Of a DNA stretch of 64,000 bases, positions 1-64,000 are shown one piece after another. Made by a program: the position numbers and the translations under genes. The stretch spans positions 64,001 through 128,000 of the forward strand of contig JAZDJN010000087.1 in NCBI GenBank assembly GCA_043803945.1, in the 5' to 3' direction. The notes below the pieces were generated by a model. That model was given only the letters and a program-made list of their open reading frames with translations. It ran no database searches and had not been told where the DNA came from. Numbering within the stretch: the stretch's first letter is position 1; the number at the start of each line of letters is the position of its first letter. This stretch comes from a bacterium (GTDB taxonomy: Bacteria > Bacteroidota > Ignavibacteria > UBA10030).

Positions 1-603
1 GAAAATGAGATGGAATCCGAAAATTGTCGGAGCGGTCGTCCAGGCATTGTACCCAAGCAGTTGATCCGGGGTAACTGTTCCTCCTGCAGCAAGAACGGCC
101 TCTGCCGCCTGATGAGCACTGCGATAATCCACAGCAAGCCATGCAGGGAAATGAATTCCCAAACCCGCCATCAACTGATGAAAATATGCCGCCCAGCCGA
201 TTGCCACCGCAACATTGCCAACGGCATATTCGATGATCAAGTCCCACCCGATGATCCAGGCAACCAACTCACCGAGCGTGGCATAGGAATAGGTGTAAGC
301 GCTGCCGGCAATCGGCACGAGAGCTGCAAACTCTGCATAGCAGAGGGCACAAAATGCACACGCAACTGCGGTAATGATAAAAGAGAGCGAGACTGCCGGG
401 CCAGCTCCAAGGTGACCGGCACCGCCGGCTGCAGCCGTTCCGATAATGGCGAAAATTCCGGTACCGATGATGGCACCGATGCCGAGGGCAATCAAGTCGA
501 TGGAGCCGAGGGAACGTTTCAGGTGAACTTCACCTGACCGTTCAGCATCTGCTGTTATTTGATCGAGGTCTTTACGACGAAACATCTGTGTCTTATTCAT
601 CAT
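1..603 (-). CDS. Amino acid permease (APC family), 3' end runs off the window
   Basis: Not in the ORF track. Manual translation MMNKTQMFRRKDLDQITADAERSGEVHLKRSLGSIDLIALGIGAIIGTGIF...CYAEFAALVPIAGSAYTYSYATLGELVAWIIGWDL shows the classic cationic amino-acid permease motifs. Confidence 0.93.
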   Translation of the reverse strand, partial: MMNKTQMFRRKDLDQITADAERSGEVHLKRSLGSIDLIALGIGAIIGTGIFAIIGTAAAGGAGHLGAGPAVSLSFIITAVACAFCALCYAEFAALVPIAGSAYTYSYATLGELVAWIIGWDLIIEYAVGNVAVAIGWAAYFHQLMAGLGIHFPAWLAVDYRSAHQAAEAVLAAGGTVTPDQLLGYNAWTTAPTIFGFHLIF

Positions 604-911
604 TTCACGTTGTAGTGGGGGGAGACCATGCACTCATAGTTCAGGGTGCCGATGATTACAGCAATGCAGGATACTACTTATTATTGTCGGATTGTTCAAG
701 CTTTTTTTGATGGACTAATCCACCGCATCAATGTGCCATGAAGGTATCGGGGGACAAGGGCCTTCTCTCCATTCACCAGAATCTCGACCGAACCATCGTT
801 CTCTTGTGCGGGTATTAGGATCTGTTACCGCTCGAATGGAGGAATGATCGTTGTCAACACCCTTTGGGTAAGAATTGCTCTGATATCGTTCACCGGAATA
901 CCCTTGAAGGA

Positions 912-2669
912 TTATCCGCCAAAAATAATAAGTTGGATTTCATCGGGCAAATAGGTCGTCAGCGATTTCATCACATTCCCCTTAAGCACTTTTTCAAGGA
1001 GATTGCGCTTTGTGACCCCGATGATCACCCGGTCGACACCGAACGTTGCGGCATGCTCGGAGATGGTATATCCGACATCATAGCTCGGGATGGAAACCAA
1101 CTGGAAGTCGATGCCCGAAGCACTGCACATCTCCTCGACGTGATCTTCGAATCCGTTCGACGACATCTCAATTTTTGAAGGTAATGCTCCCACGGCAATT
1201 TCTTTGATGCGAATAATGAAGAGAAGCGCTTTTCGTTGTTTGGCCTCTTCGATGGAAAACTTGAGAAGCTTATCATTCACTTCCTTCATGGCCAGCAGAA
1301 ATTTTGTGGAAGGTATGGAGGTCCGCCGTCTCTTGCGTATGGACGAGATGATCGGCTGCGCCAATTCAGTGACCGGGACCTGCTTGCCGAACTTCGATTT
1401 TGCAAATTGGCGGGCAGCGAGGCCGGCACCGAGAATGAGCGCGGCAAAAATTGTCGCCTCAACCTTGTTCAAAGCGATTGATACTTCGATCGCTGCCATG
1501 ACCACCGCCGAAACAATCATAAGAATCTTGACACCCGATTTCATGCTCACGGTGGGATCGGTTGCCGTCGAGCCAAGATTAATCGTAATTGCACCGACAA
1601 GGCCAATGGCATATAAATGAGAGAGGGTTTCAACATCGGGAAGAATGATAAGCACGATTATTGGTATCAGCGTTGTGATAACCAGCGGTAGAATCGGAAC
1701 GCCATGTCTGTTGAGAATCCGAAGTGACCGGGGCAATTCCTTATCGACAGACATCAAAAATTGGACGGAGATAAGGCCATTCAATGCTGTGTTTCCGGCT
1801 GAGATCAATAAAACACCGAGTGAAAGCGCAAGCACCCAGCCAAACCATTCGCCCACATAATGCACACCCAGAAAGCGAAGCATATTCTCAAGGTGGTCTC
1901 CGGGATTAAGGCCGGGGATCGCGTGCAAGGCTAATCCAAGGAACACATTTGCAATAATGACCTTGAATAGAACACTGAGAATTGCATTGCGTGAATCACG
2001 CGCGGGATCTTTCATCAATCCGGTCATGTTCGAGATAGCTTCAATGCCGGAGAGACTCAGGATAAAACCTGTGAAGAGCCCCCAATTGTGAAAAAAGCTT
2101 CCTTTCGGGAACTCAATATGTGCTTGCGTGAAAGCTGCGGGTGCGGAGAAGAAAATGACCACCACCAGCGTTACCACCGTGAAGGCGGAGATAATAACGG
2201 CAAGGCTGCCCGAATGTCTCGGTCCAAACCAATTAACAACGCCAAGGCCGATAATCACCAGGATTGCAATCAGTAAAGGATTTCCAAAGCTAAGGTAGTG
2301 GCATGCATCGAGAATGGAGAGGGCCATCGTAACGATATAATCCGCTCCCAGCAACAGTGCGCCGATGACTGCCAGTAATTTTGAACGGTGATACACCGAA
2401 TTATAAACACCGCCTCCATTGGGATAGAGGCGACAGATAGTGATATAATTAAGGGCGACGATGGTCGTTAAGACCATCATGGAGGAGAGATGCCAGAAAC
2501 TGGAATATCCAGCAAGGGCAAATCCAATGCCCATGACATAGGCAACACTGGTACCCCAATCGCCATCCAGAATTGCAGCACTGCGTATCCACCCAAGTAC
2601 TCTGGGGCGACTGGTCGCATATTCGACAACAACAGGATGTTTAGCAGATGGTGAAGCTTCTGTATCCAA
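912..2669 (-). CDS. APC-superfamily permease with C-terminal USP-like domain (possibly a KimA-like K+ transporter)
   Basis: About 12 hydrophobic helices, TM1 GDWGTSVAY, TM6 LSGIEAISN; C-terminal USP-like segment (VDRVIIGVTKRNLLEKVLKGNV). TTG start uncertain. Confidence 0.8.
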   Translation of the reverse strand: MDTEASPSAKHPVVVEYATSRPRVLGWIRSAAILDGDWGTSVAYVMGIGFALAGYSSFWHLSSMMVLTTIVALNYITICRLYPNGGGVYNSVYHRSKLLAVIGALLLGADYIVTMALSILDACHYLSFGNPLLIAILVIIGLGVVNWFGPRHSGSLAVIISAFTVVTLVVVIFFSAPAAFTQAHIEFPKGSFFHNWGLFTGFILSLSGIEAISNMTGLMKDPARDSRNAILSVLFKVIIANVFLGLALHAIPGLNPGDHLENMLRFLGVHYVGEWFGWVLALSLGVLLISAGNTALNGLISVQFLMSVDKELPRSLRILNRHGVPILPLVITTLIPIIVLIILPDVETLSHLYAIGLVGAITINLGSTATDPTVSMKSGVKILMIVSAVVMAAIEVSIALNKVEATIFAALILGAGLAARQFAKSKFGKQVPVTELAQPIISSIRKRRRTSIPSTKFLLAMKEVNDKLLKFSIEEAKQRKALLFIIRIKEIAVGALPSKIEMSSNGFEDHVEEMCSASGIDFQLVSIPSYDVGYTISEHAATFGVDRVIIGVTKRNLLEKVLKGNVMKSLTTYLPDEIQLIIFGG

Positions 2670-2692
2670 GGAAAAGGAACTCAGTTGTGAAC

Positions 2693-2729
2693 AATAGAAA
2701 AGCCGAGGCGATGGAGATTGCCTCGGCTT
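2693..2729 (-). terminator. Rho-independent terminator after the tonB operon
   Basis: Minus strand reads AAGCCGAGGCAAT-CTCC-ATCGCCTCGGCTT followed by TTCTATT. Confidence 0.8.
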
Positions 2730-2754
2730 CCCTCATCTAGCGGGGACAATAGTA

Positions 2755-3762
2755 TCACTTAATCTTTATGGAAGCAACTACCTTTTCAAAGGCAGGCAGG
2801 TAGTTGTTCTTCTTTTCAGAGAAGAAATTTAGGATAACCCTGTAAAATTTGTCGTTTTTAACCACAAAATAGACGCGGCTATCGACACCCTTTACTGAAG
2901 AATAATTGATATAGAGCGCTTTCTGGCCATCAATGGTTGTTTCCCCCTTCGAAGTCGCCTTGAAGGATTTTGAATTCTGTTCGAAGAGTTTGTCTACTGT
3001 TAATTTTTGGGCCTCTCGAACATCAATCTGGATATAGGTATCAACCCTGTACCCCACGATTTGCATAGCAAATTTGACATCCTTTTTTGCTTCCGGCAGT
3101 TTCAGGGAGTAGTTATCCGGATGGATTAACTCGAGAAAGTCATTCGACATCTTAACAAAATCGGGTGAGGGCAATGACGGATCGGCAATTTCTGCTGCAG
3201 TCTTCGGGCGCGGCAGCTTTGCCGACGCGATGAAGCTGTCGAGCACGGCTTTGTGTGCCGCAAAATACTCGTTGAAGCCGGAATAGGTCGCCGTATACAG
3301 AACTGAATCTTTCACAGCAAAGAGACGAACTGCGGCAAACTTTGTTTTTGCATCGTAGGCTCCATTGTACGATACTTTGGATGCGGGAACATCTTCCAAC
3401 GTCGTCTGTTCAACAGCATCGACGGTATAATTTTCTCCCTTCAGGTCTTTCTGGCAATCCTGAGCCATCTTTTCAACTGTATCGACAGTGTCAAGACGAT
3501 TATAGGAGATTGTCAGTTGACTGCCATCAGGGTTGCCCGAGGTCGGATCGAAAAACTTTTGTACGGATGCTTCAGAGGATGTAATCGTCACCTTGGCTCC
3601 GTCCGAGGTCACTTTCCAATCCTTCGGATAAGTAAATTGTACCTTGAAGTATGGATCCTGGTATTTACTCCAGGCCAGGATTGGTTCAGGCGCGGTTTTC
3701 TGACTGCACCCCGCCAGAATGCCAAGAGCGAGCATGAACACCCCGAGAATTTTATAGTTCAT
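2755..3762 (-). CDS. Lipoprotein with two PsbP/Mog1-like domains
   Basis: Lipobox LAGC; two repeats of the pattern F.YPxDW / TTIDGQKA / FVVKNDKFY / FEKVVASIK; AAGGAG RBS favours ATG 3762. Confidence 0.7.
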   Translation of the reverse strand: MNYKILGVFMLALGILAGCSQKTAPEPILAWSKYQDPYFKVQFTYPKDWKVTSDGAKVTITSSEASVQKFFDPTSGNPDGSQLTISYNRLDTVDTVEKMAQDCQKDLKGENYTVDAVEQTTLEDVPASKVSYNGAYDAKTKFAAVRLFAVKDSVLYTATYSGFNEYFAAHKAVLDSFIASAKLPRPKTAAEIADPSLPSPDFVKMSNDFLELIHPDNYSLKLPEAKKDVKFAMQIVGYRVDTYIQIDVREAQKLTVDKLFEQNSKSFKATSKGETTIDGQKALYINYSSVKGVDSRVYFVVKNDKFYRVILNFFSEKKNNYLPAFEKVVASIKIK

Positions 3763-3807
3763 CATGACTCCTTTCATGAGTAGAGATCTACAGTGAGTAA
3801 GGGAAGT

Positions 3808-3933
3808 TTAGAAGTAACTAATCAGCAGATAGATAGCGACAAAGACAAGAACCGCTGTCATGAGGCCAATAAAAACATAAAATCCGGTAACAGGATTATC
3901 GCCCGATATCGCTTTCACTTTTTCTTCAGCCAT
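3808..3933 (-). CDS. 41-aa single-TM microprotein
   Basis: MAEEKVKAISGDNPVTGFYVFIGLMTAVLVFVAIYLLISYF; AGAAAGGA RBS 8 nt upstream; fills the gap between co-oriented operon genes. Confidence 0.75.
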   Translation of the reverse strand: MAEEKVKAISGDNPVTGFYVFIGLMTAVLVFVAIYLLISYF

Positions 3934-3959
3934 GGTTTACATCCTTTCTTCAACCCGGT

Positions 3960-5657
3960 TTATCTAAAGAGATCTAAGAGTTCGATTGCTTTTTTATAAT
4001 CGGCGTTATTGGGATCAAGCTTGGAAGCTTTTTCATACGCTTGCCTTGCATCGTCCTTTTTTCCGAGACCTTGATAAGCACCGCCAAGGAAATACCAAAT
4101 TTGTGCGTTATTGCCATCCAGCTTCAACGCTTTCTGAAAATTATCAATTGCTGGTTCATAGCGTTTATCAGATAAATAACTAATCCCGATGGTATTATAA
4201 GCATTGAGGTACGTTTTCTTTTCATACTTTGTGGAAGATCCCTTTGTCAACTGCAGAAACTTTTGATAGGCCTCTGAGGCCTGTTTGAGTGAATCCACCT
4301 TCTCCTTTGTTTGAAAGCTTAGGTAGGTTTGCGCCAGGGAGAGATACACGCGCTCATTATTATTGTCAATGGTAATTAATTCTATCAATGCTTTTCGTGC
4401 TAAATCCCACCGCTTTAATTGGAGATTACACGAGGCATAATTTTGCATTGCAATGGCTGCCGATTTTGAGGTGTCACCTCGAAACCGTTTTTCAAACATC
4501 TCCGCCGCTTTTTCCCATTGCTCAGATTTCATATATATATACCCAAGCTGAGAGTAAAAATCTTTTTGCGTCGGGTCGAACTTTACAGCTTCTTCAATCT
4601 CTGCAAGCATTTCGGCTTGTTTCTTTGTTTCGCTGTATGCTTCAATTAAACGTTTGTAGTCATCAATAGTAAACTTATCGACTTTTTTGAGCTGCAGCGA
4701 CCACTCGATCACTTTCTCATATTTCTTTGCATTGCTGTTAAACGCAATAGCCATTTTCAACGCACGAACATTTTTAGGGTCTGTTTGTAATACTCGTTCT
4801 GCTGCTTTCGCTGCTTCCGAATAGTTCTTCGTGCGATAGTTACTTTCCATAAACATCATCCACACTTCTTCAACCTTTGAATCTTTTGGCCATCGATCAA
4901 GATATGACTTCAGGTAGGGTAATGTTTGGGGATACATACTGTTCTGGAACAGAATCTTAGAAATTTTAAAATTAATTTCCTGATTATCCGGATTAAGATC
5001 GAGGACTTTCTTAAAAACCCGTACTGCTTCTGTCCCTTTCCGCTCCTTAAGATAGGCCCATCCTAACTTCTCGGCGAGCAACTCATTCTTTGGATCGAAT
5101 TCAAATGCTTTTTCATATTGAGGAATGGCATACGCAAGCACACCCATTTTCTGATAGGCATCACCAAGACCCTGGAAGACCTCTGAAGAGTTGGGATTCA
5201 TATCCTTCGCCTGGGTATAGACGACAACGGCACGGTCCACCGAATCCATCAGCATTAACACACTGGCAAGTTTCAACCGCAGCAGAAAGCTCCCTTTTTT
5301 GATTTTCAATCCTGAGATGAGGCTTTGGTGCGCCCCTTTGAAGTCTTTCAACGCAAGGTAGGCATTGGCCAGAGCGAGGTGCGATTCTTCACTTTCATCG
5401 TCGATGTCAATTGCCTTTTGTGCCGTAACCATGGCAGAATCATGCTTGCCCAGGATATTATAAGCCTGCGACAGGCCTTGCCATGCTTCGGCATTTTTCG
5501 GATTCGTCTGCAGAATCTGGAGAAAGAAGGGAATTGCTTCCTTTGGCTTTCCCTGTTTCAGTGCCTCTTTTCCTTTTTCCAACTGCGCTTGTGCCAATAC
5601 CATGGAGACACTCAACGCGGCCAGCAGAAGTGCAATCGCTAGTAGTTTCGTTCTCAT
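3960..5657 (-). CDS. Secreted tetratricopeptide-repeat protein
   Basis: Signal peptide followed by many TPR motifs (e.g. AQIWYFLGGAYQGLGKKDDARQAYEKASKLDPNN). Confidence 0.9.
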   Translation of the reverse strand: MRTKLLAIALLLAALSVSMVLAQAQLEKGKEALKQGKPKEAIPFFLQILQTNPKNAEAWQGLSQAYNILGKHDSAMVTAQKAIDIDDESEESHLALANAYLALKDFKGAHQSLISGLKIKKGSFLLRLKLASVLMLMDSVDRAVVVYTQAKDMNPNSSEVFQGLGDAYQKMGVLAYAIPQYEKAFEFDPKNELLAEKLGWAYLKERKGTEAVRVFKKVLDLNPDNQEINFKISKILFQNSMYPQTLPYLKSYLDRWPKDSKVEEVWMMFMESNYRTKNYSEAAKAAERVLQTDPKNVRALKMAIAFNSNAKKYEKVIEWSLQLKKVDKFTIDDYKRLIEAYSETKKQAEMLAEIEEAVKFDPTQKDFYSQLGYIYMKSEQWEKAAEMFEKRFRGDTSKSAAIAMQNYASCNLQLKRWDLARKALIELITIDNNNERVYLSLAQTYLSFQTKEKVDSLKQASEAYQKFLQLTKGSSTKYEKKTYLNAYNTIGISYLSDKRYEPAIDNFQKALKLDGNNAQIWYFLGGAYQGLGKKDDARQAYEKASKLDPNNADYKKAIELLDLFR

Positions 5658-5663
5658 CAGTCA

Positions 5664-6593
5664 TTACTCCGATATTAATAGAACTTCTCGTTTAGGAATT
5701 TCCCGTGGAACAAGTCCGGCATCTTGCAGAATCTTTTGTCCGTTGAATTTCAGCATGAAATCCGCAAATCCGGTTGCCACCGCCGATCTTCTTTCCCGCG
5801 TATAGATATACAGCGTATAGCGAAACGGATAACGAGCATCATACACCGTTTCTTGTGTTAAGCGAACATTCTGCACAACCTTCTGTGAATCAACCGTCGT
5901 GAAGTCGAGAACCCGGACATACTGCCGGAGGCCTTGCACTTTATTCTGTGTCGTGTCCTTTAAAAAGGCATTCGAGACGATTCCGATGGCATTCTGTTGC
6001 GCTGCAACGTAACGCATCACATCAAGCTGGATTCCCATCGGAGCCTTAAGGGGCAATGCACCTACTGAGGAAAAATATTCCTGCTGCAGATGATCGTAGA
6101 GCCCGGTATTCGCTCCGGTTGTACTTGTTTCAATCGGTCCGGTCAGCCTCGAACCGCTAATCGCCCGCCAGTCTGTGATGACACCGGTGAACATGTCTCT
6201 GCATTGATCGAGCGAAGTTCTCCGCATCCCATTCTGCAGATTCACAATCACGGCAAACGCATCGAACCCAAGAATCCCAAGAAGAACGGGAGGTTCCGAT
6301 TGAGCGATGAATTTCCTTTCTTCCTCATTCATCCTTCTGTCGATGATGATCGACCGAACCGTGCCATTCGCCATCTCAACAATTGCCTGACGTGTGGACA
6401 CTCCCTCAACCATTATGACTGCTTCAGGATATAAGCGCTGGTAGAGTTCAGCCCCTCGTGCTGCAACGACCAGGAGCGGCTCGGAGGCTAAAACCTTCAG
6501 CGTTCCCTTTCGTGTGGTCTCTTCCGGCTCTTTATGGGTATTGCACGAACTGAGCACGAGAGCCAGAATCATGGCGAGCACTCCGTGCTTCAT
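5664..6593 (-). CDS. PstS-like substrate-binding lipoprotein
   Basis: Lipobox LSSC; DAFAVIVN, ITDW, NAIGIVS, YPFRYTLYIY, GQKILQDAGLVP are typical of PstS-family PBP domains. Confidence 0.8.
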   Translation of the reverse strand: MKHGVLAMILALVLSSCNTHKEPEETTRKGTLKVLASEPLLVVAARGAELYQRLYPEAVIMVEGVSTRQAIVEMANGTVRSIIIDRRMNEEERKFIAQSEPPVLLGILGFDAFAVIVNLQNGMRRTSLDQCRDMFTGVITDWRAISGSRLTGPIETSTTGANTGLYDHLQQEYFSSVGALPLKAPMGIQLDVMRYVAAQQNAIGIVSNAFLKDTTQNKVQGLRQYVRVLDFTTVDSQKVVQNVRLTQETVYDARYPFRYTLYIYTRERRSAVATGFADFMLKFNGQKILQDAGLVPREIPKREVLLISE

Positions 6594-6814
6594 TGTTCTT
6601 GCTCTTCCTGTTGTTCCTCTTGTTCAGCAGCCCTCCGCTGACGCCAGCGTGTCATAAACAATCTGTAGACTCCCCACACCATGAGCACCCCGCCGAACAT
6701 ATACCGGTAATTCGGTTCCATCCGTTCTATGGTGATGATGTTAATGATCAACAACATGCCGAGTAAACAGAAAATGGCGGCGAAACTATAACCAATGACT
6801 GACGAAGCGTTCAT
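6590..6814 (-). CDS. Small two-TM membrane protein
   Basis: Two hydrophobic helices, FGGVLMVWGVYR, 4-nt overlap with the next gene, AGGAGG upstream. Confidence 0.75.
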   Translation of the reverse strand: MNASSVIGYSFAAIFCLLGMLLIINIITIERMEPNYRYMFGGVLMVWGVYRLFMTRWRQRRAAEQEEQQEEQEQ

Positions 6815-6935
6815 GACTTCTGCCTCCTTGCCTCTGAAAAACAGCGAAAGGGTCAGAATGGTATTCGTTTCATTCTTCCGTCGCCGCAGGATCTCTTACC
6901 GGAAGAAACACTCATTCTCACCCTTTCACAGGTGT

Positions 6936-7676
6936 TTATTTTCCAGTCAGGCGAAACTTAAAGGGTATCGTTACCCACACTGCCACCGGACCATTCTTCA
7001 TCATCGCCGGAGTGAACGCATACTGCATAGCAGCTTCCACCGACGGTTCGTTGAATATCTCTGCATCGCTTTTCAGAACCGACGCCCTCTTTGGTTTCCC
7101 TTCTTTATCGACCCAGATCTTGACGTGAACAGTACCTTCAAGACCTGCGCGCATTGCAAGCTCAGGGTATTTTGGCTTCACTTCTTTCACGATTTCAGGA
7201 TTCTTTTCCACCGGTACAAAATCCGGGGGCGGTTCGTTGTCATCGAGCTTGATATCCACATCGCCTTTTTCAATCTCAACACCCTTGCCATCGCCCTGGT
7301 CGATCACCGGAGCAGTTTCCTGGTTCATCTCAGTTTGCGTTGCGAAAACCTGCTCGGGGCTCACTTCGGCATCAGGAACCGGAACAGGAATACCGATGCT
7401 TGGTTTCACCGCGGCAGAAGGCGCTGCAACCTGAGGTGCCATCGCTGTATTGGTAATCGAGGGGGGCGGACCTAAATCCTTCAGCTTCAGTCTAGGGCGA
7501 ATCATGATCGTCGGCTCTTCCTCTCCGGCAAACAGGTCGGGGGCATAATACGCAAAGATACCCAGCCCATGGAACAACGCAGAGATGGTGAGAGCGTAGG
7601 TAAGATACCGTTTATAAATCTTCTTCAGTTCTACGTAGCCGTAATCGACTTTTCTGTCAATAATTAAGACTTCCAT
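6936..7676 (-). CDS. tonB: Energy transducer TonB
   Basis: N-terminal TM with His, Pro-rich linker, C-terminal PKYPELAMRAGLEGTVHVKIWVDKEG...FTPA TonB_C domain. Confidence 0.92.
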   Translation of the reverse strand: MEVLIIDRKVDYGYVELKKIYKRYLTYALTISALFHGLGIFAYYAPDLFAGEEEPTIMIRPRLKLKDLGPPPSITNTAMAPQVAAPSAAVKPSIGIPVPVPDAEVSPEQVFATQTEMNQETAPVIDQGDGKGVEIEKGDVDIKLDDNEPPPDFVPVEKNPEIVKEVKPKYPELAMRAGLEGTVHVKIWVDKEGKPKRASVLKSDAEIFNEPSVEAAMQYAFTPAMMKNGPVAVWVTIPFKFRLTGK

Positions 7677-7739
7677 TATAATCTCCTTTCCTAATTCGTT
7701 GTCCTCGCGGTATTCTCTAGAGCGAGAATATTCAATCTA

Positions 7740-8243
7740 TTAGGAGGTTTTTGCTTTTTCCATATAGCGTTTATCGGCATCTGTCATCCGGCCTGGGCTG
7801 ATGCGTGCAATGCCGGCATTTTTAATTTCATCATAGATGTCCATAAACATTTTATATGTTCCATCCCGATCGATCTTAAAGAGAACGACAAGGTTCGGGA
7901 CACTTTGCTTTTTGTCGGCGAGAAGTTTGTTGAGATCCTTTTGTTCAATGATTGTCGGAGTTTCAGAGCCCATTGCCCAGAAGATCTTTCCGATAGGATC
8001 AACGCGTAATATGAGGAGGCTCGATTCTCCAACCTCGACTTGAGTTTTCTCATCCGGAGGCAAATTAATCTCGATCACTTGCGGCTGACTGAAATAGGTT
8101 GTCAGCATAAAGAACGTCAGGAGAAGAAATGCAACGTCCACCATTGGCGTCATATCGATGCGTATTGATAGTCGTCTTTTTTTCTTTTTCTTGGACCCTT
8201 TTTTACCTTTTTCCTTTTTTTCCGGGGAATCAACTGCGCCCAT
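7740..8243 (-). CDS. exbD: Biopolymer transporter ExbD
   Basis: IDMTPMVDVAFLLLTFFML motif. Confidence 0.92.
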   Translation of the reverse strand: MGAVDSPEKKEKGKKGSKKKKKRRLSIRIDMTPMVDVAFLLLTFFMLTTYFSQPQVIEINLPPDEKTQVEVGESSLLILRVDPIGKIFWAMGSETPTIIEQKDLNKLLADKKQSVPNLVVLFKIDRDGTYKMFMDIYDEIKNAGIARISPGRMTDADKRYMEKAKTS

Positions 8244-8255
8244 AGTTCATCTCCA

Positions 8256-8723
8256 TTAACTTTTTTCTACTTCAGTGACAAAACTGAATCGTGTGATATT
8301 GAGTTGTTGAAGAATGCGCATAACATCTTCAACTTTGGCATAGGGAGCGCCCTTGTCGCCCTTGATCACTGTGCGGAGCTTAATATTGGATACGCGTGCG
8401 TTTTGAATGATATCCGGTAATTCTTTGATATCCGAAATGGGCTCACCTTTTCTCAATCTGGCTGCCTCGCCAAAAATTTTAACCCGGTCTCGCTGCGAAT
8501 CCAACCCGACAAAGAGATCACCGTTTTTTCCGACCGTAATGGTCATAACGTTCGTTTCCGGCAGGACAACATCTGCATGGGCTTCAGGCATCTCGATCTG
8601 GACAATTTCAGGTGGACGAAACGATGTCGTCATCATAAAAAAGGTCAGCAACAACATCGCCACATCGACCATCGGTGTCATGTCGATCTTAACACTCAGG
8701 CGTTTCTTTTTTAATTTCGCCAT
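8256..8723 (-). CDS. exbD: Biopolymer transporter ExbD
   Basis: IDMTPMVDVAMLLLTFFMMTT and IKGDKGAPY motifs. Confidence 0.92.
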   Translation of the reverse strand: MAKLKKKRLSVKIDMTPMVDVAMLLLTFFMMTTSFRPPEIVQIEMPEAHADVVLPETNVMTITVGKNGDLFVGLDSQRDRVKIFGEAARLRKGEPISDIKELPDIIQNARVSNIKLRTVIKGDKGAPYAKVEDVMRILQQLNITRFSFVTEVEKS

Positions 8724-8741
8724 GGAAAATGACCTCCGCTG

Positions 8742-9476
8742 TTACTTGGATTTCTTGACTTCTTTCGTTGCCAAGGTTTGGATAATGGAATAGCTCGCCT
8801 CATCGATCATATAGGTGAAATTATCGACCTTTGTCGTGAAAAAGTTGTAAGCGAGGATACCGAGAATAGCCGCAATGAGTCCACCGGCAGTGTTGATCAA
8901 TGCTTCGGAAATTCCAAGAGCGAGTTGGATAGGATCAGCGCTGCCGCCTTTCGCCATTGCGCCAAACGATCTGATCATTCCAATAACGGTTCCAAGCAAT
9001 CCCCACATGGTTGCAATCGAAGCGATGGTCGAAAGTGCAACCAGGTTCTTTTCCAGCAAGGGTACTTCAAGCATCATGGCTTCGTCAATGGCATGCTGAA
9101 TTTCTTCCATCACGGCCTTTTGGTCTTTCGCTCCCTCGGTGAGGACGATCTTATAGCGATCGAGTCCAGTGCGGATGACGTTAGCGCAGGAACCGCGTTG
9201 TTTATCACAGGCAGCAATTGCCGCGTCGATGTTGCTCTTGTTAATTTCCATGGTAACGTTCTTCAGGAACACTGCCAGAGAACCGCGTCCCTGGGCTTTC
9301 TTCAGCGAGAAGACACGCTCAACGATGAATGTCGCAACCATAATGGTCATCGCGATCAATCCGATGACGAGGGGTCCGCCCTCTTTGATAAACGTCGGCA
9401 TGAAATATTCAAAAATCACCCACGAGATAATCAGTGCAATAACCAGCACGCTCGAGATAAATACAGACTGCTTCAT
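8742..9476 (-). CDS. exbB: MotA/TolQ/ExbB proton channel
   Basis: LSTIASIATMWGLLGTVIGMIRSF...GISEALINTAGG. Confidence 0.93.
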   Translation of the reverse strand: MKQSVFISSVLVIALIISWVIFEYFMPTFIKEGGPLVIGLIAMTIMVATFIVERVFSLKKAQGRGSLAVFLKNVTMEINKSNIDAAIAACDKQRGSCANVIRTGLDRYKIVLTEGAKDQKAVMEEIQHAIDEAMMLEVPLLEKNLVALSTIASIATMWGLLGTVIGMIRSFGAMAKGGSADPIQLALGISEALINTAGGLIAAILGILAYNFFTTKVDNFTYMIDEASYSIIQTLATKEVKKSK

Positions 9477-9509
9477 GTGTAGATCTCCTTTTGTTGATGG
9501 TATAGAAAA

Positions 9510-9860
9510 TTATTTCTTGCTAAAACTATTGACCGCGTCATCCCGGGATTCTTCAATATCAAAAACGCTGGCAAGACGCGTAATGACGAAGACGTTTTGA
9601 ACACCTTTGCCCATGCGGCACAATTTGATTTTGCCTTCGGCTTTCGTATACATTGTATGAATGCCAACCAGCGCTCCAATCCCCGAACTGTTCACGTAGG
9701 TAACATTCCCTAGATCGAGCACCATTTTTTTATTCCCCTGCTCTATGAGGTCTTTTGCTTTTGCTTTCAGCTCGTCCGTTTCCTCGCCGCCGATCAATGA
9801 CCCACGCGGTTCAAGAACTGCGATCTCGAGGTTGTTTAAGGTTGAGACTTTTGTTGCCAT
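9510..9860 (-). CDS. STAS-domain anti-sigma-factor antagonist
   Basis: VLDLGNVTYVNSSGIGALV (SpoIIAA/RsbV phosphoserine motif); AGGAGA RBS. Confidence 0.92.
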   Translation of the reverse strand: MATKVSTLNNLEIAVLEPRGSLIGGEETDELKAKAKDLIEQGNKKMVLDLGNVTYVNSSGIGALVGIHTMYTKAEGKIKLCRMGKGVQNVFVITRLASVFDIEESRDDAVNSFSKK

Positions 9861-9928
9861 AGGTTCTCCTTCCTAGAAATGGCTCTCAAAATAGCTAGCT
9901 TATTAATTTCTTCTGTATTGATATGTAC

Positions 9929-9944
9929 TGCAAGCAATGTGCCA
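9929..9944 (-). promoter_or_regulatory. Sigma54 (-24/-12) promoter
   Basis: Minus strand TGGCACATTGCTTGCA has exact GG-N10-GC spacing, about 70 nt upstream of the STAS gene and directly downstream of a sigma54 activator gene. Confidence 0.8.
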
Positions 9945-10152
9945 TTGTTGTATTGGAAAATGGAAGAAATCAGCATCTCTTTCGCCTGAGAAAAACAACA
10001 GTGGGGAATTTTTCCTTCGAAAAAATGGCAATTTACGGAAGCGGGCGAAAAAGTGTTCATTTCCAAGGAGTTAGAGCGTGGGGATTAATACCACGTAATT
10101 CTTTGCTGATATCAACTCGGTTGAGACAGGCTTTCTTGAAAAGACAAAGAGA

Positions 10153-11481
10153 TTACAGACCGTATTTCTTTCGCTTGTTGAAGAGTGTTTTTCTATCGAT
10201 GCCAAGGATGCGGGCAGATTCATCCTGATCCTTCGCAATCTGCAGAACTCGTTTGATGTGAAGTTTCTCAATTTCTTCAAGCGAATACGAGTTCATCGTT
10301 TCCTGTGTTGTCGCCCGCATTTCTGCGGGAAGATGGGCGAGTTCCACCAATCCGTTCTGGGCCAGCAAGACAGATCGTTCAATCATATTTTCCAATTCAC
10401 GAACATTGCCGCTCCATCGGTAGGATCGCAGCGCTTTCATTGCATCCGGGGCAATTGCAATGGCAACCTCCTTGGAAAATTTCTGAATAAAATGCTGGAT
10501 GAGCAATGGCATATCGTCGGGGCGTTCGCGTAACGGAGGCAGTTTCAGCCGCACGGCATTCAGGCGATAGAAGAGGTCCTCCCGAAATATTCCCTCCTTC
10601 AGCGCCTCCTCCAGATTCCGGTTAGTTGCTGCAATGATGCGCACATCAACCTTATGGGGAACGCTCTCCCCCACCCGTTCGAATTCTTTGCTCTGAAGCA
10701 CGCGAAGCAGTTTTACCTGGAGCTGCGGACTCAGTTCGGCGATTTCATCAAGGAAGACCGTGCCGCCATCGGCAAGCTCAAATCGTCCCTGCCGATCTTT
10801 GACCGCACCGGTAAATGACCCGCGAATGTGGCCGAAGAGTTCACTTTCCAACAATTGCTCCGGCAGCGCAGCACAATTTACTCGCACGAACGGTTTTTGC
10901 GCTCGAGGACTTTTCTCATGGATGTATTGTGCTACCAACTCTTTGCCTGTTCCACTCTCACCTTCAATGAGAACTGTGATGGTGCTTTCCGCAACCCGAG
11001 CAGCCAGTTCCATTTGGGCAAGCATTTCCCTGTTCCGTGTAATAATTTCATCGGTGCCAAGCGATTCCGTCAATTGCTTCCGTAAACTACTGACCTCTTG
11101 TTTCAGGCAATGGTATTCCCAGGTCTTCTCGGCAAATATCTGGAGCTGCTTATAGTCGAACGGTTTTTGAAGATAATCGTGAGCCCCCTTCCTCACAGCC
11201 TCGATAGCAGTATCGATTGTACCATGGGCCGTTATGATGACAACCGTTGTTTCCGGTGCATAGGTCTTAATCTCCGCCAACACCTCCAGGCCATCGATGG
11301 GAGACATTTTCAGATCGACAAACGCCAGATCGAACTGCATGTGATGAAGCGCCTCCAGTGCCTCCTGCGGCTTGGAAAACAAATGCGTCTGATACCCGAT
11401 GGCGTTCAGGCAAATGCCCATGGTTTTCAGAATATTTTGTTCATCATCGACAATCAGGATCTGTGGAACGGGAGAATTCAT
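10153..11481 (-). CDS. Sigma54-dependent response regulator (NtrC/AtoC/AlgB family)
   Basis: REC domain, GESGTGKE Walker A, ESELFGH..GSFTGA, FLDEI, C-terminal Fis-type HTH. Confidence 0.95.
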   Translation of the reverse strand: MNSPVPQILIVDDEQNILKTMGICLNAIGYQTHLFSKPQEALEALHHMQFDLAFVDLKMSPIDGLEVLAEIKTYAPETTVVIITAHGTIDTAIEAVRKGAHDYLQKPFDYKQLQIFAEKTWEYHCLKQEVSSLRKQLTESLGTDEIITRNREMLAQMELAARVAESTITVLIEGESGTGKELVAQYIHEKSPRAQKPFVRVNCAALPEQLLESELFGHIRGSFTGAVKDRQGRFELADGGTVFLDEIAELSPQLQVKLLRVLQSKEFERVGESVPHKVDVRIIAATNRNLEEALKEGIFREDLFYRLNAVRLKLPPLRERPDDMPLLIQHFIQKFSKEVAIAIAPDAMKALRSYRWSGNVRELENMIERSVLLAQNGLVELAHLPAEMRATTQETMNSYSLEEIEKLHIKRVLQIAKDQDESARILGIDRKTLFNKRKKYGL

Positions 11482-13385
11482 GGAGACTGCTCTGCTTTCG
11501 GTAGAGTGAAATGGAATGCGCTTCCCTTGTTGACCTGGCTCTCAACCCATATGGTTCCGCCATGCACCTCAACGACTTCCTTCGCAATCGCCAGGCCAAG
11601 ACCCACACTTCCCGGCGTTGCATCATCCGATTGCCGCACCTGGATAAATTTATCAAAGATCGACTCGATGGCTTCAACCGGAATACCTCGGCCTGTATCG
11701 GTGACGGAAAATTTGACCTGCCTCTGCTCGGAAGTTATTGCCAGACGGACGATTCCCGCTTCGGGCGTATAGCGGAGAGCATTGCTCACGAGGTTGGAAA
11801 TTACCCAGATTAATTGTTGTTCGTCACCGGGTACTTCCAAAACCGCTGGATCGATGGAGAGGTCAAGTTTTATCCCCTTCTCTAAAAACTGCAACCGCAG
11901 CGGTTTGATCGCTTCGTCCACGAGATGATGAATATTCACCTGTTCACGCTTGAATTCGTATTTCCCCGATTCAAGCCGGGACAGGTTTAGAAGCTCCTTG
12001 ACGAGTTTTGTGAGCCGTTCACAATCGTCCTTCGCCGCAGCAATCAGATCACGCTGGGAAGGTGTAATCGTTCCGAGCACTTCCTGGGAGAGAATGTCAA
12101 TGGCCATATTGATTGAGGTCAGCGGTGTTCGAAATTCGTGCGACACCGTGGCGATGAACTCCGACTTCATATTGTCGAGGTTCTTGAACCGTGTCACATC
12201 CTGCAGCAGAGTCACCACTCCCTGAATCTCTCCACGTTCATCAATGATGGTTGTTTGGCGGGGGCGGAAGAAAAGTGTTTGCATATTCTTCTGCACGGTC
12301 ACTACGGAATCTTTCGACGATCGCTCGAGTTTTTCCATCTCCTCCGGATGAAGCAGGTAAGACCATTGATGTTGCTTCAAGACATCCTGTAATGGTTTTC
12401 CCTGCCAGTCCTGGTTGACGATCTCGAAGATTTGCTGAGCGGATTGGTTCATCTGCACCAGGCAATTGTGTTGATCGGTAACAAAGACCGGATCAGGAAT
12501 GCTGGTTGTGATTGCCTCCGATTTTTTCTTTTCAGCGATCAGTTGATGAACGTTCATCGCTTCGTACTGCCGAAGACGTTCGGTCATCTTATTAAACTCT
12601 TTTCCCAATTCGCTCAATTCATCATTCGTTGTAATATCGATTTTTTGATTCAGGTGGCCGCGTGAAATCTTCCGCACGGTCGCAGTTAATTTTTCAGCGG
12701 GTTCAACAATGTCGTGTACGAAGCGGATGCTCGAGATGATACTGAGGAAGATGGCTGTCAGCGAAGTAAGGAGAATAGCAAATATCGCGTTGTTCGACGC
12801 CTCACGCACAAAACGGTCTGCTTCTTCAAGGGAGATCTGATATGATTGCAGCAGTGACTCACAGTGATCTTTTAAGAGTGCGAGACGGGGCCTGACATTC
12901 TCATTAAAATAGCGCCGTGCATAGGGCTGGCGCTGGCTCGTTGGAAGCAAAAGATAGAACGAATCGGATGCTTCCAAATAGATTTTATAGTCTGCAATAA
13001 TCTTTGGAATCAGGGGATGTTTCAAATAGATTGAGGTAGTATCGTCAACCCGCTGCAATCCGGTCATGAACACGTCCCTATTACGGTTGAATATTCCCAG
13101 AGCAGCGTTGAAGTCATCTTTCAGCGGGCGTTCCATTACCGCATCTTTCAGATTCTCCCCCGAAAAACTTATATGAGAGGACAGCATGCCGTCCTGAATA
13201 CTTTCCTGCAGATTCAATGCCCGAACCATGTCCTGTGCACCGAGAAAACTCTTATAGCCCTGCATAATTTGTTTAACGGAAAAATCCAGTTCGGAAAAGT
13301 TATAAATCGCCACTCCGCTCGTCACAAGACTGATGCAGATGAGGAAAAAGTAACTGAAAACAATTTTAAACCGAATGCTTCCCAT
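11478..13385 (-). CDS. Membrane HAMP-PAS sensor histidine kinase (KinB-like architecture)
   Basis: Two TMs, HAMP, PAS, H-box SHEFRTPLTSI, NLVSNALRY, DTGRGI, GLGLAI; 4-nt overlap with the regulator; start 13385 preferred over 13442. Confidence 0.93.
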   Translation of the reverse strand: MGSIRFKIVFSYFFLICISLVTSGVAIYNFSELDFSVKQIMQGYKSFLGAQDMVRALNLQESIQDGMLSSHISFSGENLKDAVMERPLKDDFNAALGIFNRNRDVFMTGLQRVDDTTSIYLKHPLIPKIIADYKIYLEASDSFYLLLPTSQRQPYARRYFNENVRPRLALLKDHCESLLQSYQISLEEADRFVREASNNAIFAILLTSLTAIFLSIISSIRFVHDIVEPAEKLTATVRKISRGHLNQKIDITTNDELSELGKEFNKMTERLRQYEAMNVHQLIAEKKKSEAITTSIPDPVFVTDQHNCLVQMNQSAQQIFEIVNQDWQGKPLQDVLKQHQWSYLLHPEEMEKLERSSKDSVVTVQKNMQTLFFRPRQTTIIDERGEIQGVVTLLQDVTRFKNLDNMKSEFIATVSHEFRTPLTSINMAIDILSQEVLGTITPSQRDLIAAAKDDCERLTKLVKELLNLSRLESGKYEFKREQVNIHHLVDEAIKPLRLQFLEKGIKLDLSIDPAVLEVPGDEQQLIWVISNLVSNALRYTPEAGIVRLAITSEQRQVKFSVTDTGRGIPVEAIESIFDKFIQVRQSDDATPGSVGLGLAIAKEVVEVHGGTIWVESQVNKGSAFHFTLPKAEQSP

Positions 13386-13705
13386 GGCGCTGAAAAAGTA
13401 TTGCTTTTTTGAAGTAAAGGCAAAGAAGAGCCCGTTATTCATTTTACGCTGCTCTTGAGTGGCAGATTCTCAAAAATAACGGCTGTATGTAGTTGATAAT
13501 ATGATTGTCTGGAAGCCAGAATGCTGTTCGCCTATACCAGGATTCTCTTGTCTCATTCTGTAACTTATGCCTTTCATAAATCCGGTGTTTATCTTGGTTG
13601 CATACATCGTCCCATTCGCGTAGCAGCCATTTTTTCGCACTGAGCCAGGCTTCGTTGGACCATTCACTCAAGCAGTTTTAAAAAATCCTAATCTCTAAAA
13701 ATTCT

Positions 13706-13762
13706 TTGTTGATCCAGCAACTTTTTACTATACTGAGGCGTATTTAATGACCACGAGTCAGT
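13706..13762 (+). promoter_or_regulatory. Putative sigma70 promoter and TetR operator
   Basis: TTGTTG-N17-TATACT (13706-13734) followed by palindrome TGAC-CACGA-GTCA (13748-13760) just upstream of tetR. Confidence 0.5.
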
Positions 13763-13777
13763 AATTTTACAAGGGTA

Positions 13778-14458
13778 ATGATGGGGATTTTAGAAAGAAA
13801 AGGAAGAGAAAAAGAACATCGTAAAGCTGAAATCCTTCAGGCAGCGCATGAGATCTTTTTTGAAAAGGGATTGCAGAACACCACCATGGATGAGATCGCC
13901 GAAAAGGCGGAACTCAGCAAGGGAACCCTTTATCTCTACTATAAAAGCAAGGAAGATCTCTACCTTGCCGTGATGATGGAAGGACTGCATGTGCTGTATG
14001 ACCTCTTTGAGCAGGTGATTGATACCAAGGAGTCTGTTCCGGTACGATTGAAGAATCTTGGCGAGGTATATTTCAAATATTATAATGAGCATAAGAACTA
14101 CTTCAGAATGTTCTACTACTTCCAGCATCCCCACTTCCATAAGCAAGTTTCTCCTGAAATGATGCAGTCGTGCACAATTGAAAATCAGCGGTTATGGAAA
14201 CTCATTTTGGATCTCATCGATCTCGGAATTCGCGAGGGAGATGTCCGGCCAAACATCAATTCGTCGGAAGTTGGACTTATCCTTTGGACAACGTCAGCAG
14301 CGCTCCTCACAAAGCTCGATATGCAATACGAGTATTTCAAACAGGCAATGAATGTAGACCTGGTTCATGTTTACCAGGCAGCCAATGCTTTGCTTCTCGA
14401 TTCTCTGCTCACCGAGCAAGGAAAACAGAAGTACGAACACCACGGCACCGTTTCCTAA
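13778..14458 (+). CDS. TetR/AcrR family transcriptional regulator
   Basis: TTMDEIAEKAELSKGTLYLYYKSKEDL helix-turn-helix. Confidence 0.95.
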   Translation: MMGILERKGREKEHRKAEILQAAHEIFFEKGLQNTTMDEIAEKAELSKGTLYLYYKSKEDLYLAVMMEGLHVLYDLFEQVIDTKESVPVRLKNLGEVYFKYYNEHKNYFRMFYYFQHPHFHKQVSPEMMQSCTIENQRLWKLILDLIDLGIREGDVRPNINSSEVGLILWTTSAALLTKLDMQYEYFKQAMNVDLVHVYQAANALLLDSLLTEQGKQKYEHHGTVS

Positions 14459-14539
14459 AAACACTCACTCTGGAATCAGACACTATACAAGGATTATCGA
14501 ACTCACGTGCAATCAGTACTCCATCATCAAGGACAATTT

Positions 14540-15907
14540 ATGAAGAACACTTACCGGATTATCCTTACCCTGTTTCTTTTCGCAGGATTGAGTACACCAA
14601 AACTACCCGCGCAGCAGAGTCAGGCAAAGATTTTTACACTCGAAGAAGCGGTCCGAATCGCCATGCAGAAAAATCCTGACCTGATTTCTGCCCGGCTTGA
14701 GGTTGACCGGGCTGATGCAAGAGTCTCGGAAGCCATCGGGACTGCATTACCCTCCATAACCCTCGCAGGGCAATACAGCCATGCGTTTAAGAAGCCTGTT
14801 TTCTTTCTCCCAAATTTCTTTGCTGACAGGCCCAATGAAATCGTTGCCATTGAAATGGGTACCAAGCATTCCATCAACTCGTCGTTGACTGTCAGCCAGA
14901 TACTCTTTAACGCTGCAGTCATCACGGGTGTTGGTGTTGCCAAGATTTACTCGGGTGCAGCGCGTGAACTATTACGGGCAAAAGAAGTTGAAACCGTTGC
15001 AAAAACACGGAAGGCGTTTTACGGAGCGCTCATGACGAAGGAAGTTGTACAAATGATGCGCCAAACACTTAAAAATGCCGAAGACAATCTCCGGAACGTA
15101 CAGGTGATGGGCAAACAGGGTATTGTCTCCGAGTACGATCAACTCCGCGCAGAGGTGGGTATTGCAAATTTGAGGCCGATGATCCTTCAGGCAGAAAACA
15201 ATTACGCTTTGGCTCTCGATGGATTGCGAAACACGATCGGGCTCGGTGTCAACGACCAGGTTGACATCGCAGGTATGTTGAAATTCGAACCGGTCGATCC
15301 TCTGCTGCTCGAAGGAGCAACCGAAAAAGTTCTCGAAGCGAACTACGGATTGCGCGCCATGCGGATGAACCTGGAAATCAGCGATGCAGTCGTCAGCATC
15401 AACAAATCGGAATATTACCCGACACTTGCTGCCTTCGGCAATTATCAGTACCAGCTTGCAAAAAATTCCTTCAACATTAGTCCGAACGATTTTATCGCCA
15501 GCTCGTCGGTGGGATTGAGCCTCTCCATCAATCTCTTTAACGGGCTTCAAACTAGTTCACGCGTCGAGCAAGCCAAGCTCGAGCTTCAAAAAGCTCACGA
15601 ACAGTTTAACGGCATGGAGAAAAACATTCGTACGGGAACACACTCGGTTCTGCTCCAACTCAAGCAGGCACACCAGCGCTATGAGGCACAGGGAATGACC
15701 GTTGAACAGGCGCAACGCGGATACAAGATTGCCACGACACGATTCACCAGCGGTGTTGGCACTCAACTTGAGGTTAATGACGCCCAGCTTGCACTGACGC
15801 AGGCGCAGGTCAATCGCATCCAGGCAATTTTCGATTATCTCAATGCTGCCGCCGACTTTGATCAACTTCTGAGCCGCTTGCCGCTCTATGCGACATCAAC
15901 AAATTGA
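14540..15907 (+). CDS. TolC family outer-membrane efflux protein
   Basis: Signal peptide, TLEEAVRIAMQKNPDL, two OEP repeats, RFTSGVGTQLEVNDAQ. Confidence 0.93.
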   Translation: MKNTYRIILTLFLFAGLSTPKLPAQQSQAKIFTLEEAVRIAMQKNPDLISARLEVDRADARVSEAIGTALPSITLAGQYSHAFKKPVFFLPNFFADRPNEIVAIEMGTKHSINSSLTVSQILFNAAVITGVGVAKIYSGAARELLRAKEVETVAKTRKAFYGALMTKEVVQMMRQTLKNAEDNLRNVQVMGKQGIVSEYDQLRAEVGIANLRPMILQAENNYALALDGLRNTIGLGVNDQVDIAGMLKFEPVDPLLLEGATEKVLEANYGLRAMRMNLEISDAVVSINKSEYYPTLAAFGNYQYQLAKNSFNISPNDFIASSSVGLSLSINLFNGLQTSSRVEQAKLELQKAHEQFNGMEKNIRTGTHSVLLQLKQAHQRYEAQGMTVEQAQRGYKIATTRFTSGVGTQLEVNDAQLALTQAQVNRIQAIFDYLNAAADFDQLLSRLPLYATSTN

Positions 15908-15943
15908 ACATTCATAATCAACCTTACAACTGAGAGGTACCCT

Positions 15944-16990
15944 ATGAAACATTTTCAACTGTTCTTTGCTGTGCTCATCCTCGGTCTCAGCGCAATGATT
16001 TCTTCTTGCTCAAAACATGAGGCTACGACTACATCCAAGAACGATGTGCAGGTGGTTCCTGTCAAAGTTCAAGAAATGAAACCGGAGCCGTTTACCGATG
16101 CTATCCAAATTGCAGGGACGGTAAAGGCACAAGAGGATATTATGCTTAGCCCTCTCGAAGGAGGCATCGTCAAGGAATGGAAGGTCCGCAAGGGCGACGC
16201 TGTGAAAAAAGGACAAGTTCTGGGCCTGCTTGAAGATGATATCCTCAAAGCGGGCTATAACGCGGCTTCTGCGCAGCAGAAAGTGGCTCAATTGAATTTC
16301 GAAAAGCAAGGAAAGGTGTTCAACGAACAGGGAATCAGTGAGTTGCAGTATAAAAGCATAGAGTATGGCCGAGACGCCGCAAAAGCACAAGCCGACCTGA
16401 TGAAGGCCCGGTTGGATCATACAGAACTTCGCAGTCCCATCGACGGAATTTTTGACGACTATATGGTTGATGAGGGCGAAATGGCACCCCCGGGGGTACC
16501 CATTGCTCATCTCGTTAACACCGAGAAGATCAAAATTGCTGGCGAGATCCCCGAACGATTTGCAGGTGCAGTGCGAATCGGTACACCGGCTCTCATTACA
16601 CTTGATGCTGTCCCGGGCCAGGTGATCCATGGTAAAGTAACCTATGTCAGTGCATCGATCTCTCCAATCAGCCGATCGCTTCCAATCGAAATTGCTATTG
16701 GAAGCCGAAGTGGTAAAGTGAAGCCGGAGATGATTGCAAAGCTGCAGGTGCAGCGTGTCTCTAAATCTAATGCACTTTTACTAAGTGAAGATGTCGTTCA
16801 GCTTGTCGATCTCAACAGGTATGTGGTGTTTGTCGAAAAAAACGGAAACGCCGAAGAGCGTCAAGTAAAAGTTGGTGCACGGGTTGGAAAACTCATTGAA
16901 ATCGTCGAGGGATTGAAAGCTGGTGATCGCGTGATCATCGTTGGATTCCAGAAGCTCGTCAATGGTCAACCTGTCATGATCATCAGATAA
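15944..16990 (+). CDS. RND efflux periplasmic adaptor (MFP)
   Basis: Lipobox ISSC, lipoyl halves (VRKGDAVKKGQVL, RSPIDG), GLKAGDRVII. Confidence 0.93.
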   Translation: MKHFQLFFAVLILGLSAMISSCSKHEATTTSKNDVQVVPVKVQEMKPEPFTDAIQIAGTVKAQEDIMLSPLEGGIVKEWKVRKGDAVKKGQVLGLLEDDILKAGYNAASAQQKVAQLNFEKQGKVFNEQGISELQYKSIEYGRDAAKAQADLMKARLDHTELRSPIDGIFDDYMVDEGEMAPPGVPIAHLVNTEKIKIAGEIPERFAGAVRIGTPALITLDAVPGQVIHGKVTYVSASISPISRSLPIEIAIGSRSGKVKPEMIAKLQVQRVSKSNALLLSEDVVQLVDLNRYVVFVEKNGNAEERQVKVGARVGKLIEIVEGLKAGDRVIIVGFQKLVNGQPVMIIR

Positions 16991-17022
16991 AACGGCTCAC
17001 GAGAAAGAAAGAGAGTGCAACC

Positions 17023-20000
17023 ATGAAAATTTGGAGTATAGCCGTAGACAACAAAGTTGCGGTGTACATCTTAATGATATTGATCGTTATCGTTGGATAT
17101 GGTGCCTACACGGGGCTCCCACGAGAAGCTGCCCCCGATGTCACCATCCCTCTGGTCATTGTTTCCGTCCCATACATTGGAGTCTCACCCGAAGATATCG
17201 AAGGGCTTGTAACCCAGCCGCTGGAACGGGGATTGAAATCTCTGAAGGACATCAAGCAAATTTCTTCAGTGTGCAAGGAGGGTCTTGCTACAATCCGCGT
17301 CGAGTTTAATACCGGGGTAGATATTGATGAGGCACTGCGTCGGGTGCGCGATAAAGTCAGCTCTACACGTCCACAAATGCCGACCGATATTCTTGAACCG
17401 ATTATCTCCGAGATCAACATAAGCGAGTTTCCCATTATGTATGTCAATGTTACGGGAGATGTTGGCCTCGCGCGCCTGAAAAAAACCGCAGATAACATTC
17501 AAGATAAAGTTGAGGCAATCAGCGGAGTGATCCGTGCGGATATTATCGGCGCACTTGAGCCGGAGATTCAAGTCAATGCCGATGTCCACCGGTTAAATGC
17601 TCTGCAGGTGAGTTTTGATGATCTCGTCGGTGCGGTGCGCGCAGAAAACCTTTCTATTCCCGGTGGATCGATCGACACCAAAGAAACGAACCTTTCCATT
17701 CGGATTCCCGGTGAGTTCAAGGAGGTAAAACCCATCGAAAATATTGTGGTGAAGATTCAGAACGGAAAACCGATCTACGTCCGGGATGTTGCAAAAGTCG
17801 ATTACTCCTTTGAAGATCGGAAAACGTATGCACGGCTGAACGGTGCCGAGGTTGTCTCGCTGGGTGTTCGCAAACGAGCGGGGGAAAATCTTCTCCGCAT
17901 TACCGACGAAGTGAAGGCTATCGTCCACGATGAGCAATTGAAACTTCCCTCGGGTATCAAGATCGAAATATCAAACGATCAATCGATCTTTGTACGGCGA
18001 ACGAATAAAGAGCTTGAGAATAGTATCATGACAGGTATGTTTCTCGTGGTGATGTCCCTGTTCATGTTTTTCGGCTTCAAGAATTCATTGCTCATCTCAA
18101 CAGCCATTCCATTATCCATGTTCATCGGATTTGCCGTGCTGTCCGCATTCAACATTACACTGAACATGGTTGTCCTTTTTGCCCTGGTGCTGGTGCTCGG
18201 CATTCTTGTGGATGATGCCATTGTGGTTATTGAAAATATCTACCGTCACCAGCAAGAATACCATGAATCTCCTGCGAACGCTGCAAAGAAAGCAGCCGGC
18301 GAAGTGTTTGTTCCGGTATTGACATCGACAATTACAACCCTTTCGGCATTCTTCCCGCTGCTTCTGTGGCCTGGAATCGTTGGCGACTTTATGAAGTATT
18401 TACCAATCACACTAATTATCACACTCACGGCGTCACTGTTTGTTGCGTATGTGATCAGCCCGGTCCAAGGAGCTCAATGGATCGATTATCGAAAAGAAAT
18501 TCGCAAAGCTCGTGAGAACCTCCTCCATCCGCACTGGTATAAAAAATACAATCCCTTCACCATCCTCTATCATAAAGTAGACGAGGTGGTGTTTCCTGCC
18601 ATTCAACGGGAATACGTGAAGGCTCTTCGCTGGACCCTGAAACGACGAGGACTCTCCATAGCCGGAATTATAGGATTATTGCTTTTCGTCTTTGTCCTGT
18701 ACGGTATATTCAATAAGGGAGTAGAATTCTTCCCGACAACGGAGCCCTCTTCGGTTAACGTCACGATCGAAACACCTCCAGGTACATCGCTTGATGTGAC
18801 AAACGACATAACGAAAAAACTCGAAGAGCGTATCGCCACCATTCCCGGAAGAAAAGATATAGAATTTATTTCTTCCAGTGTTGGCACTTCTGACGATCCT
18901 TTCGATTTCGGAGGACAGGGTACTTCAAATAAAGCGACTGTAGCAATCAACTTTTTTGAGAAAGCAAAACGCCAACAAAACACATTTCAAACGCTCGAGG
19001 AAATCCGTCATCAGTCAGCGGGTTTTGCCGGAGCAGAGCTGCGCGTAGCCAAACGAGAAATGGGCCCCCCGGTTGGTGCACCTGTCAGCATCGAAATCTC
19101 CGGGGAAGATTACAATCAACTGGCAACTTTGAGCAACTCGGTCCGTGAACAGATTAAGAGCATTGCCGGTCTCCACGATTTGAAAACTGATTTCAATGCG
19201 GGCCGACCAGAGATTCAAGTTCTTGTGGATCGCGAGAAAGCTGGATTAATGTGGTCGAGCACCGGACAGATTGCCGGCACTGTTCGGGCGGCAATCAGCG
19301 GCGTTGAGGCATCCAAATATCGCATTGGAGAGGATGAGTATAAAATCCGCGTACGGCTCGAAGAAGATCAACGGACTTCTCCAAATGATCTACAAAACCT
19401 TCGGATCAACTTTATGAACCGACGGGGTCAGCTTCTCTCAATTCCACTGACCTCTGTCGCCGATATCAGCAGAACGAAGGCTGTATCTGATATACGACGG
19501 AAAGATCAGAAACGTGTCATCACCGTCAGCGGTGAAGTCGAAGGACGGGTGCCCTCTGAAGTGCTGAGCGAAGTGAAGACACGCCTGGCGAAAATGGACC
19601 TTCCGGAAAACTATACCCTCAAGTACACAGGAAAAGATGAGGAACAAAATAAGGCAGCGGCATTCCTCAGCAAAGCGTTTATTATCACCATTTTCCTCGT
19701 CTTCTTGATCATGGTCTCTGAATTCAATTCGGTTAAAGTGCCTATCATCATCATGTTTTCGGTTCTCCTTTCCCTGATTGGAGTGCTGATCGGTCTTATT
19801 GTAACACAGACTTCGTTTAGTGTTATCATGACCGGGGTCGGAGTCATTGCATTGATTGGTCTTGTGGTAAGAAACGGTATCGTGCTGCTCGATTTCGTCA
19901 AACATAAGAGAGCCGAGGGTGCGAGCCTGGATGACGCACTCGTTGAAGCAGGGCGGATTCGATTGCGCCCGGTACTATTGACGGCAGTTGCCACCGTGCT

Positions 20001-20256
20001 CGGCGTATTACCTTTGGCGACCGGAATCGATTTCGATTGGCAACAATTTCACTTTGTCATCGGTGCAGAGAGCGCATCATTCTGGAGGCCGCTCGGTATC
20101 GCCATTATCTTCGGCCTTTCGATCTCTACATTCTTAACTTTGGTGATTGTTCCGACGCTCTACTCTCTGCTGGAAAGCTGGGAACTTGGTATCGCAAGCT
20201 TCTTCAGACGATTTAAACGTGCTGAGGACGAGACCGAACCTGCAATCAACAAGTAA
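17023..20256 (+). CDS. RND efflux permease (AcrB family)
   Basis: 1077 aa, GILVDDAIVVIENIYR, RLRPVLLTA. Confidence 0.96.
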   Translation: MKIWSIAVDNKVAVYILMILIVIVGYGAYTGLPREAAPDVTIPLVIVSVPYIGVSPEDIEGLVTQPLERGLKSLKDIKQISSVCKEGLATIRVEFNTGVDIDEALRRVRDKVSSTRPQMPTDILEPIISEINISEFPIMYVNVTGDVGLARLKKTADNIQDKVEAISGVIRADIIGALEPEIQVNADVHRLNALQVSFDDLVGAVRAENLSIPGGSIDTKETNLSIRIPGEFKEVKPIENIVVKIQNGKPIYVRDVAKVDYSFEDRKTYARLNGAEVVSLGVRKRAGENLLRITDEVKAIVHDEQLKLPSGIKIEISNDQSIFVRRTNKELENSIMTGMFLVVMSLFMFFGFKNSLLISTAIPLSMFIGFAVLSAFNITLNMVVLFALVLVLGILVDDAIVVIENIYRHQQEYHESPANAAKKAAGEVFVPVLTSTITTLSAFFPLLLWPGIVGDFMKYLPITLIITLTASLFVAYVISPVQGAQWIDYRKEIRKARENLLHPHWYKKYNPFTILYHKVDEVVFPAIQREYVKALRWTLKRRGLSIAGIIGLLLFVFVLYGIFNKGVEFFPTTEPSSVNVTIETPPGTSLDVTNDITKKLEERIATIPGRKDIEFISSSVGTSDDPFDFGGQGTSNKATVAINFFEKAKRQQNTFQTLEEIRHQSAGFAGAELRVAKREMGPPVGAPVSIEISGEDYNQLATLSNSVREQIKSIAGLHDLKTDFNAGRPEIQVLVDREKAGLMWSSTGQIAGTVRAAISGVEASKYRIGEDEYKIRVRLEEDQRTSPNDLQNLRINFMNRRGQLLSIPLTSVADISRTKAVSDIRRKDQKRVITVSGEVEGRVPSEVLSEVKTRLAKMDLPENYTLKYTGKDEEQNKAAAFLSKAFIITIFLVFLIMVSEFNSVKVPIIIMFSVLLSLIGVLIGLIVTQTSFSVIMTGVGVIALIGLVVRNGIVLLDFVKHKRAEGASLDDALVEAGRIRLRPVLLTAVATVLGVLPLATGIDFDWQQFHFVIGAESASFWRPLGIAIIFGLSISTFLTLVIVPTLYSLLESWELGIASFFRRFKRAEDETEPAINK

Positions 20257-20322
20257 TTCCTTTAATCAACGAATCATTTCCAAACAGTCATTACCGAAGG
20301 AAAAGGCAAACAGATTATTAAG

Positions 20323-20640
20323 ATGTCACCCGATGATGCAGTCCAGCGATTGACAAAGAAACTCTGCTTGACAGAAGAGCAGGTAAAAAAGGTAACGAAG
20401 TTTTATAATAATCATCAACAAGAGCTTGAAAAGGAGATTGCTCTTGCCCGCGTTCAAAGCGAGATGGAGGCAGCGGCATCCGGAGGGGGAGTTCGAACAA
20501 TAAAAATGGGTGGGAACCTCCAGGCAAAACTGGATAAGAATATTGAATCAATCTTAACGCCGAAGCAAAAAAAGGGATTTGAGAAGTTGAAGCTCGAGCG
20601 AACATTGGCCCAACCCAAAATGATGATGCTGAAACAATAA
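20323..20640 (+). CDS. Spy/CpxP-like helical protein, possibly 5'-truncated
   Basis: LCLTEEQVKKV and ILTPKQKKGFE (LTxxQ motifs); no signal peptide. Confidence 0.55.
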   Translation: MSPDDAVQRLTKKLCLTEEQVKKVTKFYNNHQQELEKEIALARVQSEMEAAASGGGVRTIKMGGNLQAKLDKNIESILTPKQKKGFEKLKLERTLAQPKMMMLKQ

Positions 20641-20865
20641 ACGGAGTTCAAGATAATTATCGAAAATTGGGATAAATAAGGCCTTTTGTCCGGCTGTTGT
20701 AATCCTTGTTGTTAAACTTAGCCTCTCTTCGATGAGTCCAACAACCGTGGGTGATTCTTACCGCTAAATATTTTTTTTACAGAACCTATTGGGATTTTTA
20801 TCGTTATTATCAGTACGTTGATTCGAGTAATCCACACAATACAATCACATAATTCAGGAGTACCT

Positions 20866-21255
20866 ATGAAAAAATTTGTCGCAGTCATCGCTGTTCTTCT
20901 CTTTGTTGCCGTTGCGTTCCAGGCAGCAGTTGCTCAAGGAATGGGTGGTGGCCAAGGACGTGCACCGCGCACACCTGCGGATCAGGCAAAATCGCTGAAG
21001 GACAGTCTTTCCCTTACAGATGAGCAGGTAGCCAAAGTTACAACGGTTTATGAAGAGCAGGCGAAAGAAAGGACCGCCATGATGGAGCAGATGCAAGGTG
21101 GCGATCCGGAAGCCAGGAGAACAGCTATGCAGGAATTTCAGACGAAGTATACTGAGAAAATCATGAAGCTTTTAGATGATACACAGAAAAAGAAATACGA
21201 AGAAATGCAGAAAGCGATGCAGGCACGCAGGGGCCAGCGCCAACGCAACAACTAA
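20866..21255 (+). CDS. Periplasmic Spy/CpxP-like (LTxxQ) protein
   Basis: AGGAG RBS, signal peptide, LSLTDEQVAKV, LLDDTQKKKYEE, Met/Gln-rich. Confidence 0.75.
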   Translation: MKKFVAVIAVLLFVAVAFQAAVAQGMGGGQGRAPRTPADQAKSLKDSLSLTDEQVAKVTTVYEEQAKERTAMMEQMQGGDPEARRTAMQEFQTKYTEKIMKLLDDTQKKKYEEMQKAMQARRGQRQRNN

Positions 21256-21275
21256 TCTGGAGAGTCTATGTAATC

Positions 21276-21320
21276 AGGCGGATACAGTCTTCTTGCGAAG
21301 AGGTGTCCGCCTTTTGCTTT
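21276..21320 (+). terminator. Rho-independent terminator
   Basis: AGGCGGATAC...GTGTCCGCCT followed by TTTGCTTT. Confidence 0.7.
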
Positions 21321-21412
21321 CCTGGAGGAAGTGCCCACGATTCTCCAGACCATATTGTTGATGTGAAAGATTAAACCTCTTGGTGGCCCGTTCTTCGAAA
21401 GGAATTTGATCT

Positions 21413-22255
21413 ATGAGACATCGTACGTTGCTTTCAACACTCCTGCTCTCCCTCATTACACTCTTCACTATTTCAGTCATTCTGTTCTCTCTCCCGGGTT
21501 GCAGTTCTGCAATCGAACTCACAAACAATTGGAATAACGGAGAGATTAAGATCGATGGTATGAAAGATGATTGGGGCAGCGACCTCTCCTTCCTCCGTCA
21601 ATATTCCTGCTCTATTGGCAGCCGAAACGATAACGAGAATCTGTATGTTTGTTTTGTCGCATCCGAACAGAGAACACAAATCATGATGCTCGGTCTTGGA
21701 TTTACCGTATGGATCGATAGCGCCGGTGGAAATAACAAGACCTTTGGTGTTCACTTTCCGTTGGCGCGTGTAGGACTCGATCGCCGGGTCCTTGCGCAAG
21801 CCATGGGCGGCAGGACTGATCCGGAAGAAATCTGGAGAAATGTGGCCCCTACCCTGACTGAGTATGAACTTGTTAGTTCCTCCAAGACTGTCCACAAAAA
21901 AGTAAATTTGTTTCAAAGCAAGGACCTCGCCGTACGCATCGGTTACATCAATGAATCGCTGGTCTATGAATTGAAAATCCCGCTCAAGAAAGATACCGAG
22001 CATCCCCATGGTATCAACATCGAACCCGGGAAAACAATTAGCCTTGGTTTTGAAGTCGGTTCGTTCTACGTTCCCTCCGCTCAACCAATCTCTCAGGATC
22101 AACAAACTGGAGGAGGCGGCGGTGGGCGCGGGGGTGGCGGCGGTCGCGGAGGCGGGGGAGGGCGAGGAGGTGGCGCTTCAGGGGCAGCTCCAGCCAGCAG
22201 TGGAGGGGGATTCCTTAAAATCTGGACCACAGCAACGCTCGCTACTGCGAAATAG
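21413..22255 (+). CDS. Hypothetical lipoprotein with Gly/Arg-rich low-complexity segment
   Basis: Lipobox LPGC; IKIDGMKDDW, NDNENLYV, YELKIPL (DOMON/CBM9-like pattern); GGGGGR repeats. Confidence 0.75.
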   Translation: MRHRTLLSTLLLSLITLFTISVILFSLPGCSSAIELTNNWNNGEIKIDGMKDDWGSDLSFLRQYSCSIGSRNDNENLYVCFVASEQRTQIMMLGLGFTVWIDSAGGNNKTFGVHFPLARVGLDRRVLAQAMGGRTDPEEIWRNVAPTLTEYELVSSSKTVHKKVNLFQSKDLAVRIGYINESLVYELKIPLKKDTEHPHGINIEPGKTISLGFEVGSFYVPSAQPISQDQQTGGGGGGRGGGGGRGGGGGRGGGASGAAPASSGGGFLKIWTTATLATAK

Positions 22256-22389
22256 CCTTGCCCCTAGGTATGGATATCACCTCGAGCCCCATACTGCAGG
22301 ACGATCATTCCGACTTCTCCTCTCGCTGTAAAAGGAGAAGTCGGATTCTTCACATAACCTTGGGCACGGCATTTATCATAAAGAATCGG

Positions 22390-23301
22390 ATGATTCTCCT
22401 TCTCGCCTTTCTCTTCTTTGCACCATTTCTTTACTCACAACAATCGTTTCCGGCCAAACCTGGTAATTACAAACACACACTGCATTTCGATCAGCGAGAA
22501 CGTATCTATCTTCTTCATCTTCCATCGACCTACAATAAAGGTATTGTTTATCCTCTTGTCATTGCATTGCATGGTGGCGGAGGCAACGGAGAAAATATCG
22601 CGGCGATGAGCGGTCTCTCAGTGAAAGCGGACCGGGAGGGATTTATCGTCGTCTATCCGTACGGTACAGGAAGGTTCAAGGAACGATTGTTAACCTGGAA
22701 TGCCGGCAATTGCTGCGGATATGCTCGCGAAAACAACATCGACGATGTGGGATTTATTCGCTCCCTCATCAATGAACTTGAACGAAATTACTCTATCGAT
22801 CCAAAGCGCATCTTTGCAACCGGGATCTCGAACGGAGGAAAGATGTGCTACGTCCTCGCGTGCGCCCTCTCAGAAAAAATTGCCGCAATTGCCCCTGTTG
22901 CCGGTTCCATGGAACTCCCGGCGTGTTCACCGAAGCAACCTGTTTCCGTTGTCATTTTCCACGGAACGAAAGATCAGCACATTCTCTACTCCGGTGGAAT
23001 TCCAATAAAACAAGTTGACCGATCACCACGCGTTGACAGTTCCGTTACATTTGCGGTTGGGTACTGGGTACACCACAACCAATGCTCCCCAACGGCCAGC
23101 ATGACACAACAAGGATCCATCATCAAGGAAAGCTACATCCAATCAACCAATGGATCGGCTGTGATTCTCTACACGATTAAAGGCGGAACACATTCCTGGC
23201 CCGGTGGAAAACGTGGATGGATCCTGGGCGAGAAACCGACGGAGGAAATCTCGGCAACAGAGTTGATGTGGGATTTTTTTTCAAAGCATCCAAAACGATG
23301 A
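22390..23301 (+). CDS. PHB-depolymerase/LpqC family secreted esterase
   Basis: LHGGGG, WNAGNCCG, DDVGFI, GISNGG nucleophile elbow, HGTKD, HSWPGG; start uncertain. Confidence 0.9.
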   Translation: MILLLAFLFFAPFLYSQQSFPAKPGNYKHTLHFDQRERIYLLHLPSTYNKGIVYPLVIALHGGGGNGENIAAMSGLSVKADREGFIVVYPYGTGRFKERLLTWNAGNCCGYARENNIDDVGFIRSLINELERNYSIDPKRIFATGISNGGKMCYVLACALSEKIAAIAPVAGSMELPACSPKQPVSVVIFHGTKDQHILYSGGIPIKQVDRSPRVDSSVTFAVGYWVHHNQCSPTASMTQQGSIIKESYIQSTNGSAVILYTIKGGTHSWPGGKRGWILGEKPTEEISATELMWDFFSKHPKR

Positions 23302-24632
23302 ACATACTATTGCGAGTCCCGGGGATCACAAGTTTCACTTCAATCGATGACCGCGAGGATCGAGAAGTCTTTCCATTTCTCATACATTCCTGGATCATGC
23401 TCTTTCTTATCGTCATTGCTCTCCCGCAAGCAGTTCACAGTCAGGGTGCCGTAAAAATTTCTACAGGGCTTAAACCACTCACCGAATTAGGACAAGAACT
23501 CTACAAGGGGTACTCCGGCGGACTTTACTCGCAAGGATTGAACACGAGGCCATCAGCACATAACACTGCGGGCCGGGAGATGGCGTTGTCCATTCAACCA
23601 CTGGATCGAGATGGAATACCAAATGCACAGAACGGGAAGATTGTTCTATTGTCAATTGGAATGTCGAATACAACACAGGAGTTTTCCGTCTTCAAGTCCA
23701 TAGCGGATGCGGAAACCGTCAAAAATCCAAAAGTAGTTATCGTCGATGGCGCTCAGGGAGGCCAGACCGCTTCGATCATTATCAATCAGGCCGCGCTGTA
23801 CTGGACCGTGATTGACCAGCGGCTAACCAACGCGGGTGTTACTCGCCAGCAAGTTCAGATTGCATGGATAAAGCAAGCCGACGCTGGCCCAACACGAGGT
23901 TTTCCGGCTTATGCTCAAACATTGCAGTCGGAGCTCGACTCGATTGCCTGCATTCTAAAATTCAAATATCCAAATATCAAACTGTCGTATTGGTCAAGCA
24001 GGATTTATGGTGGGTATGCTACCACCTTGTTGAATCCCGAGCCTTACGCCTATGAATCGGGATTTTCGGTGAAGTGGGCGATCGAACAGCAAATCAATGG
24101 AGATCCTTCGCTCTCCTTCAGGGGCTCATCGGCTAAAGCACCCTGGATGGCATGGGGACCGTATCTCTGGGCCGATGGAACAATACCACGGTCCGATGGA
24201 TTGGTTTGGGTGGTAAACGATTTTGTAGCCGATGGCACACATCCCTCCTCATCAGGTCAACAGAAAGTTGCTCAACTCCTTCTGAATTTTTTTAAGAAGG
24301 ATTCGACGGCTTCAATCTGGTTCACCCGTTCATTCACGATGGCGTTTCCCTCTGACCAAGAGCTTCCTCTGAATTTCTCGCTCGAACAGAACTATCCAAA
24401 TCCATTTAACCCTTCCACGATGATATCATATCAGATTCCTGTTACGGGTGATATTTCACTCTCAGTGTACAACCAACATGGAGAACGCATTCTCACTCTT
24501 GTTGAAGGGCGACAATCTGCTGGTACCCATCGTCTTACCTGGAATGCTTCTGGTTTTTCCACCGGTATTTATTATTGTCAACTCAAAACCGGCACTTACC
24601 AGAACACGAGGAAACTTCTCCTGCTTAGATAG
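23298..24632 (+). CDS. Secreted protein with SGNH-like domain and T9SS type-A C-terminal domain
   Basis: SIGMSNT and DGTHP motifs; C-terminal LEQNYPNPFNPST...WNASGFSTGIYYCQL...RKLLLLR; alternative start 23397. Confidence 0.82.
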   Translation: MNILLRVPGITSFTSIDDREDREVFPFLIHSWIMLFLIVIALPQAVHSQGAVKISTGLKPLTELGQELYKGYSGGLYSQGLNTRPSAHNTAGREMALSIQPLDRDGIPNAQNGKIVLLSIGMSNTTQEFSVFKSIADAETVKNPKVVIVDGAQGGQTASIIINQAALYWTVIDQRLTNAGVTRQQVQIAWIKQADAGPTRGFPAYAQTLQSELDSIACILKFKYPNIKLSYWSSRIYGGYATTLLNPEPYAYESGFSVKWAIEQQINGDPSLSFRGSSAKAPWMAWGPYLWADGTIPRSDGLVWVVNDFVADGTHPSSSGQQKVAQLLLNFFKKDSTASIWFTRSFTMAFPSDQELPLNFSLEQNYPNPFNPSTMISYQIPVTGDISLSVYNQHGERILTLVEGRQSAGTHRLTWNASGFSTGIYYCQLKTGTYQNTRKLLLLR

Positions 24633-24993
24633 TGACGGACAATTTCCCTTTTTTCAAAACTCAGAATCCTGAGGAACTGCCGAGTTGATTCTCAATCTTC
24701 TACAATCCGAAACACAAAATTAAAGCTCATCCGAAAAGAATTGACCAGACGATATCGTTGAATATCGCAACACATGATTCCGCACACATTTTTCTGGTTC
24801 ACGTTGATAAGAACGAACTCTCTGTTCTCTTCCTCTGCTAGATATGAAACAGAATACTTGGCTCAACACATTCTTCGTCAATATTCGGATCAAATAACCA
24901 CCATTCTCCAAACGGAGAGAATACCAAGAACAAAGGATACAATTTTTTAAAATCCCGGAGAGGCTTTATTGTTGTCAACGGAATCCTCTTTAT

Positions 24994-25086
24994 TTCAATG
25001 CATCAAACCTCCCCAGCGGAATCTATCTCTATCAACTCACCGCCGGGTCGGTCATACAGCAGCGCAAGATGACGATTCTGAAATAA
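24994..25086 (+). pseudogene. Orphan fragment of a T9SS C-terminal domain
   Basis: Translates FNASNLPSGIYLYQLTAGSVIQQRKMTILK-stop with no matching upstream coding sequence. Confidence 0.7.
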
Positions 25087-25248
25087 CGCATTTGAGTTCT
25101 TCCGAACATGAAAAAGGAAGCTGGAGAGTGTTTTCTGTGAACTGACTATTGTTGGTAAGCGGGCTTACTGTTCATCGTCAAGTGGAGGGATCGATTTCGG
25201 CTGACCGAAGAGTTCGGGAAGATCGTTGACGTCAACCTCAATGAGCAA

Positions 25249-26136
25249 TTAAGGCAGTGAGATTTGAAGGCCTTCGCGTGCTCCGAAGCACTCTACGGTT
25301 CCATTCAAGAGAGCAATGTGTTCTTTTGCCTGCGTCACCATCCCATCGACAAATTGATCATCATGCAATGGATCATGATGGAAGAGCGCCAGTCGCTTGA
25401 CATTTGCCTGGACTGCAAAACGAACCGTTGTCTCAAGCGATGAATGGCCCCATCCCCGTTTCTCTTGATATTCATCCTCTGTATACTGAGCCTCGCCGAT
25501 ATATAAATCTGCATCTGATAAAAAATTTACAAACTTCTCGTCGAGGTAGATGGGGAAGTCGACGGCCGTGGCGTTCTTGTGCAGCGTAGACTCGAGTGAG
25601 CCCATGTAGGGCTCATTATCGGTGGCATAGACAACGCTGTTGACTCCGTCGGAAACACGATAGGCGATGCAGAGTGCCGGGTGATTAAGGTAGAATTGTT
25701 GCACCGTAAGAGGTCCAACAGAAAAATCCTCACGCACTTCATGGATTTCGAAATTTGGTGTCATCGACCCAAGCTCGACGGGGAAATAATCCGTACTCAT
25801 CTGTACTTTCATAAGTTCATTGAGGGATTTGTCTCTTCCCGGCGGGCCATAGAGGTGAATATAATTTTTTTGACGGTATGCCGGAAGAAAGAACGGGAAT
25901 CCCTGAATGTGATCCCAGTGTGTATGACTGATAAAAATATGGAGTGTCAATGATGTGTCGGCGAATTCCTTGAGCAGTTTATCGCCGAGCTGCCGGATAC
26001 CTGTCCCTGCATCGAAAATGACAATTTGGTTCGAAGCCCGAAGTTCCACACACGATGTATTGCCCCCATACCGCATCGTCTCCGGGCCCGGAGAAGCGAT
26101 GGATCCGCGTGTTCCCCAAAAGGTAATGTTCATCAT
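25249..26136 (-). CDS. MBL-fold metallo-hydrolase (phosphodiesterase-like)
   Basis: FWGTRGS, YGGNTSCVE, SHTHWDHIQGFPFF, GWGHS, FHHDP. Confidence 0.92.
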   Translation of the reverse strand: MMNITFWGTRGSIASPGPETMRYGGNTSCVELRASNQIVIFDAGTGIRQLGDKLLKEFADTSLTLHIFISHTHWDHIQGFPFFLPAYRQKNYIHLYGPPGRDKSLNELMKVQMSTDYFPVELGSMTPNFEIHEVREDFSVGPLTVQQFYLNHPALCIAYRVSDGVNSVVYATDNEPYMGSLESTLHKNATAVDFPIYLDEKFVNFLSDADLYIGEAQYTEDEYQEKRGWGHSSLETTVRFAVQANVKRLALFHHDPLHDDQFVDGMVTQAKEHIALLNGTVECFGAREGLQISLP

Positions 26137-26516
26137 GGTGAGTTTCTTCGTTTAGTAAGGTGCTTTTCACTAAGATCGAGAAGAGATTCCAAGTCCATCG
26201 GTTTGACAACGTAGGCGTCTGCTCCTAACTCCATGGACTTATCAACATCAGGTTTATAGGATTTTGCAGACATAATGATAATCGCAGTCTTGTTGAATTG
26301 GGAATCTTCCCGCAAAGCCTTGCACACTTCGAAACCCAGCATTCCTGGCATCATCAGGTCGAGAAGAATGAGATCGGGGTGATGTTCCTTTGCCATGGCA
26401 AGTCCCTGCTCCCCATTGTCAGCCTCGTGAACAGTATATCCTGCACGCCGAAAACCCATGGCAACCATTCGACGATAGAATTCCTCATCATCAATAAGAA
26501 GGACGGTGGTATTCAC
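26133..26516 (-). CDS. Single-domain response regulator
   Basis: LLIDDE, PDLILLDLMMPG, KP; GTG start 26516 with GGAG RBS; 4-nt overlap with the MBL gene. Confidence 0.9.
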   Translation of the reverse strand: MNTTVLLIDDEEFYRRMVAMGFRRAGYTVHEADNGEQGLAMAKEHHPDLILLDLMMPGMLGFEVCKALREDSQFNKTAIIIMSAKSYKPDVDKSMELGADAYVVKPMDLESLLDLSEKHLTKRRNSP

Positions 26517-26713
26517 CAGTAGTATCTCCACTGAAGGTTGAGAGCACAACACACGTCTCGATGCTTGCGGCTAACTTATGAATTACTTTTACGAAAGGCA
26601 ACACAAGGAGCGCTCTTTACCCTGTATTGTGCGGAAACGCACGCACTCGACGGGGAGACGGTTTCGCCAGACTTATCGAATTTTTTGATATGGTGAGGGT
26701 TTTTACAGGATTG

Positions 26714-26788
26714 TCGGGGTGAGAGGATTCGAACCTCCGGCCTCTTGCGCCCAAGGCAAGCGCTCTAACCGGGCTGAGCTACACCCCG
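26714..26788 (-). tRNA. tRNA-Pro(TGG)
   Basis: CGGGGTGTAGCTCAGCCCGGTTAGAGCGCTTGCCT-TGG-GCGCAAGAGGCCGGAGGTTCGAATCCTCTCACCCCGA folds as a cloverleaf; CCA not encoded. Confidence 0.96.
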
Positions 26789-27093
26789 ATACTGTTGTTC
26801 ACCGGCATCAAAGTACAAAAAAAACGATGGGAAGTCAATGAAAGGAATCTCCTCGAATCCTGCCACTGGTTGTCACCGTGATTGAGAGTATAAAGAATGT
26901 GTGTGAGAAACTCCGATCCCCATACCATGCCTGCGGGACTGGATCTCGCCAAAGGTTCTTCCTTCGATCGCGAGCATCGCTCAGATGGCGAACGTCGATG
27001 GGAGGTGGGGTGAGGTTTACTCTTCACCTCTTGCATTTGCTTTTAATATTCTCTCTTACTAACATAGCGGTGAATTACTAGGAGCTATTTTTC

Positions 27094-27489
27094 ATGGAAG
27101 CAGAACAAAGAAAAAAAATTCTCATTGTGGATGATGAGGAATCTGTAGCCTATCTTCTTCGCCGCCATATGGCAGCTGCGGGATATGAAACGGCGTACGC
27201 AGCGACGGGAGAAGAGGCATTACAGATTATTGAGAAGGACCTTCCCGATTTAATATTACTCGATATTATGATGCCCGAAATGAACGGCTTTGAAGTATGC
27301 CGACACTTGCGTGATCATGAAAAGACCAAGAAAATTCCTGTTATCATGGTAACGGCTCTCTCTTCTCAAGTCGATTCTTATCAGGCTCGGATGAGCGGTG
27401 CGAATGATGTCGTTGTAAAACCAGTTGATGGAGCGGATCTCACCAACCGCGTTCGGCGATTTATCGGCTCGCCCTTTAAACTCTCATAA
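27094..27489 (+). CDS. Single-domain response regulator
   Basis: ILIVDDE, PDLILLDIMMPEMNGFEVC, KP; AGGAG RBS. Confidence 0.92.
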   Translation: MEAEQRKKILIVDDEESVAYLLRRHMAAAGYETAYAATGEEALQIIEKDLPDLILLDIMMPEMNGFEVCRHLRDHEKTKKIPVIMVTALSSQVDSYQARMSGANDVVVKPVDGADLTNRVRRFIGSPFKLS

Positions 27490-27584
27490 CACTTCTTCGG
27501 TGAAAAAAAATCGGATTCGATAAAATTCCGGCTTCTCAATTTTCATCCGTCGCTGTCAGCATAGCCGTAACAGATACATGCTTA

Positions 27585-28820
27585 TTATCGTTTCGCCAGC
27601 CATGATTCCGGGTTTTGATTGTCTTTCTCCTTCCAGATTTCAAAATGGAGAATAGCGCCTTCCATTGAATCACCACTTTTGGCAATCAATTGGCCCGCCT
27701 TCACCTTTTCCGCTTCCGCTACAGAGACTTCTGAGAGATGTGCGTATACCGTGCGGTACCCGCTATAGTGATTAAGAATGAGGATGTTCCCCAGTCCGGC
27801 GATAAATGATACTATCGATACTTCACCATCTGCAACAGCTTGAACATCAGAACCGGATTTCACTTTGATATCAATACCAGAATTGATGGTCTTGGTATGC
27901 ATGCGGGGGTGGGTATTCTCGCCAAACGGGAAGAGAATTTCTCTGCTTTTCACCGGCCATCGCAACGATCCTTTCTGGAAGGCAATTGTTCCTGCCGGTT
28001 CACGAGCCGGTGACGAAGGAAGTTTCGAAGAGCCCGTTGATCTTGGTTTATCCCTTGAGGCAAGGAGGTCGGTTTCTTTCCGCAGTCGCTCCTTTTCAAT
28101 AAGATCAGCAATCATTTTCTGAACACCCTTCAGCGCCGATTTCTTTCTGTTGAGTTCTTGTTGATAGACAAGCTGGTCTTTCTTCAACGATGTGAGATAG
28201 TTCTTTCGCTGTGAGACTTTTTTCGAAAGCAAAAGCTCCTCTTTGTTTTTTTCGCCGAGAAGCTGCCGCTCGTTGCGCAGGCTGGACTGGAGGCGGGTAT
28301 TTTCCCGTTCGAGGGCATCCCGTTTACCGGTAATTCCTTTGAGATCGCGGGAACGCTGATCGGAAAACCGCCTGAAGTACTCAATGCGGATAGAGAGCTG
28401 GTTAAGTGATTTGGAGGAGAGTAACAATTCAAGATCGTAGACCCGGCCATATTTATACATCGAACGCACATACTTCGCATAGTGCTCTTTCAATGATCCT
28501 AAATGCCGTTCAAGCTCGGTGATGGAGCTCTTTGCCTCGGTAATCTCCGAGGTGATTTGCTGCTCCTCTGCCCTAAGCCGGTGGATCAGCGACCGGATCA
28601 GATTCGATTGCTTCTCAAGATTATCGATATGATCGATCGTCTTCCGTTCATTTTTCTCACTCTCGGTCAGTCTCTTTTCATAGTCTGCAATTTCAGTGCG
28701 CAGACGCGCCAAATCCCGTTCTTTCTTCGCTATCTCTTTGTCCTGCTGGCGACCAAAAGCTCCACCGGAAAGTACAAGAGCAGCTAATAAAAGGAGGAAA
28801 TATGTTATTCGATGATTCAT
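27585..28820 (-). CDS. envC: EnvC-like murein hydrolase activator (coiled coil plus degenerate M23)
   Basis: Signal peptide, long coiled coil, NSGIDI, YRTVYAHL, LHFEIW. Confidence 0.85.
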   Translation of the reverse strand: MNHRITYFLLLLAALVLSGGAFGRQQDKEIAKKERDLARLRTEIADYEKRLTESEKNERKTIDHIDNLEKQSNLIRSLIHRLRAEEQQITSEITEAKSSITELERHLGSLKEHYAKYVRSMYKYGRVYDLELLLSSKSLNQLSIRIEYFRRFSDQRSRDLKGITGKRDALERENTRLQSSLRNERQLLGEKNKEELLLSKKVSQRKNYLTSLKKDQLVYQQELNRKKSALKGVQKMIADLIEKERLRKETDLLASRDKPRSTGSSKLPSSPAREPAGTIAFQKGSLRWPVKSREILFPFGENTHPRMHTKTINSGIDIKVKSGSDVQAVADGEVSIVSFIAGLGNILILNHYSGYRTVYAHLSEVSVAEAEKVKAGQLIAKSGDSMEGAILHFEIWKEKDNQNPESWLAKR

Positions 28821-29605
28821 CGCAAGGTAATGCGTTCCGCACTCACAGGAACTTCAAGTTCGATGGTCTCTGACGGCCCGTTAACCACAATGGCTGAGAA
28901 GACCACAGCCATCATCCTTCGCTCATTGTGCTGGATGATGCGTACAGCAGCCGGCAACTGGCTGTTTTCAACAACCCGGAAATTTGCATAGCGGAGTTCA
29001 ACCCGGGGCTTCCCCGTGAGATCGTACTGGAAAATCTTGGTGATCAGCGACGTGGAAGGATCAATCCAGTATTGATGCCTGCCTGAAACATGATCGAAGT
29101 TGAGGACAATGCTCTCCTCTGCCTTGGAGATCGAAGAAGGCTCACCCTGATCGCCAGCGGCAAAAGAGCCACCCGTGAACAGTGCAATCAGTTGTTCAAA
29201 TTCTACTTCTACCTTCAGGACCCGCTTCATATTGGCAGCATTCATCGACCCCGAAATCAACTGATTGCTCAAACTATTATAGAATTGAAACCTCGTCGGT
29301 GTCAAGAGTCCCGACCCAATAGAGATCCCGAAAGGGCCCTCCACTTTCAAAAAAATGGTATCGGGTTTTTTCAGATAGACTTCAAAGGAACCGCTTTGGG
29401 CAAATTCGGGAGATTCAACAGTAAGATTTCCCGCACCGGAAAGTGTATGAATTTGAGCATGGTGTGCAAGAACAGCGGAACGAATTGTTGTCGGTGTCAT
29501 GGTTGTGGTGATGGTTGCCATACTTTTGGTCTTCGAAGTTGAGGCACACCCCATGCAGAGGACAACTGCGATGAACAGAACCGGAAGAGACCGCGGAACC
29601 GTCAC
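28817..29605 (-). CDS. DUF4292-like lipoprotein (LolA/LolB-like)
   Basis: GTG start overlapping the upstream stop, lipobox CMGC, KVEGPFGI; lies between TPR and envC genes as in Bacteroidota. Confidence 0.7.
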   Translation of the reverse strand: MTVPRSLPVLFIAVVLCMGCASTSKTKSMATITTTMTPTTIRSAVLAHHAQIHTLSGAGNLTVESPEFAQSGSFEVYLKKPDTIFLKVEGPFGISIGSGLLTPTRFQFYNSLSNQLISGSMNAANMKRVLKVEVEFEQLIALFTGGSFAAGDQGEPSSISKAEESIVLNFDHVSGRHQYWIDPSTSLITKIFQYDLTGKPRVELRYANFRVVENSQLPAAVRIIQHNERRMMAVVFSAIVVNGPSETIELEVPVSAERITLR

Positions 29606-31341
29606 ATCAATCCTCGTGCAAGTTTCTCTCGCAGAGTCTGATTCCCCGTATCCATATCCAGCGCCCTCCTCCACATTTGTTTAGCCTGGTCTTTCTTTCC
29701 CAGTTTATAATAGATATCGCCAAGGTGTTCGTGGACGGTAGCACTGGCCTCACCGGCCTGAAGAGCTTTTTTCACATACTGCTCTGCCTCATCGAATTTC
29801 TCAAGCTTAAAATAGATCCACCCGACGGTATCCAGATACGATGGATTGTTTGGTTCAGCCTCAATTGCTTTAAGAGCCATTTTCAACGCGCGCTGAAGTT
29901 GGATTCCGCGTTCAGCAAGGCTGTAACTATAGTTGTTGAGAATCAGCGGCAACTGCGATTCCAGCTTTAGTGCTTTCTCATAGAGCGTATCCGATTCATT
30001 AAAGCGTTTAAGACCATCCAGGGTGAGTGCCAGGGAGCTGAGGGTATTCATATCGTCCGGTTTGAGCTCAAGTGCTTTCTGAAACATCTCAATGGCTTCT
30101 GGTTGTCTGTCCATTCGGGTATAGGCCAATCCCGTCAACAGATAGACCCGGTGATCTTTGGGCAATGATTTCCGGGCTTTCTCCATAATCTCGAGAAGCT
30201 TCTGATACTCTCCTTTATCAAACAATGATGAGCCAAGGAACCACCATGCATCTCCATTCCATTGTGCAAGCTCTATTACGTGTTCCATGTAGTCCGTGGC
30301 GATAGAGTCTTCCTTTCCCCGCGCTGCAATAGCTCCCAGGTACCAATAGGGGCGCCAATCGTTTGGAATTTCCTTTTGCATCTCCTCAAAGAGCGATTTG
30401 GCTCGCTTGGCAAAGGTGGAATCCTTTCCAATCTGTCCAAAGTATGCAATACCAACGCGCAGCCGAACCTCGGGATTTTTGTTATCCTTTTTTAGTATTC
30501 TATCGTATAGTGCCAGGGCCTGGATAAACTCATTCCGTTCCAGATGCAGATCGGCAAGGAGAGCAATGGATTCAACATCATTTTCGTTTTTTTCAATCAG
30601 ATCTTCAAGAAGCGTTTGTGCCTCTTTTACTCTGCCAGACCGGACATCCATCTCGGCGAGCTGCCGTTGAAGTATACTGTTACTGGGATCGAGTTCGAGC
30701 ATCTTTCGATATTTTGCCGCTGCTTGATCAAAGTGACCAAGCGCCTGATACAATTCTGCGGCCTGCAGCAACACATTCCAATCATCACCTTCCTGTTCTA
30801 GGATCCGCTCTAAAATCTTTGCCGATTCCAGTGGTTTATGAGCTCTGGTGAGTTGTGCCAGGTTATACCAGGCACTTGTATTCATAGAGTCAATGGCGAG
30901 AATAATGCGAAATTCGTTCGCCGCCAATTCCTGTTGATTCGCCCTGAGATAAATGGTGGCAAGGTTTTCCCGGTATGCAATCTTTTGTGAGTCGAGCCGA
31001 ACAGCTTCCCTGGCTGATTGTGCAGCAAGGTCCTGTTTCCCCAACAGAGAATAATCCTTCGAAAGGGCATAGAAAATTGCAGGATCGGAATCTTCACGAA
31101 GAGCATCCTGATATTCAAGCACAGCTTCAGCGTAGAGTTCTTGAGAATCATAGACCGATCCCTTGATAAAATGACTCAGGGCGCGGTCTTTCTGAATTTC
31201 CCGCCGCTTTGCCTCCATTCTCTGTTTGAGAATCTCTTCAGGAGATAGCGTGATAGTTTCTCGGGAAGTGCCGCATCCAACAAACAGGAGTAGCACAAGC
31301 AACAACAGCCGTACATCGATTTTTATCATTTGTATTTTCAT
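29602..31341 (-). CDS. TPR lipoprotein
   Basis: Lipobox FVGC; LNNYSYSLAE, SYLDTVGWIYFK, EHLGDIY. Confidence 0.9.
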   Translation of the reverse strand: MKIQMIKIDVRLLLLVLLLFVGCGTSRETITLSPEEILKQRMEAKRREIQKDRALSHFIKGSVYDSQELYAEAVLEYQDALREDSDPAIFYALSKDYSLLGKQDLAAQSAREAVRLDSQKIAYRENLATIYLRANQQELAANEFRIILAIDSMNTSAWYNLAQLTRAHKPLESAKILERILEQEGDDWNVLLQAAELYQALGHFDQAAAKYRKMLELDPSNSILQRQLAEMDVRSGRVKEAQTLLEDLIEKNENDVESIALLADLHLERNEFIQALALYDRILKKDNKNPEVRLRVGIAYFGQIGKDSTFAKRAKSLFEEMQKEIPNDWRPYWYLGAIAARGKEDSIATDYMEHVIELAQWNGDAWWFLGSSLFDKGEYQKLLEIMEKARKSLPKDHRVYLLTGLAYTRMDRQPEAIEMFQKALELKPDDMNTLSSLALTLDGLKRFNESDTLYEKALKLESQLPLILNNYSYSLAERGIQLQRALKMALKAIEAEPNNPSYLDTVGWIYFKLEKFDEAEQYVKKALQAGEASATVHEHLGDIYYKLGKKDQAKQMWRRALDMDTGNQTLREKLARGLM

Positions 31342-31480
31342 TTCAACAAAAATATATCGAATAACACTATGAATAACAAGAAATGGAGGGAAAGGATTCC
31401 GCTAGAAATTCCAGCTCACTCTACTGATAATCTGAATTATTACTTGAACTGTTCAAGCAAATTGCATAACCAGCCGATGC

Positions 31481-31509
31481 TTGACTTTCGATGCTGGGTT
31501 TGATACATT
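31481..31509 (+). promoter_or_regulatory. Sigma70-type promoter
   Basis: TTGACT-N17-TACATT with extended -10 TG, 43 nt before the ATG. Confidence 0.6.
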
Positions 31510-31552
31510 GAAATCGTTTTCAATTACCTAATTGTCACAGCCCGGAGGGAAT

Positions 31553-32269
31553 ATGCATCCCTTTACTATCAGCAAAAGAATGACCATCCACCAATCCGTA
31601 ATTCTTCTCTCCATCGCATTTCTCTTGTTTGCATTGGCGGGCTGTGCCGGCTCATCCGGTCTGACAAAACAAGAGATCGAGGCCTTACAGCAGCAGCAGG
31701 CAGAAAATACAACAAAGATCGATCGTCTTCAGTCTGAAAATACCGGTTTGAAACAGAAACTCACCACAATGGAGCAGGATAAATCGGTCTTGAACAGCCG
31801 CTTTGCAGACATTCAATCCAAATACAATGCGGAACGTGAAAAGGCAGAACGGGCGGCAGCAGCAATAACAACTGAAACCCGGTCCATCCCCAGCACAAAA
31901 CCTGCCGTAACAGGATCCTATGAAGACGCAAAGAAAGCATTCATTGCGAAAAAATACGACGACGCAATTGGCATACTCGAATCACTTCTGAAGAGCGCAA
32001 TCTCTGATGAGCAGTCCGACAACTGTATGTATTGGCTCGGTGAAGCATACTTCGGCAAAAAAAACTATTCAGAAGCGATGAAACATTTTGAGAGTGTCTT
32101 GACACTGAAGAAATCCGAAAAGAAAGGTGATGCTCAATACATGATTGGCCGTTGCCTTGAACACCAGGGCAAAAAAGCCGAAGCAAAAGCGGCGTATGAA
32201 AGGGTCGTGAAAGAATATCCGATGAGCGATAATCTTGAACACGCCAAATTACGGTGGGGAAAGCTCTAA
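31553..32269 (+). CDS. CpoB/YbgF-like coiled-coil plus TPR lipoprotein
   Basis: Lipobox LAGC, coiled coil, SDNCMYWLGEAYF, VVKEYPMS. Confidence 0.8.
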   Translation: MHPFTISKRMTIHQSVILLSIAFLLFALAGCAGSSGLTKQEIEALQQQQAENTTKIDRLQSENTGLKQKLTTMEQDKSVLNSRFADIQSKYNAEREKAERAAAAITTETRSIPSTKPAVTGSYEDAKKAFIAKKYDDAIGILESLLKSAISDEQSDNCMYWLGEAYFGKKNYSEAMKHFESVLTLKKSEKKGDAQYMIGRCLEHQGKKAEAKAAYERVVKEYPMSDNLEHAKLRWGKL

Positions 32270-32355
32270 GAGACGAGAGAAGAAAGAAGTGAGAAGAGAG
32301 AAGAGTAAATCTGATTGATTGAACGGCATCATTCCAAAAGAGCGGTTTTAATGAG

Positions 32356-32396
32356 GCTTCTGACAGTTCTTCATTCTGAATGTCAGAAGTTTTTTT
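32356..32396 (+). terminator. Rho-independent terminator
   Basis: CTTCTGACA...TGTCAGAAG followed by T7. Confidence 0.75.
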
Positions 32397-32570
32397 ATTA
32401 GTCCATTGAACAAACCATTGTTCATTAAGAATTGTTCACTCTCAGCCATCTACAACCCCTTCACTCAAAACTTTCACTCCAAGGCATCCTTCTTCATACT
32501 TTATACTTCATCCTCATTGAATCTCACCTCCCCCCTCTGTATATTCCTGACGATGAACCATTACTGAAAA

Positions 32571-33929
32571 ATGTCAAAAGTCCTGACAAAATACGTTTGT
32601 CAATCATGCGGTTATGTTTCTCCCCGCTGGGTGGGGAAATGCCCAAACTGCAATGAATGGAATACCTTTGTGGAAGAGGCTCCCTCCCCGTTAAAATTAC
32701 GAAAGGCCACCGGTATCCCATCATCTCTGGAGCCCGTGCCGCTCGAAGACATTGACCGGGAGGAAAGCCCGCGTATCATGACGCATATAGCGGAGTTCGA
32801 CCGTGTGCTCGGCGGCGGACTCGTACCCGGATCTCTTATCCTGCTCGGCGGTGATCCCGGCATTGGCAAGTCGACATTGATGATGCAGATTGCCCTGCAC
32901 TTGAAGGATCAGATTATCCTATACGTGACAGGGGAAGAATCTGTACGGCAGATAAAATTGCGTGCAGAGCGGCTGCATTCTAAGGATGCAAAGAATATCC
33001 TCCTTCTTGCGGAAACAAATCTCGATTTGATTCTCGATGTCATCGAACGGGGAACCCCCGATCTGCTTATCATTGATTCCATTCAAACCATGTATCGGCC
33101 CGGTCTGGAAAGCGCGCCGGGAAGCGTGAGCCAGGTACGGGAATCGACTGCCTTGTTACTGCGCCTGGCAAAGATCCGCGGCATTCCGATCTTCGTGATC
33201 GGCCACGTAACCAAGGAGGGTGTCATTGCAGGGCCGCGCGTGATCGAACATATGGTCGACACCGTGCTCCAATTTGAGGGAGAAGCGCATTACTCGTACC
33301 GTATTCTCCGCGCGCTGAAAAACCGGTACGGTTCGACCAATGAGATCGGAATTTTTGAGATGCATGACAATGGGCTGCGCGAAGTGCAGAATCCTTCCGA
33401 AGTCTTTCTCTCTGAACGGCAGTACGGCACTTCCGGCTCAACAGTTGTAGCAAGCATCGAAGGGACACGCCCGATCCTGATTGAGGTGCAGGCACTCGTC
33501 ACCCCAACCAGTTACGGCATGCCGCAGCGCAATTCCACCGGGCTGGATTACAGGAGATTAGCGCTGCTTCTTGCAGTTCTCGAAAAGCGCGTCGGACTGC
33601 ACCTTGGCAGCATGGATGTTTTTGTCAATATCGCCGGCGGGGTCAAAATCGATGAGCCCGCTGTCGACCTCGGGATTGCAAGTTCCATTACCTCAAGCCT
33701 GCGTGATGTTCCCGTTGACTCGACTTCAGTTGCAGTGGGTGAAATCGGCCTCGGCGGAGAAATTCGCACTGTTGGCAATATTGAGAAGCGCGTACAGGAG
33801 GCGGCGAAACTGGGATTCAAGCGGATCATCCTTCCACGCAACAATCTTAAGAATGTAAAGTCGCAGAATGGCATCGAGATCGTGGCAGTTCAAACCGTCA
33901 ACGAGGCCATAAAGGAATTGATCAGTTGA
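32571..33929 (+). CDS. radA: DNA repair protein RadA/Sms
   Basis: CxxC..CxxC zinc finger, GDPGIGKST, KNRYG, Lon-like C-terminus. Confidence 0.98.
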   Translation: MSKVLTKYVCQSCGYVSPRWVGKCPNCNEWNTFVEEAPSPLKLRKATGIPSSLEPVPLEDIDREESPRIMTHIAEFDRVLGGGLVPGSLILLGGDPGIGKSTLMMQIALHLKDQIILYVTGEESVRQIKLRAERLHSKDAKNILLLAETNLDLILDVIERGTPDLLIIDSIQTMYRPGLESAPGSVSQVRESTALLLRLAKIRGIPIFVIGHVTKEGVIAGPRVIEHMVDTVLQFEGEAHYSYRILRALKNRYGSTNEIGIFEMHDNGLREVQNPSEVFLSERQYGTSGSTVVASIEGTRPILIEVQALVTPTSYGMPQRNSTGLDYRRLALLLAVLEKRVGLHLGSMDVFVNIAGGVKIDEPAVDLGIASSITSSLRDVPVDSTSVAVGEIGLGGEIRTVGNIEKRVQEAAKLGFKRIILPRNNLKNVKSQNGIEIVAVQTVNEAIKELIS

Positions 33930-34417
33930 TGAGTGCAAACGAGAGCAGTAACCATGAACGGTGGATGCGGGAAGCAATTGAACTGTCGCTGAACAATGTC
34001 GAGAGCGGCAACGGCGGCCCTTTCGCTGCCCTTATCGTAAAAGAAGGAGTCGTGCTTGCGCGAGGAATCAATCGTGTAACGTCTTCAAACGATCCCACCG
34101 CCCATGCAGAGATCGTGGCCATTCGGGAGGCATGCCGGATTTTAAATAGTTTTCAGTTACAGGGTTGTGAAATTTATTCTTCATGCGAACCATGCCCGAT
34201 GTGCCTTGGCGCTATCTACTGGACCCGGCCGAAAGCATTGTATTTCGCGGGAACCCGTATCGACGCTGCCCGCGTTGGTTTTGATGACCACCTGATTTAC
34301 CAGGAGCTTACCGTACCGATTCAGGCAAGAACAATTCCCACACAGCAACTGCTCGGGGATGAGGCACAGTCAGCATTTATTGCATGGGAGAGAAAGAGCG
34401 ACAAAGTGCAATATTGA
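33929..34417 (+). CDS. guaD: Nucleoside/guanine deaminase (CDA-like zinc-dependent)
   Basis: GGPFAA, DPTAHAE, SCEPCPMC, GFDD (Bacillus GuaD-like). Confidence 0.8.
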   Translation: MSANESSNHERWMREAIELSLNNVESGNGGPFAALIVKEGVVLARGINRVTSSNDPTAHAEIVAIREACRILNSFQLQGCEIYSSCEPCPMCLGAIYWTRPKALYFAGTRIDAARVGFDDHLIYQELTVPIQARTIPTQQLLGDEAQSAFIAWERKSDKVQY

Positions 34418-34566
34418 GGAATACGGAAAGACGGGAATGTGGGAATGGGAAATGCGGGGAGTTAGAAGTTAGTAAAGAAGTAAGAAGTAAAAAGTAAGAT
34501 GGAGAAAGTATAAGAGGAGAGCGGTAACGGCAGCACGGGGTTTCGAAAAGAGGAGGAAGTGAAGGA

Positions 34567-34821
34567 ATGCAGATGATTGGATATGTTGGTCTTGTGGCCC
34601 TCGCTCTCTGTTGGATACCGCAGTCGATAGACACAATCAAGCGCGGAGAGTGCCTTGTGAATTTGCCGTTTCTTCTTCTCTCCTCCATTGGAAGTTTTTG
34701 CCTCGCGCTCTATGCGTTCAGCATTCAGGACACGGTTTTTACTATTCTGAATTCTCTCACCACGGTGGGTGCTGTGGTCAACATCTGCTATAAATTCTTT
34801 CCCAGAAAGTCTGCTGCATGA
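34567..34821 (+). CDS. PQ-loop/SemiSWEET-like three-TM protein
   Basis: 84 aa, WIPQ motif, three hydrophobic helices, 4-nt overlap with rdgB. Confidence 0.75.
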   Translation: MQMIGYVGLVALALCWIPQSIDTIKRGECLVNLPFLLLSSIGSFCLALYAFSIQDTVFTILNSLTTVGAVVNICYKFFPRKSAA

Positions 34822-35408
34822 AGACAATCGTTCTTGCCACACGGAACAACAATAAAATTATTGAGATCAAAACGCTGCTCGAGGGACTGCCTCTTGAAAT
34901 TCGTACGCTGAATGATTTCCCTCAGTGCCCTGCACTGATTGAAGATGGGAATACCTTTAAGGAGAATTCTCTGAAGAAGGCAGAACAGGTGTTTCGCTTT
35001 ACCCATCTTCCTACCCTTGCAGATGATTCGGGATTGGAGGTATTCTACCTCAACGGACGGCCAGGGGTCATCTCTGCACGCTACGCCAGAGATCGGGCGA
35101 GCGATCAGGAGAATAACAAAAAATTATTACGTGAGATGAAAGGCGTTGCTCCCCGAAGAAGGCATGCCCAATTCCGCGCGGTGGTAACACTCTTCAGCGA
35201 TGCGATCCATGAGCAGACTCAAGGCATTTGTGAAGGGAGGCTGGGTGAAGTTCCGAACGGTACGAACGGTTTCGGTTATGACCCGCTATTTATCCCAAAA
35301 GGATTTTCACGCACGTACGCTCAACTCACCGCAGAGGAAAAGAATCAGATCAGCCACCGGGCGAAGGCGCTGGAGAAAATGAAAGAAAAACTTCAGAGGC
35401 TCCTGTAG
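34818..35408 (+). CDS. rdgB: Non-canonical purine NTP pyrophosphatase (RdgB/HAM1)
   Basis: LATRN, ADDSGL, PGVISARYA, GFGYDPLF, KNQISHR. Confidence 0.96.
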   Translation: MKTIVLATRNNNKIIEIKTLLEGLPLEIRTLNDFPQCPALIEDGNTFKENSLKKAEQVFRFTHLPTLADDSGLEVFYLNGRPGVISARYARDRASDQENNKKLLREMKGVAPRRRHAQFRAVVTLFSDAIHEQTQGICEGRLGEVPNGTNGFGYDPLFIPKGFSRTYAQLTAEEKNQISHRAKALEKMKEKLQRLL

Positions 35409-35448
35409 AAAAATTAGTTCCTACAAAGAGGATTGGGGCTACTCACGA

Positions 35449-35473
35449 AGGACGGGACGCCGTCCCGTCCTAC
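35449..35473 (-). repeat. GTAG-type REP-like palindrome
   Basis: GTAGGACGGGACGGCGTCCCGTCCT between convergent genes; a similar element lies at 48130-48153 (GTAGGACGAGTTGACAACTCGTCC). Confidence 0.6.
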
Positions 35474-35481
35474 AATAATCG

Positions 35482-36687
35482 TTATTTGAGCCTGCCTTCG
35501 ATCGTTGCGAGCAGCAACTCCAGATCGAACGGCTTCTGTAAAAAACTGTCAACGCCCATGCGCATGCCAGCCCGCACGACAAACTGATCGCTTACGCCGC
35601 TCATCAGCAGGAAGGGGATGTCCTGTAAATTGGTATGCTCACGCACTCTCTGATAAAACTCAAGGCCATTCAGCGATCCCTCCGGAAACAACAAATCGGA
35701 GAGAATCAGCGACGGCGGAGATTGTGCGATCACTTCCAGTGCCTGCTCGACCGTCTCGGCGGTTTTTACTTCATAGCCATGTTTTTTTAGCTGCGCTGCA
35801 AGCGTCAGCAGAATCGAGACTTCATCTTCGACGATAAGGATGGTCGCCTTGGTCGCGGCCGTATTCCTTGCCCAGAGAATTCTCGCCTCTGCGCTCATAT
35901 GCTCTTCCATCGAGATGTTGTACTTCTGCCGCATCATCTGAAGAACCTGGGCCTCGTTCTTCGAGATATTGCCATCACGCCAGGCAATCCGCAACGCCTC
36001 AACATAGGCATCGATCTTTACCTGTTTGATCATCTCCTCATGCTGTTCTTGTGTAATGCCGAACAGGTCGCGCACTTTCTGCAATTCCATCGATTCATCC
36101 TGGTTAATCTTGCCATCGAACAACATCTCCTTCAGCATCTCCTGATACAGGGTAAGGCTTGCTCTTCCAATTTCTCTCCCAACGGGTGCCTCCGGTACCG
36201 GCTCCGGCATTGTGGTTGCTTCCTGCGGTGGAGGAACTGCGTTTGCATAGGCAGTTGCAGATTCCGACGGACCGCCTTGCTCCATCAGGACTTCAATGCG
36301 ATCGGAATAGGAGCGCGCAAAATAATTTGTCGGATCGATTGCATACACTTTTGCTATTTCCTGCAGTGCTTTCGGATATTCTCGGGAATCGATAAAGAAC
36401 TCGGCCGTACGCAACGCTTCCGAGATGATCGCATCCCGTTTTTCCTCATCCATCGCCTCCGTTCGCAATTGCTTGACCGCCTGATCCTTGATGCGCTGCA
36501 TCTGTGTGCGGACACGCTCGAGAAACGAGCGCGCATAGTAGTTCTTCGGATCAAGCTTCAGGGCATTATCGATTTCCACAATTGCCTGCTCATAGTTTCC
36601 CTGTTTGGTCAGGCCATCTGCTGTTCGAAGATGTTTGGCTACTTTTTCTTTTAACGGATTGGTTTGAGGCTCAGATTTTCCGAGCAT
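35482..36687 (-). CDS. TPR plus C-terminal receiver-domain protein
   Basis: Start MLGKSEPQ with AGGAG RBS (the longer track ORF overlaps the M14 gene); two TPR-like units, two DG.I..E..L..R helical repeats, REC domain ILIVEDE/LILSD/KP. Confidence 0.85.
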   Translation of the reverse strand: MLGKSEPQTNPLKEKVAKHLRTADGLTKQGNYEQAIVEIDNALKLDPKNYYARSFLERVRTQMQRIKDQAVKQLRTEAMDEEKRDAIISEALRTAEFFIDSREYPKALQEIAKVYAIDPTNYFARSYSDRIEVLMEQGGPSESATAYANAVPPPQEATTMPEPVPEAPVGREIGRASLTLYQEMLKEMLFDGKINQDESMELQKVRDLFGITQEQHEEMIKQVKIDAYVEALRIAWRDGNISKNEAQVLQMMRQKYNISMEEHMSAEARILWARNTAATKATILIVEDEVSILLTLAAQLKKHGYEVKTAETVEQALEVIAQSPPSLILSDLLFPEGSLNGLEFYQRVREHTNLQDIPFLLMSGVSDQFVVRAGMRMGVDSFLQKPFDLELLLATIEGRLK

Positions 36688-36885
36688 AGATCTCCTGCAC
36701 AATTGGTTCCTAGAGAGGAAGGTCGTTGTCTCTTCCTGATACTGTTGAAAGCTATCGATTTGCCCTCTCAAAATCAAATCGGCTCTCCGGGCTTCTGATC
36801 GAAGATCGCTGCTCTCTTTCTGTGGTTGCTTCTCCTCACTTTTCTCGTATATTCCCATCTCATAACCATCATTGAGGGTGATCTC

Positions 36886-39483
36886 ATGAAACAATTGTTG
36901 CTCTGTCTTGTCCTTCTTCCACTGTTTCTCTTTTCCCAGTCTTCTCTTCAATCCCCCGAACAAGCCTTTGGATTTAAGGTCGGGACCGACCAGAAATTGA
37001 TCGATTGGACGCAAATTCATTCCTACTTTACCGCTGTCGATAAACAGTCCGGCCGGGTGATTGTTCAGGAGCTTGGAAAGACGACCCTGGGTAAACCCTT
37101 TATCATGGCGATCATCTCCTCCGAGGCAACGATTAAGAACCTCGATCACTATCAATCGCTGCAGCGGCAGCTGGCGAAACCGTACTCGCTCTCCGCGGAC
37201 GCTACCGCGAAAATGATTGAAGAAGGCAAATCGGTTGTCCTGGTCACCATGAATATCCATTCCACAGAAATTGCGTCAAGCCAGGAGTCGGTGGAGTTGC
37301 TCTACGAACTTGCGACTTCAACAACTCCAAAGATCAAAAAGATCCTCGACAATGTGATCATCCTGATGATCCCCTCATTAAATCCGGACGGCCAGCAAAT
37401 GGTTGCCGATTGGTACAAACAAACTGTGGGCACTCCGGCCGAAGGCACTGCTCCTCCTCAATTGTATCATCATTATGCTGGCCATGATAATAACCGCGAC
37501 TGGTTTATGTACAACCTCATAGAAAGCCGGCTCACGGCAAAGGTACTGTATCACGACTGGTTTCCAGAAATTGTTTATGATCAGCATCAAATGGGTTCAG
37601 GGGGCGCGCGCCTTTTTCTCCCTCCTTATACCGATCCTGTTAATCCCAATATCCCCCCTGCATTGAGTGCACAAACCAGTCTGCTTGGAAAATTCATGAC
37701 ATCGGCGATGCATGCCGAAGGATATAAAGGAGTACTCAATGGGGTCAGTTTCAATGCTTTTTTTGAAGGCACCATGTCGAAGACACCGTTGTGGCATAAC
37801 CGCATCGGCATCCTCTCCGAAATGGCAAGCGTGAATATTGCATCGCCTATTTTCTTCCCGAAGAGCAGTGTTCGAGTTGGCCAGCGATCGCCGGACACCA
37901 AAATCCAAAACGATTATCTCGCTCCCTGGGAAGGGGGCTGGTGGCGGCTGCGGGACATCATCGAGTACGAGAAAACGGCAACGTATGCATGCCTGGAATT
38001 TGCTGCATCGTTGAAGGAACAGGTAAAGACTACTTTCTATCGACTGAATCGCGAAGCTATCGACAAAGGAAAGAAGGAAGCACCATTCGGATATCTTTTC
38101 CCCATCGACCAGCATGATCCGAATGCCGCAGCGTTACTGATTAACCGCCTTATGATTTCGGGAGTCGATGCACAACAAACAAACGCACCGATAACAATTG
38201 CCGGACGCATAATTCCAAAGGGCTCTTTCTATATCTCTCTTGCGCAGCCTTGCAGGCCGTACATTAAAGATCTCATGGAAGCTCAGCGCTACCCGAATCT
38301 GTATCAATACCCTGGTGGACCACCCGAACGGCCCTATGATGTTACAGCATGGACTATGCCGATGCAGATGGGTGTTGAACTTGTTCCCTTGAAGCAGAAG
38401 ATCGAAATTGCAGCACACACCATCACAACTGCCGTTGTACCGATCCCGGCTCTTTCCGCTGCAAAGGCGTATCTGGTTGAGAGAAGGTTTTTAAACTCTT
38501 ATGGATTTGTCCATGCATTGTTAAAAAATAATATCCCTGTCTTCGAAACATTAGGGGAAGCTTATCATGATGGCCATCGATATCCGATCGGAACATTTTA
38601 TATTCCTTCGGAAAGCAAGGGCCGAGCCTCGCTGGAGAAGTTTGCCCGGGAGCGGGAAGTACCGATGATTCCAATCAACTCTGAGTTGAAAGGAGCCGAA
38701 CCCGGCAAAGAAATGAAACGCGAGATCCGCTGGGCACGCCTTGCTGTTTATCAACCACTAAACGGAAACATGGACGAGGGATGGACCCGCTGCATGCTCG
38801 ATCAATTTAAAATTGCTTATACATCGCTCCGGCCGGATGATTTTAAAAAGAAAGACTTCAAGCTTCACAACGAGTTCGATGTCATTCTCTTCCCGGAAAT
38901 GTCCTCTGCCGCTATTGTCAGTGGAGCCGGCGGTGGCCGCCCTGGTGAGGAAGAACCGGTGCTTGGTACACCTCAACGACCAAAAGAATATGCGGTCGGG
39001 ATCGGGCAGCAGGGTGTTGACATGGTGAAGGAATTTATCTCTTCCGGCGGAACGGTACTAACCCTCGGCAATGCTTCGGAGTTTGCCATCGAACGATTCC
39101 GCCTCCCCATCGTGAACGAACTGAAAAATGTGTCCAGCAAAGAGTTTTTTGCACCGGGCTCAATTTTTGAAACAATGGTGGATCTTTCACATCCATTGAC
39201 GTACGGGATGGAAGAGAAAGCATATATCTATTTTGATGGAAGTCCTGCGTTTCGCATGCGCCCTTATAATAGAGAAAGCTCGGTTGTATTATCGTACGGC
39301 GATTCCAATCCGCTTCGCAGCGGATGGCTGCTGGGAGCTGAGCTGCTGTATGACAAAGTCGCAATGGCCGAGATCCCTGTCGACAAAGGAAGGGTAATCC
39401 TCTATGGCTTCCGCGTCCAACACCGGGCGCAGACGACAGGAACATATAAATTATTGCTGAATGCACTGGTAATATCAAAATAG
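36886..39483 (+). CDS. M14 family zinc carboxypeptidase with C-terminal GATase-like domain
   Basis: Signal peptide, NIHSTE, NPDG, HDNNRD, DQHQMG, PYDVTAWT, MDEGWTR. Confidence 0.92.
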   Translation: MKQLLLCLVLLPLFLFSQSSLQSPEQAFGFKVGTDQKLIDWTQIHSYFTAVDKQSGRVIVQELGKTTLGKPFIMAIISSEATIKNLDHYQSLQRQLAKPYSLSADATAKMIEEGKSVVLVTMNIHSTEIASSQESVELLYELATSTTPKIKKILDNVIILMIPSLNPDGQQMVADWYKQTVGTPAEGTAPPQLYHHYAGHDNNRDWFMYNLIESRLTAKVLYHDWFPEIVYDQHQMGSGGARLFLPPYTDPVNPNIPPALSAQTSLLGKFMTSAMHAEGYKGVLNGVSFNAFFEGTMSKTPLWHNRIGILSEMASVNIASPIFFPKSSVRVGQRSPDTKIQNDYLAPWEGGWWRLRDIIEYEKTATYACLEFAASLKEQVKTTFYRLNREAIDKGKKEAPFGYLFPIDQHDPNAAALLINRLMISGVDAQQTNAPITIAGRIIPKGSFYISLAQPCRPYIKDLMEAQRYPNLYQYPGGPPERPYDVTAWTMPMQMGVELVPLKQKIEIAAHTITTAVVPIPALSAAKAYLVERRFLNSYGFVHALLKNNIPVFETLGEAYHDGHRYPIGTFYIPSESKGRASLEKFAREREVPMIPINSELKGAEPGKEMKREIRWARLAVYQPLNGNMDEGWTRCMLDQFKIAYTSLRPDDFKKKDFKLHNEFDVILFPEMSSAAIVSGAGGGRPGEEEPVLGTPQRPKEYAVGIGQQGVDMVKEFISSGGTVLTLGNASEFAIERFRLPIVNELKNVSSKEFFAPGSIFETMVDLSHPLTYGMEEKAYIYFDGSPAFRMRPYNRESSVVLSYGDSNPLRSGWLLGAELLYDKVAMAEIPVDKGRVILYGFRVQHRAQTTGTYKLLLNALVISK

Positions 39484-39634
39484 CAGGAATACGTCGTAGG
39501 GAACGAGAGCGTTTGAGGGTGGGGGAATATGAGAATGTGAGAGTATGAGAATATGAAAGTATGGGAGTATGAAGTGTACGAGAATAGTAGGGTAAGAAAA
39601 TATTTGATGATCGACGGATTGATCGGATGAAGCA

Positions 39635-40432
39635 ATGACGAAGGTTCAATATTCACCTAACACCAGAAATACAGCCAATGCCATCAAGTCTTCCAACAGC
39701 TTCTCTTTAACGGAAGCTGCTATCCAAGAGAGCAGAATAGAGCACTCTCTGCATTCCCTCTTTTTGATTCTTCTTGTTATATCCTCCCCGTCTCAGCTTT
39801 ATCCCTTTCAACTCAATAGGAGTGATACCTCCTCAGCCCTTGTGTGGAGGCTTGCCGATTTACCCTCCATTATAGTAGAGAGGGATTCACTGATCGGGAA
39901 CCCAGCGCAGATTGCTTCTCCTTTTGGCACTGCATTGCAATTTAATGGAGCTGGAGATGCAATTTTTCTTGATTGTAATCCTCTCAAGAACCTCTATCAA
40001 TTTACCATCGAAGTAATTTTTCAACCCGATAGCGGCGGAAAATCAGAGCAACGGTTTTTACACATTGGAGAAGTACGGGGTAAAAGAGTCTTGCTCGAAA
40101 CGCGACTGATCGATAACCGATGGTGTTTGGATGCATATGTTAAGTCTGGCGATTCTTTATGTACGCTCATTGATCGGAACCTACTTCACCCAACGGATCG
40201 ATGGTATCATGTTGCCTTGACTGTGGACAATGGCAGAATGACGACCTACATCAACGGCCGGAAAGAGTTAGAAGGAACAGTTCCATTTCAACCATTGACA
40301 TCGGGAAGGACCTCGATCGGGGTCCGGCAAAACCGGGTTGACTGGTTCAAGGGGGCGATCTACCTTATCAAGATCTCACCGACGGTAGTGACCCCTGATC
40401 GATTTATCAAACAACGAAATGAAAGAAAGTAA
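39635..40432 (+). CDS. LamG/concanavalin-A-like domain protein
   Basis: ALQFNG, FTIEVIF, WYHVALT, YINGRKE, FKGAI; start uncertain. Confidence 0.78.
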   Translation: MTKVQYSPNTRNTANAIKSSNSFSLTEAAIQESRIEHSLHSLFLILLVISSPSQLYPFQLNRSDTSSALVWRLADLPSIIVERDSLIGNPAQIASPFGTALQFNGAGDAIFLDCNPLKNLYQFTIEVIFQPDSGGKSEQRFLHIGEVRGKRVLLETRLIDNRWCLDAYVKSGDSLCTLIDRNLLHPTDRWYHVALTVDNGRMTTYINGRKELEGTVPFQPLTSGRTSIGVRQNRVDWFKGAIYLIKISPTVVTPDRFIKQRNERK

Positions 40433-40613
40433 TAAGACATTTTCCTAACCACCGATGGCACACCCGCCTGCGTGCCTTCGACGGGCAGGCAGATGATCAC
40501 CGAAAAAGAATGATTGACCTCTGGTATTAGAAAATAGCACCTGTGGTAATCGGTGTGTTATCGGTGGTGGATTAAGTGAGCGTTACAATTCTAGTTAGTA
40601 CGGGATAATTTCC

Positions 40614-42167
40614 ATGAACACTCTAAATTCCTCAGCACAGAAGCAATGGTTAGCAAGCCCGATTGTCGTGATCACCGGCTTTGCTCTTATTAAATTGATT
40701 CTGCACTTATTGACGAATGCCTTCGATACGTACGGCTACTTCCGGGATGAACTCTATTATGTTGTTTGCTCTGATAACCTCGCTCCGGGATACGTGGATC
40801 AGCCGCCGCTCTCCCTCTTCTTTCTCGCCGCAAACAGAATGCTGTTTGGCGATTCTCTCTTTGCCCTTCGATTGCTGCCGGCGTTTCTGGGAACACTCAC
40901 AGTGTTTCTCACCGGCCTGATGGCAAAGGAGCTTGGCGGCAAATTGTATGCCCTCTCGCTCGCCTGCCTCGCGTCAATCTTTTCACTTTCATTTCTTGCA
41001 TCGTGCTCCTATTACTCAATGAACAGCTTCGACCTCCTGTGCTGGTCCTTTACATCATACCTGCTTCTTAAGCTGATAAACACAGAGAAGAGTGTGTATT
41101 GGTTCCCTATCGGTATCACGCTTGGTTTTGGTCTTTTGAACAAGACTGGTGTGCTCTGGCTTGGATTTGGAATCTTCGCCGGTTTGATATTCACTCGTGA
41201 GCGCCGATGGCTCAAGACATCCTGGCCATGGGGAGCCGGATGCCTCGCGTTGCTGCTCTTTCTTCCTTATATCATCTGGAACTTCCAGCACGATTTTGCA
41301 CATCTGGAATTTATTCGCAACGCAACTGCGGGAAAATATTCATCTCAGAATGCCATGACGTTTCTCTCCGGCCAGATGCTCCAGCAAAATCCTGTCCTCT
41401 TTCCTCTCTGGCTTCTCGGACTTTGGTACCTCATGATGAAAGCAGATAAAAAATATCGGCTACTGTCGATCGTCTTCTGCTCTGCTGCAGCCATTCTCCT
41501 CATCAATGGACACAGCAAAGCCGAATATCTTTCTCCTGCCTACGCAGTACTCTTTGCCGCCGGAGCGGTTTTTCTCGAACAATTGTTTTCCTCTAAACGA
41601 ACGTTGTGGCTGCGCTATGCATTTGTTCTTCTCATTCTCCTCTCTGCAATGCTCTTTCCTGTCGTGCTGGCGGTCTTGCCCGTGGAATCATTTATTGCCT
41701 ATTCTGAACGCCTGGGTATCACCCCTTCATCAGCGGAAGGAAAAAGGCTTGAGAGCCTCCCGCAATTTTATGCCGACCGGTTTGGGTGGAAAGAAAAAGC
41801 GAAAGCGGTTGCCGATGTGTACCACGCGCTCTCACCGGAAGACCAGGCGAAGTGCGCCATTGTTGCCGATAATTACGGCCGCTGTGCAGCAATCGATTTC
41901 TTCGGGAAACAGTACAACATTCCAAAAACCATCGGAACGCACAACAACTATTGGATTTGGGGGCCGAGAAATTATACGGGAGAAATCCTAATTGTACTGG
42001 GTGGTGATCTTGAAGATAAACAGCAGAGCTTTCAGACTGTAGAAGTCGCCGGCACGGTAACAACACCGTATTGCATGCCCTACGAAAACAACCTGAGGAT
42101 CTATGTATGCCGGGGATTGAAAGGCAACATCGACGAGGCGTGGAGCAGAAAAAAGCACTACATTTGA
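40614..42167 (+). CDS. Glycosyltransferase family 39 (PMT/ArnT-like) membrane protein
   Basis: YFRDELYY, GYVDQPPL, LNK, polytopic membrane topology, HNNYWIWGP. Confidence 0.9.
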   Translation: MNTLNSSAQKQWLASPIVVITGFALIKLILHLLTNAFDTYGYFRDELYYVVCSDNLAPGYVDQPPLSLFFLAANRMLFGDSLFALRLLPAFLGTLTVFLTGLMAKELGGKLYALSLACLASIFSLSFLASCSYYSMNSFDLLCWSFTSYLLLKLINTEKSVYWFPIGITLGFGLLNKTGVLWLGFGIFAGLIFTRERRWLKTSWPWGAGCLALLLFLPYIIWNFQHDFAHLEFIRNATAGKYSSQNAMTFLSGQMLQQNPVLFPLWLLGLWYLMMKADKKYRLLSIVFCSAAAILLINGHSKAEYLSPAYAVLFAAGAVFLEQLFSSKRTLWLRYAFVLLILLSAMLFPVVLAVLPVESFIAYSERLGITPSSAEGKRLESLPQFYADRFGWKEKAKAVADVYHALSPEDQAKCAIVADNYGRCAAIDFFGKQYNIPKTIGTHNNYWIWGPRNYTGEILIVLGGDLEDKQQSFQTVEVAGTVTTPYCMPYENNLRIYVCRGLKGNIDEAWSRKKHYI

Positions 42168-42174
42168 ATCGTCT

Positions 42175-42873
42175 TTACTCAACTGCAAAATAGTTGTGTA
42201 ATTTTTCGAGTGTTGATTCGTCGGTTTTCAAATCGTGAATGATAGAACCACGTTCCAAAATTGCAATACGCTCGCAGACTTCTGTAACATGGTTCAAATC
42301 GTGGCTTGAGATTAAAACAGTCGCTTGATGGTTTGTATGATATTCCTTAAGAATCTTCTTTAACCGGATGACGGACGATGGATCGAGGTGCGGAAACGGT
42401 TCATCGAGTACCAGCACCTCGGGCTTGCTCATCAATGCGGCAGCGATCCCGACCTTCTTTTGGTTTCCCTTCGATAAATCCCTGATGTATTTCTTTTTCT
42501 CCAGAATCTCTCCCTGAAAAAAATCTTCAAACCTCTCCAGGAATTCATTGTACTCCGACACTGTTACACCATAGAGCTTTCGAACAAAATCGAAGTATTC
42601 CTCTGGAGTCAGAAAATCGATGAGAAACCGCTCATCCAAGTAAGACCCTGTATAGCGTTTCCAATGCTCGCTCTGTTTCACATTCTCCTCTTTGGAGGTG
42701 ACCAGACCCTCTGTTGCTTCGATCAAGTCAAGAATCAGACTGAAGAACGTTGTCTTTCCTGCTCCATTATTCCCGACAAGTCCGAAACTTTCTCCCTTGC
42801 TTATGTTCAGGTCTGGAAGATTCAAAACGGTGGTTCCACCATATTATTTGACAAGTGACTGTGTCTGAATCAT
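42175..42873 (-). pseudogene. ABC transporter ATP-binding protein with in-frame TAA at codon 10
   Basis: GGAG RBS and ATG 42873 give MIQTQSLVK*YGGTTVLNLPDL; TAA at 42844-42846; rest intact (GNNGAGKTT, LSKGNQKK, LDEP). Confidence 0.75.
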
Positions 42874-42910
42874 GCGAAGTTACTCCAGTACGTTACACAA
42901 TATTCGTTTC

Positions 42911-44809
42911 TCACATCTGACGGAACCCCGCCGCCATTTTATACTTTTGCTTGGAGAAGTATTTCAGAATAACGGTTAGGAGCGCCCTTTGGAAAATCAG
43001 GCCCAACACTCCAAGTATTCCAAAGATGAACAATGTCCACTCACCAAACCCCAAACGATTGAGCAGGAGGTAGACGACAACCGGGAGAATAAACATCGGT
43101 AGAATTGTCAAGAATTGACTGCTCCCTTTTCCCTGCGTGCTCACGATGCTGGCATTCAGATCTAAGCGTTTTCTTGCCAGCATCGACCAGCCGATCAGTG
43201 CAAACACATTCACGCCCGCGTTATAGAGCATAAGCGTAGCATTAATTGCCAGAAGTTTCCATGAGATAAATGCCGTAAAGCCATTGATGAGGAGACAGAT
43301 CACCCCAAAGATCTGCAGGAGAAGGAACTTCGCGTACAAGTAGTTCCAGAAGTTGACAGGTCGGCTGATGAGTAAGTCAAAATATGCGCTCTCCCAACTG
43401 AACATGAATTGTCCGTAAACGAGCATGAGAAAGCCGGTACTGAGTATTCCCATATAGACGACCATGATCATGACCATGGCGGGGATGCGGCCATCGCCCC
43501 ACCGCGGATTGAGGTTGACAATGGTTGTATCACTCAACACTTGCATCGATCGTATATCCTTCGATTTTCCATCCGGGAGTTTTATCTCATTTTCCCATGT
43601 GCCAAGCGTAAAGATGTAGCGGATTGTTGTTCCATGTTCAAAGGCCACCGATCGGCTCCAGCTTCCCGCCTTCGCACTCTGTGCTCCTGCGGGCGAGCCA
43701 TCGGCCTGGTGCATTAAGGGAAGAAAAGAAGGATTCCATTTCCCCAATGATTGGTGATCTCCCGTAACATAGACATGGGCAGAAGGTGGAATCTGAGAAG
43801 AGGAGACGATAAACGTTACAAGCCGCTGCGTTGATGAAGTTACCGCCAGTGCATTAATGGCCTCGGGAACCCGTTCAGGTACAGGATATTGGTCCAGATA
43901 ACGAACATAGATTCCGCTCATCAGAATAATGGCCGGGATCATGGCAAGGGCCATATACACGGTCGAACGGCTCCGTTTATTCCGGAGGAGAAGCTTCAGC
44001 TCCAGCGAAAGGTAATTTCCAACGTCACCGAATCGATCGAGATAACTTAATCGCGCTTTGCCGATAATTGATTGTGCGGGCGCGATCATCAACCGGTCGA
44101 GATAGAGCGCTCGAGACAAGCTCCGGATATTCAAGGTGTAAACCAATACAAGAATAGCAAGCGGCAGGAGCGAAGCGTACGGAACATCGAGAATCCATTG
44201 AAAGAACTGCTGCGAAACGGATGAGAGTTTGACGAAGACTTCAACGAAATTCATCAGCAGAGCAATCACCACAAGGAATAACACGAATACACGCCGTGGC
44301 TGCAGGAGGAGGGATTTTTCAAGATAGAATAATAAAAAATTAGAACTGAGAATTAAGCAGAGCAGGCTGAACAGCCAGAGCATTGCGGCAGAAAAGGAAG
44401 TGCGAGGAGCGATCAGGGTGAACGCCGCAGGAATAATCACCAGCAAAGGCAGCAGATTGAACATGGAAAAGGTTGATCGCCAGAGAAGAAACCGCACCAA
44501 CTGCTTTCGTGTAAGCGGCAATAGAAGATAGGGTTGGATGATCAGTGCCGGTGTTTTTTGGAACAGGATCCTGAGAACGAGATCAATCAGGAAGAAATAA
44601 GGAAGCAGCATGCCGTTAAACAGTGCCACGTGGTTCGCACCCGGCTGGAGCTGTTTAAGCAGTCCATCGATGAAGATCCCCAGCGACAGAAAATTCAAAG
44701 CAAGGAGAGCGAGAAGGGCACCGACAAAGATATTAGTCCCAAGCTCCCGCTTCCAGAGAATGGAGCGGACCGTGCTTTTCCAAAGATGCTGCGAAAGCAT
44801 GGTGTTCAT
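42911..44809 (-). CDS. DUF5687-like ABC permease with internal CBM20-like domain
   Basis: Polytopic, LELKLLLRNKRSR and YGQFMFSWES; insert VTFIV..VYVTGDHQSLGKWNP..YIFTLGTWENE. Confidence 0.8.
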   Translation of the reverse strand: MNTMLSQHLWKSTVRSILWKRELGTNIFVGALLALLALNFLSLGIFIDGLLKQLQPGANHVALFNGMLLPYFFLIDLVLRILFQKTPALIIQPYLLLPLTRKQLVRFLLWRSTFSMFNLLPLLVIIPAAFTLIAPRTSFSAAMLWLFSLLCLILSSNFLLFYLEKSLLLQPRRVFVLFLVVIALLMNFVEVFVKLSSVSQQFFQWILDVPYASLLPLAILVLVYTLNIRSLSRALYLDRLMIAPAQSIIGKARLSYLDRFGDVGNYLSLELKLLLRNKRSRSTVYMALAMIPAIILMSGIYVRYLDQYPVPERVPEAINALAVTSSTQRLVTFIVSSSQIPPSAHVYVTGDHQSLGKWNPSFLPLMHQADGSPAGAQSAKAGSWSRSVAFEHGTTIRYIFTLGTWENEIKLPDGKSKDIRSMQVLSDTTIVNLNPRWGDGRIPAMVMIMVVYMGILSTGFLMLVYGQFMFSWESAYFDLLISRPVNFWNYLYAKFLLLQIFGVICLLINGFTAFISWKLLAINATLMLYNAGVNVFALIGWSMLARKRLDLNASIVSTQGKGSSQFLTILPMFILPVVVYLLLNRLGFGEWTLFIFGILGVLGLIFQRALLTVILKYFSKQKYKMAAGFRQM

Positions 44810-45459
44810 AGTCGATCTTCCTGTGGCCTCTCAGCGATAAAAAGATTGAACACTGATGACTCTGAAAAACACGAGATCACCACAGAAAGTATGGCGGTAC
44901 AGAGGAAAGGGTGTTCTTCAGAATTAAACATAATGCTTCACCTGTGTCTATCAGTGCTTTTCTTGTGTTATCTGCCCGCCTTTCATAGGTCTACGAGGGC
45001 AGGCGGGTGTTCTATTCTTGGTTTTTCATGTGTATAAAATGTCCTTATTTTAGCTGTTGCATTTTCTTTATCAACTCTCAATCATGTCCAATCGATAGTA
45101 GGGGATATTAAAGAAAAATTCAAACACCATTCCATGATCCTGGATTTACTTTGTCTTGCTACGAAAAGCTGCTGTGAAAGTTTTGCAGGCAATCGGCTGC
45201 ATAATCATCCGTAGCATGAATGGCGAAGATTACCCGATTCTCCTCCATAGAACCATTGAATTTCTCTTTTCTGCCAATCGTGTTTGTTCCGATAGCCCTT
45301 CATGGATATGCAGAATAACGCAACATTATTAGCTGAGAATTTATCACTCTGGATTTTACTATTCTCTAAAAGAAATTGTATCTTTTGCTCGTGCATACAA
45401 GCAACTGGTAAGGGTTCTCTCTACCATTCCTTCACCATCGTAACAAGAAAGGTCTTTCT

Positions 45460-47595
45460 ATGAAACGATTTCTTCACCAAATGACGCTGGTTTTCCTTGT
45501 CGGTTGTTTGGCGTTGATGGTTGGCTGTTCATCATCGCAGGCCGTACGACAGGATATCAGCACCGCACAGAAACTGGGTGTTGTCAAAGCCGGGCCGTTC
45601 GATACCGGCAAGATGTGGACGTTCGATTTTCCCCCCATGGAGTATTTTAAGAAAACGTATAATTTCAATCCCACAAAAGAATGGTTCGAGAAAGCCAGAA
45701 CCGCTGCAGTGCGCATTCCGGGCTGCTCCGGAGCCTTTGTCTCGGAAGACGGGCTCCTGATGACGAACCACCATTGCGCCCGCAGCGCTTTGGTAGCCGT
45801 CAAGAAACAGGGAGAGAAGCTCGAGGTCGATGGCTTCTATGCTCCAACGCTCGAAGAGGAACGGAAGGTTGCCAACAGCTACGTCGATCAATTGCTTGTG
45901 ATCGAAGACGTTACCAAAGAAGTGCTTGCCGCATTCGATAAGGGAACCACGGATAAGGAAAAAGATTCATTGCGTGCAGCGGCGATGAGCGCCATCCGGA
46001 CCCGGTACACCGAAGAGTACAAGAAGAAGAGCAGCGATAACATGATCTTCAACGTGCTCTCATTTTATAACGGCGGCCGCTATTCACTCTATGGCTATAA
46101 ACGCTACAACGATGTGCGTATTGTTTTTGCACCGGAAGAAGCTGTTGCATTCTTTGGCGGCGATCCGGATAATTATACCTATCCGCGCTATGATTTCGAT
46201 GTATCGTTCTTCCGCGTCTATGACAACGGCAAACCGTTGAAGACAACAAATTTCTATTTCCCCTTCAGCAAAGAGGGCGCCCAGGAGGGTGAAGCGGTAT
46301 TCGTTCTCGGCACACCCGGCAGGACCAATCGCCTCTTGACCATTGCCCAGTACGAAACGTTGCGCGATGTCTCCTATCCCGCCCAGATCGACGGTTACAA
46401 CAGCCAGGTGAATGCGATCAACGAATACCTGGAAAAAAATCCCGACAAGAAAGTCGATTACATCAATACGATTTTTGGAATCACCAACATGCAGAAACGA
46501 ATCATCGGGTATCAGGATGGTTTGGTCAATCCTCTGTATTGGGCAAAGAAGGAAGATTTCGAAAAGACCTTCAGAGAGGCGGTGCTTTCCAATACGCAGC
46601 TCAAGGCAAAATATGGCGATTTGTGGAAAGAGATCGGTCTTTACGAAAGCCAGATACGTGCACTAACACCTGAACTGAACGGCTTGACTGCAACAAGTCG
46701 GACACAGTACTTCAGCCTTGCCGCAAGTGCCGTCAACACGGCACGTGGTACTGGAAGAGCCGGAGGAGGCGGCAGGCCGGGAGGCGGTGGTGGTGGCGCC
46801 CGCACAGTTACTCCGGAGATTGAGAAACATATGCTTGTCGATCAACTGGAATTCATGAAAAAGAATCTCGGCAGTGAGTATCCGGCATTCAAAAAACTTC
46901 TCGCCGGGCGCTTGGTGCAGCAGGCCGCTGAGGAGTTTTCGAAAACAGCACTGACGGTTGACAGAGAAAAATTCAATGCGATGAAACCTGAAGATGTTCT
47001 GAAATCGACCGATCCGATTATTACTTTTGTTGCCGAGACGCAGCCTCGCATTACAGAAATCCAGAGGACCCTGACTGAACTGCGGGCAAAGCAGACACCG
47101 TTGATTCAGGCGCTTGGCCGGGCAATGTATGATGTGTACGGCACCAATATTCCTCCCGATGCCAGCGGCTCGCTGCGCATGTCCGACGGCGTGGTAAAAG
47201 GATTCAGCTATAACGGCACTATTGCTCCGCCGGCAACAACGTTCTATGGAATGTACGACCGGTACTACTCGTTCGGGAAGAAAGAACCGTTCTTCCTCCC
47301 GGAACGCTGGGCTAATCCACCGGCAGATTTCAAGATGAGCACACCAATGAATTTCTCATCCACGAACGATATCATCGGCGGCAACTCCGGCAGCTCGGTT
47401 GTGAACAGGAATCTGGAAGTAGTCGGATTGATCTTCGACAGCAACATCGAAGGCCTTGCCGGCAACTCGATTTTCGACACGGAGAAGAATCGGGCGGTCT
47501 CAGTTCACTCAGCCGGAATCGTTGAAGGCTTGGACAAGATTTACAGAGCTACCCGTATCGCGAATGAATTGCGGAGCAGGAAGATTATACAGTAG
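45460..47595 (+). CDS. S46 family dipeptidyl peptidase (lipoprotein)
   Basis: GKMWTF, TNHHC, FGGDPDN, DIIGGNSGS, LIFDSN. Confidence 0.95.
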   Translation: MKRFLHQMTLVFLVGCLALMVGCSSSQAVRQDISTAQKLGVVKAGPFDTGKMWTFDFPPMEYFKKTYNFNPTKEWFEKARTAAVRIPGCSGAFVSEDGLLMTNHHCARSALVAVKKQGEKLEVDGFYAPTLEEERKVANSYVDQLLVIEDVTKEVLAAFDKGTTDKEKDSLRAAAMSAIRTRYTEEYKKKSSDNMIFNVLSFYNGGRYSLYGYKRYNDVRIVFAPEEAVAFFGGDPDNYTYPRYDFDVSFFRVYDNGKPLKTTNFYFPFSKEGAQEGEAVFVLGTPGRTNRLLTIAQYETLRDVSYPAQIDGYNSQVNAINEYLEKNPDKKVDYINTIFGITNMQKRIIGYQDGLVNPLYWAKKEDFEKTFREAVLSNTQLKAKYGDLWKEIGLYESQIRALTPELNGLTATSRTQYFSLAASAVNTARGTGRAGGGGRPGGGGGGARTVTPEIEKHMLVDQLEFMKKNLGSEYPAFKKLLAGRLVQQAAEEFSKTALTVDREKFNAMKPEDVLKSTDPIITFVAETQPRITEIQRTLTELRAKQTPLIQALGRAMYDVYGTNIPPDASGSLRMSDGVVKGFSYNGTIAPPATTFYGMYDRYYSFGKKEPFFLPERWANPPADFKMSTPMNFSSTNDIIGGNSGSSVVNRNLEVVGLIFDSNIEGLAGNSIFDTEKNRAVSVHSAGIVEGLDKIYRATRIANELRSRKIIQ

Positions 47596-47640
47596 ACTTT
47601 TTTAGTGAGAAGTAAGACGTTAGAGGTGAGATGATACATG

Positions 47641-47676
47641 AAACGGTCTCGGCGAAAGTCGGGACCGTTTTATTTT
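47641..47676 (+). terminator. Rho-independent terminator
   Basis: AAACGGTCTCGGC-GAAA-GTCGGGACCGTTT followed by TATTTT. Confidence 0.8.
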
Positions 47677-48346
47677 GGGAGTATGAGAATGTAGGAGTGT
47701 AGGAATGTGTGAGTGTAAGGGTGAATGAGAGCAGGAGTGGGAGAAACGGAGACGGGGAGAGGGGGGATGAAGATGAAAAGGAGAAGCAGTGGTTACACAA
47801 GGGATTATTCATTGATGACTATTGAAGAGAGGTTTATACGCTGGGAGGTTGAAAAACTCGCCTGTGGCGAGGAGCTCCAACTCCCGACCAATAAGTGCAA
47901 GTGAGATGGGAGATGAATAAACCTCAAGTCACTCCAGTGATCCCCGAATGCTTCTATCGGCCTGCCTGCGTGCCGAAGCAACTTCGGCAGGCAGGGGATC
48001 TACAATGCGGAATAATTCAATCCACCTTCAAATTTCTTCTACAAACATTTTGCGTTCAAGCTCTCAAATTCCATATGTAACCAACCCTCACCCTGTCGAT
48101 GATAAATCGCAGGTGGGGTTGACCAAAATGTAGGACGAGTTGACAACTCGTCCACGTTGAGCTAGTGAAAGTATTTAATAATGCACAATCTTGATGTATG
48201 GTATACACCAATAAGTACTTTTTGGACAACCTCATTAAGGGGTGGTGATCACAACAATGGCTGAGCACTATACTATCCCCGCATTTATTCCTATCTTAGA
48301 GACATAACGACTGAATTCAAACTAACACATTATCATTGGACTATTT

Positions 48347-48532
48347 ATGGAAGAAGAACAAAAAGAACCCCAACCCGAGCTGAGTGAATTCAAGGGAAAC
48401 CCTGTGTTAAGAATTCCTCTTGTCAACAATCCTTCGCCGGATGTCACCTGGCATTGGCTTGCGTTTGGTAAAGCCAAAGCAAAGGCTATTGTAAAATATT
48501 TTGAAGCGATTAAAAAGTTTGCGGAAGAATAG
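48347..48532 (+). CDS. 61-aa hypothetical protein
   Basis: SEFKGNPVL...FGKAKAKAIVKYFEAIKKF has a protein-like pattern; GGA upstream; stands alone between repeat elements. Confidence 0.7.
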   Translation: MEEEQKEPQPELSEFKGNPVLRIPLVNNPSPDVTWHWLAFGKAKAKAIVKYFEAIKKFAEE

Positions 48533-48805
48533 ACCGCTGATGTCGCAGATTATGGGATTGCACTGAGTGAAAGCTCTATAAAAATTAATTCGGTGAAATC
48601 ACTTAATCAGTGTAAATCAGCGGTAAAGATTCGTATCTTTAAAGGCGTTTGATGGAGTGAGATCTCTGAAGTTGCTGCAGTTTCACTTCTGTCGTATGGA
48701 TCACGGTCTATCGGGTTCCATACCACTGAAGCCGTCCTGCAATAAAACCCCAGAACACAATATTACTCCGTACTACTATCATTCACTTTAAGAAAGGTGA
48801 TCCGT

Positions 48806-50926
48806 ATGAAACATGTTGTCTCAAAGCTTTGGTTGGTTGTTGCGCTGAGCGCAATGATCTTCCTGATCGGCTGCTCGTCGCAACAGGCCGTAAAACCCGA
48901 AGTCGGCAAAGGGTTAGTCAACGTCAAAGCCGGTGAGTTCGATACCGGTAAGATGTGGACCTTCGATTTTCCGCCGATGGACTATTTTAAAAAGACCTAC
49001 AATTTCAATCCGACAAAAGAATGGTTTGAGAAAGCCCGGCTCTCCGCGCTGCGCTTGCCCGGCTGTACAGCCGCCTTTGTTTCGGAGGATGGCCTCGTCA
49101 TGACAAACCATCACTGCGCTCGCGGTGATCTCCAGGCGGCAAATAAAGAGGGTGAACAGTTGCACATCAACGGTTTCTATGCTCCGACGCTGGACGATGA
49201 GAGAAAGACAAGAAGTTATGTCGATCAGTTGATCGTCACTGATGACGTTACCATGGAAATTCAGAAGGCGTTCGACAGTGGTACCACCGAAGCGGAAAAA
49301 GCGAGCCTCCGCGGCCAGAAAATGACTGAAATCATCAGCCGCTATACAATGAAGTATAAGGAATCCACCAAAGACTCCATGACATTCCAGATCGTTACTT
49401 TCTACAACGGGGGACGTTACTCTCTCTACGGGTACAAACGCTATACCGATATCCGCCTTGTCTTTGCCCCTGAAGAAGTGATGGCGTTCTTCGGCGGTGA
49501 TCCCGATAACTTTACCTACCCGCGTTATGACATGGACATCAGTATTTACCGTGTGTATGAAAACGGCAAACCGGTGAAGACTTCGAACTTCTTCAAGTTC
49601 AGCAAAGAGGGAGCAAAAGAAGGCGAAGCCGTGTTTGTGCTCGGCAATCCGGGAGGCACGGGTCGACTGCTTCCTATTTCACAGCTTGAAACCCTGCGCG
49701 ATATTACTTATCCTGCCAACATTAACTTTTTAGAAACTCAGGTCAACGCGTATACTCAGTACATTGAGAAGAACCCTGACAAGAAGTCGCAATACCTCAA
49801 CACTCTCTTCGGTATGGCGAATAGCAGGAAAGCGATCACCGGATATCTTACCGGATTGACCGACCCTGTATTCTGGGCAAAGAAACTCGACTTCGAAAAG
49901 AATTTCCGGAACACCGTCGTGAACAATCCAGGGCTCAAAGCAAAGTATGGCGACCCCTGGAGCCAGATGGCACTTTACGAAGCTGAGCTTCAATCGCTGC
50001 TTCCTGAAGCGAATGCATTAAATGTTTCACGCCGAAGCCAGTATTTCAGCCTGGCGATCAATGCGGTCGCTTATGCCGACTCAGTGAAAGCCGGAAAGAA
50101 TAAGCCGAAGCCGCGATACATGCGGATGTCGCCGATCGAAGTTGATAATATTGCAACCATCGACCTCCTCGCGTTCATGCAGAAGTCACTCGGAACCGAT
50201 TATCCTGCGCTGAAAGCATTGATGAAGAACCGGACTCCGGTTGAGGTAGTTGAGGACTTCGTAAAAAATTCTGCCGCTGCATCAAAAGAGAAATTTGAAA
50301 CGCTGGTGAACGGTTCGCCGGATGCCATCCTGGGCTCCACCGATCCTCTTGTTGCTTTTGTCGTGCAGACTCGTGGACGCCTTGCGCAGCTTCAATTCAA
50401 GATCGGAGATCTGCGGGCAAAACAAGCACCATTGATCCAACTGCTTGGCCGCGCGATGTACGATGTCAATGGCACAAAGATCCCGCCCGATGCTACCTTT
50501 ACTCTGCGAATGGCAGATGGTGTTGTAAAGGGATATGAGTACAATGGAACTATTGCTCCGCCCGTGACAACGTTCTACGGGTTGTATGACCGCTATTATT
50601 CGTTCAGCAAGAAAGATCCATGGGAATTGCCTCAGCGCTGGGTCAATACACCTGCAGATTTTAATCTGAGTACACCAATGAACTTTGTCTCCACCAACGA
50701 TATCATCGGCGGCAACTCGGGCAGTTCTGTTGTAAATAAGAACCTTGAAGTTGTCGGTTTGATCTTCGATGGGAACATCGAAAGCCTGCCGGGATATGTT
50801 ATTTTTGATGAAACGAAGAACCGCAGCGTCTCCGTGCATTCTGCCGGTATTCTTGAGGCACTGGAAAAGATGTACCGTGCCGACCGGATCGTCAAAGAAC
50901 TCCGTCAGGGAAAGATGGCTCAATAA
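48806..50926 (+). CDS. S46 family dipeptidyl peptidase (lipoprotein), paralog 2
   Basis: GKMWTF, TNHHC, PDATFTLR, DIIGGNSGS, LIFDGN. Confidence 0.95.
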   Translation: MKHVVSKLWLVVALSAMIFLIGCSSQQAVKPEVGKGLVNVKAGEFDTGKMWTFDFPPMDYFKKTYNFNPTKEWFEKARLSALRLPGCTAAFVSEDGLVMTNHHCARGDLQAANKEGEQLHINGFYAPTLDDERKTRSYVDQLIVTDDVTMEIQKAFDSGTTEAEKASLRGQKMTEIISRYTMKYKESTKDSMTFQIVTFYNGGRYSLYGYKRYTDIRLVFAPEEVMAFFGGDPDNFTYPRYDMDISIYRVYENGKPVKTSNFFKFSKEGAKEGEAVFVLGNPGGTGRLLPISQLETLRDITYPANINFLETQVNAYTQYIEKNPDKKSQYLNTLFGMANSRKAITGYLTGLTDPVFWAKKLDFEKNFRNTVVNNPGLKAKYGDPWSQMALYEAELQSLLPEANALNVSRRSQYFSLAINAVAYADSVKAGKNKPKPRYMRMSPIEVDNIATIDLLAFMQKSLGTDYPALKALMKNRTPVEVVEDFVKNSAAASKEKFETLVNGSPDAILGSTDPLVAFVVQTRGRLAQLQFKIGDLRAKQAPLIQLLGRAMYDVNGTKIPPDATFTLRMADGVVKGYEYNGTIAPPVTTFYGLYDRYYSFSKKDPWELPQRWVNTPADFNLSTPMNFVSTNDIIGGNSGSSVVNKNLEVVGLIFDGNIESLPGYVIFDETKNRSVSVHSAGILEALEKMYRADRIVKELRQGKMAQ

Positions 50927-50965
50927 CGACCACAGATTACACTGATTACACTGATTATGTAAAAG

Positions 50966-50999
50966 AAAGAGGGGCTCTAAAAAGCCCCTTTTTTCTTTT
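50966..50999 (+). terminator. Rho-independent terminator
   Basis: AAAGAGGGGCT-CTAAA-AGCCCCTTTTT plus T-tract. Confidence 0.8.
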
Positions 51000-51225
51000 C
51001 TGGGAGGGAGCTCCCGCCAATCCGCCAAAAAAGATGGAGGACGCAATAAGCGTAATAACAACCTGAGGTCGTCCAAAAAGAAAAAATACCAGGGCGTCAC
51101 GAACCACTTCGTGACGCAAAATGCGAAAAACATTCAGATTTAATGTGTCACGGTGTGGACCGTGACACCCTTGGCGTACTTTTTAGTCAGTCTCGGGATA
51201 GGTCTGCACCCGACCACCCTTTCAC

Positions 51226-51254
51226 TTGCTATTCAACCCCTCTTTTAATAATAT
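51226..51254 (+). promoter_or_regulatory. Putative sigma70 promoter of the sel operon
   Basis: TTGCTA-N17-TAATAT, 33 nt upstream of ATG 51288. Confidence 0.45.
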
Positions 51255-51287
51255 GGAACACCAAAACATTTACAATCTCACAGGCAT

Positions 51288-51446
51288 ATGAATACCTTGA
51301 AACGTTACTGGTACGAAAAGCCGATACAGATCACGCTGCTGATTCTCTTCATCGGCTCGATTGTTCACGGCATCATGGCCGGCGAACTCACGCTCGTACA
51401 AATTGAGAGCTCGACGCTCTGACTCGATTGTATCGGAATCGGGTGA
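51288..51446 (+). CDS. 52-aa membrane selenoprotein with UxxC motif (CD1871A-like CxxC family)
   Basis: MNTLKRYWYEKPIQITLLILFIGSIVHGIMAGELTLVQIESSTL-U(TGA 51420-51422)-LDCIGIG; SECIS-like hairpin follows; precedes the 4Fe-4S gene, selA and selB. Confidence 0.88.
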
Positions 51447-51452
51447 TTCCGA
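51433..51452 (+). promoter_or_regulatory. SECIS-like element
   Basis: TCGGAATC-GGGT-GATTCCGA, perfect 8-bp stem; G-first loop begins 19 nt after the UGA. Confidence 0.85.
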
Positions 51453-51458
51453 AAACAT

Positions 51459-52355
51459 ATGGAACAACAAGAAAAACGAAAATCCTACCGCATCCTTCGA
51501 ACCATCCGCTCAACGGTTGCATTCTCGCTCGGCGGAATCCTTGCTAATAGTTACTTCAAAGTCTTCTCCACAAAGCAAATCTATGACGGCCCATTAAAGC
51601 AGGCATGCGTTCCCGGATTGAATTGTCATGCGTGTCCAACAGCATACATGTCCTGCCCGATCGGGATTATTCAGGCCGGTGCGGCGCAAGGGTGGATTCC
51701 CTTTTCAGTGATCGGATATCTGGGAACGATCGGTATGATTTTCGGCCGCTCGGTGTGCGGGTGGCTGTGTCCCTTCGGATGGTTGCAGGATCAGATGTTT
51801 AAAATAAAAAGTAAGAAGGTTAAGATTCCGGCCTTCCTCAAAAATGGTAACTATGTTTCCCTGGTTGTTCTTGCCATCATTCTTCCTGCGTTGACAGAAG
51901 CGCATTGGTTTTCGCGTATCTGCCCATGGGGAACAATGATTGCAGGCATCCCATGGGTGATATGGAATCCGGTCAATCCGATGATGGCCATGCCGGTCAT
52001 TGAACCGGGAATGGTCGGATGGCTGTATGCGATGAAGATTGTGATTCTGATGTTCTTCCTCATCATGTTTGTTTTGACCAAGCGGCCATTCTGCCGAACG
52101 CTTTGCCCGCTCGGCGCCATCTATGCGCAGTTCAACCGTGTAAGTTATATGAGAATGCAGGTTGAGGGACGCTGTGTCGGTTGCGATCTTTGCGTTGAGG
52201 TTTGTCCCGTTGATATCAAAATTTCTGACGATCCAAATTCTCCCGATTGTATTCGCTGTCTTAAATGTACTGTTTGTAAAAACGTTCACGTTCGATGGGG
52301 GCTAGGCCATGACCCAAGACCCGAAGTCTGTGCTCCAGCAGCTTCCCAAAGTTGA
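51459..52355 (+). CDS. Membrane 4Fe-4S binding protein (NapH/MauN/YccM-like)
   Basis: CVPGLNCHACP, CPIG, CGWLCPFG, FCRTLCPLG, CVGCDLCVEVCP, CIRCLKC, several TMs. Confidence 0.92.
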   Translation: MEQQEKRKSYRILRTIRSTVAFSLGGILANSYFKVFSTKQIYDGPLKQACVPGLNCHACPTAYMSCPIGIIQAGAAQGWIPFSVIGYLGTIGMIFGRSVCGWLCPFGWLQDQMFKIKSKKVKIPAFLKNGNYVSLVVLAIILPALTEAHWFSRICPWGTMIAGIPWVIWNPVNPMMAMPVIEPGMVGWLYAMKIVILMFFLIMFVLTKRPFCRTLCPLGAIYAQFNRVSYMRMQVEGRCVGCDLCVEVCPVDIKISDDPNSPDCIRCLKCTVCKNVHVRWGLGHDPRPEVCAPAASQS

Positions 52356-53727
52356 TAAGCTGCTGGAAGATTCTCGAATTGCCACACTCTTAGAGCACCA
52401 TTCTCGATCAAGAGTGGTGGAGGAAATTCGGAGCTATCTCGATAGCCTCCGATCGGAAATCCTCTCTGCATCAAGGACAACGCTCCCTGAATACGATGCG
52501 TTAGTGGAGCGATTCGTCCGGGATGCAGAGAAGAAACTCCTTCCCGGTTTGCGGCGCAGCATCAACGGAGCCGGCATTATTTTACACACCGCACTTGGCC
52601 GCGCACCGCTTGCATCCGTTGCACAACAAGCGCTGATGATCGCCGTTGACCATTACTCCACGCTTGCGATCAATCTCGAAACGGGAAAGAGGGGCGATCG
52701 CAATGCGGCAGTGGAGAAACTGCTCAAGGCCATCACCGGAGCAGAAGCGGCAGTCGTTGTCAACAATAACGCCGCGGCAACACTGTTGATCCTCAACACG
52801 CTGGCAGAAGGGAAAGAGGTGATCGTCTCCCGCGGTGAACTGGTCGAAATCGGTGGATCGTTTCGCATTCCCGATGTCATGAAGCGGAGTGGAGCAAAAC
52901 TTGTAGAGGTGGGCACAACTAATCGCACGCACCTGAAGGATTACAAAAATGCGATTACTCCAGAGGCCGGCATCATACTTAAAGTACACCAGAGTAATTA
53001 TCGCATCATCGGATTCACCAGTCAGGTTGAAGTCGGCGACCTTGCATCGCTTGCACATCAGCATAATCTCAAGGTTGTCGACGATATCGGCAGCGGAGCT
53101 CTTGTAGACTTCAGCCGCTGGGGATTGCCGAAAGAACCTGTGGTGCAGGAATCTGTTGCCGCCGGTGCCGACGTTACATGTTTTAGCGGCGACAAGCTCC
53201 TGGGTGGCCCACAGTGCGGCATTATCGTAGGCAAAAAGGAGGTAATCGAAAAAATTAAGGGCAACCAATTGATGCGAGCACTGCGCTGCGATAAACTCAC
53301 GTTTGCCGTGCTCGAGGCAACATTGCTGCTCTTTCTCGATGAGGCCAAACTGCTGAAGCGTCATCCCGTCATGAAAATGCTTACGATGCCGCAGGAGGAA
53401 ATCAAACGACGCTGTACCCGCCTCAAGCAGAAACTTGCCAGAGTTATCGGTGAACAAGCGACGATGTCGGTTCAGCAGGATTCTTCCGAAGTCGGCAGCG
53501 GCTCGCTGGCCGCAATGAACTTACCGACGTGGGTACTCTCTCTTGAATTTCATACGCTCTCTGCCGATCTGCTGGCAAAAAAACTCCGGCAATGCACCAT
53601 TCCCATCATCGGCAGAATCAAAGAGAACAAATTTTTGCTCGATGGAAGAACGATTCGTGACGATGAGTTCGAGTTGATCATGCAATCATTTCGTGAACTG
53701 GCAACTACGCTGCTCCCCCATGCCTGA
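52309..53727 (+). CDS. selA: L-seryl-tRNA(Sec) selenium transferase
   Basis: [62 protein letters not shown]. Confidence 0.98.
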
Positions 53728-55618
53728 AGCAGGAAACCGACATATCGTTCTCGGCATGGCGGGCCACATTGACCACGGGAAAACAGCACTTGTCAAAGCA
53801 TTGACCGGCACCGACACCGACCGCTTGAAGGAAGAAAAGGAACGAGGGATGACAACCGACCTCGGCTTCGCGTTCTTCGGCGACACCATGACGATTATCG
53901 ATGTGCCGGGCCATGAGAAATTCGTCAAGACCATGGTTGCCGGCGTCAATACTGTGGATATCGCCATGCTCGTCATCGCTGCTGATGACGGTATTATGCC
54001 GCAAACACGCGAACATCTCGAGATCCTTCGCCTGTTGCAGATTTCAAAGGGGCTTGTCGTTCTCAATAAAATCGACATCGTTGAACAAGAGTGGCTCGAC
54101 CTCATCACCGCCGATATCAGGGCATTGCTGAAAGGGAGTTTTCTGGAACATGCCCCCCTTGTATCCGTCAGTGCGCTGACGGGAAAAGGGATACAGAACC
54201 TTAAACGCGAACTTAATACGCTCGCAGGTTCTATTCAGGCAAGGAGAGACAAGGGAATCTTTCGTCTTCCTATTGACCGCGTATTCACTATTAAAGGTTT
54301 CGGCACTATCGTGGCCGGGACAGTCATATCCGGCAGCGTTCACGTCGACGATTCGGTGGAACTTCTCCCGCAGGGAAAAACTCTGAGAGTGCGCGGATTA
54401 CAGATCCACGAGCAGAATGTGTCAGAGAGCCGGATCGGTTTTCGTACGGCAATCAATCTGATGGGAATAGAAAAAGAATCCATTGAGCGGGGCGACGTAA
54501 TCGCGGCACCCGGTTTTTTCAAACCGACGTACATGATCGACGTACAATTTTCCTATCTGGCAGGGGCATTGCACGCACTTGAAAACCGTACACGTGTGCG
54601 CGTCCATATCGGCACCAGTGAAGTTATTGCCCGCATTATCTTACTGGATCGGGAAGCCTTTGAACCGGGCGCAGAGGGATTTGTACAAATCCATTTTGAG
54701 CAGCCAATTGTCGCAGATGCCGGCGATCGATTTGTCGTCCGAAGTTACTCTCTGCTGCAGACCATTGGCGGCGGTTCCGTTCTGGACACTCATCCGGAAA
54801 AACATAAACGATTCAAGGAGGAGGTCCAACACCGGCTGCAAACCATTGCACAGGGCGATACGGAACAGCACATCCTTGAGCATCTCATCCGGCTTGACAA
54901 TGCACTCGTCGATGGCAGCACATTGTCGAAAAACGCAAGCATCCCAATTGACACCTGTCTTCTCCATCTGCAAACCCTGGTGGAAAAGCAACAGGCCATC
55001 CGGTTTGGAGCGGAACAGTGGTATGCCGTTGCCAACCTTTCGATGCTGCGGAACCGTGTCTCGGAGATCCTGAAAAAATTCCACCGTGAACAGTCATTAC
55101 GAACCGGCATGCTGGTTGGAGAATTGCATTCACGAATCAAACCTCCCATTGAAAAGAAATTGTTCGATGCCGTTTGCCGTGCACTGCAGGCGGAGGGTAT
55201 GGTGCAATTTATCGGTGACCGTATTGCGCTCGCGGAATTTTCTATTCAACTGACACCTGAACAGAAGGAACTGAGGAAGAGGATCGAAAAAGAATTTGCT
55301 AAAACACCGCTTATGCCCCCAAATCCGGATGATCTTCTCCCTGGCCTTGGCAAAGAGAGCCAGCACATTTTTCAACTGATGATCGACGAGGGAGAGCTTG
55401 TCCGTCTTGACGAGGGGATTGTGATGCATAGAGAAGGGATTGAGTACGCGAAGAAAGAGATTACCACTTTTCTGAGCCAGAAGGACGCAGCGGCATTGGG
55501 CGAGATCAGGCAGCATCTGGGCATCACCAGAAAATATGCTCTTCCCCTGTTGCTCCATCTTGATACTTTGGGTATTACTGAGCGTGATGGGGATGTCCGA
55601 CGGCTTAAACAACGATAA
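53720..55618 (+). CDS. selB: Selenocysteine-specific elongation factor
   Basis: [28 protein letters not shown]-terminal winged-helix TRKYALPLL. Confidence 0.98.
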
Positions 55619-55655
55619 CACTATGCTCTGCTCCAGGAAAGGACGATTCATCAAC

Positions 55656-56927
55656 GTGGATCAAACATATCAGGGTTTGTTAAAGGAGATCGGCGTTAAT
55701 CTTGAGTTGCACGATCAGCTCATCGAGTACAACAATCGCAATCACGAACGCACGCACCGTTCGGCTAAGAACCGTCCGAATGAAATGGCATACTTTGATG
55801 AATCGTTTCATGCTTCGCATGGCAGCCGTGTTGCCGAAATCTATGAATACCGGAAACGGGGGGGCAAGTCGATTGGAACATTTTGCATCTATGTGCCTGA
55901 TGAAATTGCACTCGCGGCAAATGTTCTGCCGATCCCGTTGTGCGGCGGAAGCCACTGGTCTGTCGATTATGCCGATAAGATGCTGCCGCGGGATATTTGT
56001 CCACTGATTCGCTCCACGTTTGGTATGGCATTCAGCGGTACCTGCCCTTACAAGAAACTTAAGGATGGCGTGGTTGGAGAAACAACATGCGATGCGAAGA
56101 AGAAAACCTGGGACCTGATGAAGTTTGAGGTTATGGAAGTTCCTCAGAAAAAAAATGAGCGGGACAGGGAGTTATGGCGGGCAGAGGTTCGTGACTTCAC
56201 AACCTATGTCGAAAATCTTTCCGGTGTGAAAGTGACGCCGGAGCGCCTGAAAGAAACCATCGCTCTTGTGAACAGCAAACGGACAGCACTCCAGCGTGTC
56301 AATGAATACCGGAAGCTCCCCCATCCCCCGATTTCAGGACTCGATGCACTGCTTGTCTCACAGGTCGCATTGAATCAGGATATCAAGACGTTTGTCGATG
56401 GCTGCGAACGGCTGCTGGAAGAACTTCACGAACGGGTTGAGAAGGGAATATCGGCATTCTCGAACAGCGGGCCGCGAATTCTGCTTGCGGGGACACCTTC
56501 TCCCATGGGCAATGCAAAGGTACACTATGCCATTGAATCTTCCGGCATGCGAATTGTTGCCGATGAATCGTGCACCGGTATGCGGTACTTCAGAAACATC
56601 GTCGATGATACGCATGACAATCTCGACGACATGCTGGACGCAGTTGCCGACCGCTATTTCAATATCGATTGTTACTGTTTCTCGCCCAATAAAGAGCGGG
56701 TGGACAATATTCAGACGCTGGTTGAGGAGTACAGCGTCGACGGAGTGGTACAAAATATTCTTTCCTTCTGCCAGGGGTATAATGTTGAGGCAAAGGTGAT
56801 TGAAACGGCATTGGTGCAGAGGAAGATTCCATCGATTAAGATTGTCACCGACTATTCGTATGAAGACGTGGAGCAGTTAAGAGTGCGGCTTGAGTCTTTC
56901 CGCGAGATGATGGAGAGTAATTGTTGA
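55656..56927 (+). CDS. Double-cubane-cluster (DCCP)-type reductase, 2-hydroxyacyl-CoA dehydratase superfamily
   Basis: GTFCIYVPDE, LCGG, CPLIRS, CPY, ETTCDAKKK, DESCTG, IDCYCFSPN, FC; GTG start with AAGGA upstream. Confidence 0.85.
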   Translation: MDQTYQGLLKEIGVNLELHDQLIEYNNRNHERTHRSAKNRPNEMAYFDESFHASHGSRVAEIYEYRKRGGKSIGTFCIYVPDEIALAANVLPIPLCGGSHWSVDYADKMLPRDICPLIRSTFGMAFSGTCPYKKLKDGVVGETTCDAKKKTWDLMKFEVMEVPQKKNERDRELWRAEVRDFTTYVENLSGVKVTPERLKETIALVNSKRTALQRVNEYRKLPHPPISGLDALLVSQVALNQDIKTFVDGCERLLEELHERVEKGISAFSNSGPRILLAGTPSPMGNAKVHYAIESSGMRIVADESCTGMRYFRNIVDDTHDNLDDMLDAVADRYFNIDCYCFSPNKERVDNIQTLVEEYSVDGVVQNILSFCQGYNVEAKVIETALVQRKIPSIKIVTDYSYEDVEQLRVRLESFREMMESNC

Positions 56928-57218
56928 AACCATCCGGAGGTGACAATAAAGTTGAAGTGTCACGGTATGCCCGCCCCGTGTTTTTTTCGGGGGACCGTGA
57001 CACCCATAGGATAGCCAACACTCGGCAACACACTGGCAAAACGTGTCTCACCCGCGTAAGCGGGTGTCCAGTGCCTTACCTTCTATTTTGAACTTTCAAG
57101 AAAGGCTCTGGATTCCCCCGATACAAAGCATCGGGGCAGGCCGCGTTCGCGGGAATGACAATCTTTCTTTTCCCTCCTTATGAAGGGGAGGGATTTATTC
57201 ATCAACATAAACACTCTC

Positions 57219-58316
57219 ATGACACAAGAACAAGACAACACAGCGTCGAAGCCAAGTGGGCGGCAAATTCGCCTGATGAGCTTCAGCGCATGCGCCGGTT
57301 GAGCCGGCAAAGTGAGCCCGGCCAGGTTGGCCGGAATCCTTGACAAATTGCCGCGCGTCAAGTCGCCCGATCTTCTGGTCGACATGGAAACCATGGACGA
57401 CGCCGGTGTGCTACGCCTTTCTTCAGAACTGGCATTGGTGCAAACGCTCGATTTCTTCGAACCGATTGTCCATGATCCGAAAAGCTTCGGACGCATCGTG
57501 GCTGCCAACAGCCTTTCCGACATCTGGGCAATGGGGGGCACTGCATTGACAGCAATGAATATTCTTGCTTACCCCTCGAAGAAAATTTCCATCGATGTGA
57601 TCGAGGAACTGCTCATCGGCGCGTGCGAAAAACTGCAGGAGGCGAATGTCATTCTTGTCGGCGGACACACCATGGAGATGCAGGAGATTTTCTATGGCAT
57701 GAGCGTTACCGGCACAATCCATCCCGATCGTGTGCTCACCAATGCAAAAGCCCGGATTGGCGACAAGCTTCTTCTGACAAAACCGCTCGGTGTTGCCGTC
57801 TATTGCGAAGCGCTTCGCAACGACGGCCTGACGGGCGAACAATACAACGAAGTGATCGGAAGCATGGAGCGATTAAACCTCTATGCCTCACAGGTGCTGC
57901 AACGGTTCGATATCAGCGCTATGACCGATGTCACCGGCTTTGGATTACTCGGCCATGCACTGCCGATCGCCCGCAATGCAGGCGTTACGCTGGCAATAGC
58001 TGTCCATGATATACCTCATCTCTCCTCATTCTTTGATCTCATGCAGCAGTTTCTTCCAACACAAACATGGAAGAGCCATGAATATGTCAAGCCCTTTACA
58101 TGGAGAGATGAGCATATTTCAACAGATCAATATGCACTGCTGGGAGAAGCTCAGACATCAGGAGGATTGCTCGCGGCAATCAATCCCAAGCAAGCAAACG
58201 AAGCGCTGAGCGCATTACACGCTGCGGGAGATACAGCGGCAACGGTGATTGGAGAAGTAGTTGGACTTGTTAATACTTCAGAGGGACATCCGGTTTTTCT
58301 TCAGATTCTCCCCTAA
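57219..58316 (+). CDS. selD: Selenophosphate synthetase, selenocysteine-containing
   Basis: IRLMSFSACAG-U(TGA 57300-57302)-AGKV in frame with DDAGV, QTLDFF, AANSLSDIWAMGG, GGHT, TDVTGFGLLGH, QTSGGLL. Confidence 0.96.
57318..57334 (+). promoter_or_regulatory. SECIS-like element of selD
   Basis: CCGGCCA-GGT-TGGCCGG, perfect 7-bp stem; loop G 23 nt after the UGA. Confidence 0.85.
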
Positions 58317-58483
58317 GCATTGCCCTGTCACTTACCTTCCTCCTTTCCTGTCGCCATTTTTCCTGACTGATCTCCCGGCATTGAATTAACATAGACAACC
58401 AAGTTCGTATTCATAGTGCGGTCTTAACGTAACGGGAGTACAGTTACTTTCTCTCATCATCACACCTATTAAAGGAGATCACC

Positions 58484-59290
58484 TTGAAACAACTCAAGAA
58501 CATTACACTGAAGAATGTACAGGAGGTGTACAACGGAGCAGAAGGAGATCTTTGGGAGCTCGTTATGGGAGAACAAATCCATATCGGCGGATTCAGTTCT
58601 TCGATGGCGCTGGCAGAGAAAGCCGGAATTGGCGGCGGAATGCAGGGAGTCGATCTCTGCTGCTGCAATGGCGCAGGGATGCGTTTCCTTGTACGCTTCC
58701 GCGGTGTCGAAAAAATGACGGGTGTGGACGCAACCGAAACTGTTGTTAATCGGGGACGGATGCGCTGTGAGAAAGAGGGATTCACGGAGAAAATTCAATT
58801 CAATCTGGCTGACGTGACCGCCAGCGGTTTACCAAACGAATCGGCAGATTTTATCTGGGGTGAAGATGCCTGGTGCTATGTTGAAGACAAACCGAAATTG
58901 ATTTCCGAGGCTGCGCGTATTGTTAAACGAGGCGGCACTCTCGCGTTCACCGACTGGGTGGAAGGCCCGACCGGATTGACCGATGACGAAGCAAATCGAT
59001 TCCTGACGTTCATGAAGTTCCCAACACTTCCTTCCATTCAGGAATATGCCGATCTCTTGAAGAGTAATGGCTGCCAGGTGCTTGTTGCCGAAGATACCGG
59101 CCAATTTGCTCCCCATGTTGATCTGTATCTGGATATGCTCAACAAACAATTAACCTATGATGCTCTCAAAATCATTGGGTTCAATGTGAATCTGATGCAG
59201 GCGATGGGAGGAGAGATGATCTTTATGCAGGGATTAGCCCGTGCCGGGAAGATTGCCCAGGGCAGGTTTATCGCGAAAAAGAACTTTTGA
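58484..59290 (+). CDS. Class I SAM-dependent methyltransferase
   Basis: AAGGAG plus TTG start; HIGG, motif I VDLCCCNGAG, TGVDA, ADFIWGEDAWCY, KRGGTLAFTDW. Confidence 0.9.
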   Translation: MKQLKNITLKNVQEVYNGAEGDLWELVMGEQIHIGGFSSSMALAEKAGIGGGMQGVDLCCCNGAGMRFLVRFRGVEKMTGVDATETVVNRGRMRCEKEGFTEKIQFNLADVTASGLPNESADFIWGEDAWCYVEDKPKLISEAARIVKRGGTLAFTDWVEGPTGLTDDEANRFLTFMKFPTLPSIQEYADLLKSNGCQVLVAEDTGQFAPHVDLYLDMLNKQLTYDALKIIGFNVNLMQAMGGEMIFMQGLARAGKIAQGRFIAKKNF

Positions 59291-59297
59291 CCATCCT

Positions 59298-60275
59298 ATG
59301 AAAAAAAATCTCTACACAAGCCCTTTTATTCCTGCCGAATGGATTGCCGCACATGGCTTGCAGCCCTGCCGTGTCATCCCGGATTTCCAGGAGAACGAGG
59401 AGGAGTGTAATCCATCGCAAGGGATCTGCCGCCATATGTGGCAGTCAGTGCAGCAGGTCAACCGCGACACCGAAGCTGCCGGTTCAATTTTCACGACGAT
59501 CTGCGATCAGATGCGCCGCGCTCCGGAATGCCTCGATGCTTCCGCCTCCTCCCGTTCCTTTCTCTTCCACGTTCCAAAAACATGGCAATCATCTTCGTCA
59601 TTTGAATGGTACGTTGCCGAACTTCGGCGATTGGGTTCCTATCTGATCCAGCGTGGCGGCATCGAACCATCCGCAGATTACTTAAAGAACATTCTGCAGT
59701 CCTATGATAAAAACCGCAGGATACTTTTGTCTGTCAGGCCATACATGCCTGCGACCGCATACGCCGAACTTCTCTATCGTTTTTACACAACAGGAATAGT
59801 CGATTCTCCTCCGATCGACCGAGCTTATCGAGAGTTCGGAATTCCACTTGCACTGATCGGCGGACCCTTGGCACGAATCAACTGGTCGCTCATCAATGAA
59901 GTGGAAACTGCGGGTGGCACCATTGTTCTCGATGGCACTGAAAACGGTGAACGGACATTTCCCGCGCCGTTCGATCAAGCTCGATTATCGGAAAATCCAT
60001 TCCTCGAAATGGCGCATGCGTACTTCGATTTCATTCCCGATATTTTCCGCAGACCTAATGATGGCTTCTTCCACTGGCTTCACCGCGCTCTGTCAGCCCG
60101 GTCCATTCGCGGGGTCATTCTCATTCGAAACGTTTGGTGCGACCTCTGGCATGCAGAAGTGCAAAGGATCCGTGAGAGTATCCGGGAGCCTCTTCTTGAT
60201 CTCGACGTCGATGGCGGAGATGCATTCGCAAGAAACCAGACAAGAATTCAAGCCTTTCTTGAGTCCCTCCAATGA
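59298..60275 (+). CDS. 2-hydroxyacyl-CoA dehydratase family (HgdA/B-like) subunit
   Basis: PFIPAEWIAAHG, IC, TTICDQMRR, RGVI...WCDLW, TRIQAFLE. Confidence 0.85.
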   Translation: MKKNLYTSPFIPAEWIAAHGLQPCRVIPDFQENEEECNPSQGICRHMWQSVQQVNRDTEAAGSIFTTICDQMRRAPECLDASASSRSFLFHVPKTWQSSSSFEWYVAELRRLGSYLIQRGGIEPSADYLKNILQSYDKNRRILLSVRPYMPATAYAELLYRFYTTGIVDSPPIDRAYREFGIPLALIGGPLARINWSLINEVETAGGTIVLDGTENGERTFPAPFDQARLSENPFLEMAHAYFDFIPDIFRRPNDGFFHWLHRALSARSIRGVILIRNVWCDLWHAEVQRIRESIREPLLDLDVDGGDAFARNQTRIQAFLESLQ

Positions 60276-61684
60276 CCGAGCCTCCACAACAACTTACACT
60301 CCATCAGTGGGATTCCCGGTATGTTGAACTGACAGCCTTCGGGTGGTCTCCACGCTGGTACGACGGCCCGCTTTGCCGCCATGCCGAGGGGGGCGATACA
60401 CGCCTTCTCCGCCTCAGGTTCGATAATTCCACGGAAGCATTAACGCTCTGGAATTTTTTACTCACCGAGGAAGACCGGCTGAAACATTTTCGTGAACAGG
60501 GTGCTATTCTGATTGGGACGATGAAAGACCTTGGCACTGTACCGGTGATGGCATTTGCACTTCCGAATGTCGTTGCCTTCTACCCTGATGGTGCCTGGTG
60601 GATACCATGTGTTATGGAGATGTCAACGGGGCTTTTGGAGATTGCCGACTCTCTGGGAATCGATGAATCGTTCTGCCCCGTCCGTGCCATGCTCGGTGCG
60701 TTTGTTACACAGAAGCATTTTCCAATTCCGGATCAGCTCATTTGCAGTGTTGGCGCAACGTGTGATGATTTTTCTGCCATCGCACAGCGTCTGGAAGCCA
60801 TGGGGCATCCCATTATGTGGTGGGAAATTCCACATCGCAATCCGCCGCAAGAAGGAGAAGAAGCCGTTACACTTCCCGGAGGATTTCAAGCATCGCCGCC
60901 ACAATTGTCCTTCGTTAAACACGAGTTAGAAAGAGTCAAAGGTATTTTGGAATCCGCATCGGGATCTGTCCTTGACGATGAAATGCTCTCAGCCGGAATT
61001 CAACGGGCAAATACCGTACGGCGCTGTTTGAAAGAGTTGCGACATCTCACGTTTACTGCGCCGCTCTGTCCTATGCCCGCTCTCGAGATGCTCATCGCCG
61101 AGATGCTCGCCATTCATTTCTGTTCCGACAGAGATGAATCCCTGTTCGTTCTTGAGGGATTGTTGAACCGGGTCCGCCAGCGGATTGCTGATCGACAGGG
61201 ATATTTTGGCGAAGATGCTGCACGGATCTTTTGGGTTAATCCAGTTGCAGACCTTCGGGCGATGAACATTCTTGAACGGTGCGGGGGTCGCCTCTGCGGT
61301 ACGGAATATCTCTTCAGCCACGCATTGGATGAGATTCCAACCGGCATTGCCCCTCTTGAGGCATTAGCACAGATGGCTCTTGCGGATCCAATGGTTGGTT
61401 CAACGGCTGATCGAGCCGATCGCATTATCCGCGACATACAACTGTATGGCGCCGAGGGGCTCATCATTTCGCGGATTCCCGGTGCGAGCCATTGCGCCCT
61501 TGAAGGAAAGATTATTGCCCGGCAGGTTCAGGAAGCACTCAATCTTCCCGTTTTGGAAATAGAGGTGCCACCATTATCCGATGCATTTCGCCTGGCACTC
61601 AATACTCGTATTTCCGCACTGGTCGAAGTGATTCACGGCCGGAGGGCAAAGGAACTTTCGCTCCAATCTCGTTCTCTATCATGA
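60272..61684 (+). CDS. 2-hydroxyacyl-CoA dehydratase family (HgdA/B-like) subunit
   Basis: FCPVRA, ATCDD, GASHCALEG, LPVLEIE, TRISALVE; ATGA overlap with the previous gene. Confidence 0.85.
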   Translation: MTEPPQQLTLHQWDSRYVELTAFGWSPRWYDGPLCRHAEGGDTRLLRLRFDNSTEALTLWNFLLTEEDRLKHFREQGAILIGTMKDLGTVPVMAFALPNVVAFYPDGAWWIPCVMEMSTGLLEIADSLGIDESFCPVRAMLGAFVTQKHFPIPDQLICSVGATCDDFSAIAQRLEAMGHPIMWWEIPHRNPPQEGEEAVTLPGGFQASPPQLSFVKHELERVKGILESASGSVLDDEMLSAGIQRANTVRRCLKELRHLTFTAPLCPMPALEMLIAEMLAIHFCSDRDESLFVLEGLLNRVRQRIADRQGYFGEDAARIFWVNPVADLRAMNILERCGGRLCGTEYLFSHALDEIPTGIAPLEALAQMALADPMVGSTADRADRIIRDIQLYGAEGLIISRIPGASHCALEGKIIARQVQEALNLPVLEIEVPPLSDAFRLALNTRISALVEVIHGRRAKELSLQSRSLS

Positions 61685-61790
61685 AGTCCATAGCAATGGC
61701 ACGACCGGCGGGAAAATGGCAAAGAGCAGCAGCTTAGAGAACGAATGCCATTATCGGGTGAGGTCGTATACGGTGAGCTCTTATTCTCGC

Positions 61791-64000
61791 CTACTCCGGT
61801 TGACGCAACTTCTTATAGTGTCCATAGAGCTCGTTCATGCAGTCGGGACAAATCCCGTGGCTGAATTCTGCTTCTGAGTGTTCATGAATATATGCTTCCA
61901 ACTGGCTCCAGTACCCTTTATCGTCGCGGATCTTTTTACACTTTGCACAGATCGGAATCAAGCCATGTAAGGTCTTAATTTTTGCTATCGCTTCATTGAC
62001 CCTGGTTTGTAATTCTTCCTCCCTCCTTTTTAAAACCATAACACGAGCCCTGTAGATTCCCCCAACTGTTGCAAGAACAACCACTACGCAAAGGAGAGAG
62101 AACCACGTTGTCTGATAGAAATAGGGTTCCAATTCAATCTGAAGGGAAGCACCTTGTTCATTCCAATAGCCGTCAGAATTCCGTGCCTGAACCCTGAATG
62201 TGTACTCGCCGGGAGGAATATTGGTAAAGTACGCTGCACGCCGCATACCGACCTCCTTCCATTCTTTATTAAATCCTTCCAATTTAAATTTGAAGAGAAT
62301 TTTTTCCGAGACGATAAAGCTCAGGCCGGTATAATGAATTTCCAGATAACTGTAACCCGGTAAGACAAGAATTTTCTGTGTCAGGGGTATCCGCTGATTG
62401 TCGATGCTGATGGATTCGATCTTCACCGGCGGCGGCACAGAATTCAGCGGAATGTCGTCGGGGTTTAGAATCGCTACACCGTTGGTTGTCGGGAACCACA
62501 TCTTTCCATCACTCGCCCTAATCCCTGCCGGTTGAGAATTCCCGTTGCATTCACTGCTTCGCATTCCATCCGCTGTGCCATAGCCAATGCAGATAATCTC
62601 GGGTGTATTTTTATCGGCAAACTCATTTAACGATTTACGTGAGATGCGGAAAACACCTTTGTTTGAACTCATCCACAGATGCCGATCGTCATCTTCAAGG
62701 ATTTGATAGATCGTGTCATCAAACAATCCATCTTGTGATGTATAGCGGAAAATCTTGTCCCCCTTGAGCCGGAATAATCCATCACCAAAGGTGCCAAGCC
62801 AGACTGTCCGGTCGTCGTCTTCGTAGATGGCAAACACGTCGGAGGGGATGCCGTTTCTTGCATCATAGAGTGTGGTTTTACCTTTCTGCCATCGAGCTAA
62901 TCCTGAGGAGTACCCTGCCCACATAGTATTATCCCGCCCACGATACACCACTCGAATCCTTGTCGCAGGGATTCCCTCCTTTTCCAGGTTCTCAAATCTC
63001 CCGTTGCGCAAACGATCGATTCCACCTTCAGCGTACGCCACCCATAAATTCCCCTCAAAATCCTCCGTCAATCCGCGTACATATTCATAGGTAAGGCTAT
63101 TCTGAGTGGTGTAGTTCTTAAATGTCCGGCCGTTAAATTGTGATAGTCCTTTTCTCATACCAATCCAGAGCTTGCCGCGTGAATCGACATAGACTGAACG
63201 GATCTGATTGTTGAGCAATCCATCCTGTGTTGTATAGTTGGTGATCACACCATTTTTCCAGTGTGACAGCCCCGTCTCAGTTCCAATCCAAAAAGATCCT
63301 CCGCGACCTTCGAAAATCGACCAAACCTGGGGACCGGCAAGACCTTCTGGAGTTGAGTACGATTCAAATTTCCCACGCCATAATTTATTGACGCCATGAT
63401 AATACGTACCGGCCCAGATATTCCCTTCATGATCTTCCATCAGCGAAAGAATATGAACCGCTGAGAGCCCTTCTCGTGAAGATAAATTTTCCAGAGATCC
63501 ATCCATGAACCGATATAATCCGTTCTTCTCTGTACCGATCCACACACTTCCGGTTCTATCTGTATAGAGTGAATGAATTAACGATGATGATATCTCCGAA
63601 AGTTTTTCACACTGTCGATTTTTAGAGTTCCTGAGAAAGTATAATCCTTCAGCCGTTCCAACCCAGAGTGTTTGGTCTTTGCCCAGACAGAGAGCATAAA
63701 TGATAATGGATCGGGGAAAACCCTGAATGGGAACATCGTGTAGTTCCCCCCCTCTCAAGACCTTAAGGCCTACATTCGTTCCAACCCATAGTGTTCCTTG
63801 TTGATCCTCAGTCAGAGCAGTGACAGTCAGATCCTTGAGGTTTTGATGTGCAGGACTGACTGCTACCATTCCATTGCGAACAGTAAGGAGCCCCACTCTG
63901 GAACCTATCAAGAGGTTTCCGTTATGATCGAGAAAGAGAGTGTTACATATGAATACACCAATGGATGGATCAGCGGGAACCGGTGTAAACACTCCATGAA
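61791..64000 (-). CDS. Beta-propeller/Y_Y_Y membrane sensor with short Cys-rich cytoplasmic tail; 5' end outside the window
   Basis: Repeated ED..G.LW.GT..GL blades, YFTNIPPGEYTFRVQARNSDG, TM, then IPICAKCKKIRDDKGYW...FSHGICPDC. Confidence 0.9.
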   Translation of the reverse strand, partial: HGVFTPVPADPSIGVFICNTLFLDHNGNLLIGSRVGLLTVRNGMVAVSPAHQNLKDLTVTALTEDQQGTLWVGTNVGLKVLRGGELHDVPIQGFPRSIIIYALCLGKDQTLWVGTAEGLYFLRNSKNRQCEKLSEISSSLIHSLYTDRTGSVWIGTEKNGLYRFMDGSLENLSSREGLSAVHILSLMEDHEGNIWAGTYYHGVNKLWRGKFESYSTPEGLAGPQVWSIFEGRGGSFWIGTETGLSHWKNGVITNYTTQDGLLNNQIRSVYVDSRGKLWIGMRKGLSQFNGRTFKNYTTQNSLTYEYVRGLTEDFEGNLWVAYAEGGIDRLRNGRFENLEKEGIPATRIRVVYRGRDNTMWAGYSSGLARWQKGKTTLYDARNGIPSDVFAIYEDDDRTVWLGTFGDGLFRLKGDKIFRYTSQDGLFDDTIYQILEDDDRHLWMSSNKGVFRISRKSLNEFADKNTPEIICIGYGTADGMRSSECNGNSQPAGIRASDGKMWFPTTNGVAILNPDDIPLNSVPPPVKIESISIDNQRIPLTQKILVLPGYSYLEIHYTGLSFIVSEKILFKFKLEGFNKEWKEVGMRRAAYFTNIPPGEYTFRVQARNSDGYWNEQGASLQIELEPYFYQTTWFSLLCVVVVLATVGGIYRARVMVLKRREEELQTRVNEAIAKIKTLHGLIPICAKCKKIRDDKGYWSQLEAYIHEHSEAEFSHGICPDCMNELYGHYKKLRQPE

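Follow-up and report, generated by a model that had tools for sequence, protein, structure and literature searches.

The window, the 64,000-nucleotide stretch of DNA analysed here, carries a run of nine genes whose ORF calls, Pfam matches and NCBIfam matches agree with the first-pass annotation: all lie on the forward strand, in the order UxxC microprotein, NapH-like membrane polyferredoxin, selA, selB, DCCP, selD, SAM-dependent methyltransferase and two PF06050 subunits. Neighbouring genes overlap or abut, as had been described, except at two gaps, one of 291 bp between DCCP and selD and one of 167 bp between selD and the methyltransferase gene. Upstream of the operon is a dispersed, REP/MITE-like repeat (51064–51200), about 130 bp of which match many contigs at 80–97% identity. 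We considered its palindrome, GTGTCACGG..CCGTGACAC at 51145–51168, as an island-specific operator and rejected this role, because it is dispersed through the genome, with 21 sites against 0 for a control pattern, and the repeat matches so many contigs.

The sel genes comprise selA (52309–53727; TIGR00474, 593.8 bits; PF03841, 505 bits), selB, the Sec-specific elongation factor (53693–55618; TIGR00475, 377.3 bits; SelB winged-helix domains by Pfam), and selD, the selenophosphate synthetase (57219–58316; TIGR00476, 308 bits). The last is a Sec form, with a TGA at 57300–57302 giving U28 in SACAG-U-AGK; U also occupies this position in 15 selD orthologs of the metagenome loci described below. SECIS-like hairpins lie downstream of both Sec codons of the cluster, those of the microprotein and selD. 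The selD hairpin, on the forward strand at 57318–57334, has a 7-bp stem (CCGGCCA/UGGCCGG) and a GGU loop, with a z-score of −2.8 and 1 of 200 shuffles folding equally well. The cluster had been called self-contained, but within its stated coordinates it is not fully so: the tRNA-Sec is located on contig C87 at 129548–129642, 1.5 kb beyond the window end and 3.9 kb downstream of the cluster. Apart from the selenoproteins of the cluster, the genome encodes at least three with good support and a further four candidates, and its exported selenoproteins are three thioredoxin-fold proteins with the TGA inside the Pfam domain span. The Sec machinery therefore does not serve only a membrane relay, as first proposed.

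The microprotein gene (51288–51446) translates to 52 residues forming a single helix. An in-frame TGA at 51420–51422 places Sec in the C-terminal sequence STL-U-LD-C-IGIG, with the Cys codon at 51429–51431. Its hairpin (51433–51452, forward strand), an 8-bp stem with a GGGU loop, starts 13 nt past the U of the UGA and has a folding energy of −13.9 kcal/mol (z −2.25; 7 of 200 shuffles fold equally well). A second TGA, at 51444–51446 inside this hairpin, is the real stop, since the L016 and L019 orthologs have TAA at that position and no hairpin was found 3′ of it (z 0.04). Orthologs with a TGA at the same position as the Sec codon, upstream of a NapH-like gene, occur in seven loci and in G258, a genome from the same taxonomic order as the window's. 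The C-terminus L-U-L-x-C-I-G-I-G is invariant across eight sequences. A profile search returned 83 matches, 16 of them cut at the Sec position and the others ending C-L-x-C-I-G-I-G. By its sequence, the microprotein belongs to the CD1871A-type CxxC family (NF040920) as the form that carries Sec; for this family a literature search under ‘CD1871A’ found no paper. The shared features are a length of about 50 residues, one hydrophobic helix and the C-terminal motif; the differences are Sec in place of the first Cys, an HMM score of 18.6 bits, under the cut-off of 32, and a position directly upstream of the NapH-like gene and selA/selB.

The NapH-like protein (51459–52355; Fer4_5, 59 bits by Pfam) shares with the NapH, MauN, NosR and CcoG polyferredoxins the Fer4_5 domain, two CX3CP motifs and a C-terminal 2×[4Fe-4S] domain built on two 4-Cys ferredoxin motifs. 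It scores 52–55 bits against NapH equivalog cut-offs of 213–234 (54.6 bits on TIGR02163 NapH/MauN, under 213), and differs from those proteins in two ways: an additional Cys-rich loop, itself invariant, follows the first helix (C50, C56, C59 and C66), and the partner gene encodes a Sec microprotein, where theirs are nap, nos or cco genes. All 17 shared Cys residues are invariant across 13 sequences. By the positive-inside rule, our sole guide to topology for this protein and for the microprotein, the Cys-rich loop would face the periplasm. Given the invariant Cys residues and microprotein C-terminus, a membrane selenol-thiol/Fe-S relay, as suggested in the first-pass annotation, seems a reasonable reading of the pair.

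The DCCP gene (55623–56927; ORF open from 55536, likely start 55623) scores 415 bits on NF040772, over the cut-off of 350. Its product is a strong homolog of the DCCP of Carboxydothermus hydrogenoformans (DCCP/DCCP-R, CHY_0487/0488; PDB 6ENO and 7YYL; E ~1e-108), with 412 residues aligned and the Cys ligands in register. The alignment begins at residue 7 of the C. hydrogenoformans protein, so the window protein still has the extended N-terminus of the long ‘small-molecule’ class; this extension has been tied to narrow channels and small-molecule substrates (Jeoung and Dobbek; PMC7317905). In the available text of two papers, the in vitro substrates of DCCP are acetylene, hydrazine and azide, none a selenium compound (PMC9351452, PMC7317905). 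Unlike its C. hydrogenoformans counterpart, the window gene has no adjacent reductase gene and is set between selB and selD, and its orthologs include forms with Sec at a conserved Cys. We compared Cys columns over 81 sequences. The window protein is a Cys form with the 7-Cys motif and a conserved TCPY Cys (Cys141 counted from 55623), and in 9 of 80 orthologous loci an in-frame TGA falls exactly at this TCPY Cys, which is conserved in the other 72 sequences, the window included. The site is a non-ligand Cys outside the 7-Cys motif. A perfect 6-bp hairpin lies 20 nt downstream of the TGA in 9 of 9 Sec-type genes, against 7 of 71 Cys forms, and the Sec types fall in at least three places on a quick DCCP tree.

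An activase (DCCP-R) gene lies between DCCP and selD in L015, L016, L019, L022, L029 and G258. We found no activase gene or remnant in the window's cluster or in the spacer, even at E up to 10. Instead the 291-bp spacer (56928–57218) contains short dispersed repeats, which match other contigs, and a palindrome at 56957–57003. The activase gene has been lost from this position in the window and its place taken by repeat DNA. The sole stand-alone activase candidate lies among unrelated genes on another contig, C58, and is 49% identical to island-type activases.

To place the cluster in a wider context, we fetched 80 metagenome loci around DCCP orthologs, which dereplicated at 95% nucleotide identity into 70 groups. 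At least one sel gene occurs in 20 of the 80 loci (19 of the 70 groups). The remaining 51 groups have none in the fetched stretch. For 27 of the 70 groups 11 kb or more was fetched; 15 of these show no sel gene and 12 have selD. Adjacency of DCCP and sel genes is frequent, not obligatory. Of the 19 loci with selD, 15 have it co-oriented with DCCP or the activase gene and no more than about 1.5 kb away, and sel-linked loci spread over at least four separate clades of the quick tree. The core order microprotein–NapH-like–selA–selB–DCCP–activase–selD recurs in L015, L016, L019, L022 and L029 and in G258, at 54–75% protein identity. Genes for a porin-like protein and a TlpA-like UxxC lipoprotein follow selD in L015, L016, L022 and G258; they sit beside Sec-type DCCP and the microprotein/NapH-like pair in L040 and L047, and in the window's genome the porin-like and TlpA-like genes are found about 21 kb downstream. 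In a deep clade (L080–L094), selD directly abuts DCCP–activase while selA and selB are kilobases off or not seen in the fetched loci. DCCP is a Cys form there, so a role as Sec client is not enough to account for its adjacency to selD.

Within a 401-genome sample of the phylum, selD occurs in 66 genomes, its TGA type in G000 and G258 only, and DCCP over the family cut-off likewise in these two only; none of 40 relatives has selA over cut-off. The linkage of sel genes, UxxC microprotein, NapH-like gene and DCCP is thus conserved, shared by several unrelated microbes and patchy in its distribution, so the portable module first suggested holds, and the sel–DCCP linkage is not a chance juxtaposition. 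That neighbourhood is conserved elsewhere; the methyltransferase and two PF06050 genes, which had been counted with it, lie outside the conserved core. No characterised pathway is known to have this composition, as had been noted, but an association of DCCP with selenium already appears in two preprints. Haft & Gwadz, whose 2022 preprint shares with our data the genomic link of NF040772 DCCPs to SelD, place 955 of 970 high-scoring DCCPs in SelD-containing assemblies (10.1101/2022.07.06.499078), and Kountz & Balskus (2023) describe DCCP/DCCP-R and selABD inside type 1 mlp corrinoid clusters, which are connected with the use of methyl selenide (PMC10418091). The window is not an mlp cluster, since Mlp, corrinoid and Ram genes are all absent from it. 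In the portions of the two preprints available to us, a fixed order of the operon, the pairing of a Sec microprotein with a NapH-like protein and Sec in DCCP are undescribed.

The three genes after selD encode a class I SAM-dependent methyltransferase (58484–59290; Methyltransf_11, 55 bits), a BzdN/HgdB-like subunit (59241–60275, likely start 59298; PF06050, 100.9 bits) and a BzdO/HgdA-like subunit (60272–61684; PF06050, 119.5 bits). No NCBIfam model scores the methyltransferase over cut-off, the best being the DVU_1556 family (46.6 of 155 bits); all 7 sequences compared retain its Cys59 and Cys131. The PF06050 pair, initially described as HgdA/B-like, resembles BzdN/BzdO more closely: the best solved relative of the first subunit is BzdN (8s02_B, E 1.1e-4), and the nearest Atlas cluster of the second is the ‘benzoyl-CoA reductase, bzd-type, O subunit family’ (score 0.97, TM 0.96). 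With BzdNO, HadBC and HgdAB the pair shares the PF06050 fold and, in the manner of subunits that bind [4Fe-4S], a set of three conserved Cys in each protein (Cys63, 88 and 300 in 3 of 3 BzdN-like sequences; Cys135, 164 and 408 in 5 of 5 BzdO-like). It scores far below the BzdN/BzdO equivalog cut-offs (27 against 454 bits) and, unlike those systems, is coupled to a SAM methyltransferase and has no adjacent activase or CoA-pathway genes.

These three genes form an accessory module not needed by the core: G258 lacks it, with no BzdO-like homolog found there, and none of the three genes was seen in the five syntenic contigs. They could even be unrelated to the island, serving for example the reduction of aromatic or other CoA esters or of small molecules, and inserted after selD by chance. 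Such an origin would agree with their absence from the core copies, with BzdO-like occurring in 0 of the 400 other phylum-sample genomes (E ≤ 1e-20), with the nearest Atlas clusters of the methyltransferase and BzdO-like proteins being commonest in Planctomycetota, and with the repeats that have colonised the spacers flanking selD. We nevertheless find it doubtful, as the same three genes lie directly beside DCCP in L039 (67%, 39% and 62% identity), more distant versions occur in the selD–DCCP–activase clusters of L087 and L090 and near Sec-type DCCP in L027, and the methyltransferase alone abuts DCCP/activase in L078, L079, L081 and L085, a recurrence that spans two deep DCCP clades. In all, 7 of the 80 loci have a methyltransferase homolog next to DCCP/activase and four (L039, L027, L087 and L090) a BzdO-like homolog near DCCP, counts that apply to the vicinity of DCCP, on which the sampling was anchored, and not to frequencies away from it. 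In L085, L087 and L090 the methyltransferase family and DCCP–activase are accompanied by corrinoid protein, UroD-type methyltransferase and RACo genes, with selD too in the latter two. Genes of this kind have been linked to methyl-selenide metabolism (Kountz & Balskus; PMC10418091), and by this analogy the organo-selenium substrate first suggested appears plausible.

We propose that the window carries one copy of a selenium-utilisation island that is conserved and has spread horizontally, a reading that, taken jointly with the mechanism that follows, we consider evenly balanced between right and wrong. The products of selA, selB, selC and selD would make and insert Sec. DCCP, energised by its ATP-driven activase, may reduce a small selenium compound, such as elemental or thiol-bound Se or a methylated selenide, and hand the reduced Se to SelD, possibly via the conserved Cys/Sec near the cluster. 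At the membrane, electrons from cytoplasmic Fe-S clusters could pass through the outward Cys loop of the NapH-like protein to the C-terminal UxxC of the microprotein, and this relay would serve UxxC selenoproteins that are exported, the TlpA-like protein among them. The methyltransferase and BzdN/O-like pair, added after selD in the window's copy, may widen the substrate range to include methylated or organic Se (or S) compounds. Weighing against this reading are the lack of an activase gene next to DCCP in the window, the many DCCP groups with no sel gene in the fetched stretch and the in vitro substrates of DCCP, which are not selenium compounds.

The same gene content might instead reflect a Sec-trait cassette travelling with its own clients (the microprotein, SelD, an ancestrally Sec-containing DCCP and the TlpA-like protein), since selenoprotein genes that move to a new host are of no use there unless the Sec machinery moves too; the DCCP substrate would then be unrelated to selenium, for instance a small molecule of anaerobic energy metabolism or detoxification. 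[quoted passage not shown] The L080–L094 clade, with its Cys-form DCCP, abutting selD and distant or unseen selA/selB, points to SelD specifically, as does the genome-level association, which is with SelD itself (955 of 970; 10.1101/2022.07.06.499078), and we regard the cassette as unlikely. That SelD provides selenide to replace the bridging sulfide of the [8Fe-9S] double cubane in this DCCP clade, a formal possibility listed by Haft & Gwadz themselves (10.1101/2022.07.06.499078) and compatible with the tight adjacency of selD to DCCP/activase and the near-complete genome co-occurrence in the same source, is very improbable, as the island has no conserved candidate selenium-insertion maturase, sulfide is the bridge described for the solved C. 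hydrogenoformans DCCP, made in E. coli (PMC7317905), and the idea offers no explanation for selA/selB and the genes of the microprotein and NapH-like protein, all of them conserved.

Returning to the selenium-utilisation island, our analysis adds to the first-pass annotation the Sec form of the CD1871A CxxC family, the TGA codons in DCCP orthologs and the lost activase gene. An island that joins sel genes, a selenium microprotein and an ATP-driven Fe-S reductase hints at a reductase that acts on selenium.

Nine co-oriented genes on the forward strand (51288–61684) make up the island in the window, positions 64001–128000 of contig C87 of the 5.5-Mb source genome, an arrangement proposed in the first-pass annotation and borne out by ORF, Pfam and NCBIfam results. 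The first gene (51288–51446) encodes a 52-residue membrane microprotein whose codon 45 is TGA and whose C-terminus reads STL-U-LD-C-IGIG, where U is selenocysteine (Sec). A NapH/MauN-like membrane polyferredoxin follows (51459–52355), with a Fer4_5 domain, two CX3CP motifs and two four-cysteine motifs. Next come selA (594 bits, TIGR00474) and selB (377 bits, TIGR00475), both over cut-off, and a double-cubane cluster protein (DCCP), which scores 415 bits against NF040772 (cut-off 350) and matches the solved DCCP of C. hydrogenoformans (6ENO/7YYL) at E ~1e-108. The remaining genes are selD, over cut-off in its equivalog model and with Sec at residue 28, a class I SAM-dependent methyltransferase, and two PF06050 proteins. 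The last two had been called HgdA/B-like, a name we abandon, as their nearest relatives are BzdN and a 'BzdO-type' cluster.

The gene for tRNA-Sec lies at C87:129548–129642, 3.9 kb past the last island gene and 1.5 kb past the window end; its score is 62.9 bits against a gathering score of 47, and ARAGORN identifies it as tRNA-SeC with anticodon tca. Two opposite-strand genes stand between it and the cluster, one of the Y_Y_Y/Reg_prop type and one that matches no Pfam family. With selA, selB, selD and tRNA-Sec all present, the bacterial Sec insertion set is complete. The island is not fully self-contained: selA, selB and selD fall within the proposed span, but selC, the tRNA-Sec gene, lies outside it and no activase gene is included. 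Hairpins with G/U-containing loops occur 3′ of both Sec codons, in the microprotein and in selD, and homologs back both positions: the microprotein has Cys-form homologs, and selD orthologs carry U. Two Reg_prop/Y_Y_Y propeller genes flank tRNA-Sec (window 61791–63992 (−); 792–3389 (−) and 5396–8497 (+) in L013, a piece of the source genome), between the island and the Sec-rich region downstream. One of them is a histidine kinase; the first, of which the window ORF 61791–63992 is the 3′ part, has a Cys-rich tail in place of a kinase domain.

The association of DCCP with sel genes recurs elsewhere. With an alignment of 40 close DCCP homologs as query, we retrieved 80 metagenome loci (L-numbers below) with DCCP orthologs of 50–75% identity and placed the window proteins on them by tblastn; a contig search with the single DCCP protein gave one distant locus, L014. 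At least one sel gene was found in 20 of the 80 loci (selD in 19, selB in 13, selA in 12); dereplication at 95% nucleotide identity leaves 70 groups, 19 of them with a sel gene. Of the 27 groups for which 11 kb or more was fetched, selD occurred in 12, and no sel gene was seen in 15. The order microprotein, NapH-like, selA, selB, DCCP, activase (DCCP-R, the ATP-driven DCCP reductase), selD was found in L015, L016, L019, L022 and L029, and the short contigs L018 and L020 are consistent with it. G258, a reference genome from a different family of the same taxonomic order, has all seven genes in this arrangement, at 54–65% identity. In 15 of the 19 selD-bearing loci a same-strand selD lies within ~1.5 kb of DCCP or activase, and in a quick DCCP tree (SH-aLRT support; short rows L068, L075 and L076 left out) at least four clades contain sel-linked DCCPs. 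For the core, chance juxtaposition is thereby refuted.

In its own genome the window DCCP (C87:119824–120912) scores 415.7 bits against NF040772. Its cysteines 117, 136, 155, 185, 346, 379 and 412 (counted from 55536) are in register with those of 7YYL/6ENO; this motif, comprising six cluster ligands and a cysteine near the opening, is kept in 79–81 of 81 sequences. By score and motif, the protein belongs to the NF040772 family, and it is predicted to share that family's traits, an [8Fe-9S] cluster and ATP-dependent reduction of small molecules. Nine of the 80 loci have a single TGA in the DCCP frame, exactly at the cysteine of a TCPY motif that lies outside the seven and is kept in the other 72 sequences, including the window protein, and also in the C. 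hydrogenoformans protein. All nine TGA-form loci carry a perfect 6-bp stem, UUUCGC/GCGAAA, with the loop nGUnG, 20 nt after the UGA; full pairing at the same place occurs in 7 of 71 Cys-form DCCPs, and the nine Sec forms are interrelated and so are not independent samples. Sec-form DCCPs occupy at least three places on the quick tree. In the available text of two reviews of prokaryotic selenoproteins, from 2022 and 2026, the terms 'cubane' and 'dehydratase' are absent, as are 'NapH' and '4Fe-4S' from that of 2026 and 'benzoyl' from that of 2022. The Sec-form DCCP and the Sec-form CD1871A-type microprotein (see below) appear to be two unlisted selenoprotein families.

A small ORF ending E-x-x-x-L-U-L-x-C-I-G-I-G, with the TGA at a constant position, precedes the NapH-like gene in seven loci and G258. 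A homolog search with the microprotein alone gave two matches, both truncated 44-residue forms. A profile built from eight microprotein sequences and searched against 1.84 billion representatives (E ≤ 0.001) matched 83 proteins. Sixteen of these end exactly at profile position 44 and are therefore truncated at the Sec codon, an example of how short or Sec-interrupted genes are cut short in protein databases. The other 67 extend to the profile's C-terminus; each of the 18 we read has a C/U-x-x-C tail, with Cys first in 16 (mostly C-L-x-C-I-G-I-G) and W deposited at the TGA in two. The microprotein scores 18.6 bits (E 0.0012) against NF040920 (CD1871A family CXXC), under the 32-bit cut-off, and the C-terminal CxxC-type motif of that family is present as U-L-D-C-I-G-I-G. 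The CD1871A name for the profile matches derives solely from this weak HMM match; our literature search found no paper on the family.

The NapH-like partner scores under cut-off in the NapH/MauN models (TIGR02163, 54.6 vs 213 bits; NF007013, 52.5 vs 234 bits), while having their motif set of two CX3CP and two four-cysteine ferredoxin motifs. The corresponding residues, C100-x3-C104-P, C212-x3-C216-P, C239/242/245/249 and C264/267/270/273, are invariant in 12–13 of 13 sequences, and all 17 shared cysteines are invariant among the 13; the invariant set includes four cysteines in the loop that follows helix 1 and one in the outward loop after that. By the positive-inside rule, the UxxC tail of the microprotein and this cysteine loop would be periplasmic, and the CX3CP motifs and ferredoxin domain cytoplasmic. 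Neither napA/napG nor other known NapH partners were found among the window ORFs of 46–64 kb. A complex prediction of the NapH-like protein with the microprotein as translated under table 11 (44 residues, no UxxC tail) scored 0.27 against a mark of 0.32. Fusion of the two proteins by read-through of the second, in-frame TGA was rejected: no hairpin follows that TGA, and the orthologs have TAA there.

Elsewhere, in five loci, the gene that precedes a more distant NapH-like gene encodes a different small membrane protein, ending C-P-T-U-(K/R/L). Given this second kind of Sec-tailed protein, members of this NapH-like group seem generally to have a small Sec-tailed partner. The CxxU-tailed proteins are at L053 ~17084–17329 (−), L065 11509–11772 (−), L067, L070 and L084 9228–9599 (+); the NapH-like gene (32–36% identity) is directly downstream, with selB, selD and selA alongside.

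The first-pass annotation had the Sec machinery serving a membrane selenol-thiol/Fe-S relay. We scanned the source genome for selenoproteins by coding potential and hairpin, then Pfam, with at least 30 open codons on either side of the TGA, a design that misses Sec near either protein end, the microprotein and selD included. Three thioredoxin-fold proteins had a Pfam domain across the TGA: a TlpA-like lipoprotein (C87:147935–148825, FFEHT-U-LEC), an AhpC/TSA protein (C87:155008–155514, WKSK-U-REC) and a thioredoxin-TPR protein on contig C91 (SPT-U-GFC). Four candidates are less certain: two paralogous BNR/Sortilin-like proteins (EGGG-U-GNSG), a membrane protein and an FG-GAP protein. The paralogs, exported and of 678 and 685 residues, lie at 12816–14849 and 16841–18895 of L096 (C87:143001–163000); they share the TGA context LALEGGG-U-GNSGLF, with coding potential on either side, and may be a new selenoprotein type. 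The candidate membrane selenoprotein (7477–8964 of L097, C87:163001–178000) has 496 residues, matches no Pfam family and carries CSGGG-U-G close to its N-terminus; the candidate FG-GAP repeat selenoprotein (1845–2867 of L098, C85:22001–27000) has 341 residues and EGG-U-CIGF. Most selenoproteins of this genome have signal-like N-termini, and C87:115–172 kb is rich in Sec genes. The machinery thus serves many proteins in this genome, not the relay alone.

A porin-like gene lies 5′ of the TlpA-like gene in the source genome. The pair follows selD in L016, L022 and G258 (the porin alone in L015, at a contig end) and lies between Sec-DCCP and the microprotein/NapH-like genes in L040 and L047. Every TlpA-like ortholog read through has H-T-U-x-x-C (L040 7597–8376, L047 5905–6726, the G258 region L101 and the source genome); in L040, L047 and G258 the porin-like gene before it has only a weak Porin_4 match. 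We conclude that the two make up a conserved pair of the island, one protein in the outer membrane and one in the periplasm.

The source genome's copy differs from these relatives in its activase and in the genes after selD. No activase (BcrAD_BadFG) match was found within the window, and no activase remnant in the 291-bp gap between DCCP and selD; an activase is present in 53 of the 80 orthologous DCCP loci. The only stand-alone BcrAD_BadFG gene of the genome, an orphan candidate at C58:8539–9282, is 49% identical to island-type activases and has restriction, phosphatase and amidohydrolase genes as neighbours. A 1038-residue open frame at C16:98677–100314 (−) has two BcrAD_BadFG domains, forming a fused activase that might act on either the BzdN/O-like pair or DCCP.

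Downstream of selD comes an accessory module, the methyltransferase and the BzdN/O-like PF06050 pair. It was not seen in the five syntenic contigs, and a BzdO-like homolog is absent from G258 and from all 400 other genomes of the phylum sample at E ≤ 1e-20. The module does turn up again with DCCP in other loci: L039 reads methyltransferase-BzdN-BzdO-DCCP (67%, 39%, 62% and 64% identity), L027 has the BzdN/O-like pair near a Sec-DCCP, and the methyltransferase stands beside DCCP/activase in L078, L079, L081 and L085. In L087 and L090, selD-DCCP-activase-methyltransferase is followed by a corrinoid protein, UroD-type methyltransferases, a BzdN/O-like pair and a second activase; RACo is in the corrinoid set of L087, and selA and selB come after the cluster in L090. 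The corrinoid set is of the type that Kountz and Balskus tie to methyl-selenide use; some of their clusters, in the available part of the paper, contain DCCP, DCCP-R and selABD (PMC10418091). In the window, tblastn with the L087/L090 proteins found nothing meaningful of a type 1 mlp cluster (best E 0.46), and distant homologs of the corrinoid-cluster proteins are on other contigs of the genome. In Table 1 of Lin et al. 2015, a Slackia HgdB-like subunit is next to selA/selB and an activase near selD, a placement on which the available text makes no comment.

The pair resembles BzdNO and 2-hydroxyacyl-CoA dehydratases at the superfamily level (PF06050) only: the small subunit scores 27.4 against a cut-off of 453.8 for the BzdN equivalog TIGR03190, and the large subunit has no BzdO model match. 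Each subunit has three conserved cysteines, candidate ligands of a [4Fe-4S] cluster, among 3 and 5 sequences only. Identification of the methyltransferase as ArsM was rejected (PRK11873, 35.2 vs 263 bits; selenoprotein ArsM variants, 22–35 vs 510–575 bits), as was the DVU_1556 family, with a score far under cut-off. [quoted passage not shown] Because locus sampling was anchored on DCCP, insertion of the module by chance stays a serious possibility. The single module proposed at first survives in part: its core linkage is not chance, but the methyltransferase and BzdN/O-like genes are not part of the conserved core.

Across 401 evenly sampled genomes of the phylum, selD occurs in 66; its TGA-type, lower-scoring form, like a DCCP over cut-off, occurs only in the source genome and G258. 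None of 40 relatives from the same family or order has selA over cut-off. The island is thus patchy and its selD unlike the phylum's usual type, which fits horizontal spread.

The palindrome GTGTCACGG(N)CCGTGACAC belongs to dispersed short repeats, found at window 51064–51200 and 56957–57003 and on many other contigs of the genome, with a 6-nt spacer in the short form and a 29-nt spacer with an inner hairpin in the long form. The exact pattern occurs at 21 sites genome-wide, and ~130-bp units at 80–97% identity on more than 20 contigs; the ~130 bp 5′ of the microprotein and pieces of the DCCP–selD gap likewise recur on many contigs. The palindromes, which lie 5′ of both cluster halves, are therefore not island-specific regulatory sites, and a role as a specific operator was rejected. 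Promoter and terminator scan counts were not above shuffles (12 vs 9.5 and 13 vs 11.3). Directly upstream of the island are tandem paralogous genes for S46 (dipeptidyl-peptidase 7-like) peptidases (45460–47595 and 48797–50926), separated from it by a strong terminator-like hairpin at 50965–50994.

To our knowledge, the supply of reduced selenium to SelD in cells is unsettled. In the likeliest reading, DCCP with an activase would reduce a small selenium species and so supply SelD; the NapH-like protein and microprotein would pass electrons to exported UxxC selenoproteins or to extracytoplasmic selenium species; and the methyltransferase and BzdN/O-like pair would act on methylated or organic selenium or sulfur compounds. 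A more far-reaching reading, put forward tentatively and rated as rather unlikely, is this: DCCP and its ATP-driven reductase would be the missing selenium-specific reductase/delivery enzyme of anaerobes, reducing refractory selenium (elemental, thiol-bound or methylated) at the double cubane, with the conserved Cys/Sec carrying the product to the Cys/Sec loop of SelD. In this reading, selenium would be captured and pre-reduced outside the cytoplasm by a relay across the envelope, made up of the porin-like protein, TlpA-like UxxC selenoprotein, UxxC microprotein and NapH-like polyferredoxin.

The main alternative is that the island is Sec machinery travelling with its client selenoproteins, with an unrelated substrate for DCCP; the Cys-type DCCPs that also abut selD speak against it. 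Another alternative is a selenium-bridged DCCP cofactor, a possibility raised in the available text of Haft and Gwadz (10.1101/2022.07.06.499078).

The available parts of earlier work give the physiological substrate of DCCP as unknown (PMC7317905, PMC9351452). The link between DCCP and selenium is already known, having been noted in two preprints (10.1101/2022.07.06.499078; PMC10418091, in the portions available); three features appear to be new, namely the fixed operon, the pairing of the Sec form of a CxxC microprotein with a NapH-like protein, and a DCCP that contains Sec. With its fixed gene order across lineages, selD abutting DCCP-activase in several clades and Sec replacing a conserved DCCP cysteine, the island links the question of the DCCP substrate to that of SelD supply and makes DCCP function directly testable by simple enzyme assays. 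Were a selenium-delivering role for DCCP true, the protein would gain a physiological function and the in vivo source of selenide for SelD would be explained.

What the first reader, a model, noticed from the sequence alone, without database searches (positions are those of the whole stretch)
51288..51452. Hidden 52-aa UxxC membrane selenoprotein whose SECIS straddles its own stop codon
Seen: an ORF absent from the track with one TM helix, an in-frame TGA (51420) and then LDCIGIG before a second TGA. A perfect 8-bp hairpin with a GGGT loop starts 10 nt after the first TGA. Known: small proteins ending CxxCIG(I/L)G (CD1871A-type CxxC family) precede NapH-like 4Fe-4S membrane proteins, and bacterial SECIS elements are hairpins just 3' of the UGA with a G-containing apical loop. 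Inference: the first Cys of CxxC is replaced by Sec. The terminal UGA lies inside the hairpin (end of loop/3' arm), so two UGAs 24 nt apart must be decoded differently. Standard gene callers would miss or truncate it.
Basis: partly seen in the sequence, partly recalled or inferred. Interest (0 to 1): 0.9.

Follow-up and report, generated by a model that had tools for sequence, protein, structure and literature searches.

The report
Tiny membrane selenoprotein heading a selenocysteine operon
A 52-residue membrane protein that gene callers cut short at an in-frame UGA is very probably a real selenoprotein (Sec-x-x-Cys), the first gene of this bacterium's selenocysteine operon and seemingly a selenoprotein family missing from current catalogues.

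Summary
Window 51288-51446 (+) reads MNTLKRYWYEKPIQITLLILFIGSIVHGIMAGELTLVQIESSTL-U-LDCIGIG-stop. UGA is at 51420. A perfect 8-bp hairpin with a GGGU loop lies at 51433-51452 and contains the terminal UGA (51444).

In 160 fetched loci encoding relatives of the downstream NapH-like 4Fe-4S membrane protein, 154 carry a small ORF ending C-x-x-C-(I/V/M)-G. Fourteen of these, plus one relative in the same order, have TGA in place of the first Cys.

- 14 of 15 TGA forms have a perfect hairpin of -5 kcal/mol or better 13-20 nt after the TGA, with compensatory changes. Only 7 of 139 Cys forms reach -6 kcal/mol.
- All 8 genomes with a TGA form encode SelB.
- The window gene order is small ORF, NapH-like, selA, selB, double-cubane reductase, Sec-containing selD, with tRNA-Sec about 1.5 kb past the window.
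- In a 401-genome sample of the phylum, selA and this small ORF occur in the same two genomes only, adjacent in both.

A 2026 catalogue of 119 prokaryotic selenoprotein families does not list it. The biochemical function is inferred, not shown: probably an outer-face Sec/Cys redox subunit of the NapH-like electron conduit. There is no experimental proof of Se insertion.

The parts
51288..51446 (+). Small selenoprotein gene: 52 codons including Sec45, plus the terminal UGA. It has a basic N-terminus, one TM helix, and a C-terminal U-L-D-C-I-G-I-G.
   Evidence: sequence and translation. (alignment with 140 Cys forms and 15 TGA forms). (hydropathy and charge bias).
51420..51422 (+). Sec-encoding UGA (residue 45), at the column of the first Cys of the CxxC motif.
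51433..51452 (+). SECIS hairpin: 5' arm 51433-51440 (codons Ile-Gly-Ile), apical loop GGGU 51441-51444, 3' arm 51445-51452. There are 18 nt between the UGA and the apical loop.
   Evidence: -10.3 kcal/mol for the stem-loop. (covariation). (bSECIS model criteria from the PMC13188914 Fig. 2 legend).
51444..51446 (+). Terminal UGA (true stop), lying across the end of the loop and the start of the 3' arm.
   Evidence: It is not conserved as UGA in homologs.
51459..52355 (+). NapH-like polyferredoxin membrane protein (298 aa): Fer4_5, two CX3CP motifs, a C-terminal 2x[4Fe-4S] domain, and an extra Cx5CxxCx6C loop. It is the conserved partner gene, starting 12 nt after the small ORF's stop.
52309..53727 (+). 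selA (L-seryl-tRNA(Sec) selenium transferase).
   Evidence: TIGR00474, 593.8 bits.
53693..55618 (+). selB (Sec-specific elongation factor).
   Evidence: TIGR00475, 377.3 bits.
55536..56927 (+). Double-cubane-cluster anaerobic reductase (NF040772), lying between selB and selD.
   Evidence: 415 bits.
57219..58316 (+). selD, itself a selenoprotein. Its Sec UGA is at 57300-57302 and its SECIS has the upper stem CCGGCCA/UGGCCGG and a GGU loop.

Best explanation
The ORF 51288-51446 encodes a 52-residue, single-pass membrane selenoprotein. It belongs to a divergent branch of the CD1871A CxxC small-protein family.

**Recoding.** UGA 51420 is read as selenocysteine. SelB carrying Sec-tRNA(Sec) binds the GGGU-loop hairpin, whose apical loop lies 18 nt downstream. 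The ribosome then melts the hairpin, reads seven more codons (LDCIGIG) and stops at UGA 51444. That second UGA has no hairpin at the required distance. This step is inferred from comparative evidence, not measured.

**Function.** The product is the small subunit of the co-transcribed NapH-like polyferredoxin. This too is inferred:

- Its basic N-terminus stays in the cytoplasm.
- Its C-terminal Sec-x-x-Cys sits at the outer face of the membrane, beside the partner's conserved outer-loop cysteines (C50, C56, C59, C66, C155).
- There it would act as a selenol/thiol redox centre, fed with electrons from the partner's cytoplasmic [4Fe-4S] clusters.

In this lineage the pair heads the selA-selB-selD operon and appears to have arrived with it as one Sec island.
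For: **Sec/Cys column.** TGA replaces the first Cys in 14 of 154 motif-bearing loci, plus G273. The codons after the TGA keep Cys-Ile-Gly at the amino-acid level while their third positions vary: TGT/TGC, ATC/ATA/ATT, GGA/GGG/GGC/GGT.

**SECIS.**
- 14 of 15 TGA forms have a perfect hairpin of -5 kcal/mol or better, 13-20 nt from the TGA (median -7.5). For 139 Cys forms the median is 0, and 7 of 139 reach -6 kcal/mol or better. Mann-Whitney p = 1e-9, but the sequences are related, so this p is overstated.
- Swapping 3' halves between sequences removes the hairpin: 14 of 15 own pairings reach -5 kcal/mol or better, against 18% of swapped pairings.
- On six same-register sequences, 97.6% of cells pair, 3 of 7 pairs have double compensatory changes and none has a one-sided change. 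The covariation score is 0.495 against 0.213 for shuffles, with 0 of 500 shuffles as high.
- The window hairpin meets all four bSECIS constraints quoted in the PMC13188914 Fig. 2 legend.
- selD in the same operon has a comparable GGU-loop SECIS.

**Sec machinery.**
- selA, selB and selD are present in the window, and tRNA-Sec scores 62.9 bits at C87:129548.
- SelB scores over its cut-off in 7 of 7 other genomes that carry a TGA form.

**Linkage.**
- The gap between the small ORF and the NapH-like gene is 0-20 nt in most of the 98 pairs measured.
- In the phylum sample, the small ORF is found in 2 of 401 genomes and selA in the same 2 of 401, with the same gene order in both.
- L038 also embeds the pair among selA, a double-cubane gene and selD.

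**Topology.**
- The N-flank carries more net positive charge than the C-tail in 136 of 146 family members.
- Relatives of the partner are fused to ferredoxin or flavoprotein domains at their ends.
- Hydropathy places C50-C66 and C155 on the face opposite the Fe-S domain.
Against: - There is no experimental evidence for Se insertion, expression or membrane location.
- The hairpin alone is only z = -2 against shuffles.
- Three TGA forms (L039, L040, L119) have weak hairpins of -5.1 kcal/mol, and L107 has only a long imperfect one whose apical loop lacks an early G.
- A few Cys forms also have a hairpin at this position (L108, L061, L077), so a hairpin here is not strictly tied to Sec.
- The NF040920 score is below the curated cut-off.
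- Outside G000, G273 and L038 the pair is not next to sel genes. Neighbours there are diverse: TauE plus a trypsin-like protease, or rhodanese plus MauE plus a multihaem cytochrome. A selenium-specific function is therefore not general.
- The redox-subunit role rests on synteny and predicted topology only.
Confidence: 0.85

Rival explanations
1. The TGA at 51420 is a genuine stop. The product is the 44-residue protein in the databases. The downstream conservation and hairpin belong to the leader or translation-initiation region of the NapH-like gene, for example an attenuator or a structure that sequesters the start site.
For: Gene callers and databases give 44 aa. The hairpin ends 6 nt before the NapH-like ATG. 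A few Cys forms also have a hairpin there.
Against: - The seven codons after the TGA are conserved as amino acids, with synonymous third-position variation, in all 16 TGA forms. They end at a stop in the same place as in 140 Cys forms.
- A truncated product would lack the only invariant residues of the family, namely C, C and G.
- The hairpin is largely absent from Cys forms, which have the same downstream gene.
- All TGA forms lie in SelB-encoding genomes.
- The terminator scan does not flag the hairpin, and no U-run follows it.
Confidence: 0.05
2. The gene is a decaying copy or carries a sequencing or assembly error: a TGT/TGC Cys codon was hit by a point change to TGA.
For: TGA is a single base away from TGT or TGC. 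The genome is a 118-contig draft.
Against: - The same TGA occurs in 16 sequences from different assemblies and several phyla. On the partner-gene tree this needs at least 2, and by parsimony 6, Sec/Cys changes.
- Each TGA form has its own complementary hairpin.
- P0003 is an independent 89%-identical copy that ends at the same codon.
Confidence: 0.02
3. Both UGAs are recoded or read through. This would fuse the small protein to the NapH-like protein, which lies in the same frame only four sense codons after the second UGA (FRKH, then Met).
For: 51288 and 51459 are in the same frame with no other stop between them. L120 has the same arrangement.
Against: - The closest relative, G273, has the partner gene in a different frame, as do L041 and L125.
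- Nine of 16 TGA forms end in UAA or UAG.
- No second hairpin follows UGA 51444; the sequence there is A-rich.
- None of the five longer NapH-like relatives read (P0064, P0096, P0098, P0100, P0107) has the small protein fused to it.
- Two of five in-frame cases is about what chance gives (one in three).
Confidence: 0.03
4. It is a real selenoprotein, but its role is selenium-specific rather than general redox. The pair would be a membrane reductase or carrier that supplies reduced selenium to SelD. Its SECIS would also make translation of the downstream NapH-like, selA and selB genes depend on Sec-tRNA and SelB availability.
For: - It is the first gene of the sel operon in G000 and G273 and lies among sel genes in L038.
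- It co-occurs exactly with selA in the 401-genome phylum sample, in 2 of 2 genomes.
- The stop and the hairpin lie 6-12 nt from the next start codon.
- From memory, not checked here: E. coli selAB is controlled by a SECIS-like element that binds SelB.
Against: - 12 of the 15 other TGA-form loci, and all Cys-form loci inspected, show no sel genes within the flanks fetched.
- The family is abundant in Clostridia and Desulfobacterota in unrelated contexts.
- The predicted outer-face location of the Sec residue fits poorly with delivery to cytoplasmic SelD.
Confidence: 0.15

Closest known systems
CD1871A family CXXC motif-containing protein (NCBIfam NF040920)
   Same: - It is the only family hit.
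- Both are about 45-55 aa with a basic N-terminus, one TM helix and a C-terminal C-x-x-C-(I/V)-G-(I/L)-G at the very end.
- Both sit next to a NapH-like Fer4_5 protein.
- 30 of 37 sampled Cys forms hit the model, with a best E-value of 5.2e-19.
   Different: - The window protein scores 22.9 bits against a cut-off of 32.
- Its branch, with 'N-G-x-x-L-[U/C]' in place of 'V-L-x-K-A-x-x-I-C', hits the model in only 9 of 25 members.
- The first Cys is Sec.
- No paper in the searchable library mentions CD1871A, so I could not see whether the model's authors already noted Sec forms.
Catalogued UxxC bacterial selenoproteins with Cys homologs, such as thioredoxin, glutaredoxin, DsbA-like and SaoT (PMC13188914 Table 1)
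   Same: It shares Sec in the N-terminal position of a CxxC-type redox motif, Cys-containing homologs that far outnumber the Sec forms, repeated Sec/Cys exchange, and a bSECIS directly after the UGA.
   Different: - It has no thioredoxin fold. It is a 52-aa single-pass membrane peptide.
- The motif lies 8 residues from the C-terminus.
- The SECIS therefore runs over the stop codon into the intergenic spacer.
LULAXC motif selenoprotein TsoA (NF045695), seen only as a row in Table 1 of PMC13188914
   Same: It has a superficially similar local motif: L-U-L-x-C here, L-U-L-A-x-C there.
   Different: The spacing differs (UxxC against UxxxC). The window protein gives no hit to NF045695 even at E <= 10. 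The source paper (PMC12013261) is not held, so I could not read what TsoA looks like.
Selenoproteins with Sec near the C-terminus whose SECIS lies partly or wholly beyond the stop. Examples are the 'UXX-star' families in PMC13188914 Table 1 and, from memory, mammalian TrxR expressed in E. coli with an engineered SECIS after the stop.
   Same: The SECIS need not be translated, and a stop codon lies inside or before the hairpin.
   Different: Here the 5' arm is coding (Ile-Gly-Ile) and the 3' arm is the stop codon plus spacer. Homologs show every variant: UAA in the 3' arm, UAG in the 5' arm, or a five-codon extension that makes the hairpin fully coding.
NapH/MauN/NosR/CcoG-type membrane polyferredoxins (for the partner protein)
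   Same: It shares Fer4_5 (PF12801, 59.2 bits), two CX3CP motifs next to TM helices, and a C-terminal 2x[4Fe-4S] domain.
   Different: - It is far below the NapH cut-offs: TIGR02163 gives 58.6 bits against 213, and PRK09477 gives 54.5 against 234.
- It has an extra invariant Cx5CxxCx6C loop and a conserved small CxxC/UxxC partner.
- No nap genes are nearby.
- No solved structure matches it beyond a ferredoxin motif.

Membership tests
Bacterial selenoprotein gene (Sec-UGA with bSECIS) | The in-frame UGA aligns with Cys in homologs. | tested here: met
   140 Cys forms have Cys at the column of TGA 51420.
Bacterial selenoprotein gene (Sec-UGA with bSECIS) | TGA-containing homologs exist in other Sec-using organisms, with conserved sequence after the TGA. 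| tested here: met
   15 further TGA forms all continue x-x-C-(I/M)-G in frame. SelB scores over its cut-off in 7 of 7 of their genomes that could be searched.
Bacterial selenoprotein gene (Sec-UGA with bSECIS) | The bSECIS model quoted in the PMC13188914 Fig. 2 legend: apical loop of 3-9 nt, upper stem of 4-16 bp, G in the first two loop positions, 16-37 nt from UGA to loop, MFE <= -7.5 kcal/mol. | tested here: met
   - Window: loop GGGU (4 nt), 8-bp stem, 18-nt spacing, -10.3 kcal/mol for the stem-loop and -13.9 with flanks.
- Across homologs, 15 of 16 have G in loop position 1 or 2 and a spacing of 17-23 nt.
- 11 of 15 have a 37-nt MFE of -7.5 or better.
Bacterial selenoprotein gene (Sec-UGA with bSECIS) | The genome encodes SelA, SelB, SelD and tRNA-Sec. 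| tested here: met
   selA 593.8 bits, selB 377.3 bits, selD 324.4 bits with its own in-frame TGA, tRNA-Sec 62.9 bits.
Bacterial selenoprotein gene (Sec-UGA with bSECIS) | Selenium is actually incorporated at the UGA. | not testable with these tools
   This needs 75Se labelling or mass spectrometry. No sequencing run could be listed.
CD1871A family CXXC motif-containing protein (NF040920) | The score reaches the curated cut-off of 32 bits. | tested here: not met
   22.9 bits, E 5.7e-5, covering profile positions 2-38 of 38. Only 9 of 25 members of its sub-branch hit at E <= 0.01.
CD1871A family CXXC motif-containing protein (NF040920) | The architecture: about 45-55 aa, one N-terminal TM helix, and CxxC(I/V)G(I/L)G at the C-terminus. 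| tested here: met
   This list of features is my reading of the aligned sequences, not a published definition.
CD1871A family CXXC motif-containing protein (NF040920) | Adjacency to a NapH-like Fer4_5 membrane protein. | tested here: met
   The loci were found through the partner gene, and 154 of 160 carry the small ORF. It is usually 0-20 nt upstream, and downstream in 3 (L061, L102, L108). The converse was not surveyed: whether every small ORF has such a partner.
NapH (quinol dehydrogenase ferredoxin subunit), for the partner gene | The score reaches the TIGR02163 or PRK09477 cut-off, and nap genes are nearby. | tested here: not met
   58.6 bits against 213, and 54.5 against 234. No nap genes are among the neighbours scanned. 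The protein is NapH-like only.
TsoA, LULAXC motif selenoprotein (NF045695) | A match to the family model. | tested here: not met
   No hit at E <= 10 in NCBIfam.

The most novel reading that the evidence does not exclude
The small Sec-x-x-Cys peptide and its NapH-like partner form a previously unrecognised membrane module that belongs to the selenocysteine trait itself. It travels with selA, selB, selD and tRNA-Sec as a mobile Sec island into a phylum that otherwise lacks Sec. It would handle selenium at the membrane.

Its SECIS straddles the stop codon 6-12 nt before the next start. This would make translation of the downstream NapH-like, selA and selB genes depend on successful Sec insertion. 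That would be a natural feed-forward or autoregulatory switch for the Sec machinery.
Probability: 0.15. Interest if true: 0.8.

Novelty: new member of a known kind. Interest (0 to 1): 0.62.

Why it matters
- It would add a selenoprotein family that is invisible to standard annotation. Databases hold it as 44-aa 'hypothetical' fragments that lack the only invariant residues.
- It would be among the smallest selenoproteins, and one that is membrane-anchored.
- It gives a handle on a widespread but uncharacterised two-gene module: the CD1871A-type peptide plus a NapH-like polyferredoxin. The profile search returned 386 database proteins, all unnamed or 'hypothetical' in the 120 rows listed. A Sec position marks the catalytic residue, so the module is probably a thiol/selenol redox device.
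- In this phylum the gene marks, and may help explain, a rare horizontally acquired Sec island. selA was found in only 2 of 401 sampled genomes.
- The natural series of SECIS hairpins placed before, across and after the stop codon is a ready-made test set for positional rules of bacterial Sec insertion.

Tried and rejected
- **Single-sequence searches.** The word-indexed search found only two 44-aa truncated forms. The exhaustive phmmer search found one truncated form and one 3065-aa protein with repeated hydrophobic matches, not followed up. A 52-aa query is too short, so the family had to be reached through the partner gene.
- **The genome search with NF040920 over 401 genomes.** Nothing rang, not even G000 or the controls, so the result is uninformative. 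The single protein against 60 relatives gave only chance TM-like hits.
- **Complex prediction.** I used a Cys-form pair from L043 with 37-row alignments. The score was 0.23 against a mark of 0.32: no verdict, and not used as evidence either way.
- **The look-up of sequencing runs.** None was listed.
- **Literature.**
  - 'CD1871A' is in 0 papers.
  - 'selenoprotein + SECIS + polyferredoxin' gave 1 irrelevant paper.
  - 'selenoprotein + NapH + selenocysteine' gave 230 papers, of which 15 were listed and none was relevant. The one 'naph' hit I checked was the species name 'naphtae'.
  - 'TsoA' appears only in the review.
  - Haft & Tolstoy 2025 (PMC12013261) is not held.
  - A search containing 'NapH/MauN' was rejected for syntax and not repeated.
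- **Supplements.** Supplementary tables of BSepDB and deep-Sep are closed. They may list families beyond the main-text tables.
- **Intrinsic terminator.** Rejected: no U-run follows the hairpin and the scan does not flag it.
- **Fusion to the NapH-like protein.** Rejected (see rivals).
- **The methyltransferase at 58484 as a selenoprotein.** Rejected: a TAA precedes it and there is no in-frame Sec candidate.
- **Solved structures.** Nothing useful was found for either protein.
Full report
**1. The observation**

- An ATG at 51288 opens a frame that reads MNTLKRYWYEKPIQITLLILFIGSIVHGIMAGELTLVQIESSTL.
- Next comes TGA (51420-51422), then LDCIGIG, then a second TGA (51444-51446).
- A perfect 8-bp hairpin occupies 51433-51452: TCGGAATC / GGGT / GATTCCGA.
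- It begins 10 nt after the first TGA.
- The terminal TGA lies across the loop/3'-arm junction.

On its own the hairpin is unremarkable: -13.9 kcal/mol with flanks, z = -2.0, and 9 of 200 shuffles fold as well. As a positional event it is rarer.
- Of 2551 TGA trinucleotides in the window, on both strands, 14 have a perfect hairpin of -10 kcal/mol or better at this offset with a G early in the loop.
- Two of those 14 are this site and the known Sec codon of selD.

Under table 11 the ORF is 44 aa. Public protein collections contain it only in that truncated form.

**2. Context**

The genes downstream on the same strand are:
- a 298-aa NapH-like polyferredoxin membrane protein (51459-52355), starting 12 nt after the stop;
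- selA (52309-53727);
- selB (53693-55618);
- a double-cubane-cluster reductase (55536-56927);
- selD (about 57219-58316), which carries its own in-frame TGA at 57300 and a GGU-loop SECIS.

tRNA-Sec lies about 1.5 kb beyond the window's end. A terminator-like site follows the upstream peptidase gene at 50965-50994. The small ORF therefore looks like the first gene of the sel transcription unit.

**3. Homologs**

Direct searches with 52 residues were too weak. I therefore collected loci through the partner protein: 80 from species genomes and 80 from metagenomes. A motif scan gave these results:
- A small ORF ending C-x-x-C-(I/V/L/M)-G occurs in 80 of 80 genome loci and 74 of 80 metagenome loci.
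- Some of the six misses have little or no upstream flank.
- Three chance matches inside larger ORFs were dropped by hand (L106:6227, L168:2669, L184:666).
- The ORF usually ends 0-20 nt before the partner gene.
- In 14 loci the first Cys codon is TGA: L038, L039, L040, L041, L047, L052, L107, L118, L119, L120, L121, L125, L159 and L166.
- A profile search of 401 genomes of the window's own phylum added one more TGA form, G273 (L199). It is 67% identical in the partner protein and reads ...IESATL-U-LDCIGIS.

After the TGA every sequence continues in frame with x-x-C-I/M-G. The third codon positions vary synonymously (TGT/TGC; ATC/ATA/ATT; GGA/GGG/GGC/GGT). That pattern indicates protein-level selection downstream of the TGA.

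**4. The hairpin is tied to the TGA**

- 14 of the 15 TGA forms then in hand have a perfect hairpin of -5 kcal/mol or better starting 13-20 nt from the TGA (median -7.5).
- The fifteenth, L107, has a longer imperfect one.
- Among 139 Cys forms the median is 0, and only 7 reach -6.
- The Mann-Whitney p is 1e-9, but the sequences are related, so this is overstated.

The 5' arm is the Ile-Gly-(Ile/Leu/Val) coding sequence, and the 3' arm is the stop codon plus spacer. The arms differ between lineages yet stay complementary:
- GGAAUC/GAUUCC
- GGGAUC/GAUCCC
- GGAGUC/GACUCC
- GGGUUA/UAACCC
- GGGCUA/UAGCCC
- GGCGUUC/GAACGCC
- GGCAUUC/GAAUGCC

Two further controls agree.
- Joining each 5' half to another sequence's 3' half abolishes the hairpin in 82% of combinations.
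- On the six sequences that share the window's register, RNAalifold predicts 7 pairs. Three have double compensatory changes and none has a one-sided change. 97.6% of cells are paired, and no shuffle of 500 reaches the covariation score.

Loops begin GG, or have G at position 2, in 15 of 16 sequences. The UGA-to-loop spacing is 17-23 nt. Both fit the bSECIS model quoted in the 2026 review (PMC13188914, section 5 and Fig. 2 legend, read). G273's hairpin (UCGGGAUC/AGUU/GAUCCCGG) has the same 18-nt spacing as the window's and the same straddled terminal UGA, with an A-U to G-C swap.

**5. Sec machinery**

SelB scores over its curated cut-off in all 7 other genomes carrying a TGA form that could be searched. 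Of three Cys-form genomes from the same branch:
- one has SelB over its cut-off;
- one has only EF-Tu-like matches;
- one has a partial C-terminal match.

The requirement runs in the expected direction only.

In the 401-genome phylum sample, selA is found in exactly two genomes, G000 and G273. Those are exactly the two with the small ORF. Both have the order small ORF, NapH-like, selA. L038, a third and unrelated genome, has this order: selA, double-cubane, BcrAD-type ATPase, redoxin-like, small TGA ORF, NapH-like, selD.

**6. What the terminal UGA means**

The second UGA is a normal stop.
- 9 of 16 TGA forms end in UAA or UAG, and 6 end in UGA.
- L052 carries a 46-residue second-TM extension whose stop I did not record.
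- L038 adds five codons, so its whole hairpin is coding.
- In the window the partner gene happens to be in the same frame, four codons later. This is not so in G273, L041 or L125, so a read-through fusion is unlikely.

Decoding two UGAs differently 24 nt apart is what a distance-dependent SECIS predicts. A SECIS that runs past the stop has precedent in the 'UXX-star' families listed in the review. From memory, it also has precedent in engineered constructs.

**7. What the protein does (inferred)**

- *Family shape.* Members have a basic N-flank, one TM helix, an acidic or neutral tail of about 22 residues, and the invariant C/U-x-x-C-x-G at the very C-terminus.
- *Charge bias.* The N-flank is more positive than the C-tail in 136 of 146 members. 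This predicts an N-in, C-out orientation.
- *Partner ends.* The partner's C-terminal 2x[4Fe-4S] domain must be cytoplasmic. So must the ferredoxin (P0098), Pyr_redox (P0096) and GltD-type Fer4_20 (P0107) domains fused to its ends in relatives.
- *Partner loops.* Hydropathy then puts its invariant Cx5CxxCx6C loop (C50-C66) and C155 on the outer face, and the two CX3CP motifs inside.

My best reading is a two-subunit transmembrane electron conduit. Its outer-face selenol/thiol centre is supplied by the small subunit. Sec in the attacking position of a CxxC motif is the usual signature of a catalytic redox residue. The substrate is unknown.

Neighbourhoods outside the sel-linked cases are diverse:
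- TauE plus a trypsin-like protease plus a CDF transporter;
- rhodanese plus MauE/DoxX plus a multihaem cytochrome plus Sir2;
- ABC ATPases and regulators.

A complex prediction gave no verdict. No solved structure helps.

**8. Evolution**

On a tree of the partner protein (58 rows, quick IQ-TREE):
- 14 of 15 TGA forms fall in one well-supported 23-row clade that also holds 9 Cys forms.
- L107 (TGA) is sister to L169 (Cys) in the other clade.
- Parsimony needs 6 Sec/Cys changes, and well-supported branches force at least 2.
- The window groups with G273, then with L038 and the Desulfobacterota sequences.

This grouping, together with the 2-of-401 distribution, suggests the Sec island was acquired horizontally.

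**9. Is it known?**

The Cys family is curated as NCBIfam NF040920. The window protein falls below its cut-off, and its branch is mostly missed by the model. On the literature side:
- The 2026 review's Table 1 lists 119 selenoprotein families and subfamilies. I read it in full. It has no entry for NF040920 or for any small membrane UxxC peptide.
- The nearest-looking entry, TsoA (LULAxC, NF045695), does not match the protein.
- In the deep-Sep paper (passages) the nine new families are named in the passages I saw and ours is not among them; the BSepDB passages show no family list; and Haft & Gwadz 2022 (abstract, section 24 and passages) does not describe it.
- 'CD1871A' occurs in no paper of the library.
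- All 120 listed database relatives are unnamed or 'hypothetical'.

I could not read Haft & Tolstoy 2025, any supplementary table, or RefSeq annotations. Prior recording of Sec forms there cannot be excluded.

**10. Verdict**

This is a real feature, and almost certainly a genuine selenoprotein gene (0.85). It is a new Sec-containing branch of a known small-protein family, and a new member of the known kind 'UxxC selenoprotein with Cys homologs and a bSECIS'. The function is inferred. The link to the sel operon is the most interesting open thread.

Noticed in passing
window 57219-58316 (Sec TGA at 57300-57302): selD is itself a selenoprotein (...SACAG-U-AGK...). Table 11 truncates it to an ORF starting at 57312. 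Its SECIS has a 7-bp upper stem and a GGU loop, 22 nt from the UGA.
   Followed up: partly
window 55536-56927; also 59241-60275 and 60272-61684: A double-cubane-cluster reductase (NF040772, 415 bits) sits between selB and selD. Two more HGD-D family genes and a methyltransferase follow selD. L038 likewise has a double-cubane gene plus a BcrAD-type ATPase between selA and the small ORF. Haft & Gwadz (bioRxiv 2022, section 24) reported that NF040772 proteins occur almost only in SelD-encoding genomes. Here they are physically inside the sel cluster.
   Followed up: partly
G000:C87:129548-129642 (about 1.5 kb past the window end): The tRNA-Sec gene (62.9 bits) lies on the same contig, so the whole Sec toolkit sits within about 15 kb.
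   Followed up: no
G000:C87:148388-148756, C87:155101-155442, C91:26072-26338: Two AhpC/TSA (Prx-like) genes and one thioredoxin-like gene each have one in-frame TGA. They are likely further selenoproteins, and two of them lie 20-27 kb downstream on the same contig. No FdhA-type match reached its cut-off in the genome.
   Followed up: no
L108, L061, L077 (Cys-form loci): A few Cys forms keep a strong hairpin at the SECIS position, for example L108 with 10 bp and -10.7 kcal/mol. These may be fossil SECIS elements left after Sec-to-Cys replacement, or may be unrelated to Sec.
   Followed up: no
L052:3536-3958: An Acidimicrobiales TGA form continues after U-L-D-C-I-G-I-F into a second TM helix that ends KWKA. 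This two-pass variant fits the UxxC motif lying on the outer face.
   Followed up: partly
L039, L040, L118, L119: In a Desulfobacterota-type group an extra ORF of 130-160 aa with no family match lies between the small TGA ORF and the NapH-like gene. TauE/SafE and a trypsin-like protease lie upstream, and a CDF transporter lies downstream.
   Followed up: partly
P0096, P0098, P0107 (relatives of the NapH-like protein): These are natural fusions of the NapH-like core to a 2x[4Fe-4S] ferredoxin, a Pyr_redox_2 fragment or a GltD-type Fer4_20 domain. They hint at the cytoplasmic electron donors of this family.
   Followed up: partly
window 45460-47595 and 48797-50926: Two tandem S46 (Dpp7-like) dipeptidyl-peptidase paralogs lie directly upstream of the sel island. 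A 283-aa ORF with no family match lies on the opposite strand (50282-51133).
   Followed up: no
P0124: A 3065-aa database protein matched the 52-aa query in six separate stretches (E 6.4e-13, 32% identity). These are probably repeated hydrophobic segments. I did not examine it.
   Followed up: no
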